Positions 1 through 64,000 of a stretch of 64,000 nt of DNA are shown here, in pieces. Both the position numbers and the translations under genes were made by a program. The stretch spans positions 22,692,001 through 22,756,000 of the forward strand of contig OZ336887.1 of NCBI GenBank assembly GCA_965287045.1, given 5' to 3'. The notes under the pieces are model-generated. The model had not been told where the DNA came from and made no database searches. It saw nothing but the letters and a program-made list of their open reading frames with translations. The first letter of the stretch is position 1, and the number at the start of each line of letters is the position of its first letter. This DNA comes from Carcharhinus amblyrhynchos (lineage: Eukaryota).

Positions 1-439
1 AAAGGCACGGTACAAATATACATTGTTTTGTAAGTTAAAACGCTCTTCTATAGTGACACTACTTAGCTGTAACATCAACTTGTTCTTGAAAACATACATG
101 CAGTGTAACAGTACAAACTGGCCTAAGTGGCACTGTATGTATTGTTTTAAAACCATTTGGATTTTAAAATCAATTACGCCAAAGAATATGACTGAATATT
201 GTCATATTCCATAGTGCACCATGCAGGGCTGAAGTATGTAGAACTGGAGACAAAAAAGATAGCAAACTACAAGAATATCCAGTGGAGAGAGAATTATATG
301 TATGCATGATGCACTGTTTTTACTCATTCTTCATTAGATTGGTGAAATTGCTCTAAATTCAAACAAACATTTGCACTACCCTGGTGTAATCCATGGGATC
401 AAGACAAAATACTGATAACAGCACAGTACTGTAGGAACA

Positions 440-1190
440 GGACAACTCGCATTTATATAGCCATTTATGGTAGTAAAATAACCCAAAGCGTCTCACAGGA
501 GCATCAAACAAAACTCGCCACTAAGCCACATCAGAGGACAGATATTCAAAAGCTTAGTCAAAGAGCTTGGCTTTAAGGAGCACTTGAAAGGAAGAAAGGC
601 AGAGAGACGGAAAATTTTAAGGTGCGGACTGCAGAGCTTATGGCCTTGATAACTGAAGGCACAGCTGTCAATAGTGCAGCAATTGAAATTGGGGAGGCTC
701 AAGAGATCATAATTACAGCAGGGCTTATGGCCTTGATAACTGAAGGCACAGCTGTCAATAGTGCAGCAATTGAAATTGGGGAGGCTCAAGAGATCATAAT
801 TACAGCAGGGCAGATACTGTAGAAGATCATTCTGCTGGGTGAGGCTATAGAGGAAGAGGAGGTGGGTCGTGGTGAGACCATGGTGGCAATCAAGGTATTG
901 TTTCATCAGGAGCCAGTGTAAGTCAACAAGCACAGCTTGTGGTTGAAAAAGACTTGGGATGATTCACTATACCAGCAACAGATTTTTGGCCAGTTCATTG
1001 GAGGCAACAAAGGCATGGATGAAGGTCTAGCGGATGAGCTGAGGTGAGGACTGAGTTGAATGACGTAATGGGAATGGAAGCAAGCCATCCCACCCGACTG
1101 ATAATGGAGGAGAAGAGGTTGGAGATGCATGTTGTTGTCATCCATGTCAAAGTTTGCAGATAAATTAAGATGGAGAGTTTACCTTTGTCA
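440..1190 (-). mobile_element. Degenerate L2-like LINE 3' fragment
   Basis: Tail motifs shared with other copies in the window (e.g. gctttaaggagcacttgaaagga versus ~42535 ttaagaagcatcttaaagga); family assignment from recall. Confidence 0.5.
636..809. repeat. Perfect 87-bp tandem duplication
   Basis: Unit GCTTATGGCCTTGATAAC...TTACAGCAGG at 636-722 and 723-809. Confidence 0.95.
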
Positions 1191-1634
1191 GTCACATAGG
1201 ACGTAATTTGAGACAGTGTGTTAGGAATGTTTTATAATTTTAAGTTGGATTTATGTTTATATCTGTGTGTTAAGAAAGGTAAAAATTGTTTCAATTTCAT
1301 TTAGGTTTTGTTTACAAACCCTGGGAGTCTGAATAGACTTGTGACCAAAAGATTTTGGGTATTTTGGGTTTGTTTGTATACATACATCATAATGAGGTCT
1401 TACAAAAGCCTTAAGTTAAAGAGAAAGGGTTAAAAGTGGTTGAAATTTCAGTGATTCTGGTGGGGGAGGGAGCACAAAGCAGAAAGTTTTACTGTTGCCT
1501 AGCAACAGTATCAGCTGATAGACACAGAAAATGTAGCAGTTGAGAGGGGGTGGGGTTTAGAGTGCAAGTCAGAGAGAGAAGGCAGGAATTTTAAACTCGA
1601 GTAGGAAAACAAGAAATAGCAAGGGAAAATACTT

Positions 1635-4108
1635 GGTGGAATTAATCTATAGGTCCCTTAATAGTAGTTCCACAGTAGGACATAGTATAAACCAAAAATT
1701 ACAGGGGGTTTATAAGAAAGGAACAACAATATTCATGGGTGATTTTAATATGCATATGGGCTGGATCAATCAAATTGGCAAGATAGCCTTGATTTAGAGT
1801 TCATCGAATGTATTAGAGACTGTTTATTGGAATATTATGTGTTGAACCAACTCAGGAGCAAACTATTTTGGATTTAGTATTGTGTAATGAGATGGGATCA
1901 ATTAATGATCCCATAGTAAAGGATCCTCTAAGGAAGAGTGATCATTGCATGCTTGAATTTTAAATTCAGTTTGAGGGCAATAAACTTGAGTCCCATATTA
2001 GTGTTCTGGGGTTAAACATAGCTATGTGTACAGATTTGGCCCCGGTGGACTGGGCAGAAAGATTAAAAAGAATGAGAGTTGACGAACAGGGGCAGACGAA
2101 TAAGGAGATATCCAATTCTTCCCAACTAAAATATAGTCCAGAGAGAAAAAAAGATAGAAAGAGAGGAAACGTATCCATGAACTAAGCAAGGAGGTTAAGG
2201 ATAACAAAGGCAAAAACTAAAGCATACCAAATTGCAGAGGTTAGTGGCAGGCTAGAGGATTAGGAAACCCTTAAAGGGCCAAAAGAAGGGTTACTAAAAA
2301 GGAATAAAAAGAGCAAATGTAAATTATGAAAGAAATCTAGCACAAAATATAAAAACAGTTAGCAAAAGATCCTATAAGTTTATAAAAAGGAACAGAGTAG
2401 CTGAAGTCAATATTGGCCCCTTGGAGAATAAGAATAACAATGGGAAACACAAATGGCACAGACACTAAATTAATATTTTGCCTCAGTTTTCACGGAGGGT
2501 ATTAGAACCATCCCTATGGTAACAAGAGGTTGTTGAAAAAGAGGAACTTAGAACAATCACCATCACTAGGGAAAAATTACCGAACAAACTATTCGGATTA
2601 AAAGCAGACAAGTGTCCAAGGCCTGAAGGACTACATCGTAGAGTCTTAAAGGAAGTGGTAGCTGAGATATTGGAGGCATTAGCTCAAATATTCCAAATTC
2701 TCTGGATTCTGGAGAGGCTCTAGTGGACTGGAAAAGCTTAATATAACATCCTTGTTCAAAAAGGAGGAAAGGCAGAAAGTAGGAAACTATAAATCACTTA
2801 GCTTATTATCTATCATTGGGAAATTGTTTGAATCCATCCATAGGGAAAAGTCATGGGATATTTGGAAAGTCAAAACACAATCCATCGAAGTCAGCATAGT
2901 TTTATAACTGGTAAGTCATGTTTGGCTAGAGTTCTTCAAAGATGTAACAAGAAAATTGGTAATAGGAGTCATGTAGATGTTGTGTATCTAGACTTCCAGA
3001 TTTTAGGCATTTTATAAGCTGCTGTACAAAAGGTGAATACATAAGGTACTATTCCAGAGGGTTGGGAGTAATATATTGATTTGGATAGTGGATTGCCTAG
3101 CCAACTGAAAGCAGAAAGTGGGGGTAAATGGGTTGATAAGCTGTAATTAGTGGTGTGCCACAGGGTTCAGTCCTCAGGCCCCATCAATTTACAATCTATC
3201 TTAATGATTTGGATGCAGGAGGTAGAATGTATGATAGGCAAACTTGCAGATGACACTAACATCAGCGAGGAAGCAAGCTGTAGTGTGGAAATAAGAAATT
3301 TACAAATGGATATGGATAGGTTCAGTGAGTGAGTCAAAATTTGGCAGATGGCATTTAATGTGGATAAGTGTGAGGTTATCCATTTTGGTCAGAAGAATGA
3401 AAAGGCATTTTATTGGAGAGAAACTTCAAAATGTTTTGGTGCAGACAGTGTCCTTGTGCATGAATCACAAAAAGTTAGCAAGCAGGTGTAGCAGGTAATA
3501 AGGAAGGCAAGTGGAATTTTGACATTTGTTGCTAATAGAGTATAAAAGTAGGGAAGTGCTATATTGGTGAGACTGCATCTGGAGTACTGTGCACAGTTTT
3601 GATCCCCTTTCTTGAGGAAGGATGTAAATGCATTAGAGGTGATTCAGAGAAGGCTCACCAGATTAATTCCAGGGACAAAGGACTTCTCTTATGAAGAAAG
3701 TTTAGGCCTATCCTTGCTGAACTGTAGAAGAGTGAGAGGAGATCCAATTAAGGTGCATACAATGCTAAAGGGAAATGACAGGGTGGACGTAGAGCAGATG
3801 ATTCCTCTTCTTGGATACTCGAGATCAGGAAGCCATAGCTTTACGCTAAGAGGTGGCAGATTTAAAACCAAAATGAAGAAGAATTATTTCACTCAAAAGG
3901 GTCATAAATCTGTGGAAATCTCTATCCCAAAGTGCAGTGGACACCAGACTACTAAACAAATTTGAAGAGATAGATTGGTTTTTAATTAGTAGTGGGATGA
4001 AGGGTTATGGGAACCAAGCAAGAAGGTGGAAATGAGGCTGATATTCGATCTTATTGAATGGTGGAGCTTAAGGGCTGAATAGCCTACTCCTGTCCCTAAT
4101 TCTTACAA
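1635..4108 (+). mobile_element. CR1 LINE, long degenerate ORF2 plus 3' tail
   Basis: Endonuclease GDFN (~1736), RT YLDF (~2985), GVPQGS (~3152), ADD (~3245), C-terminal RKDVNALEVIQRRLTRLIPG; many stops and frameshifts. Confidence 0.92.
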
Positions 4109-4487
4109 GAAGCTACAAGGTGAGAGGGGTAGTGGGCAACTGAATATCAATTATAGGACTCTATAAAGTGATCAGTTTTGCAGAGGTGCCGCTGGAAGAC
4201 TGTGTTTCGGGAACTCATTTGTTTGCTGTGCAATTTATGAAACAGTGGGTTTAGAGTGCGGTTTTTGAGTGTCTTGAGAAGAGATGCAAGTTGGGTGAGT
4301 AGCATCAATTGAATGCTCACAAATTCATCTGAAGAAAATTGTTTGCAACTGCATCAGTTGCAAGCAAGAAACCATTGTGTCATGCTAGTGGTCTCCATGT
4401 CTGTAAAGATATTACTGGGATAAAGAAATAGTGGTAATTTTAACACCTCTGACTCTCATACTGCAACCTCCAGAGAACAATCCACCC

Positions 4488-4730
4488 CCCCAAACAGCAG
4501 AATCTGAAGAGAAAGAGACTTATTTCCTGGCAGATGTTAATTTCTAAATCCAGAGCAAGAGAGACAGAGAAAGCGATCTCTGTCTAAAGATCCCAAACAG
4601 CAGACTGTCAGACAAAGACCCACTTCCAAACAACAGCATATCAGGGAAAGAGACTTATTTCCTGCCAGATTACAGTCGCTAACTCCAGAGAGAAAGAGAG
4701 GTACTGCTGTCTAGCAACTCCAACCAGCAT
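4488..4730. repeat. Degenerate ~135-bp direct duplication
   Basis: GAAAGAGACTTATTTCCTG at 4511 and 4646; CCAAACAGCA-like submotif four times. Confidence 0.65.
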
Positions 4731-5089
4731 CTGACCTGATTTTTCTGTGCAAATCTAGATCCACTCAGTTACATGATCTGTCCCTGTCAATCATCCTAAT
4801 CAAGCACTACTCTGCAAAATCCCAGGAGGACACTAAAATGACAGAACAGCATTAGCACAGATTAAAACAAACATTCCAGCAATTATACTGCCATGCTGCA
4901 GTAACAATAGAGGATGCTGGTTATAGACCAGCAACTCTAATAATAAAAAAAAGCTGCTAAAACAAATTCTACGCAAGAAACATGACTAAAATACATTTCT
5001 TAAAGGCAACAATATCGTCACACTCCATAGTTTCTGGGGGAAAAAAGGATCTACCAAGCCAGATTTTACTCTGGGATCTGACGTGTCCG

Positions 5090-5345
5090 CTATTAACAAC
5101 AGCTGCAATTGTAACAATTGATAAAAGCTGCTGTCACAGTGTGACAAAAATGGAAAGCTAATTGGAGAGCTTCAAATATGGAGTTCTGGGCAAGAATTTG
5201 GGAAGCAACTTTGGAGAGAAAAGGAAGGTTGAAGATGTGGTGATACTTCTCAAGCATAGAGGGGTCAGGGTTTTTTTTAAACAAAGAAGAATAAGGTAAT
5301 AATACTAGATTTGAAGGCAAGGGGGATAGCAGCTGAGGAATCCAC
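5090..5345 (-). mobile_element. L2 LINE RT fragment
   Basis: KKNPDPSMLEKYHHIFNLPFLSKV resembles the L2/CR1 RT motif YRPISNLPFLSK. Confidence 0.65.
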
Positions 5346-5469
5346 AAACTACAGTTGCATCCATTTAGTAAGTGCCCTCCAGTTGAAGTCATATCGCCAA
5401 GTAAGAAATTTTGATCAACAAACCAATAATCTAGCATATCACATGCCATCATAATGAAACACCAGCAGA

Positions 5470-5727
5470 TGATTATTTATCCCACTTCTACCCTTTCACC
5501 TTGCATCATCATCCCTTTTGTTATTTAACCTCTCCTGCCTTCTAACATACCACATGTCTCCACTTTTGTTCTTTCCTCCCCTACAGCTGCCTCTGTACTT
5601 GCTTAAAACCTGCTAATTGTCTAATTTTTGTCAAATTGATGAAATGTCATTGATCTGAAAAGTTAACTCTTTCTCTTCTTACAAATGCTGCCTGATGTTG
5701 AGAACTTCCAGCATTTTCTGTTTTTAT
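5470..5727 (+). mobile_element. Penelope-type terminal repeat fragment
   Basis: TGATGAA..TGAAA..TGCTGCCTGA..TTCCAGCATTTTCTGTTTTTA; same family at ~18010, ~18570, ~36620, ~48380, ~57985. Confidence 0.55.
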
Positions 5728-5795
5728 AAATGCAGCAGAGCACTACTAACACCACGACAGTATTACATCAGACACTTTAATATTCATAAACTTAC

Positions 5796-5871
5796 TGGCA
5801 ACACAAGGAATACTCATCAATTCCAATAACACCTCGGGGAGGTGGACGGAACTTCCATCGACAATCATTTT
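5796..5871 (-). CDS. HELZ-like coding exon 6 (start of CCCH zinc-finger region)
   Basis: gtctttcag| 76 nt (E)NDCRWKFRPPPRGVIGIDEYSLCC |GTAAGT; HELZ has [25 protein letters not shown]. Later exons were not found in 1-5795. Confidence 0.92.
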
Positions 5872-5927
5872 CTGAAAGACAATTGGAAACATTACTTTTC
5901 TGTGTAAGGTCTTCAAAACATGCCTCA

Positions 5928-6392
5928 GGGAGGCAGTGGTGTAATCGCATTGTCACTGGACGAATAATTCAAAGACCCAGGGTAATGCTTAAACTTAGTT
6001 TAGGTTAGAGGGTCATTAGATTGGTTCCACTGATCGGCGCAACACTGAGGGCCGAAGGGCCTGTACTGCGCTGTAATGTTCTATGCTCTAGGGACCTGGG
6101 TCGAATCCTACCATGGCAGATGGTGAAATTTCAATTCAATAGAAATCTGGAATCGAAAGTCTAATGATAACCATGGAATCATTGTTAATTGTTGTAAAAA
6201 CCCATCTGGTTTACCACTGTCCTTTAGGAAAGGAAATCTGTTGTCATTAGCTGGTCTGGTCTACACGTGACTCCAGACCTGCAGCAATGTGATTGACTCT
6301 TAAATGCCCTCTGCATGCCACTCAGTTCAAGGGCAATTAGGCATGGGAAATAAATGCTGGCCTAGCCAGCAATGCCCATCTCCCATCAATGA
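5928..6392 (+). mobile_element. SacSINE1-like (tRNA-headed Deu-SINE), interrupted by a CR1 tail at ~5990-6085
   Basis: tRNA-like A/B boxes (TGGTGTAAT..GGTCGAATCC), core CCCATCTGGTT..TCCTTTAGGAAAGGAAATCTG, tail AATAAATGCTGGCCTAGCCAGC; the insert ends GGGCCGAAGGGCCTGTACTGCGCTGTAATGTTCTATG. Confidence 0.72.
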
Positions 6393-6499
6393 TATTTTGA
6401 TCCCGAGACCTGGTCCAGTGATTTCAATTAGTATCTAATGAATGTCAGCATCCAGGATTAAAAAACGTGCAGGAAGAAAAGTTCTAAGTTTCTTCGCAT

Positions 6500-8520
6500 C
6501 ACTTGAAGAAGCCACGGCCATGATTCTCCCATCGTGACTTGCAATTTTTCTGGTGGGTTGGATGGGAACGCGCGTCGCTAGTCCTGGGATTTGTGCATCA
6601 CATCTCCCAGAGCCAGTGAACAGTCGCTGGTCAGACCACACCAGGAACTGGCAGGAAGGCAGGTAAATAATTTGAATCTGTTTTTAATATGTTTTAAATG
6701 TAGTTTGAATGTAATTATCGGACCTTACCTGTTCCGATTGAATCTCCCACCCCACCAGAAGTCTGACTGACAGAGATATAGTTTATCCACATGGTGCCAT
6801 TGGGTTTCAGCCATTTTGAAACATGGGCCGCAATTCTGGCAGGATTCAGACTAGCTCCTCACATTCGGAGAACTAGTGGGAGACTCCACCAGAGTGAAGG
6901 GAGGGCAAATGGGGCCCCCCAGGGGGATGGGTGGTAGCCCCTGACATGGGCACCCTGGCAGTGCCAGCCTGTGCCCCCTGGCACTGCCCATGTCTAGGTG
7001 CTCCTTGGCACTGCCCACTAGGCATCGAGGAGTGCCAAGAGGGCAATCAGTGGGGATCCCACTGCCACTCTGTATTAGGGTCGGTCTGGGATGGAGGAAG
7101 GCCAGTGATTGGGGCGGGCCAGGATGAGGGATTGCCACTGCAGGGAGGGGAGGGTGGGTGGTCTGGACATCAGGGTACTCTGGGGCGGGAGAGGCTGGAG
7201 GGGCAGTGCTGCAGTGGTTCCGGGCTGGCCAGTTATCAGGCAGGTCAACAAATGTGGAGTCTGACGGATCAGGACCATTGCGCATGAGCAGAGTTCCAGA
7301 ACTGTCAGACTCCGGCGCGAAGAGGCCCTGCAACCCACCCCCCCAACCCCGAGTTTTTAATGAGATTCATGATCGAGACGTCTGCAGCGCACAGAGTGGG
7401 GAGATTCAGATGAGAAGCTGAACTAACAAAACAGTCGGGATCTAGAACAGTTTTCCTGCTATTTCAACATTTTTGGGAGAATGGCGGCCCATGTTTCAAA
7501 ATGGCTGAAACCCAATGGCACCATGTGGATAAACCATCTTTATATCTCTGTCAGTCAGACTGAGGAAGATGTAAAGGCTCGTCACACCATCGATGGATGA
7601 GGTGAGAGGTGAAAAATCAGGTTTGTGCCCAGTTTCCCGCCTCCAGATTTTTGGTGTGCTGATTTTAATATTTAAATCAATTTAAATGCTAATTTTAAAA
7701 TTAGTGAACCTGGGATGCAACTGTCTGAGCTCACTTGCCTTAACTTCCTCACTAGTGGAGGTCCTCAATGGCGAGGATCATGCGTGGACTCAACATGCTT
7801 GTAGGACAGGAGGCCACTGAGGACCCCTCATGCGGTCGGGGCAGGGGAGGCTGTGCAGTTTGCAACTGGCAATTGGTAGGGGCAGGGTGGGCTATGCAAT
7901 TTGCAATCGATGATTGACCTGGCTGGGGGAGGGGAGAATCATCATCTGGGCCAGGGCGGCACGGTAGCACAGTGGTTAGCGCTGTTGCTTCACAGCTCCA
8001 GGGTCCTGGGTTCAATTCCCCACTCAGGTCACTGTCTGTGTGGAGTTTGCACATTCTCCTTGTGTCTGCGTGGGTTTCCTCCGGGTACTCCGGTTTCCTC
8101 CCACAGTCCAAAGATGTGCGGGTTAGGTTGATTGGCCATGTTAAGAAATTGACCCTTATTGTGCAGCGATGTATAGGTTAGAGAGATTAGTGGGTATAAT
8201 ATGTAGGGATATGGGGGTAGGGCCTGGGTGGGATTGTGTTCGGTGCAGACTCGATGGGCCGAAGGGCCTCTTTCTGCAATGTAGGATTCTATGGTTCTAT
8301 GGTGGGAGAACAGAGAGATCTGTGCATGCACAACTGTGCCCTCTAGTGTGAACAGTCAACTTGGGGCTGAGCCTAAGGCCCCACCCCCTGCCTGTACCGA
8401 TGGGAATCAGGCTTCATTTCCTGCACTAAGTGCCATAAATTTTTTTTGCAGCCTCACCAAAAAAAAATCCTGTTTTCAATTCATTTGGCACTTAGAATTC
8501 TTTTGGTAAGATCACTGCCA
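6500..8520. mobile_element. Cluster of GC-rich non-autonomous DNA-transposon (MITE-like) pieces
   Basis: GC-rich block bounded by GGGCCGCAATTCT (6825) and AGAATGGCGGCCC (7478-7490) inverted termini, flanked by similar remnants; no credible protein. Confidence 0.55.
7954..8301 (+). mobile_element. HE1-type V-SINE, full length
   Basis: tRNA head GGGCGGCACGGTAGCACAGTGGTTAGC..GGTTCAATTCC, V-domain TGTGTGGAGTTTGCACATTCTCC..GGGTTTCCTCCGGGTACTCCGGTTTCCTCCCACA, CR1-derived tail TTCTATGG repeats. Confidence 0.92.
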
Positions 8521-9501
8521 AACTTTGTCCCCTCTCATATTTTTCATTCTTCACAAAAGAGTTAAGTCATCGATTAGCTTATTAGTTCAGTTATTAAGAT
8601 CAGTTGCATCACCACCCTCCTGCCATCAAAAATATAGGGAAGAATATATTACTTATTTCCTTTCAAAAGAGATTTTTAAGATACGAGGCTGCAATTTCAA
8701 CAACAATTTTCAAAAGGGAATTGAATGTGCACTTACAAAGAAAACATTTTGGGACCTACGAGGCTTAATGGAGAGCTCTTTCAAAGAGTCAATGTGGGAA
8801 AGCTGCACCATTGTATTCTATTCTCCAATGTAAAATATGCAGCATAGTCACAGTACTATTCTTCACATCAACTCTCAAAAGTCTCACAAGAGCAATGAAA
8901 ATCCGTTCTTCCTCTTTCATCCTTGCTCTCAAATGAACCATCAATTTAAAACTCATGTCATATCACAACATGAATTGCTGCTCAACAAGCTACACCATAC
9001 TCCAATTTTTAAGTAAAAAGACCAAACGTCAAAAATTGTTTTTTCAAACTTGAATTCACTAAAAACTAGGAAGCATATGATCTGACTAAAGACAGCTCCT
9101 GCTGCACCACATGCGTGGGAGGTGGTGCAATATGCATGCACGCCCAGATTAGAAATATATTTTAGAAATGCAATGGGGAAATTCAATGGAACATTCTCAG
9201 TCTTTTGATGATTCCTCCTCAATAAAGAAGCTTGTAAACAGGCCTGCTGGAGTCCAAGAATGCTTCCACAAAATATGCCCCTCCCTAATTCCAGTACCCC
9301 TTCGTTCTTAGGACCACTGTACTGCATTGTTCAACCCTGTATTGTTCAGAGTTCCTTAATCTCAAACCAGCATAATATACCCAGACACCGGAATCGCCTT
9401 CTTCAAAATTCCAGGTCCTAGGTCTCCTTTGCTAATGATTTCAGGTGCACCCCTACCCACAGACCCTTACCTCTTGTACTCCTAGACCACAAGAACCATC
9501 A

Positions 9502-9619
9502 ATCTAGTAGGGATGAAACCATGATTAAATAGGTGGTTCGCCCGTGCAAGGGTGACACCATAATCAGGCAGGGGACAAGGCTAGCCCATTGCACTTGGGG
9601 TGTGCCGATGTCTCCGATT
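9502..9619 (+). pseudogene. U1 snRNA-derived sequence (two overlapping partial 5' copies)
   Basis: ATCTAGTAGGGATGAAACCATGATTAAATAGGTGGTT and GCAAGGGTGACACCATAATCAGGCAGG..GGACAAGGCTAGCCCATTGCACTTGGGGTGTGCCGA..CGATT align to U1 ACCTGGCAGGGGAGATACCATGATCACGAAGGTGGTT...GGGCGAGGCTTATCCATTGCACTCCGGATGTGCTGACCCCTGCGATT; no Sm site or 3' stem. Confidence 0.75.
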
Positions 9620-9707
9620 GTGGTTTGCCTAAGCTAAGGTAGAGTGAAGGATCAGGGTAGCCAATGAAGTTAAACAGAGGCTTTATCTAATGCAGTTTTT
9701 CAAAGCC

Positions 9708-9742
9708 ATCATCTCGACCTTTTGGCTAAGGTGAAGCGCTAG
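9708..9742 (+). pseudogene. U2 snRNA 5'-end-derived sequence
   Basis: TCTCGACCTTTTGGCTAAGGTGAAGCGCTAG versus U2 TCTCGGCCTTTTGGCTAAGATCAAGTGTAG. Confidence 0.7.
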
Positions 9743-10412
9743 ATCAAACTTGGGAAGGAGTGCAATGACTCATCCTGTCAGCTTGGACCTTGTTTGATCA
9801 AGCCAAGATGAGATGTCTTGTCAGCTTGGATCTGGTTTGTCCCTCTTGTGGGGAACATGATTGTATTTAATTTGAATTGGCTTTTTTGATTAGAAATAAA
9901 ATACCAAAAGCTACAAAAAAAATCCACCAATCACTGCAACCAGACCTTAAAAACCCATATCAAAGTACCACTACATCTGAGATCCATTTCCCACTCATCT
10001 CAGATCCCAGGGCCACCCCCGGTGTTGATAGGTTAGTATCCCTGAAAATATGTAGCATGTTCCAATAACTCACTAAGTTTTGCTCTAAAGGGGTCCTTAT
10101 GCATACTAGTTTCCAGTTCTGTTGAAGAGTCCAAGCATCACCATAGTTTTTTTTTAAATATAGATTCTACCTATGTACCAAAAAACAATGAATATTAAAA
10201 TTGTGATTTATTAACCATTGCCTAAAGCCACCTCTAGCTAAGCTGCTCAAACACCCAATGAGATGCAATCCCAGTGAAGTTTGCACAACTTTCTCCTATC
10301 AGGGAGGCATATCAAAAAAGTTCTGTCAGTATTAGAGGTGACATTTTTGTTTTTTTTAGAAAAGTATCATTTCTTGCAAGAATGTATTTAGCTTTACAAT
10401 GTCAGCACACAC

Positions 10413-10458
10413 CTTTGGCATCATGCTCTGATGAAAAGAGAGCACCATTAGTTGCAGC
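10413..10458 (-). CDS. HELZ-like coding exon 5
   Basis: ttctttttgtttaagcag| 46 nt AATNGALFSSEHDAK(E) |GTGTGT; phase 0 to phase 1 links exons 4 and 6; weak similarity to HELZ TATSNALSGYHVEDLDEG. Confidence 0.72.
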
Positions 10459-11359
10459 CTGCTTAAACAAAAAGAAAATTTGCATAATTAAAATATTTAG
10501 GTATCTGTTAATCTTCTGCATCACTGTTTACAAATGTAATTACGTATCTGCAACACATTTAACAACAGAATTGTGCAAACCACTATACATGAGTCACATA
10601 ACTATGCTCTCCCTCTGAACTGTTTTGACCCATTTTAACAAGAAAGATAATGTATCTGGGTTCTATCTAGAACTAGAAATGCAGTTTACAATTTATTTAT
10701 ACTGTTCTGTGAAAGTGTAGATCATTCACAGTTAACAGCATGCACAGTAAAGCTTTAAACATTTTAAGGTGTACATTAATTATGAGGGGACAGCAGACTT
10801 CTCTTTTGCAACAACAGCCAGACTACTTCCATTTGTTATACATGTAAGGAATGGATAAGGGTAATCACTTTTAGGGACTCAGCCAAAAGGAATCTTTGAT
10901 AATAAAGCAATAAACAGGATTATTAAAACTACTAATAATGACACTACAATAACGGTGTTCAAATTCTCAACTTTTGTGCCTTAAATTGATCTAGCCTAGA
11001 TCATCATTGGTGTTTACCGTTTGTATGGATCCTAATCAAGAGGGTAGTTTCCCAGTAGACATGAATCCATGTGCAAAATAGAATCAGTTAGTACAGCATT
11101 CTCATCCAGTTTCTTGATTAAACAAACAAACATATCACACTGTCATAGCTGTGCTATTCTCAGAGATTGGTGATAAGGCATATTGCTGGTGATAGCAGCA
11201 GGAACTTAACCCTAACACATCAGATATTCTGGATCAAATGAACTAATGCAGTTTACCCAAACTCCCACCTTCCCAAAATGCACAAAGCACTTATCTGCTC
11301 CTGCAAAATTATGTTTCCCTACAAACAAGTTCTTTAATTATAGATAATTAAGCTCTCAC

Positions 11360-11416
11360 CTGCGACTCCGTCAGCAAGTGCAGCAGCCGTCTCAGATGAC
11401 TTAAGGAGGCTCCATT
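11360..11416 (-). CDS. HELZ-like coding exon 4
   Basis: gcttccag| 57 nt NGASLSHLRRLLHLLTESQ |GTGAGA; HELZ has NGMVTKDLTRLKTLLSETE. Confidence 0.88.
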
Positions 11417-11513
11417 CTGGAAGCATAAAGCGACATGTGCTTTGTGCGCTATGAATTCTACTGAAATTGCATTAATTAAAAAACCAATTTCAATTGCCAA
11501 AATGCTGACCTAC

Positions 11514-11638
11514 CATACAATCTTCAGTCTTACAATCGCACAAAGCATCATAAACATCCTTCAGTTTTCCCTCTAGAACCAGTGATGCCAACACATCTCT
11601 TAACAGGTTTTCCCCCAGAATTTCATGGAAGCATAAAA
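11514..11638 (-). CDS. HELZ-like coding exon 3
   Basis: ttcccaag| 125 nt LCFHEILGENLLRDVLASLVLEGKLKDVYDALCDCKTEDCM |GTAGGT; aligns without gaps to HELZ [41 protein letters not shown]. Confidence 0.88.
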
Positions 11639-11822
11639 CTTGGGAACAGAACAGTTAATTAACATGTGATAAGTATATCGATCGTCAAAAGCCATACTAA
11701 GCATATATATGATGTTTTTTCAATATTAAAACTTTTAAAGAGCAATTCCTAAGAAACCTCAACTGGATTCATCATATTATACTTAAATATATAATTGATG
11801 CAAGCCGTTTTATACAACTTAC

Positions 11823-11859
11823 CACTTTTACAATCTTCTTCGGCCTCTTTGTAATTCTT
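11823..11859 (-). CDS. HELZ-like coding exon 2
   Basis: ctctacag| 37 nt KNYKEAEEDCKS(V) |GTAAGT; HELZ has KNYVQADEDCRHV. Confidence 0.9.
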
Positions 11860-13289
11860 CTGTAGAGAAATACAGAAGTGTTTACATTTATTCATTCATT
11901 CATTGAGGTGCCAAAATACTTAGAATAACTAAATTTAATACTCCTATTTTTCTGAGCAATATCTATCACATAACATACAATTTAAAAAGAGTAAAAATTT
12001 AGATTGGTTGGTATTCACCTGACATATATTATGCACTACATTTAATTATTCATCTCTCATCTGCACCCCTATAAAGACCGAAAGAACGTCTAGATCTGTA
12101 CCTCAAGCCGTGCCAATGATCTCTGATGAACGCAGCAAATATACATTTAAAATTAAAAATGTATTTGTCAAAGCTTATTTTAAATGTATGCCAGCTATTT
12201 TCACTGTCAAAATTTACAAAGGGTGTCAGTGTTCATCAGCTCTCTCAATGAAAGCATGTCAGGATGAAGCAACTTTGTAACAAAAGCTTACGTTGTACTA
12301 TTTATGAAAGAAATTCTTGATTGAACTAAAAGGGATTGCTGGCACATTATAGCATTGAAGTCTCAAGCTGCAAAAACGTGAAGGTGCTCTCTGTGAAATG
12401 TTTCCAACATTTTAGATACACTAATGTTGTGTGCGAAAATACGTCTTGCACGTTCGCTTTTGTAAATTAACTTGACACAACTAAAGTGAAGGAATAATTT
12501 TAGGCCACAATAGTCTGGCTCCCAATGTGCTTTTCTCTGTTTTTCAAGATATAGGCAAAGTAGTCAAAACCAACATAGATTCTAAAATAGACCATGATTA
12601 TTAAATAGGGTAATTCACAAGGTAAATCTAACATTAAGTTGAGAAATACCAAAATACATTTATAGCATTCAATCAGCACCAATGGAATGGAACAATATAG
12701 AAAAAGTGCATTTATTTAAAAGTTGTTACCACGTCCTGGACTAAACAGACCAGTTTTTAAAACATCTCTTTTTCAACCATGTTAGAAACCTAATCACATT
12801 AAATTGAGTCACTAAGCCCTCCATATGTTTGCCTCTCTCGCTCTCACACATTCAAAAGAACATCTGGACCATCTTCACCCAGCCACAGGCAAAACCGGGA
12901 ATTAATTCCTAATGGCATTCTTCATAGATTTTTAAAACTCTATTTTAACTTCTATTAGCTTGGCTGATTGTTACCACAATCAATACCTCCATTAATAATG
13001 GAAAATACAGCTGTGTGACTTACTATGTTAGTTGCAAGTGTACCTGTAACTAATACTTTCAAAGCCAACTGAAAGTTCATCTTCTCTCAAAATCTTAGAC
13101 TAATTTCTACAAGCTGAGCAAAAATCAAGTTAGTCATATAAAAACCTTTCATGAATAACTTGTATCTTTTTCATTTTTATTCTAAGTCAGCCCTGTATCA
13201 AACCATAATTTCTTGTTTTTTTAATATCTCCCCTTCCCACCTGCTTTTTCCTTAATTTTTTTTAAGCAGAGTAACTGTTTCACTTAAGC

Positions 13290-13655
13290 AGTTATGTTAC
13301 TGGGCTAGTACTCTAGTAACCTAAAGCAATAATTCAGAGAAAGTGAGCCCAATTCCTACCAGGGCAGCTTGACAAAATAAAAGTTGAAATACAATGTTGA
13401 TACCAGTAGAAGTGACCACAAATTACTGTCAGATTGCCATAAAAGCCCTAATGGCTCACTAATGTACTTTATGGATGGAAACCAACCACCCAGTCAGACC
13501 TATATCTGATTAGCTCCCACACCAGTGTGATTGATTCCTCACTGCCCCAAAATGGCATTTTGTTGTACAAAACCTCTATCAACTTTTTAAGACAGACTAT
13601 CACCTTCTCAAGGCAACTGGAGATGGACAATAAATGCTAGTGATGTCCTTATTCC
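13290..13655 (+). mobile_element. Diverged SacSINE1-like copy
   Basis: Collinear similarity to 5928-6392 (GTTACTGGGCTAGTA..CTCACTAATGT..GATGGACAATAAATGCT). Confidence 0.55.
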
Positions 13656-14310
13656 AACACTGACTGGCATGTCCTGCAACGTATCTCCAGTGCCTCCAGG
13701 ATACGGTCTCCAAACTAACATATATCCATCACAAACATTTCTCCACATTCAATCATCCTCCTGCTCTTTAAACCTTGCAGCTTGGCAAGAATCCAATAAA
13801 TTTAGGAAAACACTAACCTTACCCCTGCAATTAAGCTAACTGTATGTACAAATGATATTTAACCAGGTTGCAAATCTTGTTTAGTACATCTATTACAGTT
13901 ATATTCACTGACAGACAATATTGTGAAGACATTTTTGTACACTTGGAGATAGCCATTGTTTTCCTGAAAACTGCCTCCCAATCTCACCCCTTCACATCAT
14001 GTACAGAACATTTTTAGTCTTCCGTTCACAAAGTGAATAAATACAATACCTTCTTAGCTCTTGGAAAGCACTGTATATTGGATCCATTGAGCTTTATAAG
14101 AAAGAACATTATATCCTACATTAAATCCGGTACTTTTTAAACGAGCACAGGGAATGTTATTTCCCAAGTGTCAGCGACCCATCAGTAACACATCATTAGT
14201 CCAGGATAAGTCATGTATTGAGTAAATGTATGATTCAGCTTCTTTTCAGCTCAGATCCAAGTTTTCCTGAACTTCCAAGCAACTTAAACTGTAAATTTTT
14301 TTTATGTTTG

Positions 14311-14672
14311 TTTATTTTATTAGTGTCACAAGTAAGCTTACGTTGACGCTGTAATGAAGTTACTGTGAAAATCCCCTAGTCACCACATTCTGTTCAGATA
14401 CGTGGAGGGAGAATTTAGCATGGCCAACCGATCTAACCAGCACATCATCTGAACTGAGAGAGGAATTTCGCACTAAGTTCATTGCAGTCTTAATGTAAGC
14501 CTTACTTGTGACGAATAAATAAAAGTTAACTTAACCAGAGCTCCCGGAGGAAACCCATGCAGACATGGGGAGAACATGCAAACTCTACACAGACAGTCAC
14601 CCAAGCCAGGAATCAAACCCAGATCCCTGGCGCTGAGGCATCAGTGCTAACCACAGTGCCACCATGCCACCC
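14311..14672 (-). mobile_element. HE1-related V-SINE with internal inverted tail copy
   Basis: Reverse-strand tRNA head and V-domain; tail ..CTTGTGACACTAATAAA; second tail in + orientation at ~14470-14527. Confidence 0.85.
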
Positions 14673-15667
14673 CGTTGTCAATTATATGGAGGTTTGTTCC
14701 TACTGCTTGAGATTCCTAGAACACGAGCTTCCAAACTGTTACTTTTATCCAAGTACAAAAAAGTCATTCAAACCCTCATTGAAAAAAAAGTGCTTAAGTT
14801 CCCAAATACCAAAAGACTGGGTAGCAAGGTCACATAGCCAATGAAAGGCTGCCCATGGTCCTTCATCCACAATATTTTGAAATGTTAGGATTGGATCTTC
14901 CTATGTTTATGAATGTATCATGGTGCTCCTTTTTGCAGACAATATTGTTATTACAAGACTCACCTGGGGCCCAGAGCACTCTATCCAGAATGTTAATCAG
15001 TTAAGCTATGAAATATGGTAGTGGGTCACATCAACAATAGCTCCACTTCGTAAGCCAAAGAGGGATCTTAACAGGACTTAAGATATATGTATTACTGATC
15101 TGTGTAGTCGTTCAGGACCCTGGCTATGCTAACTTGACCAATTCTTCAGGGCCCTACAGAGATGGTCTTTCTTCAGGACTAGCCACTTCCTACTCCTAAA
15201 CAAGCACGTGGTGTGGGAGACTAGTCTGAAACACCTCTTCAAAGCCTCCTGGTCTCTGCCTGGTTCAAGATTCAGAACCAAGCAATGAGATGATTTTGTG
15301 GCCTATAATAACTGGTTTCTGTTTATTCTGGAAGCAGCTTCAACCCAGATGCACTTCTCCAGGAAAATTGGAAGATGGGTAGATCATTTAGCCGTTCATG
15401 CCTATTCTGCCATTCAATGAGATTGTAGCTGATCTGTTACATAATTCTATATACCCCTTTAGCCCCATATTCCTTTATCACCAATTCAAGACGAGCATAA
15501 TTAAGCTGTCAGAGATAAGCAAGACTGCTAAACGGTACAGTGGTTGACAAAACACAATATCCTATTGTAGGTCATTCCACCACAACAAAGGCAATTTCTG
15601 TTGGGAAAACCAAGGTGACTACTACTGCAAGATTTTTACTTGGAGAGCACAAATGGGAGCATGTCAA

Positions 15668-17330
15668 CAGTGGTCTCCAAATAGTTGGCCGAGGTCGACA
15701 GGTCGAGCCTGGAGTCTTGAAAAATTGATCTTCATTTGCTGCCGAAAATGCACAAGACTTGAGCTTCTTGTGATAACAAGCAAATCAGCCCATTGACTGC
15801 TGAATGTCAAAAATGGCGGAACTTGGGCTTCATATAATGATGACCGAATCAGATCATTGATTTCCATACCACACCAAAAATGCGTCGAACTCAGTCTTCT
15901 TGTGATGAACTAATCAAGTCATCGACTGCCAAACTGCACCAAAAATGCAGGAACTAGAGATGATGGGCAAGTCAGCTTATTGACTGCCAAACCATGTAGA
16001 ATTTTCTCATGATGACAAGCAAATCAGCTCAACTGTCAAATTGCAGGTGTCAAATGTGGACTAAGCTGGATGTAAACAAAATGATGAGCGAGGAACCAGT
16101 AACCTCCAAGAGGGCAAAAACCTATCATTTCCACTAGGAATGGAAAGTTTTTTTTCCCATGAATGTCAAAGGCAAGACCATATGTCAATCGAGTATAGCC
16201 TTAAGTAGAGGTAATTTTGGAATGGCATCACAAGACAATTCATGCAAAATTTCTAGAGAATTTCCCTTTAAACAGCACTATTTGGACAAAGAAAGTTGGG
16301 GAGTTAAAGGAAGTGTTGCAAGCTCAACTGTCATTCTTTTCAAAACCTTTGGCTAAAGGCAAGGCAAGGCAAGCAAAAAGACACCTTTTCACATGAGCCA
16401 AGCGTTGTTAAAATGCAAGTTGTTGTTCAGGGATGGTGAAGTTATCAAGGGGGCTACGATGGTTGTTGCTGACATCTTGTTCAAAGACTTCAAAAACAAA
16501 AATGAAATTATGACAGCTATTAAAAGCATGATGCTTGCTGCTTCAACAGTAGCCAGAAAGTTGGAATTGTTGTTAGAGGATGTCGCAGCAAATACATCAA
16601 GAATTATCAGGCTGTGAATGTTTCTCACTACAGTTTGATGAGTCAGTAGACATGATGGACACAGCCAGATCATTGTTTTCATTCACGTGGCATTCAAAGA
16701 TGCAACAACAATGGAGGACTTCCTCACTTTTTTGCCAAAGGGAGGACAAGAGGTGAGGATGCCTACAAAGAATCTAGAAAGGTATGTGACTGAGAAAAAA
16801 CATTAAAACATTCTGATCAGGAAACTGGTTTCAATCAAACTGGTAGCGCACTGTCAATGCTATGTGTCAACGCAGGCTTTGTTGCACTTCACAAAAATGA
16901 TCTTGAATTCCCCTCCTTTGTCAATTATCACTATGTATCCACCAACAAGTGCTAGTAAGGTTATTGAATTTTCTCATGTAATGACAGTCATCGTCAAGAT
17001 CCCTGAAATTGTCACCTTCCTTAAATCAAGAAATAAGGTGTACAGGAAGCTGACAGGTGACGTGTGGGTTGCTCATCCTGGCATTTCTCAGGGATGCAAG
17101 TATAAAATTGAATGAGCTAAACAGTGAACTGCAGGAGAGGGACAGAGACTTGAATATATTCACTGCACTGATCAAGTATGACAAGTTGAAACTGAGCCTG
17201 TGCTCCTCCCAGATATGGAACAAAATTATTGAGCACTTCTCAAATCTGGAGAAAATCAAACAACAGATCAAACAGAAAAGGTCTCATCTTGAAAGGCAAA
17301 ATTCTTCTTGTGAAAAGGAAGATGTATAAA
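15668..17330 (+). mobile_element. Decayed hAT (Charlie/GTF2IRD2-like) DNA transposon
   Basis: TIR-like CAGTGGTCTCCAAA at 15668; broken transposase frames SEEPVTSKRAKTYHFH, FRDGEVIK..LFKDFKNKNEIMTAIKSMMLAASTVARK, LAFLRDASIKLNELNSELQ. Confidence 0.8.
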
Positions 17331-18011
17331 AAAAGATTTCTTATAGCTGAAGATTACTTACTCGGTGATAGAAGTTTAGGAATAATTAATCCAATACAAG
17401 AAGCCCGCAAGTCTGCGTTACTCCAGCACATTGTCAATAAGTGGTCAATTTGTCTGCCTTGGTAATGAGCTATAAAGAATGGACCAAACACTGGAGGCTG
17501 GAATTTTTCAAAATTTGATTAAGAAAACCCAACTTTCTGCCAGGTATGGCAATCCTAGTTGAAAAAGCAGTAATTCTAGCCCCAGCGAAACATAATCTTC
17601 ATTAACCCTTGGCTCTATCAATCTGCATCTCAAGAACATCGATATAGCACCTTTCGTATTTTCAGGACATCCAATGAGTATAAATACAACAGCCAATCCC
17701 ACCAAGATAAGGGACCAGATCATTCATTTTAGGATGTTAGTGGAGGGATTAAATGCTAATTGGCATACAAAAACATCCCCATATTTCAAATAGTGCTGAG
17801 GAATATTTTACATCCACTAGTGAGGATGTAATAAACACAATTTGTTTCTTTCTCACTCCTTTGCAGTATTCTGACTGGAAGTACAATTTGAGTAGTGTAT
17901 GAAAGGATCTTAGCCAAAACAGTGCTTGTTTCTGTTCCCTCCCATTTGAACTGACAGATATTGACAAAATGTGAAGAAAAACCCACTATAATGAGTCCAA
18001 CAAAATGGATT

Positions 18012-18662
18012 CAAATAAAAGCAAAACACTGAAAATGCTGGAAATCTGAAATAAAAATTAGGTGCTGAAAAGTTTGGCAAATCTGGCAGCATCTGTGGGG
18101 AGAGAAACAGACACCGACTCTAATATGACTCGAGCTCCAAAGAATCATATTCGTCTAGACACACTAAAATGATTCAAGGTTGGTTTTCCTGCTGACGGTG
18201 CAGCTGGTGCAGAAAATTAGAACTGTAGATGTCCTGTTTAATTCCACACAAAATTACTCTCTGCAACAAACACTAAAACAAAGAATGTTTGTTTAACATT
18301 TTGCTTAAAGAAAATCTACTCCGAAACTATTTTCTGAAGGAAAACGTGACCAGATACCTGCTCTCAACTGGAGAAAGGCATGGTTCCTCAACTTTTTCTT
18401 TGCAGAGAAATGTGAAACAGGCAGGTTCCTTTCACACGAAACAAAATTTTTAGAAATAGTCACTTTTCAGAGACAGCAACAGAAAGAGCTTCCAGTCACT
18501 ATTCTATCATGGTTAGTTACAGTTTCTCTTAATTCAACTGCAACTCAAATTGTCATACAGGAAACGTCGACTGTCTCCCTCAGCAGATGCTGCTGCCAGA
18601 TCTGAGTTTTTCCTGCATTTTCTGTTTTTATTTCAGATTTCCAGAATCAGCAGTACTTTGCA
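18012..18662. repeat. Inverted pair of Penelope-type termini (~18012-18110 and ~18566-18662)
   Basis: TGCTGGAAATCTGAAATAAAA..TCTGGCAGCATCTG versus CAGATGCTGC..CCAGA..TTTTATTTCAGATTTCCAG; mirrored pseudo-ORFs in the track. Confidence 0.75.
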
Positions 18663-19004
18663 GAATAGCAATGTGTAAAACATTTTGCAAAAAAACAGAA
18701 TTTGTGGGCTCACCTGAAAGTGCAAAATCTTTAAATAAGTCTGGATTTGTCATGCCTGTGTCAAGAACGCAAGTGTAAGACAACAATGGATATGTATTTT
18801 TTTTAAAAAATGGATATGGACAATTCATCTCGACCCAAAATGGAGCCAGTCATGTGATTTTTGTAATTTTTACGCAAAGAACAAGTTCATGTCTCTGTAA
18901 AGTCATTAAAATGTAAATGTCCACGGATAATGTGCTCCTCCCTTGAAGAGGCATTCTAGATTAAAACCACTTATGGTTTTAGCTTTTTTTCATTATCTAA
19001 TGGG

Positions 19005-19340
19005 CAGTGGGCACTCGTGGCAAGGCCACTATTTGTTGCCTATCCCTAATTACCCTTGAACTGAGTGGCTAGCTAGGCCACTTCAGAGGCTTTTTGAGAG
19101 TTAAACCATAATACTGGTGGTCTGCAGTCACACATGGGCCAGACCAGGTAAGGATGGAAGATTGCATACCTAAAAGGGCATTAGTGAACCAGATGGGTTT
19201 TTACAACAATTGATGAGTTATTAATTGAATTTAAATTCCACCAGCTGCCATGTTGGGGTTCAGACCAGTCTCCCTCAAATACTAGCCTGGGCCTCTGGAT
19301 TACTGGTCCAGCAACAATATCATTACACCAACATCTGCCC
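19005..19340 (-). mobile_element. SacSINE1-like copy
   Basis: Reverse complement of the 5928-6392 family (CCCTAATTACCCTTGAACTGAGTGG, CATTAGTGAACCAGATGGG). Confidence 0.72.
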
Positions 19341-19494
19341 CAATTCTATTTACTGAAACTCAAATTCAATGGATCCCTCCCCCCACCCCAGCTCAATGTC
19401 AACTAGCTTGAAAACTAACAGAGACTGGGGAGAAGCCAGTTTATTACAATCAAGTGCAAAAAACCACCAGTCACACCACTGTCCCCCTGCCACT

Positions 19495-20187
19495 GTGTGG
19501 TAAAGGCCTCTATCATCATTTCATCTATGTCGATAACAGATGTATTGATCATGTGGTCACATGAACAAAACATACTAGAGATAACGCACCTCATTAGTCC
19601 AAGGACCAGTTAGAGGCAAGTCAGTTTATAGACCAACAGGACGCAAGAGGGACCAACTTCTTACAAAAAGACAGAACCCCACTTAACAACCAGTCAACAG
19701 AGGCAGTGAGAAAGGTGTTAATTTGTTGACACCTGAAACAAAAGTTGTTCACTTTTTTTCTAAAGAAGCTTGGATGAAACTTTATCTAAAAGACCTGGAG
19801 ATTTCCAACCTCACATTCAAAGAGCCACAAGACCCTACCTCCAGCCCTTTTGACAAGTTTATCCTAAAGGACCAATTCAAGCACGTAATCGGTTTCCTTG
19901 TTATTCCCTTATCAATCTAAGTGCACCCATCATCTGTAAAACCCATCTTTTCTTGGATGTCTTGGTCTTTGTGTGAGAGAGTGAATGTTTTAACGCACTT
20001 ACGTTGTGTGAATAAATGTTTATCTAGTCTTTTAACTTCAACTTACCAGAAAGTCAGTTTCATGTTTTATCCTTTAAAGTCACAACACTCAAAGGGATTT
20101 ATAAAGCTCCCTAAAAATATACATCTTGTTTTGGACAACCAAGAGGTGAGGGAAAAGGTTGTCCCACACCTCTCCTCATCCATAACA
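19495..20187 (+). mobile_element. Possible solo LTR
   Basis: Ends ..CATAACA, has internal AATAAA (20011) after a GT-rich tract; the 5' boundary and TSD are unresolved. Confidence 0.3.
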
Positions 20188-20235
20188 GCATTGAAAAACA
20201 TACACAACAGATGGTTGATTTGGAATTACAAATGG

Positions 20236-20767
20236 TAGTTGAAGATATTTTGGCCTTGGAGGGAGTGCAGAGGAGGTTTACTAGGCTGATACCGGAGTTG
20301 AGGGGGTTGAGCTATGAGGAGAGGCTGAATAAACTAGGCTTGTACTCGTTAGAGTTTAGAAGAATGAGGGGAGATCTCATTGAGACATATATGATGATGA
20401 ATGGGATGGATAGGATAGAGGTGGAGAGACTCTTCCTGCTCAAAAAAGACAGTAGGACTAGGGGGCACAGCCTCAAGATAAAGGGGGGGCGGTTTAGAAC
20501 GGAGTTGAGGAGGAACTTCTTCACTCAAAGGGTGGTGAATCTCTGGAATTCTCTGCCCGTTGAAGTGGTGGAGGCTGCCTCGCTAAATATTTTTAAGACG
20601 CGGGTTGATGGGTTTTTGATAAGAGAGGGGATTAAGGGTTATGGGGAGAGGGCGGGAAAGTGGAACTGAGCCACGACAGATCAGCCATGATCTTACTGAA
20701 TGGTGGGGCAGGCTCGAAGGGCTAGATGGCCTACTCCTGCTCCTATTTCTTATGTTCTTATGTTCTA
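20236..20767 (+). mobile_element. Young 5'-truncated CR1 LINE
   Basis: Uninterrupted ORF2 C-terminus (DILALEGVQRRFTRLIPELRG..FFTQRVVNLWNSLP..GYGERAGKWN), 3'UTR and TTCTTATG tandem tail. Confidence 0.95.
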
Positions 20768-21736
20768 ACTGAACAATGTCTCTCAAACTAAAGTGAAACT
20801 CAAGCAATTTAGCAAATTTAAAGATATAATCAGTGTCAGACAGCTATATACAGCCTATAATTTTTACTAAATAAAATATACTTGCACCTCCTCAGGTGTC
20901 CTGGCTCATGTAGGGAAGACATGACTGCCAAACAATTCACTGTCAACTAGTTGAATATGCATTGAATAACACGAGTAATATAACACTCCATTTAATTCAT
21001 GCAAAACACTGGAAAAATATATACACAACATCACACACTAGCTGTATTTCTACAAAACAGAGGAAAGCAAGATACTAGTCAGATACCTGCACACTGGGAA
21101 ATGAATAGACATGAAATTGTATTGTTTTCAAATATTCAAATGGATAGAGGTGTGTATAATAAACAGGAGGCAAAGTCAGAATTACTACTAGGAGATTAAA
21201 CACAGAGAGAGGAACTAAAATAAACTTAAAAAGTTATGAACTTGTTACCCTGCCGTAACTATTGAGATAGTGACACATACATTGTTTAAAAAGGAATGAG
21301 CAATAATTAAAAAAGGAGAAAATACAAGTTTTATGCAAGGAAAAGGCCGAGGAATGTAACGAGAACTGACAATTCCAGTTGATGGCACAGGTGTGAGATC
21401 AAACTGCCTTCTTGTGGGTTCCAGTTTTTAGGTTTCCATGAACAGACTGCCAGAATGAAATTTTCTACTTCCAACATTTACAAATAGAATTCTTTCCATA
21501 TGATTCAACTGGGACTAGCCAGACAATGGAAATGAAATTTTCTCATCATTCCTTGGATCAACAAAATAAGTGATCAAAGAACAGGACACCAACCCATTGT
21601 TATGAAGTGCAACATAGCATTATTTCATGATGGGAGAAAACAGCAGGGGGAGTGAATAAGGGATTAATGGAGGTAGAGTTTACAGAAAATGAAAAATGCA
21701 CAGAATAAAGTAGCTACAGAAGAAGGTGGTAGCCAT

Positions 21737-22287
21737 GATGTGGAGATGCTGGCGTTGGACTGGGGAAGGCACAGTAAGAAGTCTCACAACGCCAGTTTAA
21801 AGTTTATTTGGGAGCACAAGCTTTTGGAGCTCTGTCTCTTCATCAGGTGAGTGGTTCACAAACAGGGCACATATAGACACAGAATCAATTACAAGAGAAT
21901 GGTTGGAATGCACTCTTAACAGGTAATCAAGTCTTTACAGGTGCAGACAACGCGAGTGGAGAGAGGGATCTTGGGTTCATGTCACAGTATCTGTAACCCC
22001 CCACAACTTGCCTGGCCTTGCAAAATCTTACTAACTGTCCTGGCTGGTCAATTCATACCTCCTTAACCTGTGTTTAACCCTCTGTCCACTCGCATTGTCT
22101 GCGCCTGTAAAGACTAGGTTACCTGTTAAGACTCGCATTCCAACCATTCTCTTGTAATTGAGCGTGTATCTATACACTCTGTTTGTGAACCCAATTCGCC
22201 ACTCACCAGATGAAAGGGCAGCGCTCTGAAAGCTCGTGCTACCAAATAAACCTGTTGACTTTAATATGGTGTTGTGAGACTTCTTAC
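21737..22287. mobile_element. Penelope-like element with inverted pseudo-LTRs
   Basis: Arms ~21774-21967 and ~22078-22287 are reverse complements; each has a degenerate CTGATGA..GAAA core. Confidence 0.78.
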
Positions 22288-24679
22288 AATGAGGAGGAGG
22301 AGGAGGAGGAAGCCGCCATCAAAAACGGCACCTGCTAAACAGAAGCTGCAACCTCAAATCATCATCTTGCAATGAACCAGATTAACTTCCTGAAAAGCAT
22401 TTCTGCAGATTACTATTCATGTGGTCAAGAATACTTACACATATTACTTTATTTTATAAAAACATGTTCATTGAACTATTATACACGGTGCATAAGATGA
22501 AATGAATCACAACAAAATGACATGCAGAAATAAATGTGACAAATAGTATTTTTGAAAATCAAATTTATTAACAAAATTAAAAAACAAAGGAAAATGAATT
22601 TGATTGTGCTAAATAATCTTACACCACAATCTGCACAATTCACAATAAAAGCTCAGTTCGTAACAAGCATGCCAGTATTTTCCTACGATTATGTTCTAAC
22701 AGCACAGTTTCAGTGTATAAATCTATTTTACCTTCTGTAGTTACAAAAAGAAATGCTACGAGAACTCACATAACTTCTCCATTTCTTGATGCAAAGTAAG
22801 ACTTGTTCATTTACACGTACCAAGATGAATTGAAATCGCCATGGATTTCAGTTATTGAAATGTAAGCTTCAACAGAATGGAATAGACCAAATACATATCC
22901 ATCAAAATGACGGATTTAAATCAAGCACTATGTTTTAAGTCATTTGGTAGTACAGAACTTTAATATAGCTGAAAGGGCAGATACGTTGCAGAAGTTTTTC
23001 ATCTTGCATTCATCAGAACAAACACAAGAATGCCAAATTTCAAACAATCACAACAATTCTACAGCAGAAGAGACAAGTCTATTCTGATTCTCAAGTAACA
23101 AGAAAACTATAGAATCCCCATGCTTCTGGGTAATTTAAAAAATATATTTAAATTGTTGCGTTTTGAAAATGTGTCCAAAATGGGAATTTATCTTTATTTT
23201 AAAAGCTGGCTGTCTCTCTTCAGTAAGGATCAAAATCAAAGACAGGAGACTGATAGCTGCATGCAATGAATCAGTGTCCTCTATTCAAAAGCTACTTAAC
23301 TAAAGGGGTATTTGATAGCTAACATATATAGGGCCATTTTCAGTTTTCTATCCAACAATAAAATAAGCAGACTTATGCTGTGACCAAAAAAAAACATATT
23401 TAATTTGTTTCATACTCGGTACAGCCCAAATATTGAATTTTACCCATATTTATGATGCCGACTGTGTTAAGCTTTACATAATAGTCTCATGCATTCTGTT
23501 TTTGCTCTTAAGTGTTTGTCGCTTTGTCTTCAAAACAAGTACAATCTTGGTCTATTTTTCAATGTTCCTCGATTCTGTCCTTAATAGTAATGAACTTCAT
23601 GGACATTTGAAGCTCATACATTCAATTTGTAACATAAAAGGAAATAGAAGACAGAAAACTAATCATTTCGTAAAGTAATTGTTACCAGCAGAGATTGCAA
23701 GGAACTGTTTGTTTTGGAATGTGGCAAATTAATTGATTCTACTTCTCCATGGTGTATTGCAATAAATAGTATCTGGTCTATTTGGCATTTTTGTTGGTAG
23801 ATAAATCTTGACTTTTTTTGTAGGCAGTCATCTGTTGGTGTTGCTTTTTCCACCTTTTCAGGTGACAACAGAACATGACGGTCATCTCACATATTCTCCA
23901 GCAAGCTATTCATCATGAGTCAAAACATGGCTGTATTAATTCTCATGTGGCAAATAATAAACATGTTTTGGCTCAGAAGACAGCAAGCTGACTGAAGGAA
24001 ACAGTAGTTTAATCTAAACACAAGAAGCCATTCAGAAGAAATCCAAAATTGTTAGTGCGGTTTCAAATTTCATTCCCTCCAGTTGTGCTAACATTTAACA
24101 TTCCATTGTTGATTTTGGTAGGTTAATCAAAGCATACCCAAATGTAGACATGATTCTCTCTCTGTAATAAAGGTCTTAAACCAAGGGCCATTTTTCCACT
24201 CCCCCTACTCCTCCTCCCACTGCCCACCACCCCTCCTACCTGATTTTCCAGATTTCCAATGTAGTATCTCAATACAGTGCATTCCCTTGATTCACTGCTG
24301 AATTTAGAAAACGTAAATGAGTAACTGAAAAGTCATTGGGAACAACTTCCTCACAGCACCCAAGTTATCTTCATCTTTCATTTTGTTTTATTGTGGCTGG
24401 ATGAACTTGCGCCATGGAACAGAAACTATTCAACCTAGAGTTGGAAATCCATAAAAGGTTGTTCCTTAGAGACATAACTTTTGTCCTTTTGAACCTCAAT
24501 TTATACATTTCTTTAGAAATAAAATGGAAAATAATTGAACCCGTTGTTCTGTTTGCGTCTGTACCGCTCAAGTGTATCAACAAAAAAATGATTCCTTGAT
24601 AAACACAACTGACATTTTTAAGTGCTGTGAAACCTTTTGAATCAAGACATAAATATTGTGGTTAAAATCAAGTATTTAC

Positions 24680-24868
24680 CAGCCGTATGAGGCATAAGAT
24701 TCTGTATAGTAATTCCTGAAGTCTAATAGCCTCGACTGATGCAGTAGAACTATCAGTATAGCTGGTTACACTCAGCCCTTCCTTGCAGTTATACGTCTGC
24801 TTGCACTTCCGCTGCCAGGCCTGCTGGTATGCTTGGTCACAAGACTCTCCAGGCCTTCTTTCAGCCAT
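24680..24868 (-). CDS. HELZ-like gene, first coding exon (exon spans 24680-24883)
   Basis: MAERRPGESCDQAYQQ...RLQELLYRILCLIRL resembles HELZ MEDRRAEKSCEQACES...KIESLLYRIASFLQL; acceptor ttgcag| 15 nt before ATG, donor CTG|GTAAAT. Confidence 0.88.
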
Positions 24869-24994
24869 GTTTCAGACCACAACCTGCAATAAATAGTTAC
24901 AAATTAATTGAAGAAACGTTTGTCCGATTGCTTTATACTAGTTTAAAAACAAGTCCTCTCTCATCTTTGCACTGTATCCAGGGGTACTTATTAA

Positions 24995-26063
24995 ATACTC
25001 AAAATAAAATGGGTCTTCTGATTGGCAGTCAGTGACTAGTGGGTTCCGCACAGATCTGTGCTAGGATCTCAACTTTTCACATTACATATTAATGATTTGG
25101 AAGAGGGAACTGAATGTATATTCTCTAAATTTGCAGATGATACAAAGTTGGGTGGGAGGGCAAGGTGCTTAAGCATTATTTGGACAGGCTGAGTGGGTGG
25201 GCATCTGCACAGCAGATGCAGTATAATGGGGATAAATGTGAGGTTATCCACTTTGATAACAATATTAGGAAGACAGATTATTACTTGAATGGATGTAAAT
25301 TGAGAGAGATGGATTATCAACGAGATTTTGGCGTCCTGAAAGTAAGCATGCATGCAGTTGCTGAAAGTAAGCATGCAGGTACAGCAGGCAGTAAAAAGGT
25401 AGCAAAATGGTATGTTCGCCTTCATAGTGAGAGAATTTGAGTACAGTTTTGCTGCAATTGTAAAGGGTGTTCATGGGGCCACACCTGGAGTTTTGGGTGA
25501 CCTTATCTGAGGAAGAATGTCCTTGCTATAGAGGGAGTACAGCAAAGGTTGACTCGGCTGATTGTTGGGATGACAGATCTGTCATACAAGGAGAGACTAA
25601 GTTGGTGAGGATTATATTCACTGGAGTTTAAAAGAGTGAGGGGAGTCCCATAGAAACTTATAAAATTTTAACAAAATTAGAGGGGGTAGATTCTGAAAGA
25701 ATGTTCTCAATGGTGGAGCAGTCCAGAACTTGCAGTCATAGTTTGAGGGTGAGGGGTAAACATTTTAGAACTGAGGTGAGGAGCAATTTTTTTCACCCCA
25801 AGGGTGGTCAATGTGTGGAACTCACCACCACAGAATATAGTTGATGCCAGAATGTTGTCTGATTTCAAGAAGAAATCAGATATAGCTCTTGGAACTCAGG
25901 GGATCAAGGGATCTGGCAGGGGGGGGGGGGGCAATAAGAATACTGAATTCGATGGAAGATCGGGATATTAAATTCGATGATCAGCCATAATCAAAATGAA
26001 TGGTGGAGCAGACTCAAAGAGCTGGATGGCCTACTCCTGCTTCTAGATTGTATATTTCTATGT
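24995..26063 (+). mobile_element. Degenerate CR1 LINE 3' portion
   Basis: [11 protein letters not shown] (~25125), KCEVIHF, CR1 3'UTR; contains a G14 run at 25919-25932. Confidence 0.9.
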
Positions 26064-29000
26064 AAGCTGCTTGACCCTCAGCCATAAAATAATTTTCTCC
26101 AATTACAATAATTCAGCTCCATTAATCTTCCAGTCATTTTCTTGCTGCAGAGGGCACCTGAATATCACTGACAGCAATACACGTTTATTTATGAGAACTT
26201 AAGAAAACACATGAAACCCAAAAAAAGTTACTCAATTTTTAACTATTTGTTATTTGATGAAATTAATGATTTATCATAATATCCAGATGAAAACAGAAAT
26301 AATTAACCATCTTTGTAAAACTCTTTTTGGGCCATCTTCAGTGCCTCTATCATTTTATGACACTTACAAAGTTTTCTAGGTATAAGATAATCAAGTCCAG
26401 TACAAGATGAGCAGAACTTCTCTACCGTCTTCCAAGAATTCAATGAAGCTAGTGAAGCAAGGCTTTCTCTTTGGAAATTCATATTTATGAGAAATTATTA
26501 TACATTTGATTTTCCTAAGAGAATTGATCTATAGTTCCTTGGTAATTCCTTCCTAAATATAGGCAGCAGCTAGTCTTCTGGTACTACACCTTTTTTAAAA
26601 AAGATATATATGAAATAGTGTCTCTGCCATTTCTTCTCTAAGTGTGATACAATCCATCCAAACCAGTGATTTTATACTGAGCTTTGATTAATTTATATAA
26701 CGCTATTTAAAATGTGGTTATATGACTTCTAATCCCAATACTGTATCATGTTTTCTTAATCCAACTCATTGGTTAAATAGTGAAATAAAATAATATTATT
26801 TCTTCCATTTTGCTATCCCTGCCTTTGGTTTCATTCTAATTGCCCTTTAATCTGAAACATTTCTAAGACTGTCTGTAGAATATTTTACTACTTTGTTTAA
26901 TGTTCATTGATAATTTATTAGTTCCTATTCACCTTCTTTCCTACTCATTTTCTACTCCCCCAGGTGTTGTTCTCCTCGGCTGTCCACATACACAGTGTCA
27001 TCCCCTTTCCTTATCCTCATTTTTTCCCTATATGTTTAGTCAGCCATAGTTTCTCATTACTGTCTAAGCAACAGAATACATTATTTCCTGGGTTCTGCTG
27101 AACACCATTTTAAATGTTTCCCAGTAATGTTTTACATCATAATTCACCATTGAACTGAAATACCTAAACTCCCATGGTGAAATTTGAACTCGTATTCTGT
27201 AGAGATTTAAACCAGGTCTCTAGATTGCGAATCCAGTAATGTAACGACTAAATTACCCTAACCACTCTTCTTCTTACTTCAACCCTACCATGTTTAAACC
27301 AAGGTGTAAAATAGAGTTTTCTACTCCATCTCATTTTTTTGACAGTAGTTCAAATGCAAAATTCTCATGACCTCGCTGTGCAGCATTTTGGGAGTTACTC
27401 ACCATTACTAATTAATTTACCTCATCTTCTATTTATTATTTTTAATCTCTGCTGTAGTCTTCCAGATTTTAGGTCTTCATCTCACACAACTAAAAAGTGA
27501 AATTAATTTGGATAGGTGATGGAGTAAGTAGCGCAGTTGTTACAAGTGTGTAGACAATAGTTTAATACCTAGCACTCAGTTGACAGTGTCATTTAGAGGT
27601 CATGGTAACAGTTAACATTAAGGAGACATCTACTACAGTTGGTGAGATTGCCCACTCGGATGGGATAGACATAGATCATTGGAACCAGAGTAAGAAGAGG
27701 ACTTAATTCTATACTCAGCCCATTCCATAACCGATGACAACATCACTGGGAGCCGGAAGAAATTATTTCCAACCTTAATGAGAACAAAAAAGTCCATATC
27801 TTCATAAATCTATTTTGCCCTAAGCTTCCTCATTAGTGCTTTCAGCTCATCCCATGTGAAGCTTTGAAAACAAAAACAATTCAACTGATGAAAGTAAAGA
27901 CAAGGTTGCTTACGATATAGACTATACAATTACATTAAGCCATTAAATGCATTGACATACTGCACCATCTTCCATCCTCACGCAAGCTCAAAGTTCAAAT
28001 GGATTGTTAAGATGGTGGAACAGGGAAGAGGGATGTGGATGGTGTCTGGTACACAGAAAGAAAAAAGGATAATGCGAAACAAGTGGAGAGAGAATCAAAT
28101 TGGGGAGCTCTATTTACCGTTCAAAAAAAAAGCAGGTAGACAGGAAATCTCAAATCAGGTCAACGCTTGACAACTCTCAGTCCAGACACAGGTGGGACAC
28201 TTAAAATCATCCATACACAAGCACTGCCACAATCTATTTTAAGTTATGTAGTCCCAGGTGGTTAAGTGTCTGATCAGTCTATTATGTATTTGCAGTTGTA
28301 TCACACAACAGAAATGGCAAGAAAAGAACTGGCTTTAAAAAAATCTGCCTTCTCTTAGCAATGGAATGCAAAATAAAATGTTGGTACTGGTCTATCATTT
28401 CTCTTGAATTAAAAAAATTGTCTGCTGTAAAGGATATGGCTTGGATAAAGCATGCAGAATATACACAGTAACTCAAAATTAGGAGATCTGAATATTTTAA
28501 TATATATTTTGGGACAAGCAGCAGTGGAAAGGGAAAAAAATGCACCCATGGAAATGTAAATCTCATTTTAAAAGGCAAATTATTCCTCAGAACTTATTAA
28601 TTCTTGTCACCTAACTACCTGCTAATGAAAAATGGTACAAATTGCACTTCAAAATCTCGAAAATGGGTAATATGATGTACAAAATGCATTTTGAGAGTCT
28701 AAACTGACATGGGCCTCTGGACAATGGACAGCCAAAATAAAAGCTGTCAATTTTATCAGCATATCTCTTACTACATATAAAGCTCCATTCACAAAACTAC
28801 CTATTTGACTGACAGATACATGGAAGTGATCACAATGCATAAATGACACTATGGAGCACAGATAAAACTCCCAAAACTATTAACTGAAACCCAAGGTGTA
28901 TTCTAAACCAACTGTTATTTTTCTTTTCAGTGACTCAATATAATTCCTGAAGAGTGGTTTCATTCAGCATTTGGCTTTTTCCTCAGTTGGCTCTATCTTG

Positions 29001-30229
29001 ACACAAAATAATATCCAGGTAAATTAAATGAATTGTGATTTAATCATCAAACACAGAGTTTACTAAGTAGCAATTTATAATTCAGAACAACAAACGTTAA
29101 TCGTATTTCTCAGTAACTTTGAGTTTGCCCAATTCAAGTTGATTCTTTTTCCTCCCAACACCTCACTGGAGAGGAGAAAGAAAATAACTGGGCCCACTGT
29201 TCTGAGAGGTGAATGAGGCATATGGATGTACAAGAAATAAAGTTTGAAATTAGAAATTATAGAGAAAATATATTTCAAAAATCCAGCAATAGGCTGTATG
29301 AATAACTCTTAGAGGCAGGGAACTTTCCAAACCATTTTATTCCCACATGAAAATTTTGAAATTGAGCTCCCCTGCTAGGCTATTCCAGTGATGAGACTAA
29401 GACACATTAGAATGATTTCAATAGCAAAAAGGAAGCAGCACAGATTCAAACTAACTTACTGGCTGAGCATATTGCTCTGCTCTACAAACATTCATGCATA
29501 ACTTTGAAATTCTAAATGACTGCCACACATGTATGAAAACTCATACTCCATCTTATTTATAACTGACTAATGAAATGGCCCAGAAGACCATTGATTTCAT
29601 TGCAGGATCCCAAATTAAAAGAACATTTCAAAAGAAATTTAACAGAACAACTTATTTTCTTTTATTGAAGAAAAGGGGTAGGGTACAAGGAACAAAAATA
29701 GCCTCCTTGACTTTTCCTTTCCTTCATGTTGAAATTCAAACCAGTGTTTGTAATTGTAGACGTCTTGTGACATCATCTATTGCTTAAGGGAAACATCACA
29801 GCACCCCAACTCTAGCACCACTTTCAAAAAAAGTTACTGTCTCACGCTTTTATTCCACTTGACCCTTCGATTCACTGCCTTCAATGCTGGATATCTCTTC
29901 CCTTATCTAGTTCACTTATTTTATCCTTTTCCCTACACAACAACACACCCCTCCCAATAAAGCACCAATATAATACTGTACTTTAAAATTTACTTTAAAA
30001 TATTAAATCAATAAAAACTACTTTTTTGATAAATGATTCACTATTTATTTAGGAGGTTCAGTAGTCATCATGGTTCAATCTAGTACTGGTTTAAACTACA
30101 AAGGTTCCTTATCAAACAGGTTCCAAATATCACTGTTTATCTCAGAATGTCATAAATTGAATGCTAATATTTAAACCTGTGAATTAGTGAAAAATGTTTA
30201 CAAGTACCGTTTACAACTTTAAGTGTTTT

Positions 30230-30790
30230 GGGATATCCTGAGATCAAATCAAGGATTGCTAAAAGGATTTCAACTAAATGCATTCATCAACAAAGGAAAT
30301 TTACTTCAATGTTGTCATTTTAAAAGACCTTTGATAAGATGTCACATTAGAGGCTTATTGATAAAGTTAGACAATATGGCAATCAAGGAAGTGTCACAGT
30401 ATAAATGGAAAACTGACTGTGAGACAAAAAATATTTAAAGGTCTTTTCAGATTTGAGAGAAGTAAACAGCGGCATCCCCAGAGATCATCATTGACAGCAT
30501 TACAGTTCTTAATAAATAATCTGAACTTGAATATAGAGGCACAACATCAACATATGCAAATAACACAAAAATGAGTTTCATCAATTGTGAAAAGAACTGA
30601 ATGTTATAGACAAAGTACACTTTGCCAGATGAAATGCAATGGAGAGAAATTGGGTTATACGTTCTAGGAGAAAAACTGAAACATGCTGACAATAGTTAAT
30701 AAAGCTTATAAAATGAGCAAGGAGATTTGGCATACACACATCTTTGCAACTTATATTAAATGCAGAAAAACATAAGAGCCCAGATGTTAT
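30230..30790 (+). mobile_element. Old CR1 RT fragment
   Basis: Residual RT-like motifs (CCTTTGATAAG, GGCATCCCCAGAGATCA, ATATGCAAATAACACAAAA). Confidence 0.5.
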
Positions 30791-31987
30791 AACAGCAATG
30801 AAAATAAAATTGTCAGCACTTGCTATTATTATTCCACTGAAACTGACAGTAACTTCTGGAGTCCACACACAATGACAATGTGGAAATCCAGAAGCCACTG
30901 TCAATGATTCCATGTTTTCCCAGGGTGCCCTGTTGAGATTGCAATGGAAGTAAACTAAATTGATGAGAACTTTCACTCTTATATTTAGTTTCAATGACAT
31001 TGAAAAAATCCTTGAAAGTTTCTTAAATGACTAACTTCATAACTACTGGGAAGCACCCTCACTGGCTCTGAAAAGCTAATTTTATCTGTAGAAGTCAGTA
31101 ATTTTAAAAAGGTCCACGCTTTTAATTTAAGAAAAACACTACATCTATTCCACACATTATTTTTCTACCCAAAATTTTAAATTTAAAGTGAAGGATATCA
31201 AATATTTCCAACTTGTTGGTTGCAGTATGTGAAATTTGACTGTTTGCTGACATTAATCATTACTCCTCCATACCAATACGTTCTTTTGACTTGGTACCAG
31301 TTAAACAATGTTGGGAAAGGAGAAAACCACACCATGGAAGTTTCCAAGATCTCTTTCTTCAAGCATGTGGCCTTGCTTAGTCACAGGCTGCAAAATTTGG
31401 GCACAGAATCAAAAGAAATCTATCAGGGTAACTGATCTAAAATTTGGTCAAAGGGTGAGGGAGTTGGAACAGTATTGCAGGAGGGGAGAGAAAGAACATA
31501 AGGCACTAGAGGAACATGAGCCAATGTAGATTTCCAAAGACTGGGAAATAGAGAAAGCTGGACACTGCAATGATAGGATATAGGCAGTAATGTTTTCAGG
31601 AAGTGGAAGATTAGATGCCAGCCATAGAAATATTGGAATGATTGAGCTTGGAACTGATAAACGTATGAATGAAAGTTTCAAATGCAGACAGAAAACGTCA
31701 GAGGTACAGGTGCGTAATCTTTGAGATAGAAAGGACATGGATCAGAAACAAATCTCAGATATAAATTGAATGCCAAAGTTGTCTACAATCTGTTTCTGCT
31801 TGAACACGTAAAGAGAAAGTGGAGGGTGCAATGTATGGGAGGAGTTAGGTGAATAAAGTCACTGCCAAAAGGATACAAAATGCATAGTTGGGTGAAAATT
31901 AAACTTTGGGAAAATGAAAATGTATAAGTGCAACAAGTTATGGCTCAGCCAAGACTGAATGTTGGACAAGTATCTTGACAGTAAATA

Positions 31988-32200
31988 TAAAGTTGCCATA
32001 GTCCCAGATGACCATAGGCTGCTCTCCGCTTTGAGGAGGGTGGAGTTGACTGGTAATGATTTAACCTGACGGTCACCACACTTCAGGGGTGGGGAAATGT
32101 TGAGAAGGCAGGGCCTCCATGAAGAACCTCAGCAGGTATGGGAATTGAACCCATTGCTGCACATTACAAATCAGCCATCCAACCAACTGAGCTAACCAAC
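31988..32200 (-). mobile_element. tRNA-derived SINE inserted in an old L2-like fragment (~31400-32370)
   Basis: Reverse strand reads TGGTTAGCTCAGTTGGTTGGA..GGGTTCAATTCCC (A and B boxes) followed by a non-tRNA body. Confidence 0.7.
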
Positions 32201-33039
32201 CTCCTGCATCTTGACAGTACAGATGCAGTGGAGGGTTAAGAGAGATCCTGCATAGTTGAAACCAAATGTGATCGAAACGTGTGTTCATTGTGGGAAAGTA
32301 AAAGGGAGAATTAGCTTGCAGTGACAGCCAAAAGTTGATGAAGCGATTTAAGAGGCCTCTGGTTTCATGATTAAAAATATACAGCACAGAAGCAATTGAG
32401 TAATGCTTAGCCTACACCAATCATTTGTTTGTCTTTAGTTACAATATCATTTTCAGTTTTGGGCACTTGGCTTTAGGAAGGATGTCAATACCAAGGCAAA
32501 GGTGCAGTAAAAATTCATTGCTGTTTGGGATAAGAAGATTAGTTTAAGAGCAGAGATCATAGAAATTGGGATTTTACATTGGAACAAGGATGTTAAAAGC
32601 AGTGTTCAAAATGATATAATGTTTTGATAAAATAAACTAACAATTTCCACAAGACAATAAATTGATAGAACAGATTTATCAACGGATGAAGGGAGAACTA
32701 GAAGTTTATCTTGTGACAGCAGTGTTAGTAGCAAACTTGATAAGAACGTACGAATAGGAGAAGGATTAGGTCATTCAGCTGCACAAGCATGTTCTGCAAT
32801 TCAGTAAGGTTATGGTGGAACTGAATCCAGCCTCAAGTCCACTACCTCAAAATCATGGACTCCCTTGTAGATGAAAACTCTGCTGAAGCTAGCTTTGAAT
32901 ATATTTAATGATTCAGCCTCCACTGTGTGGTAGAGAATTCCAAAGGGCAAACGGCCAAGAGATGAAATTTCTCATCTCCATATTAAATGGAAGACCCCTT
33001 ATGTTTCAACTGTGCCAGTTAGTTCTCGATTCGTCCGCC

Positions 33040-35500
33040 ATTTGCAGGATGTAGGTGGTGCTGGCTAGACCAGAGTTTGCTGCCCCTCCCTAATTGCCCT
33101 CAAAAAGGTGATGGTGAAGTGCTGTTAGGAAAGGAGTTCCAAGATTTTGATCCAGTGAATGGAAAGAGATATAGTTCCAAGTCAGGATGGTGCCTGCAAG
33201 TGGTCGTGTTTCCATATAACCACTATACTTGCCCTTTGAGGTGATATGAGGTTGTAGGTTTGGAGGGTATCAAAAGAACTTTGCCAAATTGCTGCGATAT
33301 CTTTGGACCTGTGTGCCAATCAAGCAAGCTGCTTTGTCCTGAATATTGTTGAGTTTCTTGAGTGTTGTTTGAGCATACACGATCAGAAGGACGTGACTGC
33401 ACTGAAGAGGGTGAAGAGGAGGTTCATCAGGATGTTGCCTGGGATGGAAAGTTTCAGCTATGAGATTGGATAGGCTGGATTTGTTTTCCTTCAAGCACAG
33501 AAGGCTGAAGGGGATCTGATAAAGATAAACAAAATTATGAGGGGCATAAATAGGCTAGATTATAAGAGTATTTTCCCCATGGCAGAAGTGTCTAAAACCA
33601 GAGGGCATAGGTTTAAGGTGGGGAAGGGATCGGAGGAAAATTCTGTTAACCAAAGGGTGGTGGAAAAATGGGACATGCTACTTGAGGGGGTGGCGGACAG
33701 GCACTCACACAGCATTTAAGAAGCACCGAGATAAGCACTTAAATCACCAAGGAGTTGTAGGCTTTGGTATATGGGATTAACATAGATTGGTATTTGATGG
33801 CCGGCATAGACAGTGGGCCGAAGGACCTGTTTCTGTGCTGTATGACTACGACACTCATCCAGGCAAGTGGAGAATATTTCATCATGCTCCAGACTTGTGC
33901 CTTGTAGACGGGGGAGAGGTTTTACTGTGTCAGGGAGCGAGTTATCCACCACAAAATTCCCAGCCTCTGACCTGCCCTTGTAGCCACAGTATTTGCCTGG
34001 TCCAGGTCAGTTTCTGGTCAATGCTAATTCACCCCAAGGACATTGATTGTAGGGGATTCAGCAATGGTAATGCCATTGAATGTCATGGGGAGATAGTCAT
34101 CATGTGGCACAAAAGTTTTTTTGCCACCTGTCAGCCCAAGCCTGAATATTTTCCAGGTCTTGTTGCATATAGGCATGGATTGCTTCAGTACTTGAGGAAT
34201 CACGAATGGTACTGAATATAGTGTAATTGTCTACAAACATCCCCACATCTGACCTTATGATGGAGGGAAAGTCATTCACTGATAGCAGCTGAATATTAGG
34301 CACCAAGGAACACATACACCTTCCTTTCTGCTAGGTATGACTCCAACTAGTGGGGTTATCTTACCCAATTTCCATAGACTTTGCTAGGTCTCCATGATGC
34401 CACACTTGATCAAATGTCAAGGACAGTCACTCTCACCTCAGGAGCTCAGTTCTTTTGTTCACAGATCAAGACTGTAGTGAGGTCAGGCGCTGAATAGCTC
34501 TGGCCGAAAGCAAACTGAGCATCAGTAAACAGGTTATGGCCACTTGGTAGCATTGTTGATTATACCTTAATCAATTTGCTGATGGTTGAGAATAGACTGA
34601 TGGAGCATAATTGGTCAGGTTGGATTTGCCCTGCTTTTTGTAGATGGGAGATACAGGGACAACTCTCCACATTGTGGGCAGTTGTCAGTGTTATTGCTGT
34701 ACTGCAACAACGTGGCTAGGGGTATGATTAGCCCTGAAGCACAAGTCTTTAGCACTATTGCTGGAATGTTGTCAGGACCCAGAGATTTTGCAGTATCTAG
34801 TTACTTCAGGTGTGGTGATATTTGTCAAATTCACTGAAGACGGATATCTGTAATGCTGGGAATCCCAGTAGGAGGCCAAGATTAATTAACCACTCAGCAC
34901 TTCTAGATGAAGATAATTACAAATGCTTCAACCTTGTCTTTTACACTGATGGACTGGCCCTGCCATCATTGAGGATGGGGACATTTGTAGAGCCTCCTCC
35001 TCCATGTAGTTGTTTAATTGCCCACCACTATTCATGACAAGATGTGGCAGGGCTGCAAAGTTTAGATCTGATTCATTATTTATGAGATCATTTAGCAATT
35101 CTATTACATCCTGTTTGGCATACATGTGGTTGTGTGTTGTAGTTTCACCAGATTGATGCTTCATTTTCAGATATGTCTGGTGTTGTTGCTGCTACATCCT
35201 CCTGTACTCTTCATTGAACCAGGATTGATCCACTACCTTTTATGATAGACTGAGGGATATGCTGGGCCACGAAATTTCATATTGTGGTTGAATGTAATTC
35301 TGCAGGTGGCCCACATTGACACAGGAATACCCAGTTTTGAATTGCGAGATCTGTTTGAAATCCATCCCATTTAGTATGGTACTAGTGCCACAAAATACAA
35401 TGAAGGGCATCCTCAATGTTAAGATGGGATTTTGCCTCCACAGTGCAGTGGTTACGCCAACCAACTGTCATGGACAGATGTATTTGTGACAGGTAGAGTG
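33040..35500 (-). mobile_element. Degenerate LINE sharing its tail with SacSINE1-like SINEs, interrupted by a + strand CR1 at ~33378-33850
   Basis: Minus frames INDFPSIIRSDVGMFVDNYTIF..QQDLENIQAWADRWQ (FADD-type RT) and LNNIQDKAACLIG; nested CR1 frame SKTRGHRFKV. Confidence 0.8.
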
Positions 35501-35504
35501 GTAT

Positions 35505-36025
35505 ATGTTTCAATAAGATCACCTCTCATTCTTCTAAACTCCAATTAGTACAGACTCAACCTGCTCAACTCTTCCTCACTAGACAACTCCTTCATCCCAG
35601 GAGCGAGCCAGATTCATCACTCCAGATCATGAATGTAGATTGCAAATAGGTGACGCCTCAGCACAGATCCGTAAGGCACCCCATAAGTGTGATTTGCAAA
35701 CCTGAGCATTAATTAGCCAAGAGTTAATCCATGTTATTCACCCTAACACCATCTTGGGTAGTAACCTTTTATATGATACCCTTTTGAATATCTTTTGTAA
35801 ATCCAAACACACAAGTTCCCCTTTATCCACTCTGTTACATCCTCAAAGTGCTGTAATAAATTTGTAAAATTTTAAAACCATACTGACCTTCCTGATTGAT
35901 CTTCTAAATGTGCTGCTACTGCTTCCTTAGTAATGTTCTCTAGTATATTCCCAATGACAAACGTTAGGCCAACTGGCCTACAGTTTCTTGCTTTCTGTTT
36001 CCCTCCTTTCTTGAATAGGGGTGTC
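35505..36025 (-). mobile_element. CR1 fragments
   Basis: TPLFKKGGKQKARNCRPVGLTFVIGNILENI is a CR1 RT motif. Confidence 0.8.
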
Positions 36026-38019
36026 GAGAACAGTGGATAGAGGTGTTTTGTTTTAAAAGCATGAGGAAATGGAAGGGGAAGTGATGAGACACTGCTCTTA
36101 AGGGTTGCAATGGGCTGTATTGTCAATATCTGTGCTATAAAGTTCTATGATTCTGGGACAGGAATTTAGCAATCATTCCAGGTTCAAAGGCTGAAAACAA
36201 AAACTCAACCCTTGTCACAAAATCAAGCATATCAACACAATGAATAAACCACATCACAAGTAATTTTATAACCTACTGAACTGTGAAAATGTTTATATTT
36301 TTAAAAATAGTACTACTAAAGATTGCATAGAATAGTTAAAAAAAAACTGTTTCACCCAAATCCCTGAAGCTCACTTTTCACTATCTAAAACATAATAAGT
36401 TCTCTGTTTCTATACCCATACTTAATTTGCACCACAGTCCATCTCACTAAAAGTATTTACATTTGGCAATTTGGGTTCAGCGATAGGAAACCAACAGCTG
36501 TGTACTTGAAACCCAATCATGTTTACAACAGCAGAACCATGTACCAATGACCCCACATTTTAATGTGTCTATAGCGCTGGCTGGCTACATTTGCACTATG
36601 AAATGCAACTGATGGAGAGTCTGATGGAAGTCATCAACCTGAAACAGATGCTACCTGGCCTGTAGAATATTCCAGCATTTTAGACAAAGGAAGACTAGGT
36701 CTCCCTCCATACAAGTTATCATATTCATATCAGGATATATTGTTTCACAATGTCATTAAATCAGGACCTCATAAATTTGTTCTGATGGTTCACTCATAGC
36801 ACCAAAAGAAATCTGTGAAGTTGGCTATTTCAACCTGCAACTTTTGCTTGTTTTTTTAAAAAATAGTCACTTTTTACAGCAAGTAGAATGCACAATGTTA
36901 TGGACGGAAGACAAAACTTAATTCACCACTACTGAAATTTACACAGATTTAGTTTATATGCTTCCAATCCTGATCAGTTTTAAATTAACCAATATTATAC
37001 TATCAAGTGTCATAGGAATGTAGGTCTTTTTACTACTTCTGTTTCATTACCACCAATAAAAAAAAAGATGCTCATTCAAAGTGCTCATGTTGTATCTATC
37101 TGAACTATGGATTAACACCCAACAACACAATTTCAAAAACTCTGTCCTTCCAAAATTGAATTGTGCCTGTAGTGAAAAGAGATTAAATCTACAATGAACA
37201 TGTCGAGGTGTCTTTAGTAGGATGAAGCACTCGTAGTTTGTCACAAATGATGTTGACAACAGAAGAAACTTGATATTACATTTTGGTATTATTCAAACTA
37301 ATTGAATTATATTGATTTAAGTGTGATTTCCCAACAGTGCATTCAAACCAGCACATCAACCAGCGACAACACAGTTTACGTTGCTCGTTTGACACCAGAA
37401 TAAGGCTACTTAATGAGAGGACCAGAATTAACAACAGGCTTTCAGGTTAAGACGACATCGCTTTGCCTCAATCAATTTATCAAAAATAAAGAGCAGTCGA
37501 ATGGCAGATCAGGAATGCAAGGAAAACTTTTGTTTGGGAGGGGGCGGGGGAAATCGGGTAGCAGAATTTACGCACCAGTTACTACACGTTTTGAAATAAG
37601 ATAGTTACTTACCAGTTTTATTAGAATTACCTGAAATACACAAATCTGCCAAATGATTGGACGACACGACAGAAGGTTAGGGCAGCTATACTGAGCTGGG
37701 GCAGCCCGTCCTGAGGACACAGAATAAGCAGCTAATGGTGGGAAAATAAGTGTCCCCATCCAGTTTGTCAGTTCCCACTTCTGTATTAATACATAAATAT
37801 TTTCAAAAAGCAACTTAACTTCCTTCATAATTTATATTGAAACATTGAGGAATAAACATAAAAATAGTTCACTATAAACGAACTGTCACTCTACCCATCA
37901 GATCCCAGCGTTCTTTATCGGCTGTCGGCAAGCGAGGGAAAGCAATAACATGAACACTTTCTGAAAAAAACGAGGCAAAGAAAAACAACTTTTACAAGGA
38001 GATACCCACCACCGCTCCA

Positions 38020-38300
38020 ACGAACGCCATCTTAAATCTGAGGGAGACGATAAAGCTCGAGCAAGCAGCGCAGTCTCGCGGCGTTTTGGCGGACGGTGGA
38101 ATTGGCGCTGTGTCAGTGGGGGGCGGGGTCAGCGCGCCGTGATTGACAGGCGGCGTGTGTCACTTCCTTAGCGTCATCACACTCTCGCGGTGATTGTGAC
38201 GCAAGCGCCCCTGCCCCTATGTGTGGGAAACCCCTGGCGTTATTGCGTTGGAGACGCCATTGTTGTGGCCGAGAAGTGGTGTCGGTTTGAAATCGTGGGA
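38020..38300. promoter_or_regulatory. CpG-rich, probably bidirectional promoter (HELZ-like / RBBP6)
   Basis: CpG-dense patch in an AT-rich background; YY1-type CGCCATCTT 38025-38033, reverse CCAAT at 38101, GC box GGGGGCGGGG ~38119, TCTCGCG motifs ~38074 and ~38183, TGACGC half-sites; lies between two divergent genes. Confidence 0.75.
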
Positions 38301-39346
38301 CTTGCCATTAATGTGCTGCCCCTGTCTAGCAGTAAAAGTACTTGAATGGCTACTTATTTATTTTTTAAGTATTGGCTATAAATGAGATGCAGTGATGAGT
38401 GAGAGGTAGGGCCGCTGCAGTGCGAAGATGTGTCTAAGGAACGTTGAGGGGCCTATCGATTGGAGCTAAGCCTAGGAACCACCCGCCAGGAAGCCGGCCT
38501 GTCTTGTGTGCGGTCTGTTTGGAGTGCGGACTTTTGCGTTCCTGCATCACACCCAGTTCCCAAATCTTCCCCACCCACCCGCTCCTCCTCTTTCTTGTTT
38601 GCCCCCTTAATCTTTTGGACAATAGACCATGGATCCCACTTGTTCCTGACAAATACTTGCCGAGACAAAAAAAGAGGCGCACCTCTGGTGATACTGGGGT
38701 CTTGTGTGCGTTATGTGTATTTTTCCTCGTTTGCTTTACCGTTAATACAAGTGACTTCTTTCATTTAAAAAAATCCCGTCCCAATCTTATTTAAAAAGGA
38801 GACGATATTTAAGAGATGCTCCTGAAGACAGTGTCTGTGGGCGAGAAACTAATCTAGCACAGTCGTTGCAACAGGATTTTCCGAATGAAGGAAACCAAGA
38901 CTCAAACGTGGATCCGATTCTCTTAGATTTAAAAAAAAACTGCGCCGAGAACTACTGCATTGCGGCTTTGTAATAAAAAGGAAGAGGGAAAATAAACTGA
39001 ATATTTTTGAACTCTTTACCTTGGGAAATAAATCCTTTGGACTTCGTACAATTTCTTGGACATTTAAACTATACCATTGACTTTTGAACTATCCGGTTTA
39101 TTAGTGAGTAAAACCGCTAGTATTTAATTTTGTGCAATGTGCAGTTGAAAGCGAGCCCGTTATTTCCTGACTTTACGTCCAGTATAGTGTTTTTTTTATA
39201 AATTGCTTTAATACAACAAAGTCTAAAATACTTGAATTTCAGATATTAAATTGTGAAAAAGAGGATTTTTTTTTGTTTTTGTGTTTTGCAGTGGTAAAAG
39301 GGTAAAACTTTTTTGTGGGTAAGGCTTGTCCCATTAAAAAAACAAA

Positions 39347-39512
39347 ATGTCGTGTGTACATTACAAATTTTCTTCTAAACTGAACTATGACACGGTCACT
39401 TTCGATGGGCTTCATATTTCTTTGAGTGATCTAAAGAAAACCATCATGGCCAGGGAGAAGTTGAAGGCGGCAGATTGCGATTTACAGATCACCAACGCAC
39501 AGACTAAGGAAG
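39347..39512 (+). CDS. RBBP6: RBBP6 coding exon 1 (DWNN/ubiquitin-like domain)
   Basis: Translates MSCVHYKFSSKLNYDTVTFDGLHISLSDLKKTIMAREKLKAADCDLQITNAQTKE, near-identical to the vertebrate RBBP6 N-terminus; 166 nt, donor AG|GTAAGT at 39513. Confidence 0.97.
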
Positions 39513-39605
39513 GTAAGTTGGCCACAGTGACTTATTTCTACTTAAATACTGTTTATCAATCTGTCCTTTGTTTCATGTTGCCTCTAACTCCTATGTTACG
39601 GTAGA

Positions 39606-39616
39606 CAAGATGGCGC
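39606..39616 (+). promoter_or_regulatory. YY1-type site in RBBP6 intron 1
   Basis: CAAGATGGCGC within a second CpG-enriched patch just downstream of exon 1. Confidence 0.4.
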
Positions 39617-41619
39617 ACGTTTGCTGGATTTGTCCGATTTCGTAAGGACGTTGGCCGCAGCAAGCCGAGCTTATTAACTGTGTTTTTGGCGCTGCGATAT
39701 AACTTGCCACAATAATGGCTTCAACCTTCAGTGCAACTTAATACCCATTTATTAAAAAATCACCAAGACACCATCTACTTTTTCCTTGTGCTTTTCCGCA
39801 AGATAAGTGTTTATCTTTCCCTTTGTCAGTCATAAATTGTGCTCCCATCTCCAAGAGCACATCATGAACTTAAATAACCCGTGCAAGAACTCCAAACCTC
39901 CCAACTAATGTTTCTTAGAGGTCATTTAGCTTTCGCTGCGTCGTCTCGAAGAGTGCCCTTCAAGCGATGACGGTCTGAAGCAATGTAGTGCGCATGATGA
40001 CAGTAGTAATTGGCAAAAATTTTCATGTTCGTGGCTGTCCAACCTGGCTTGAATCCTTGTGAAAGCATCGGTTTTAAAAACCGATTGCAGTGTAAATTGA
40101 TTTTAAGGTTACGTATTGTCTACCATTGTATTTTTAAATACTAAGTTTTGAATCAATGATTTTAAAAACGACTATTTAAGAACACAATAGCTTTAGAGTT
40201 TTCAAACGTTGTGTGAAAGCTCATTTGTCATGTATTTTTCCTAATTAGTAGGATTGATCTATTGGAGTGGCTATCCTCTGAACAGAATGAAAATTCTATA
40301 ATGTTGAAGGGACAATTAGTCAACTCTTGTTGATCTAAGCCTAAATCCGCTGCCGTTTTATTGCAAGTTCATGTCAATTAAGTTGTGGAATGTAGATACT
40401 TGAACTTTTTAATCTAATTGTAGTAGTACTTTCAGCAAGATTTCAGTACCTTATGCTGTCATATAGGAATCACATCCCTCTGAGCATGGTATTCCTTGAT
40501 GTGCTTGCAGTTATCTGACATTTCCTAACAGTCCATGTGGGTGTACCTCTACCCATCAGTCCATGTGGGTGTACCTACACCACATGGACTGCAGCGGTTC
40601 AAGACAGCAGATTACCACCAACACCTCGAGCGCTTAGGGGCGGACAAATGCTGACCTGGCCAGCGATGCCCAATATATCACTTTGTTGTCCAGATAATTG
40701 AGATTGCTGTTGTCTGGTTCCACTATTACCAGTGCAGTTGTAGCTAGAGAATGATCTCCAATAGCTTCTCATGCTTCCATACAGTTGTGTGGAGTTCCAT
40801 GGGAACTGTTTTCAGCTTTTTACTTGCACCAAGCTTATTACTTGCACAACCTCAGGACGTACAAAACTACCTTACAGGCAATGTAGTCTTTGTGGTATAT
40901 CATGTAATTGTTAAATCATAACACACTGTTCAATTCCATGTGTCTGTTGAAAAAAATCCAGCTCTAACTCACCAGTTTTTCATTTGATGACTTTATTGAC
41001 TGGTTGGGCTGCTTGTCTGTCATGCAGTCCTGGGTGAGCTAAAATTTCTGTCTGCTACATGTTGGGAAGATCAAAGCTATTGTGTTTAGCCATTGCCGCA
41101 CACTATACTCCTTGCCCCTGATGTCATCTGCCTTCTTGGTGTGCATGTTGCACAGTAGCAAGTTGTTCACAACCATGATGTCTTTCTGTAAGTGGTCAGC
41201 CTCCTATATCTCTCACCCTCAACTTTGTCCTTGTCCAAAGTTCACCAAGTTCCATTCACCATCACCACCAATCTCTAACAAACAACAATCTCCAGTCCTG
41301 TAAATTTTTGGTTTAAAAATTCTGATCTTATTGTTGGAATGTTTCAATGGGCTTCTTCCAAACTTAGAATCTTCAAAGAACTGCACTCTCTAATGAACCC
41401 CGCATTTTCCTCACCCACCAGTGATCATGCCGTCAAGGCTCTCTTAATTCCCTTGCTACACCTTGCCATCTCTTGTCATCAGAATTCCTTAAACTCGTGT
41501 CTTTGACCAAGCTCTTTGTCACCTGTCCTAGTGTTTTCTTTCACAATGTCAGTTTCTACCTGCCTGCACTGCTGTGAAGTTCCTTGAGATGTTTTACTGC
41601 GTTAATAGTGTTCTATAAA

Positions 41620-41891
41620 TGTGGCATAGTGGTTAGCACTGCTGCATCACAGTGCTGGGACCCGGGTTCAATTCCTGGTTTGGGTCGCTCTTGCAGATTC
41701 TCCTTGTCTCTGTGTGGGTTTCCTCTTGGCGGTCCAATTTCCTGCCAAAGGAAGTGCTGGTTAACTGCATTGGCCATGCTAAATTCTCTCTGTACCCAAC
41801 AGGCGCTGGAGTATGGCAACTGGGGAATTTTCGTAGTAACATCATTGCAGTGTTCATGTAAACTTATTTGTGACACTAATAAATAAACTTT
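41620..41891 (+). mobile_element. HE1-related V-SINE
   Basis: GGCATAGTGGTTAGCACTGCTG..GGGTTCAATTCC head; same TTGTGACACTAATAAATAAAC tail as 14311-14672. Confidence 0.85.
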
Positions 41892-42469
41892 GATCTGTCA
41901 GACGACATACAGTGATCTCAATTTTGTGTTTCTACAATATTACTTAAGATGTCTTGTTTCAATGGATGCTGGAACAAGAAAATTAAATGGCTTGCATGTG
42001 TCTTCGCTAATGTTGATCAAATGCAGTAAGCTATGATTCAGTACTTTGGACCAGCTACATATTCATGGATAATTTCAAGACTTTGATCTTTGAGTCTTTG
42101 CCCAATGTTGATCTCTTGTGATCTGTGCTGATTGTGTTTCCCGTCATTAAAAAAGGCTGAGTTGAAGAATATTTCAAGAAATGCGTTCACCATTGTTTAA
42201 TTATTCAATTTGAATTGGAGAAAAAATAGTAATGATTGGAGGTATTTTATGATCTTGAGTTCCTTATATTTAGGACTCCATTCAGTGGCATGTATGGTTC
42301 ATCCAGTTTGATGTGATGGATATGTGACTCGAAATTCGACTGGAGTTTGCTTGTATTTTGACAGGTTATAGATGAGGATAGCATTTTAATGCTAGTTTGT
42401 CAAATAGCATTTTTTAGCTCCACAGAATTTTATCTGATTCTTGGCAAACCTGATGGTTATCAAACAGCA

Positions 42470-44270
42470 CTTAACACAGTCACAGAAAGCAGTATTAAGG
42501 CAGGTCACCAAAACCTTGGTTCAAAGACATTGGTTATTAAGAAGCATCTTAAAGGAAGAATGGGAGGAAGTGAGATTTGGAACGGGAATTTGTGAACTTT
42601 GAGTCATAGCAACTGAAGGCAGGGCCGCTAATGGGAGCATTTAAAACCGGGTGGTTCAAGAGGCTAAAATTGAAAGAGTGCAGATACTTCAACAGAAGTA
42701 AGAGATCACATAGATTGGGGAAATCCATGGTGGGCTTTGTAAACCAAGCTGAGAATTTTAAAATTGGGCATTGTTTAACCAAAGATACTGGATAAATGAG
42801 GATGGATTATGGTATTTGGTTTTAGTTAAAACAAGAGCAGCATACCTTCTAGATGAGTTCCTGGAATGATAAGAAAAATGGGAATAGGTAATTTGGCTGC
42901 TACTCCACCAGTCAGCAAGATCATAGCTAATTTGATTGTGGCCTTATTCCATTTTCTTGTCTGCCCCTGTAACCTTTGTCTAACTCTAGTTTGAATATAT
43001 TCAATGACGTGGGCACGGATTCGAAAGGCAACATTATGTTGAAGGATTTTTGAAGAGGCACAAGAGGTTGGAAATGGGACAGTAGTTTGTATTGATGGGT
43101 GGGGAATCAATGTTTTTTTTTGAGGGTGTGATGATAGCAGATTTGAAGAGAGAAAAACTACCCAAGGAGTGAGACTGGTTAATGATATCTGTTAATATGA
43201 TGACCAGAGTGGGACAGTAGGTGGTCAACAGTTGAATGGGAATAGGGTTGAGGAGCAGGGGGAAAAGATGAGCTTTGACAGGCAATGGGGGGGCGGTGAA
43301 GAAAATAAAGTAGCAAGTAAGTTCAGGGCCTTGGGGCAGCAGAAGTCTTAGATGGAGTTTGACAAGGAGGGCAGACGTACCAGATTTGATGTCCCCAATC
43401 TTAATAACCAAGTCCATGATCTCCTTGCATATTGGAGGTGAACATGGAGGGGATGGAAAGAGGGGCTGAAGACAGTTTGCTGAGGGCTGCCTTTGCTTTT
43501 CAAGATAGTCCTGGAATAGAGTTCTTGGCAGTTGTTAAAATGGCCTGATAATGTTTTATATTGTCCAGCAAGATCTGGGGATGGATAGCTGAACTGCTTG
43601 TCCTATTGGTTTCAGTCTGCATTCCTTGGAGTTGAAGTAAAGATAAGGGGTGTACTGTGTGGAGGGACCAGTGTTTAAAATATTAATGATTTAAATTAAA
43701 TATGGTGAATGAAGGGTCATGAATCAGGGGAGAGTTCTTTTACTGGGGCCAGGTTGGTGGGAACAGGTTGTGGGAAGGGGGCAATATAAGTGATCAGAAA
43801 TAGTCTTGTGTGATTCACACAATGGGAGGAACAAAGCCTCTTGAGATGGAACAGCCAAGAGGGTGGTTGTGAAGATGGGTTGGCGAGTTTCTATGAGGGA
43901 GAGACTAGATGGTAGGAAACAGTGAACTCTGAGGTGAGACAGTATGTTGAGATGGAATTTGAAATCACTAAGTATGTGAAACCCCTTGTTGCAGAGGTTG
44001 AGGAAGAAAAGCAATGAAGATATTTTAGTGAAAATTTATAACGTTCATGCAGGAGTATAGATTTGGTTTCCATGGAAGTCCAAATTTGAGAAGAAAAGAG
44101 TGCTCACTAAGGGAAAGGAGCCAGTGATGGGCAGTGGTAGTTTAATCTCGCAATTAACTTGTAGTTGGGATTAAAATGCATTTAATTTTAGGGCCAGGGA
44201 AGCTTGAATGGAAGAGATGAGACTGGGGAGAAGAAGCACAAGGGTGGGGAGCTGACCAAGCAGGAGCCAT
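42470..44270 (-). mobile_element. Degenerate L2 LINE
   Basis: Minus frames IINQSHSLGSFSLFKSAIITPSKK..NYCPISNL (RT) and ILSDFKFHLN (endonuclease GDFN-like). Confidence 0.75.
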
Positions 44271-45808
44271 TTTATATCACCAAAAAATTCATTTTGAAAA
44301 CAAAGGACTAGTCAAAATCTCTGTTGCTCTGATCTGGCAACAATATTGCCAAGACTCATCCATATCTTGCAAAGTTCTCTGACAGAACTGCTATTATATT
44401 TTAATTGAGTTTTCTTATGCACCTTTTGTAGCAAAATGTTTTCCAGCAGTTTTTAACTAAATATTAAATGATAAAAACATTTTAGTTCTTGATAAATCAG
44501 AACTTGTGTCTGTGTGTCATCAGAAATAACCATATAGCAAGTTGTGGATATTAGCCAGTTTAACGGTGAGATTTATTTGGCCTGTGGGCTCAAAAATCTG
44601 AACTACAACCCTGGGATAATTTCATTTTATGTCATTGTACCTTTAAATAATCCAGTGAATCAGCAGTTTGAACATTTAAGTTCAGTTTGCAAAATTGAAG
44701 TGTAAAACGCTTCTGTCAGTAAAAGTACTATGCAACTTAGCATTATGTAAATAAATGTAACTTCAGATGATTGATCTTGTGAAAAGTACTATTTTAAAAA
44801 CTGAAATTTCAGTTATGTCAATATTATCCGATTCATGTCATGAGGAATTTGGATGCCTTCGTTGCCATATGATTTTGATTGCTAAATGTTATGTTAAACT
44901 GAATATTATACAATAGGAAAGTCGCTGTTTATGGTTAAATATTTTTTAAATCATTCACGTTTTTATTATAGTCATTTGATAGCTACCTTTTCATATTATT
45001 TCACTGTAAGACATATCAGTCGAATAGAGATAGGGAAAAATTATATTGTGATGCTCAATGTTGTGAAGTTTTGTCCCATTGACAGGGCAAGTGTTATATT
45101 CCACAGTCCCCCATTGTGCATGCATACAAGGTTTCCATGATCACATGATTCTGCAATTTTTAAAACAGCAATCTGAATTCAGCTGAGTAATGAAATGAGC
45201 TCGTTCTACAAATGATAGATCTATTATTAAAAAGGAAAGCTGATGTGGTAATTTTAGACTGTAGATCTTCTGTATGTACAGGAATCCTTTCATGTTGAAA
45301 TGCTACTGTCTTAAGATGTGTTACGCTACTCAAATCCTCTATTGCTTTGTACTCATTCAAGATTAATCAGCATTGCACTTTTATCAATAGAACTTTCTAG
45401 TAAAGTGCTTTGGAAATTTTCACCCCAGAAGTACCGAAATTGACAAGCTCTTTAGCTTAAGAACAAATAAATCCAGTTCATGGATTGAGGTGATTTAGTG
45501 AACTTATTTTGTGAAATAAGTTTTGTTTCTCTTGCTGTTACTGCAACCATCTTCCAAATCATTGGACAAAAGGGATATTTCACTGTTGTTGTTGTTGATC
45601 TCCCAGTACATTAGTAAAAGTACATTGATGCTCTCCTTCTCCAAAAACCATTCCCAGAAAGAAACCAATGTCTGATCCCTTTGCTGTTGGATTATTAAAA
45701 AAATTAAATGAAATAATTGTGTATTCTGCAGTTTCAATTATTTCGGGAAAATGAAAGTTCTTTGTAATCTGACACCAGTAGACTAATGGTTTCCTTAATT
45801 CTTTACAG

Positions 45809-45908
45809 AATATACGGATGATAATGCTTTAATCCCCAAGAATTCATCAGTTATTATAAAAAGAATTCCTATCGGAGGCGTGAAATCTGCAGGCAAAACA
45901 TTTGTCAT
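45809..45908 (+). CDS. RBBP6: RBBP6 coding exon 2
   Basis: tttacag| acceptor, 100 nt, (E)YTDDNALIPKNSSVIIKRIPIGGVKSAGKTFV(I) with the DWNN di-glycine, donor AT|GTAAGT; phase matches exon 1. Confidence 0.97.
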
Positions 45909-47619
45909 GTAAGTAGCTGCAATTTTTTCATGAAAAATATGCATGTTGACGGGTAGCATCGTTAGAGCTTGAGAATGATTGATGCATTTCAGAACTGAAT
46001 GCCCTGTTGCTAATTGCTAAAATACAGTTCAGTCTTGTTCTTCAGTAGATGCTTGAGAAATGCGCTTCCACATTTAAATTGCTAGTCATAGGTTATGTAA
46101 TTGTTATAGTGGAAGACAATGCACTCTGCAGTCCTTTCATTCTTCATTTTTTGATGCGAATGACAGCTGATAAGATCTTGAGTTTTGTGGCCAACAGTGC
46201 AATGCAGTTTATAGCTGACGATGCATTGCAGTATCTTAGTTCTGTAATGTATTATTATATCAAATATTTTGAATGTGTGCACACATATGGTATTGTTTTG
46301 GAGGAAACAACAAAGGATGGTGATTGGTTTTAATGCAATTGCAAAATGCATAAAAATGTAGGAAGATAACTGATGTACTGCATTTCAGGGATGGCGTGCC
46401 TTGTGTGACTGATGAAACAGATTTGGTGCTGGAAAAGACCAGAATGGACTCTCATTGCACTGTTGTCCATTATGTTCACCACCTTTCTCATTTCTGTAAG
46501 CCAAACAAACTTAACTGATAACAACCTAAGCTAAATCTGATTCATCAGGCAGACCTTGCTCCTTTTTGTGAGCAAGTCTGAGGTTATTACTGAAATATTA
46601 CCAATAGATCGGACATCTCCAAGCTTTTAGCCAGTGTTATTTTGACTTCATGGGCTATTTGAGTCAATACATAGACCGTATGAAAAAGTTTACATAGTCC
46701 TGTTTGCATATGGCTTAAATTGCAGACTTAAACTGTATGTATTCCTAGTTAAGATGTATCCATAAACAATGCAGTCTTTCCAAACAAGAAGCATAATTCA
46801 CAAATAAAACTGAGTTGTAAACCCTTGGGAACTGACGATGATCATTTTCTATAATCTCAATCTAATAATTTAATTTTCCTTCTGTTTTTGCCCTGCCCAA
46901 GCACCAGCACTTTCTAATGTCTGCATTCTCAGTTTGTCTCCTTCTAAACTTGGCTAAATAAATGCAGCAGAGCCAAGACCATTTTTAAAATGTTCTTATA
47001 CTATTGGGACTGTTGTGTGAATCTTAGATCAATTTTCTGGAAATAATTGCTTGGCATAGCAGCTGCCTCTTGCAAAATTATAGCTTTGTGGAGGAGTACT
47101 TCAACATAATTATTGAATATCTCAAATGTATTTGCAGGCTAGTAATTCCATAATGGGGGTATATTCTAACAATTCGGGAAGACGTACTGGGAAGAGTACA
47201 AAGGCATTTTATCACAATGAGTTAATCCAGAATAAACTAGTTCTGTCTCTACTACTTTGTATAAGAAGAGATGCAAAACTTAAGTTTGTTGAGTAAAAGT
47301 ATTTGAAAAGTAACATTTGTAACCTTTTGTTCTTATTTCATTTCTCTTGCTACTCCCTGCATGTTAAATACAATACAATATAATATTTTCAAATCTTGAT
47401 ATAGAAAGATCATGTTAATTCAAATTCTATTAATTCAGACCCCAGTATCATAAGACTGGCAAATTGAGAATGGACACCTCCAAGATCAGTGCTAAGACCA
47501 CTGTTGTTCACCGATGCTAAATGATTTGAACTCTTGGAAGCACGATTTCAAGATTTTCAGATCATCCTAAATTGAAGGCGATGTTTAGGAGGACTGAGAC
47601 AAAATACAGGAGAGTAAAT

Positions 47620-48240
47620 GAACTTATGGAATGACATGTGAAGTATAACTGACAGATGAATTTTATTGTAGAAAAGTGAGAGGTAGTATCATGGGGTAGT
47701 GAGGACCAGGAGATCACATAATCTTTGGAAGATAAGTATCTACAAGGAATTTGGAACTACAGTTACACAAATTAACAACAATTAAAATCATAAACAAATC
47801 AAGCACTGGAGTTCATTTCTACAGGGGTAGAATTGAAAAGCAGAGAAGGTTATTAGAAGCTTGATTAGACAATACATTCAGGAAAGATTCAACTTAAAGG
47901 TGACTTGATTGAAGCTTTTGAAGATTATGTAAGGGTTTCTTAGGGTAGACATAGAGAAAGTGCTCTCATTTGCAGGTGAAGACAGAACTAGGTGCCATAA
48001 ATACGCCTCTAATGAATTCAGGAGACACTTATTTACGAATTATAGTGGGACTGTGAAACTTGCTATCACAAGAATAGTTGAGACAAATAGCATTGATACG
48101 TATGAAGGGAAGCTGGATATAAACCTGAGGGAGAAAGGTATGAAAGGGGTAGATCAAGTAGGATGGGAGGAGACTTGGGTGGAGCATGAACACTAGGATG
48201 GACCTGTTGGCAGAGTGGCCATTTTCTATGCTGTACTAAG
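47620..48240 (+). mobile_element. Old CR1 3' fragment
   Basis: GGTGACTTGATTGAAG, RTRCHK, CR1-like 3'UTR end. Confidence 0.65.
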
Positions 48241-49651
48241 TATCTGTGTGATAAAGAACCTTGCTGGCATTCCTGTGCAATACAATAGACGCTTGGTTCT
48301 TTTGGTATAACGTATTTTGTTGGTTCTTAGTATTTGACTTAATTTAGTTACAACGAGGTACATTTATACATCCAATTATAAAAGCAAAATACTTCAGATA
48401 CTAGAAATGTGAAAAGAAACAAAATGCTGGAAATACACAGCAGTTAGAAGGCTATCAATCTGAAATCTTAGCTCTTTGCATAGATTCCCAACCTGTTGAG
48501 TATTTCTAGCATCTTATGTTTTCATTTCAAAGCAAGAAGATTCATCTTTAATGGTGATGTGTTAATGTTGATCTTATGAATCTAAGTGCATACTCTTTAA
48601 ACTTGAGGCATTCATAGAAATTGTCTAACAAGTGTTGTTGCTTCTAAATATTTTTCCTGCCCATTTTTTGCACTTATAATATTCAGTATTGAATTAAGTG
48701 TAAATATCAAAGCAGGAATTAAATGACTTGGAATCGAGTAGGCTAATACAAGACTAGCATTTGTATGTATTCTGTTTCGAATGTCCAATAGCATTTCAGG
48801 TATAAGATATATCTACAAATGTGTTAATTGTGTGCACAGCAAGATCCCACAAAAGCAATGAGATGGTTGACTACTAATCTGTTATTTGCTAAAGAGGAAA
48901 AGATGTGTTAGGATGTGTCTTTGACAAGATGTAATGGCATTGTGAACATCCACACTCCCCTGAATGCTCAATTGAGTGCTCAAATCCTAGAATTTTGATT
49001 TAAAGAACACTAATTACATTTAGTATCTCCTGCTTGGGTCAGTGGAATTGCTACAAGTGGTTTCAGGGCAAAAGATTGTCAACTTTTTTTATTATTTTGA
49101 GCTCTAAACGTGAATGTCAGGATGACTGTTGTCAATACACAAGTTAGATTAACTTCTATCAGTTTGTAGAATTATTTTTATGCTCCATGAGTTGACTGTA
49201 TTGCGTATGGATCTGTCATAGGTGCTAGATTTTACTGGTGTTTGACTTCAAAACTACTTAATATCAGAATATATTGTGTAATTATCCATCAGACAAATGC
49301 ATTCAATCAAGATGATGAGGCAAGATGGATCACTGACTTTTTTTGGTTAGGACTAACACCTGAATCATTGTACTTTTTTCGGGGCCATACGATTTGTGGC
49401 TATTTTGAAACTGCATTTTGGCTATTCATTTTTTTCATTCATAAGTAATCCCTCAAGATTTCTCAAGCCCATAATTGGAACATTGGTAATTCATTATTGA
49501 AAGATTCTGTAGTTTTGTGGTTACGCATTGCCTGTAAATGATGCTTTCTTCCTCTTCACCATCTTGTTGTTTCTACATATATTTATGTTTATCTTGTGAA
49601 TGCACAGACACATGACTGTAACATCTTTACAAACTGTATTCTACTTTTCAG

Positions 49652-49688
49652 AGATCGTTCTGAACTAACAAGTGGAACATCGAAAGCA
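49652..49688 (+). CDS. RBBP6: RBBP6 coding exon 3
   Basis: cttttcag| acceptor, 37 nt, (I)DRSELTSGTSKA, donor GCA|GTATGT; size and phase as recalled for human exon 3. Confidence 0.9.
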
Positions 49689-49775
49689 GTATGTAAAACA
49701 AAAATACAATCTGAACCTTTTTCTATTCTTGATTTTGTTACATCTAAGTTGCTATTTTTAAATGATAACCATTAG
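49689..49775 (+). CDS. RBBP6: RBBP6 short-isoform tail (intron-3 read-through, isoform-3-like)
   Basis: Open frame VCKTKIQSEPFSILDFVTSKLLFLNDNH* continues exon 3; recalled human isoform 3 tail also begins VCK. Predicted product is 129 aa. Confidence 0.7.
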   Translation, partial: VCKTKIQSEPFSILDFVTSKLLFLNDNH

Positions 49776-50169
49776 ACAATGTCAATTCTTTTTAAAATAG
49801 TTTTTAAGTGCAATGCATAAACTTAAGTATACCATGATACACACCTTACCAGGGTTTGTTTTGTAATGCCTACTAAAATGCATTCGTCATATATTAAAAT
49901 ATTGATGGATAATCTTTAGAAATAATTGCCCATATCTGCACATATTATCTGTATGTGTGACCTAATAGTGGTGCAATATAATGCACTGTATTTCACATTG
50001 AAAATGCTAGTTAATTTCTGTATGACTCAAATGTTGTACAGATCAGTGTATGATCATTTTCGGAGCTTGTGGTTCAACAGTCTACTATGGTGAACATGAA
50101 AGTGTTCATGTGATGTCTGTCTTTATTTAGTATTACATGTGTATAGGCTATGTGCATTCTGTTTATTCA

Positions 50170-50175
50170 AATAAA
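50170..50175 (+). terminator. Intronic poly(A) signal of RBBP6 short isoform
   Basis: AATAAA preceded by seven TGTA motifs (49862, 49950, 49987, 50019, 50035, 50047, 50140) and followed by CA and a T-rich tract; further AATAAA at 50708 and 50730. Confidence 0.65.
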
Positions 50176-53007
50176 GAATGTTTGAAGTGTATTATCTTCC
50201 ATTTCACATTGTATCACTCAACTTTTTATGATTTAATAGTTATGAAACAGGTTTCTTTACACTATGATAAGGCACATGACAAATCCACTTTAGACTCTAG
50301 CACTTTTTGGATATGAAGCAGCTGTTGAATTTGTGCAGTTCTAACACTTTCTTCCTCTAACTTTTTTCCATAACAGCACTTTTTCTTAAACTTTGAGCTC
50401 AAACAAACTAAAATTTGACAAATATCACTAAATAACAGGAATATTCAATCCTTCTGTTAATTTTCTTTTTCTGGTTACAGAACTTTGCAAATAATGGAAG
50501 TCAGTAGGCTTTTGTGGTGCTACTTAAACTGGTATATTTTTATGTCTGTATTGGTAATAAACTATTCCATACCGTATGTACATGATTTTTCAGTTGCACA
50601 CCACAGAAATCCCCTGATTTGTCAATTTAAAGTTTAATTCTGGCTGTTTTGACCTTCTGTGTTACCTTCTGAAGTAAAAGTTGAATACCTTTTGTTTGAG
50701 CCCTTTTAATAAAATGTATTTCCCAAAAAAATAAACTTTCATGTTATGTGCTAATGAGGCATACTAAGAATTTGAATGTCAACTTAATTATGGATGTAGC
50801 CAGTTAATATCAACACTAAATGTTTGGTATGGTTTTGAATCTCCACATTTAGAAAAATTGAAAAGTAGCTTGCAAATTCTGTTTAATTCTCCTCATGTCC
50901 ATAAAACTGCTTTTGTGGGCTTGTTCTGCATTTTTGGAAGGTACAACGTAGCTGAAAGAGACTGTTGAAAGAGCTGGTCTCTACCATGCCATCCACCTTG
51001 TTAAAACAGATATCAGTCCAATTTACAGTAAAAATGACAGGCTTTCTGTTACAGCCCATGTAAATTCCTGATTATAGAATGAAGCCTTTTCTGTCTTTTA
51101 CTGTGCTGAGAATTGATGCTGCTTTTTTTTTAAGAGGCTTAGCTATGTGCTTCTGTTTTAGAAGTACCTAGCATCTACTTATGAATGTGCTTTAAACATC
51201 AATAAATTATAGCTAAGGGTTAAATGAATTCTACCTTGGGGGTGGTGAGAGGTGGATTGTGCAGTATGAATAACGGAAGTTACATACAAATTGCAGAGAG
51301 ATTTCTGAGCTCTGTATATGTCAAATGATTTCCACAGATTCTGATCATGACCTTGATCAAGATGCAGTGAGGTTGTGTTTTAACAAATTTGTGACCTGGC
51401 TGGTCAGAGCAATGGATGCTGACATTTCTTTTAAAAATCAAGAGATGTAGTTAGTGTGAAAAAGCAGAATCAGCTCCGTTAAGTGATCTTTATCCACTGA
51501 CTGTATAAGCAGATGGGTGCAGTTGTCTCCATTATAGGTATGAAAAGAAAAATGGCCTAAAATGATTAACCATGATGAAGTATTCTAATGAGTTCCCATA
51601 TTCTTAGCCCTCCTGCCACAAAACAAGTGATAGTGTAGGTAACCTTATCAAATAGAAGTGTAGATTCTTGACGCACTGTCACAAAAAACAGATGACATTT
51701 TGGCATTTATATAGCTTATCTTGTTGAGTCTTGAAAGGAGTTTTTGAAGCGAGGTGACTGTTGAGAATGCCACTGCAACAGCCATTTTAGAACAACGTCC
51801 ACAAACAGCACCAGAATGAATGACCGATGATTTTTTTAAATTGATGGTTGAAGGAGAAATGTTGGTTAGGATCTGAACTCCCTATTCTTAATTGTGTCTT
51901 GCAATCTTCAAGTATTTGCCTCAATCACTGGAGCAGGTACCTTGCTTTAATATTTTATCTGAAGGATACGATCTAAACACAAAATTAAAAATTAGACTAC
52001 CTCACAAAGGACCAGCTGCTCATTTTTAACGTTAACACAATTCACAAAAGAATGGATGAAGTAGTATTGAAATCACTCTGGACTGACAATGTTACAGGTT
52101 GCTCTGGTATTTGACTAAAATCATTGAGAATGAACATGGTAAGCCCTCTGCGATCTTGAGTTTGGAACATTTGTTCCATTTAATTCTATTGACAGTAACT
52201 CTTTGGCTAAGAATGGGGAGAAAGTAACCTTACACATTACTGCACTTCCATGTTTGGAAGTGCGCTGGATGCACACTTAAACACAAGAACAGGTTTGCAT
52301 TTATCAAATTTGGAAGTCGTCTTTTGCACTAATAATGAGGTACCTAATGCTTTGCATTAAGCAATGTAAATCAGCCAAGTGGAAATTTAGTGTTTAAAAA
52401 ATTGATCGGATAATTTGAGTGTCGATTGTATGCAGATTTTTGCAGTTTGTAACAATCTTAAAATGGCTTTAATCTCAAAGAAAGGACTGGCCATTGAGAA
52501 GTTTATCATGGACTCTTCTACTTAAACTAAAATATTAGGATAACAAATTTATACAATAGTTTAAACCTTTGATCATAATCTATCATGTAACTTAATTCAT
52601 TAGCTTGCCTTGTACCACAATTGACTTTTTGTATAAATACTGTACTGAATGTCTAAACTACTTAGTGCTGTAATTATAGAGCATGCCCTCAGTAATAAAT
52701 GATAATTGCTAAATATCTGACTACTTGATATTTTGTAGCAGTAGGGTATTAATGGTGTACTTTGATACTCTTAATTTTCCCCTAATCTGACAACATTTAT
52801 CTTTAGCTATTGGACATGTCAGGTTTCCCATTTATATTTCAACATTCATAATGCTAATATTCAGTAACTGCCACTCAATAATGTTTAACTCATTTGTCAC
52901 ATAGTTATTCCACTGTTTTCCATTTTGATTGTCTTAATCTGTTTCTCTTTATTCACATTTTCTGCTGTTTTTGAATTCATAGTTTTCCTTCATTCTGTTT
53001 TGTCAAG

Positions 53008-53097
53008 TTTTATCCTTTTGCTCATGGAAGCAGCAAGGGAAGGCAAGAGAAAGAGGTTACAGACCTAGTTACCAGACTGCAGGGAAAGCTAAGCGAG
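53008..53097 (+). CDS. Candidate alternative RBBP6 exon in intron 3
   Basis: Pyrimidine tract plus tcaag| acceptor, 90 nt stop-free phase-0 frame FYPFAHGSSKGRQEKEVTDLVTRLQGKLSE, donor GAG|GTCAGT, in frame with exon 4. The 5' boundary is uncertain. Confidence 0.4.
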
Positions 53098-56000
53098 GTC
53101 AGTGTTTAGCTGTGGTAATGGGATATACAAACATACTAAGTAGGATTTTTATAGTATAAACAGAAAAGATAGATGGGTTTCACTGCAAGAAAGAAAGTTT
53201 TTAAATCCTCATTTAAGACCTCATCTATTTTTTAAAAAACAAATGTTTCATGCCATTACCCACATGCAAGCCTTTTATTATCTTTTAATTCATGTGCTAT
53301 TCCATTTACAAACTGCTTCCTGCCAACTCATTTTACTTCCTGAAACTTAAATCATTAATGTATATTTTTTAAAGAAGTGTTAAAAATGTTATGAAACTGG
53401 TGAAATTTGATACTTCATCTAAACCCCTAAAGTATTCCATTAACATGTGACATTCCCCCACTCTTTGTTTGGCTTCTTGTTTTTAATTGGCTGTAAGGTG
53501 GTACAAAAGAGTAGTGTGGTAGCTTTTCTTTCAGCAGGCACTCTGCCTCTGCTTAGTGTCCGTCAACAGGAATATGCATATGACAGACAAATCAGCAGTA
53601 ACAGCCATCAATGCACAAAGCCCATGTCATGCTTCTTAGTAGTGTGGAACTTAGCACCCTCATGTTCCATTGACAATGCTATTGTCATAGGCTAAGTTCT
53701 TAAAATCTGAAGATGTGCACATTAGCGATGGCAAAAGATTCAGTAAATTAACTATCAGTTACTAAACAGTTGGTCAATATATAAACTGCTTAAACTCTGC
53801 CACTTGAAAAGGCTCTTTTAATCTCTCATCTCAGTAAAGAAATAAATAAATTTATATATCCACTTTCAGTTCTTGGAGCACCTGTGTTTAGATCCAATTA
53901 ATTAACTTGCGTGTAGACACTGATCCATAGGGTAAATGCAAGACCCAATTTACACACAGCACAGTCCCACAAAATTTTAACTTGAGTGACCAAATACTCT
54001 GATATTGATAGTGGAGGAAATGTTGACCAAAACGCCTGAAAGTGTCCTGCTTTTGAATGGCACTGTGGAGTATTTTTGCATCCATCTCCATGTGAATTTC
54101 TTGTATGTATTCTTTGCAGGCAGAATTCTGCAATCTTTATTCATCTCAAAACTATTAGCCCTCAAAACTTTGAAGTTTTTTTGGGATGTTGATTTTAACA
54201 GGGCAATAGGCCTGTTGTGCTATCATTTGGTCTTCAAGATTGAATTGCTGAGGCCTGAAGCCATTCTTTTCAGTTCTATTGTATGCAAAATTTTAAATAT
54301 TCAAGTACCATGTACCAGAGGAAACTTGCTTCTCCAATCACTTTTGAGATAGTGTAGCTGGTCCAAATAGCTAAATGACTCAGTGTGGGTTAGATGATAC
54401 TGTAAATGGCTGGCTGAATTGGAGCATTTTAGGTGGTCTTAGAAATAAATTATTTTAGGCAACTAGAAATGAGCTGCCTGATTTGAAATCCAGGTTTCAA
54501 ATTTGATGTGTTTGCTAACTTTTGGAATCCGTGGCTTGATGACACTCCAGTAGCAATTGGCAATCTTACCTATGTGGGGCAGGTGTTTAACTGATTTTTC
54601 AGTAGCAGCCAATGCATTCCATATCCACAATATATGACATTGCAATAATAGGAATAATGCAGATTGTTGAGCTAAATCTACTGAATTATCAGGCATTTAC
54701 ATATTCAGTATAAAGGCACTAAAAATGTTTAATTTCCTATTTACGTGCAATGGTCGCAGTTATGTTACAGCCTTGCACTGTTCCCCAAGCCAGCCACTGA
54801 ACCTAAAATCAATATTGAGTAGCTTGTAAGTTGAGTACCATTTATAGAGAGATTGTATTCTAAGTAATTCATTAGGGTTTAATATAATTTATCAAGACTT
54901 TGGTTGACTGAAATTGTTGGTTTACTCTGGAATGAAGAATTGAATGGATTATACTGCATAGAATTATCACTATATGCTTGCACAACTGACCAAAAGTTAC
55001 GTGCTACAGAGTAATTAAGTATTTTTTTATCCCAAGCTGTCCTTTTTTTTAAAATATGTCTAAGCACTGTACAGCTGGATAAATAGTTTACCCACTGCTC
55101 ATCAACAAGCCATCATGGAAATATTTAAAATGTACGCAAGGTAGAATTCGCTTGTGTCTGTGGTGGGGTGGGGATGGTAGTTGTGGGCAATTCGTTTCCA
55201 CGTGGCCAGTTAGTGTCTATAAAGATTTTTTTAAAAATCATCAATGTCAGCCTTATGACCTTTAACAGTAAATCCTAGGCTGCTCAGTTACATGCCTGGA
55301 AAACCATTGAACTAGCATAATATGAACATGGTTATAAAAATGGCTTTTGTGCAGCAAAAATTGAATAAAGCCACAGGCAAGTTTTGAAATTGCTTCTAAC
55401 TTGTAAATTTTTTTTCTGACAGTAGCAAGGTTTCCAAGTTAAGCGGAGGATTTTCCCTTTCAAATATCAGAACTTTTTTTAATCTTTGAAGCCTTGAGTA
55501 CAGTACTTGAGCACAAAACAGAATAGAGAAACATAACAGTTTTGAGGTGAGGAGAATATCTCCTTTGGCCATTACTCTCAGCGTAGTTATATTAAGATCC
55601 TTCTTGTTCAATTTGCCTAAATAAATCTTTTTTAAAAACAGTATAGTTTACCCAACTTTTCATTTTGCAAATGTAATGAATGCCATTATTCTTGCAAGTG
55701 TGGTTGACTCCCATTTCCTGAACACTTTTCTGTAGCTGTGACTTTTCTGTTCACACACTTATAAAGACACTGTTTGAGAACTTGTCTTACCTGTTGAATA
55801 TTGTGTTATTCTTCATTGTTTAAACTTGGCTGCTACCAGATTTTTCTCAATTTTATATTCACTTTCAGTAACTCATTTTGACACACTCTAAAGTTGCTTT
55901 TATAACCATGCTGCAATGGCAGTCTCCAACAGATAAATTTCATGTAGCAAGCAGCAACTTGAGGTAAATATGTTGGGATTAGTAAATCAGACTTCCTGTT

Positions 56001-58399
56001 GCTGCTTTTGAAAATTCCAAAAACACCGACTGCAGCAGTTGCGCGCACATTGTATATCAGAACCCAGTGATATACATTTGGGCAGCACGTTGTATGAAAG
56101 TAGCTCTAGTAAAACTATTTGCTTAAAAGGCGGCGGTGGGGGGGGAGGAAGAGAACTCCTCCCTTATCTTTGTGAAGGCTATAATGTTCTCCCAATGCAA
56201 TCTAATTTTTGTGTAGGTAAAATGACAGGGGCAACCCTATGTGAATATTAGGCCATAAGCAGTTTTTTTGAGTACAGTGATGCTCTAAATGTTGTCTATT
56301 GTGTGGTTCCAATACAATTTAGAGTTTAATTACCCATCAACAGTGTTACATATGTTACTAATGCTGGATAAGAATGCTAGCCAGAGATGTAAACCAACAA
56401 GTCTTCTCGTGGTATTGTTAACACTTGAGTTGCAAGTGATGATGAACAGCTTTGTTTAGAGGTTGGGTAGTATTTTGAGGAGGTGGATGAGATGGGGGCA
56501 AGGAGTGTCACAATTGGATAATTCTATTCATTTTAGGTGAGCAGTGGAATGTCATTTACGCCATATTAACAATGTGCCCTCAGTACAGTTTGAAGTATAA
56601 ATGAGGTATAGAATAAAAATCCCTCTGTGCTGTCCCAGCAAGATACTCAATCCTGCTGTTACATATGTGAGCCCTCAGTATCACCTTTTTATATGTCTCT
56701 TGTTAATCTGGGAGAAGCGCATGCATTAGTAAATGGTGCTCAAATTTGGAAAATTGTTGAGGGGATGTGGCCCTTTTTATTTCCATCAAGTGGATTCGGA
56801 TCACTTGGACTGGAGTTGAAATATTGGATCAAAACCATTCAACAGCATTAACAGATCTGTGTTTGCTTTTGTCCTTGAATTCCAAGCCCAAGGAGGAAAC
56901 TAACCTAAACCCTATAAAAGCTGTTTAAGTCCAACAAAGAGGAGCTTTCATGTGAAATTCCTGTACAGTATATGCATCCTTAATTACTACATTGTCATGG
57001 TACTTGGGGAGTTGTGTTGTGAATAATAGGATTTGATTGCCAGTTATCAACTGTCACTGTTCCTTTAAGTGAATGAAACAGAATTGCACAGAAAAGGAGT
57101 CTGGAATATCTTTTACCACATTTGTATCAATGTATCCAGAACTTATACAAAGCTTTTTAAGCTCTGACTGGGGTTTTTCACTACCCTGTATATGTCCTAG
57201 TTCAAAAAAATACTTTTTTTGAGGAGTGGGAAAAATTTGCTTTTGTCAATCCACATAATTTCAGTTGGGTGTATACACAGTCCACTATTTTAAACACAAT
57301 CATAGAAATTGGCTGCCCTGAAACCACCAATTCGAGCTATTAAGTCCTTGTGGAATGTTTTTCTGTGAGGCAGCTCATCCAAATCCACTTTCCTCACTCT
57401 GCATACCCTTTTTTTTCGAACTACTATCTAAATCTTTTAAGAGAATTTGTAGACTTTGCTACAGCAATGGTTGATGGCCACTCTCTACCATCCCTATATG
57501 TAAATTGTACTAATTTTTTAAAATGTTCTCCCTCGTAGCCATCTCTGTAATGCATAGAAACACTGACTTTTAATTCATTGTCCTGAAGTATTCTACCAAA
57601 TCTGTCCTTCAAGTTTGAGGTCTGGGGGAAAATTAATTTACTTCAATTTTCTCAGGGCAGTTATCTGGGTAACTTCCTTGTGCACTTTTGCTATACACCC
57701 ATTTTATTCTTTGTGAATCCTTCCTATATTTGGATATCCAAAACTGGGTGAGAATTGTTGTAAAGAGCTGTTCTTTGCCCTGTTGTCTGAATAAACCCAA
57801 GGCTAAGATTTCTTCAAATCAAAAAATAGTCAAAGTTCAAATTTTAAGTTTATACGTGACCCTCGAAACTCTTTTCTATGTACCTTTTGTAGTTCACAGA
57901 GACCAAACCTTGGGAGCCCCTGATGCAGGACTTAATGAAGCATCGATCCAAATTAAGTTAGAAATGATTGAAAATTGAGACAGAATGTTCTCTCCACAGA
58001 TGCTGTCAGACCTGCTGAGATTTTCCAGCATTTTCTGTTTTTGTTTCAGATACCAGCATCTCCTTAATTTACTTTCATGTTAAAAACAATTCTGATTTAA
58101 GTTCAACTTTGAATTTCATTGCACAAATTAACAAGTGCTGGAATTGAAAGCTGTTTTGTGGGTTTTTGCCTACTCCCACTTAGTCAATTAATACATTCCT
58201 TAGTTATCATCGTAGTAAGCTTTTGTTTTGCTAAACGCTGGAGATGGAGAAAGCAATGACAACAAAGCATTTTTGCAAAAATTGGTCCTCTTCTAAAATG
58301 TTCCCATGGTTGTAAATGGAATCCAAGGGTGCAACATGAGTTAAAATTTCCTTTCCATAATAAATGCATACATATCTTCCATGAGTGTACCCTGTTAAC

Positions 58400-59160
58400 C
58401 TTTACAGGAATACTGGCAGATTAGATTAAAAATATGGCTGAATGGCAGGAAACAGGATACTGGTGAACAGTTTTTCCAGGCAGGAGGAATGTTGCAATTG
58501 ATTCACATTAATGACCTAGACTTGGATCTATGGAGCACATTTGCACAATTTGCAGATGAGGCAAAACTTGTAAGTATTGTGAATTGTAAGGAGGTTAGTG
58601 ATAGACTTGGAGAGAACAGACTTGTGAATGGGTGCAAGATGAAATTCAATGCAAAGAAGTGTGAAGTGATGTATTTTGATAGAAAGAATGGAAGAGGCAA
58701 TCTAACAGCACAATTCAAAAGGAATGCAGGAACAGAAAGATCTGGGATATATGCGCACAAATTGTTAAAAGGTGGCAGGATAGCTAAGAGGCATATGGGA
58801 TACTGCACTTACTAAACTAAAGCATAACTTGTAGGAGAAATTATGCTCTGATATACCTTTATAAAAGACTGCTTCAGGTTCAACTTCAACTAGAAATTCT
58901 GGGCACTATACTTCTGGCAGGATGTGAAGGCTTTACAGCAGGTGCAAAAAAGATTTACAAAAATAAATGTAATTAGGTGAGAGACTTTAGTTATGAGAAT
59001 AGATTGCAGAAGCTGGAGGCTTTCTTCTTCGAACAAAATTGATTGTCAGCACTGAGATAGAAACTGTTCCCATTGGAAAAGTCAAGAACCTGAGGACATT
59101 AATTTAAGATGAATAGAAAAAGAACTAACAACATGAGGAAAATATTTTTACAGAGAATTT
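58400..59160 (+). mobile_element. Old CR1 RT/3' fragment
   Basis: INDLDL..FADEAKL..MKFNAKKCEVMYF. Confidence 0.8.
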
Positions 59161-60440
59161 GTAATGTCACATACACCAATTGGTAATGATACAACGACTT
59201 CTATTTTTGCTCCAGAGTTAGTGCTGCCACTGCAAAAGAACACAATTGATTACAAAAATATTTATTCTTCATTCCAGAGAAGGCATTTGCGATGTACTCA
59301 TTCTGTTGCTATTAACACAAAGGACATACTCTTCCCTCATAATCTGTGAACAAGATCACAGAACATTGACTTGTACTGAATTGTGGAATTAGGAAGGCAT
59401 AGTACCAGGAAATGAGTAATGCAGTAGTATCAGGAAACAACATATACAGGACAATACCTGTAGGGTAAATCTGTTCTTTTGTTCAGAGGTCACGCAGCAT
59501 TGTTTTCTATTCAAGTGAATTTGTGTATCATGGCAGAAAAGGCTTTCACTATATTTGAGAAATGGAATGAAGAGAGGAAACATGGTTACTAGTCTGCTGC
59601 ATTGTGCACAATGCAAATTGTGTATTAAGAGCAAGTACCATCCTGAGTAAGCAGCATCCTTGTATACAACTTCCCACTATCAGTGAAGGTTTGTAGGTGT
59701 AGATTATTTGGTTTGTCATACCTTTCCAAGATGCCACCACCTTTCAGCCTCACTTTTGTGATATTTTGGTTATGACAAACTCAATTCATAAATACTTAAT
59801 GATTTTGTAAGTTAAACTTGATGTTACCAAAATATTTGAATTTACTAACTGAAAATTGAGTGATTTCATTGCACTCCATCGATACAAGTATTTGAGGTGA
59901 TTTTGAATTTTGCATTTCTTAAACGCTATTGTCACTGTCACATCCTTAGCAGTTCAAGATTGTGCTCAACACATGGAGCTGATATTTTGCCCCCCACCCA
60001 TATTAACCACAATTTTGGAAACAATGTTTAAACTTGATGCAAGATTATTTTCATTCCTTTTTTTCCTCTCCTCTCATTTCATATACCTTTTCTACAAATA
60101 TTTAAAATCCTTTTGTCAGTTTTGTTCTGTGTTGCAATGGCACTTCTTAGAGTTGAGCTCATACCGTTATTCATCTGTTCATCTATTAAAGTACAGTCTG
60201 AATCCAAAATTTGTATTTAAGAACATTTCATTGTAGTGTGAATTATCTTTGTACTGTTTTCCCATCCCAGCACACACAGACGCAATGCATGTACATTAGT
60301 GATGCACATTATAAAATAATGTCGATTCAGGTGAGTTTGTTACTAAAATTAATAGTGACCAGATTGTCTATTTGGGTTTGAAATGTGTGCCTTATCATGG
60401 TTTAAATGTGAATGTCTGTATTTAATTCTTCCATTAACAG

Positions 60441-60485
60441 ATTGATGACTCTGGAACATCTATCTCTCTGGCCCAGCTTACAAAG
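60441..60485 (+). CDS. RBBP6: RBBP6 coding exon 4
   Basis: cttccattaacag| acceptor, 45 nt, IDDSGTSISLAQLTK, donor AAG|GTAGA; matches recalled human IDDSSASISLAQLTK. The gene continues beyond the window. Confidence 0.95.
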
Positions 60486-63209
60486 GTAGAAAATGTTTCT
60501 TTTTTGCTGTTAGTGGTGTTTTTTTCCCCTGCCAATTGAATCCATTGCAAAGTTTAATTGTATTAAATGTTGCACTAATCTGTAATTGTCCCATATATTA
60601 TCCAATGCAAATTTACATTAATGCATTGTATATTATCATTTTGCATAATGTTGCATATATTCAAGTGCATTTATATTGTCATTAAAAGTATTGTAATTTG
60701 TGTAAAATGTTAGTAACTTGAAACATATACCGAATATCCTGTAAAGAGTGAGTGAAATGGGGAAGATGGAAGGGAGTCCCTCGACAGCCTCACCTAGCTA
60801 CTATAATGCTCGTCTACCTCAGTCAGTCATGAAAATACAGCAAGATAAAACCTTAGCTAATTGCTTTTTTTAAAATCTGGGGTGTGGTGAATGCTAAATG
60901 GGTTATTCTACCTTTGGCTTTGAACATCTCGCCGGTAAAGAAGGCGATAGAAGAACGAAAAAAGCCCAGATCACTGGATATGGTGATTGGTATGAAGGTT
61001 TTTGCCTTTAGCATCATCAAATTCATGTAAGACTGTAAGCATAAAGACTGTTATCTCAGCATTACAGCCAAGAAATGAAAGTTACCTCTGTTGTTGTTGA
61101 TGAAGTATAAATCTTGTGTGTAAGCTTTTCCTGAATTTTATAGCATTGTCTACAGTCAAATAACCATGATTTGAATACGTGTATGCCAATCCCCTGTGTT
61201 GTATTGACCCTTGCATAGCTTAGCATTGACCATGTAAATGTAAAACGCTAAATACAATAAACTATGTTCTCTTAAGACCAGATGTTGGAAAGGGTGTATA
61301 TGGGTGATCATTTGTTTGAACACAGACTATAAACCTATGTGAAATTGGTGTTTTTTTGTTGTTGTTGCTGCGTCTTGGCTAATCTATAGAGAGGGACAAG
61401 TATTAGTCATATTAGTGGATGCTTGTGCCAAGGTGAGAAAAAAAGATGGAGATTCCAGCTACCGCTCATTGTATTTACGTTGCCTTAACTTACTGTACTT
61501 GCCCTCCTGATTGGTAGATCTCCCTGGATCATCTGAACTTAAACCCAATGTAACTATGTCCACAGGAAATGCGTCTTCATTTTAGGGGTGGAAAATTTGT
61601 ATACCTGCAGAACCCCACACACATTCACTGGTATCTGCAATTGATCATTTCTAGATGTGTTTATCTGAAGTGAAATGCTGTTTGGGTTCAAACGAAGTGT
61701 TTTGTGTGAGCGGTACAGTTAAACCTTGATGGGATCAATCTCTTATTTGCTGCATCATGGAATTAAACTTAAATTACTAAATGCATAAAGAATGGATGAG
61801 TGGTGGAATTTTTGCATCTGATGGGTTATTAGTGTTTCACTGGGCATTTTGTTGAATGTTACTCAAGCACTTGAGGTTCATCCACTGAAATAATTGATTT
61901 ATTTGTACAGCATATTGTTTTCCCAGTCCTAGTCATTTCAGGCTATATTTAAATGCAATTTGCGAATTCTGTCTGAAAAGGGCTGCTCAAGAGAATAATC
62001 TCATTCTCAACACAACAGGTCAAATGATCTGATGGGACAGATCACATGTTCAGCAATAAGTAACCTCCCTCTTGTTTACTTTTGTGCATCAATGTCACAT
62101 GTGGCTATCATTTTTTTTAATCCATCTGCGTGGGTGATTTTTTTTTATTGCCTGGAAGAGTAAGAATATTTCATCTTAGCCAGTATTACATCGCCCGTTC
62201 CAGAACCTGGCTCAAATCTGCTGCACCTACAACGAAGGGCTTTTCCTAGCTGTGGCTCGTACTTTGCCTATTCGCTCTTCACACAGGTTCTGCTAAAGTC
62301 CAAGGAGAATTCAAAACGAAGAGTTCCAGTACTGATCAATATTTCATGCAGGAAAACTGGCTAAAATATTCAGAGCTGATATCAAATGCAAAAACTGCCA
62401 CACAACTCCAGATGCCATACAGAAGGAACATGTTTTCAAGACAGACCCTTACCAGCTGACTTAATTGGGTGGTATCAGGGAATATGTTCAAATCATGCTA
62501 TGACTGTGTTTGGGAGCACTCAAGCATAACTATCTCAGCTGTGTATGGAATCTATAACATATTTACAGAAGTTTAAAATATGCTGCACAAAGGTCAAAAG
62601 GCTTGCTTTTCTGAAGGTAAGTGCTGCAGCATATCAACCTCTGGGTCCCTGCCTGGGAAAGACTTCAATCATCCAACAACTGGAAAACTAGATCTTAACT
62701 GAAGCATGCACTCTGAATCTGAGATACTCAAACTGATACTCAAAGAAGCCACAGTTAGTATATCAAGTTGCACACACAGGTTGTTTGAACCAAAGGGAAG
62801 TGAAGGTAATTATGTACCTTAGTCACTTCATACTGTTAACTTAGTTGCCATGTGAACAGACTGCAGGTCTTGAATCTTGATTGAAATTCCTGAACAATGT
62901 GGTGTCTAAATTCCACCTAATTTTTCCATCACTCCAATAACCAGTCTTAATTTGAAATCCTGTTTCAATCATGAGACTTTGAAAGATCCTGATTGCAATT
63001 TGGGGCACAAACCTTTTTAATTGTTTTGAAATTTGGATTAGCCAATGCCTCTAATTTTTCAATTTCTCCCCCATGTCTATTGGTCGTGAGTCTATTTTGT
63101 ACAGTTATGTAATAGAAAGGAAAATAAGTTTTCTATTTTTTCCTCACCAGAATCAGGTTTTCTGGTTAACCAGACATATTCCAAATTGCAGTCCCCTGCC
63201 CTCATATCC

Positions 63210-63766
63210 CCTTTGGTGAGGCCAAATTTAGAGTATTGTGTACAGTTTTGGTCACCTAGTTGCAGGAAGGATGTAAATAAGGTTGAAAGAGTGCAGAGAA
63301 GGTTAACAAGGATGTTGCCGGTACTTGAGAAGCTGGGTTACAGAGAGAGATTGAATAGGTTAGGACTTTATTCCCTGGAGCGTAGAAGAATGAGGGGAGA
63401 TTTGATAGAGGTGTATAAGATTTTGATGGGTATAGATACAGTGAATGCAAGCAGGCTTTTTCCACTGAGACTAGGGGAGAAAAAAACCAGAGGGCATGGG
63501 TTAAGGGTGAAAGAACAGTTTTTAAAGGGAATATTAGGAGGGGCTTCTTCACGCAGAGAGTGGTGGGAGTGTAGAATGAGCTGCTGGATAAAGTGGTAAA
63601 TGCGGGGTCACTTTTAACATTTAAGAAAAACTTCGACAGGTTCATGGATGAGAGGAGTGTGGAGGGATATGGTCCAAGTACAGGTCAGTGGGACTAGGCA
63701 AAAAATGGTTCGGCACAGACAAAGGACAAAAGGCCTGTTCCTGAGCTGTAATTTTCTATGGTTCCA
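63210..63766 (+). mobile_element. Young 5'-truncated CR1 LINE
   Basis: LVRPNLEYCVQFWSP..RRRMRGDLIEVYKI; tail TTCTATGGTTC. Confidence 0.93.
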
Positions 63767-63869
63767 TTTCTCATAGTGGGTGATTCACTGCAAGTTTGAT
63801 TTGTATTACATTTTGTATCAGTAGCTTTTGCATAACCACTGGAATAGAAACTTAGCAACATCAGTATTT

Positions 63870-64000
63870 GAGTAGAAGGCCATTCAGCCCATTGAGCCTG
63901 CATCCTGAGCATCCCACCCAAGTTCAGTCTCCATAACCCACGTATTTACCCTGCTAATCCCCTGACACTAAGGGGTAATTTAGCATGGCCAGTCAATCTA
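63870..64000 (-). mobile_element. 3' part of an HE1-type SINE/CR1 tail, running off the window edge
   Basis: GAAGGCCATTCAGCCCATTGAG..CACTAAGGGGTAATTTAGCATGGCCA is the reverse complement of the HE1 3' half. Confidence 0.7.

Follow-up and report, generated by a model that had tools for sequence, protein, structure and literature searches.

The window, a stretch of 64,000 nucleotides from Carcharhinus amblyrhynchos (contig OZ336887.1, positions 22,692,001 to 22,756,000), contains the 5' part of a HELZ paralogue on the minus strand and the beginning of RBBP6 on the plus strand. The features are as follows.

24869..24883, minus strand: 15-nt untranslated part of the first coding exon, preceded by an AG acceptor (in canonical HELZ an AG lies 18 nt before the ATG)
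24680..24868, minus strand: coding exon 1 of the HELZ paralogue, 189 nt, 63 codons, ATG at 24868, 86% identical to shark database proteins
11823..11859, minus strand: coding exon 2, 37 nt, length as in HELZ
11514..11638, minus strand: coding exon 3, 125 nt, length as in HELZ
11360..11416, minus strand: coding exon 4, 57 nt, length as in HELZ
10413..10461, minus strand: coding exon 5, 49 nt, or 46 nt via an inner acceptor at 10458; both forms occur in database proteins
5796..5871, minus strand: coding exon 6, 76 nt, with the conserved WKFRPPPRG block and the first cysteine of the CCCH finger (codon starts at 5803)
1..5795, minus strand: part within the window of intron 6 (5,899 nt), which crosses the left edge
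G000:C18:22691896-22353841, minus strand, beyond the window: coding exons 7-28 (remaining CCCH, stalk/1B, both RecA domains, PAM2, tail)
37751..38500, no strand: CpG-rich stretch between the paralogue and RBBP6; the 500-nt windows at 37751 and 38001 have CpG observed/expected ratios of 1.09 and 0.95, with a GC content of 0.48-0.55
39347..39512, plus strand: first coding exon of RBBP6, followed by a GT donor; DWNN domain (PF08783), E 9.7e-20

The six minus-strand exons of the preliminary description were all recovered in place, with AG before the five internal ones and GT after all six, and their splicing yields a stop-free peptide of 176 residues identical to the one reported there. The acceptor of exon 5 is a tandem site that accounts for the 46- and 49-nt forms. 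A chance origin of these exons is excluded by the matches of exon 1 alone to shark proteins (E about 1e-26 in a database search) and by the lengths of exons 2-8 (37, 125, 57, 49, 76, 199 and 108 nt), which are equal in the paralogue and in the canonical HELZ of this genome. With its AG acceptor 15 nt upstream of the ATG, the first coding exon must begin at 24883, and we infer at least one non-coding exon upstream of it. Over the N-terminal ~180 residues, the paralogue is identical to a bat HELZ in 67 of 190 columns, as compared with 118 of 188 for the HELZ of this genome. The proposed head-to-head arrangement with RBBP6 was also borne out, with 14.5 kb between the two ATGs (RBBP6 at 39347), and the CpG-rich stretch represents a putative RBBP6 promoter, possibly shared with the HELZ paralogue.

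The complete paralogue comprises 28 coding exons spread over 363 kb, with an intact frame of 5,322 nt that encodes 1,773 residues and with 26 GT-AG introns and one GC-AG intron. The gene region on contig C18 was examined except for 87 kb, all inside introns of the gene model. A pseudogene, which the preliminary description proposed to recognize by damage in the downstream exons, finds no support in the gene structure; those exons are intact, and none of the 28 carries a stop, a frameshift or a broken splice site. The protein is 98.7% identical to P0015, 75.5% to a chimaera protein (P0020) and 54.0% to a sturgeon protein (P0022). No RNA data set was listed as containing a two-exon stretch of the gene. 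An assembled contig of 1,255 nt encodes 350 residues that match the end of the sturgeon paralogue at 96% identity; it hints at a spliced transcript, but would be one only if the sturgeon shares the last three introns of the shark.

The domain order is that of HELZ: an N-terminal helical region, a CCCH finger, a stalk/1B region, two RecA domains, a PAM2 motif and a low-complexity tail. The finger (C-x8-C-x5-C-x3-H, residues 176-195) precedes the helicase core and has its four ligands in all 20 rows that cover it, with a Pfam score of 20.1 bits for P0015 at a cut-off of 20.5. The core is recognized by Pfam as AAA_11 and AAA_12, and resembles the SF1B core of UPF1, which is the best solved-structure match both by sequence (E 1.4e-15) and by predicted fold. 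The predicted model of a chimaera paralogue (P0021, pLDDT 72) has UPF1 and Sen1 as its best fold matches, the UPF1-like fold being found with E 1.6e-25. The PAM2 core follows at position 1093, shares 10 identical residues with HELZ and is present in 22 of 22 paralogue rows, at 17.3 bits against a Pfam cut-off of 20. PAM2 and the poly(A)-binding protein (PABP) constitute a textbook pair. Short tail motifs and the C-terminal end are likewise common to the paralogue and HELZ, although the shark gene is devoid of two HELZ tail exons (52 and 185 nt), and PAM2, the CCCH finger and the tail motifs are kept from sharks to eels. [quoted passage not shown] Because the HELZ sites are not mapped to residues in the available text of that work, retention of CCR4-NOT sites in the paralogue is a guess.

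As anticipated in the preliminary description, a separate and conserved canonical HELZ is present, located on contig C21 next to PRKCA-CACNG4-CACNG1. The paralogue is about 45-47% identical to HELZ (46.6% to that of this genome); each of its 27 introns has the phase of the nearest HELZ intron, and 20 of the 27 lie within one alignment column of it. The gene is also distinct from HELZ2, as had been claimed: a HELZ2-like locus, whose exons are long and whose GTGKT and DEAAQ motifs are intact, is found separately on C16. HELZ2 proteins carry two helicase domains and an RNB nuclease domain. In the paralogue, Pfam scans revealed neither an RNB domain nor a second helicase domain, and the likeness to HELZ2 concerns a related SF1 helicase domain, with 38-40% identity in matched stretches. 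Two short genome searches for HELZ copies returned only the C21 and C18 genes, the HELZ2-like locus on C16 and one weak match on C19 (E 0.002); a long search used a stricter first filter.

The possibility that the C18 gene is the HELZ orthologue was ruled out. It forms a clade outside jawed-vertebrate HELZ in three trees and in AU tests, and the orthologous position beside PRKCA-CACNG4-CACNG1 is occupied by the C21 gene. The AU tests and the careful tree were based on 13 rows under LG+G4, without a mixture model, and 14 of 51 rows were omitted from the quick tree as partial or redundant. Three alternatives are rejected by the tests: that the duplication took place within cartilaginous fish (p 3e-26), that the split preceded amphioxus (p 2e-5) and that the paralogue nests among fish HELZ (p 2e-5). 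The split between HELZ and the paralogue is thus later than amphioxus and earlier than the jawed-vertebrate crown. The paralogue evolves about four times faster than HELZ, with a stem of 0.42 versus 0.12 and a shark-chimaera path of 0.19 versus 0.048, and its teleost branches are very long.

The flanking synteny expected for such a gene is present, since PRKCB and CACNG3 lie to its left and form a block PRKCB-CACNG3-paralogue-RBBP6 on C18. A parallel block, PRKCA-CACNG4-CACNG1-HELZ, is found on C21. Both HELZ-type genes follow a PKC gene and CACNG genes on the opposite strand, and the order and orientation of the genes are alike on two different contigs of more than 50 Mb each. The C18 kinase is PKC-beta by its C-terminal exons (100 bits to beta-II versus 70 to alpha). 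The last exon of the C18 CACNG gene could not separate gamma-3 from gamma-2 (253 versus 257 bits), but its exon 1 has gamma-3 as best match and a CACNG gene on C35 has gamma-2; the identity as CACNG3 follows from this match and this comparison. PKC-alpha and CACNG1 were identified in the C21 block, together with a gene that we take to be CACNG4 from its position and sequence features. A small contig, C954, carries a PKC-gamma-like exon; CACNG5, CACNG8 and PSMD12 were looked for and not located.

The paralogue is likely a remnant of an early vertebrate genome doubling, an ohnologue. Its assignment to 2R in the preliminary description holds as far as the early doublings are concerned, but is doubtful for the round, since the CACNG neighbours, a single gene compared without lamprey or hagfish sequences, suggest the first and not the second (last-exon identity 73.8% between C18 and C35, 59.2% between C18 and C21, and 61.1% between C35 and C21). 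The available text of PMC7269912 does not assign this block to chromosomes. That the gene arose by a local segmental duplication in the vertebrate stem is scarcely credible: the paralogous-block evidence draws on only three gene families and no lamprey or hagfish sequence is among the matches, but order and orientation are kept on two contigs, a third CACNG copy lies on C35, and the timing falls between amphioxus and the crown.

The paralogue differs from HELZ in its helicase motifs. Fourteen motif positions, picked from known SF1 motifs after a first alignment had been inspected, are identical in all 29 HELZ and invertebrate proteins, whereas 4-8 of them are changed in each of 20 near-full-length paralogues. 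In this genome the changes are N to D693 in motif Ia, E to D788 in Walker B, Q to R791 in motif II, G to D978 in motif V and A to I1030 in motif VI, so that Walker B reads DDASR instead of DEAAQ, with the DD read directly in the DNA of exon 16. In the shark paralogue, DDASR and QD(K/R)P stand in place of the DESTQ and QGRE of UPF1. The Walker B change is found in all ten cartilaginous fish and in two mormyrids, DE being kept in five of seven teleosts; an acidic residue replaces the motif Ia asparagine in 19 of the 19 near-full-length paralogues having the position; and motif V reads QD or QN in the ten cartilaginous fish, its Q being lost in all seven teleosts. E-to-D is a conservative change, and a literature search found no paper on it at the Walker B site.

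Divergence was controlled for with 38 HELZ- and HELZ2-type proteins at 39-74% core identity, among which 32 have no change, four have one and two have two; the 11 paralogues at 44-63% core identity all carry 4-8. In two HELZ2-type proteins, too, the motif VI alanine is replaced by I or V. Within this genome's paralogue, motif positions are not changed in excess of other ancestrally invariant core positions (12/47 versus 33/148, p 0.69), and across all 20 paralogues the excess is weak (33/47 versus 79/148, p 0.044). The designation as a helicase is sustained for the UPF1-like fold, but activity is doubtful as the catalytic motifs have changed. In UPF1, a mutation of the motif II DE is described as blocking ATP hydrolysis while ATP binding remains (PMC5196439).

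On balance, we favour the reading that the locus encodes an intact second HELZ, likely a product of an early doubling, whose changed motifs would make it an RNA-binding scaffold that is likely ATPase-dead or very slow. The protein would likely act as a passive mRNA-binding scaffold or pseudo-helicase adaptor and not as an unwinding enzyme. It probably binds nucleotide and RNA without efficient ATP hydrolysis or translocation; the zinc finger and the helicase fold would place it on mRNAs, PAM2 would bind PABP, and the tail motifs common to HELZ may recruit CCR4-NOT. Human HELZ is a demonstrated RNA:DNA helicase that depends on its motor for R-loop removal and repair (PMC13396810, PMC13396364) and on its tail for mRNA decay and repression (PMC6769256). 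The cytoplasmic work of HELZ in translation and mRNA decay, which does not depend on the motor, may have stayed with the paralogue, and the motor-dependent R-loop role with canonical HELZ.

The main competitor, with the same origin, is a still-active helicase or ATPase that has been retuned, fixed changes such as the motif V aspartate beside the shortened Walker B acid having rearranged the active site. We consider it rather unlikely. The changes are nearly fixed, and Walker A is intact (GPSGTGKT at 661), its K being kept in 20 of 20 paralogues. The Walker A K/T, the first Walker B D, the motif III Q and the arginine finger of motif VI are kept in all ten cartilaginous fish and the motif IV R in nine, this genome's paralogue retaining the last three as well. 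The RecA domains stay constrained, four cartilaginous fish all agreeing at 179 of 230 and 183 of 225 positions, and both DE and QG are intact in three of three sturgeons and paddlefish. Against this, the Walker B glutamate is kept in 38 of 38 control proteins, which are equally or more diverged, and the arginine finger is lost in five of seven teleosts, among them eels, which also lack the motif V glutamine. Different lineages have lost different motif residues, a pattern in keeping with relaxed selection on catalysis.

It is improbable that the protein, instead of being an adaptor with targets of its own, is an ATP-bound RNA clamp that naturally inhibits canonical HELZ or competes with it for RNAs or partners common to both. 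Retention of Walker A with changed hydrolysis residues would suit it, and ATPase-dead HELZ K674N is reported to still bind RNA:DNA substrates (PMC13396810, PMC13396364), but the acidic motif Ia residue would more likely weaken the grip on RNA, to judge from UPF1 contacts. Highly improbable is a redundant duplicate under steadily relaxing selection, heading to loss without a distinct job; the long stem, shark-chimaera path and teleost branches and the absence from the matches of many lineages are set against a frame intact over 363 kb, the 75.5% shark-chimaera identity and a finger, PAM2 and tail motifs that persist from sharks to eels.

The scaffold reading finds a parallel in pseudohelicases such as Utp25, in which the helicase fold is retained with motifs dispensable or changed. 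Utp25 is DEAD-box-like SF2 and was characterized by mutation, whereas the paralogue belongs to SF1, exists beside an active sister copy and is known from sequence (PMC9539457 for Utp25). Unlike HELZ, it has its own clade and contig, with motifs Ia, II, V and VI changed. In its widest form, for which we see about even chances, the proposal is that of an undescribed vertebrate SF1 pseudo-helicase: the jobs of HELZ would have been divided after the doubling, the canonical copy serving as the R-loop motor, and the paralogue would have given up catalysis, through substitutions that differ among sharks, sturgeons, eels and mormyrids, persisted for >400 million years solely as an mRNA adaptor of the CCCH/PAM2/CCR4-NOT type, and then apparently been lost in tetrapods and most teleosts. 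In a natural sister gene that likely lacks the motor but has the finger, PAM2 and tail motifs, the two roles of HELZ come apart, and the conserved tail motifs indicate candidate residues for CCR4-NOT binding. The few known pseudo-helicases would thereby be joined by one from SF1.

Lost ohnologues retained in sharks are a familiar genre, from which motif decay sets this gene apart. A literature search found no paper on a second HELZ-type gene, and HELZ, CACNG3 and RBBP6 do not appear in one supplement of the ohnologue database paper PMC13450315, whose gene tables may list the pair. Retention in cartilaginous fish was proposed correctly, but the gene is not confined to them and also occurs in sturgeons, paddlefish, bowfin, eels and bonytongues; it is not seen in many lineages, and seems to have been lost in tetrapods and most teleosts. 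Nor is the gene hidden from gene prediction, as had been supposed: databases hold it under the product name of HELZ itself. For no fewer than 27 fish species, a record that bears a HELZ-like name or none is this different gene, and the annotation of HELZ-named fish records is corrected in this respect.

The second HELZ-type gene is encoded on the minus strand and enters the window, G000:C18:22692001-22756000, with its first six coding exons. All six were found as set out in the preliminary description, and their splicing gives the same 176-residue peptide. A search with exon 1 returned three shark proteins titled 'probable helicase with zinc finger domain' (86% identity), one of which, run against the genome, matched at 28 places: 21 on C18, the contig of the window, 5 on C21 and 2 on C16. 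The C18 gene model, built without 87 kb of exclusively intronic DNA, comprises 28 coding exons (5,322 nt, 1,773 residues) spanning 363,028 nt. Twenty-six of its introns are GT-AG and one is GC-AG (intron 11, G000:C18:22681929; the HELZ counterpart is GT-AG). A pseudogene is ruled out, as no stop or frameshift was found in the 28 exons. The protein shares 98.7% identity with P0015 from the shark Mustelus asterias, 75.5% with chimaera P0020 and 54.0% with sturgeon P0022. Two HELZ tail exons of 52 and 185 nt are missing from the shark paralogue (G000:C18 between 22491131 and 22443810), and the sturgeon paralogue retains sequence aligning to that segment.

An AG located 15 nt upstream of the paralogue ATG implies an upstream non-coding exon; canonical HELZ has an AG 18 nt upstream of its ATG. 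RBBP6 starts at window position 39347 on the opposite strand, head-to-head with the paralogue and shortly after a CpG-rich stretch that might be a promoter for both genes. Introns in the window contain fragments at 3603-3965, 20115-20669, 58399-58815 and 63090-63599 (all +) that resemble LINE reverse transcriptase ends.

A separate and better-conserved HELZ, proposed as a check on paralogy, is present on C21. Its 30 exons encode a protein of 1,914 residues that shares 97.6% identity with catshark HELZ and 73.8% with a bat HELZ. For the C18 protein, identity is 45.2% with the bat sequence and 46.6% with C21 HELZ. The phase of every C18 intron (27/27) is that of the nearest HELZ intron, with 20 of the 27 no more than one alignment column apart. 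The paralogue is also distinct from HELZ2, since a HELZ2-like gene with long exons sits at its own locus on C16. Two short searches of the genome revealed no further HELZ-type copy except one weak match (G000:C19:25978235-25978366, E 0.002) that resembles the HELZ motif VI exon and is probably another SF1 helicase.

The flank anticipated for an ohnologue, CACNG3 and PRKCB, was found left of the paralogue:

C18, 22.29-22.34 Mb: CACNG gene, exon 1 best matching gamma-3
C18, 22.25 and 22.27 Mb: two PKC C-terminal exons, the first best matching PKC-beta-II

The PKC exon pair is consistent with PRKCB, which has two alternative ends. C21 carries, in this order, PKC-alpha, a gene we take to be CACNG4-like, CACNG1, and then HELZ on the minus strand. 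The human PRKCB-CACNG3-RBBP6 block is not known to contain a HELZ-like gene. Both a 37-row quick tree and a 13-row careful tree recover the paralogues as a single clade, the sister group of jawed-vertebrate HELZ as a whole; proteins from amphioxus, hemichordate and echinoderm fall outside this grouping. AU tests rejected three alternatives: that the gene duplicated inside cartilaginous fish (p 3e-26), that the split predates amphioxus (p 2e-5) and that the paralogues nest among fish HELZ (p 2e-5). The matches contained no identified lamprey or hagfish sequence. The proposed origin in the two vertebrate genome doublings (2R) is supported by the paralogous blocks and by a split placed after amphioxus. 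As to which doubling, the C18 CACNG gene is closer to its C35 relative (best match gamma-2; 73.8% identity) than to the C21 copy (59.2%). Judged from this one gene, C18 and C21 likely parted at the earlier doubling, the '1-2' split of PMC7269912.

The C18 gene is a real and apparently undescribed ohnologue. It is already predicted in public annotations, under the HELZ name or as hypothetical. A literature search, whose scope excluded the gene tables of a 2026 ohnologue database (PMC13450315), found no paper recognising it; the HELZ paralogues named in PMC13396810 are SETX, AQR, DNA2 and UPF1.

Retention in cartilaginous fish holds for sharks and a chimaera, but the gene is not confined to them. 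Named records come from at least 27 species (12 sharks, one chimaera, 5 sturgeons/paddlefish, bowfin, 5 of the eel group and 3 bonytongues), six of which were placed purely through membership of a 90% cluster, and one, Synaphobranchus, through its score and a motif alignment. In a search with a paralogue profile that gave 246 matches, 16 of the 120 listed rows, several of the top-scoring ones being themselves profile members, score 1,865-3,270 bits, and canonical HELZ at most 1,733. The paralogue matches listed, with some cluster members unlisted (5 of 20 in one cluster), include none from a ray, bichir, gar, zebrafish-type teleost, lobe-finned fish or tetrapod, which suggests absence from those lineages. 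Ray HELZ records are numerous, whereas none of the listed records is a ray or skate paralogue; loss in rays is possible.

Between shark and chimaera the paralogue has changed at about four times the rate of HELZ (distance 0.19 versus 0.048, 13-row tree), yet 362 of 455 core positions are invariant among four cartilaginous fish paralogues. Also conserved are the four CCCH ligands (20/20 rows covering the finger), PAM2 (22/22) and short tail motifs common to HELZ and partly to amphioxus. The CCCH finger (residues 176-195, from window position 5803) ends F-A-H in cartilaginous fish and sturgeons, with an aromatic in place of the vertebrate HELZ S. Such fingers resemble RNA-stacking CCCH fingers, and the substitution could alter RNA recognition.

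Fourteen helicase-motif residues, picked after a first alignment had been inspected, do not vary among 24 HELZ and 5 invertebrate proteins. Each of 20 near-full-length paralogues, a set without two partial records, departs from them at 4-8 positions. In the C18 protein, motif Ia N is D693, Walker B DEAAQ is DDASR (D788 was read directly from exon 16 DNA), motif V QG is QD and motif VI A is I. Mormyrid paralogues share the E to D change, sturgeons keep DE, with DEASY and STVLPR, and in eels both the arginine finger and the glutamine of motif V are lost. Plain divergence does not account for these changes, because 38 HELZ-type and HELZ2-type proteins at 39-74% core identity mostly keep all 14 residues (32/38; the glutamate in 38/38), and 11 paralogues at 44-63% carry 4-8 changes. 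The C18 gene probably encodes a pseudo-helicase variant of HELZ.

According to PMC13396810 and PMC13396364, human HELZ unwinds RNA:DNA hybrids, and its removal of R-loops depends on the lysine of Walker A. [quoted passage not shown] UPF1 requires its motif II DE to hydrolyse ATP, whereas ATP binding does not need these residues (PMC5196439). The simplest reading, which we moderately favor, is a division of labour in which C21 HELZ would remain the motor and the C18 protein would act as a motor-dead or very slow scaffold, likely carrying PABP, and perhaps CCR4-NOT, to mRNAs. A retuned yet active enzyme is the main rival and seems rather unlikely. Counting against motor loss, the C18 protein keeps Walker A, motif III Q, motif IV R and the arginine finger, E to D is conservative, the C18 changes at motif positions (12/47) show no excess over other invariant core positions (33/148, p 0.69), and the 14 positions were chosen post hoc. 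The predicted fold of the chimaera paralogue is UPF1-like (pLDDT 72, pTM 0.59).

The Brienomyrus paralogue P0174 has 7 tandem PAM2 copies versus 1 in a related Paramormyrops protein, either a true exon expansion or a gene-model artefact. The amphioxus HELZ P0167 contains N-terminal TPR repeats (residues 45-119). A scan of three vertebrate HELZ-type proteins gave no TPR match, and the vertebrate region encoded by window exons 1-3 may be a degenerate TPR domain.
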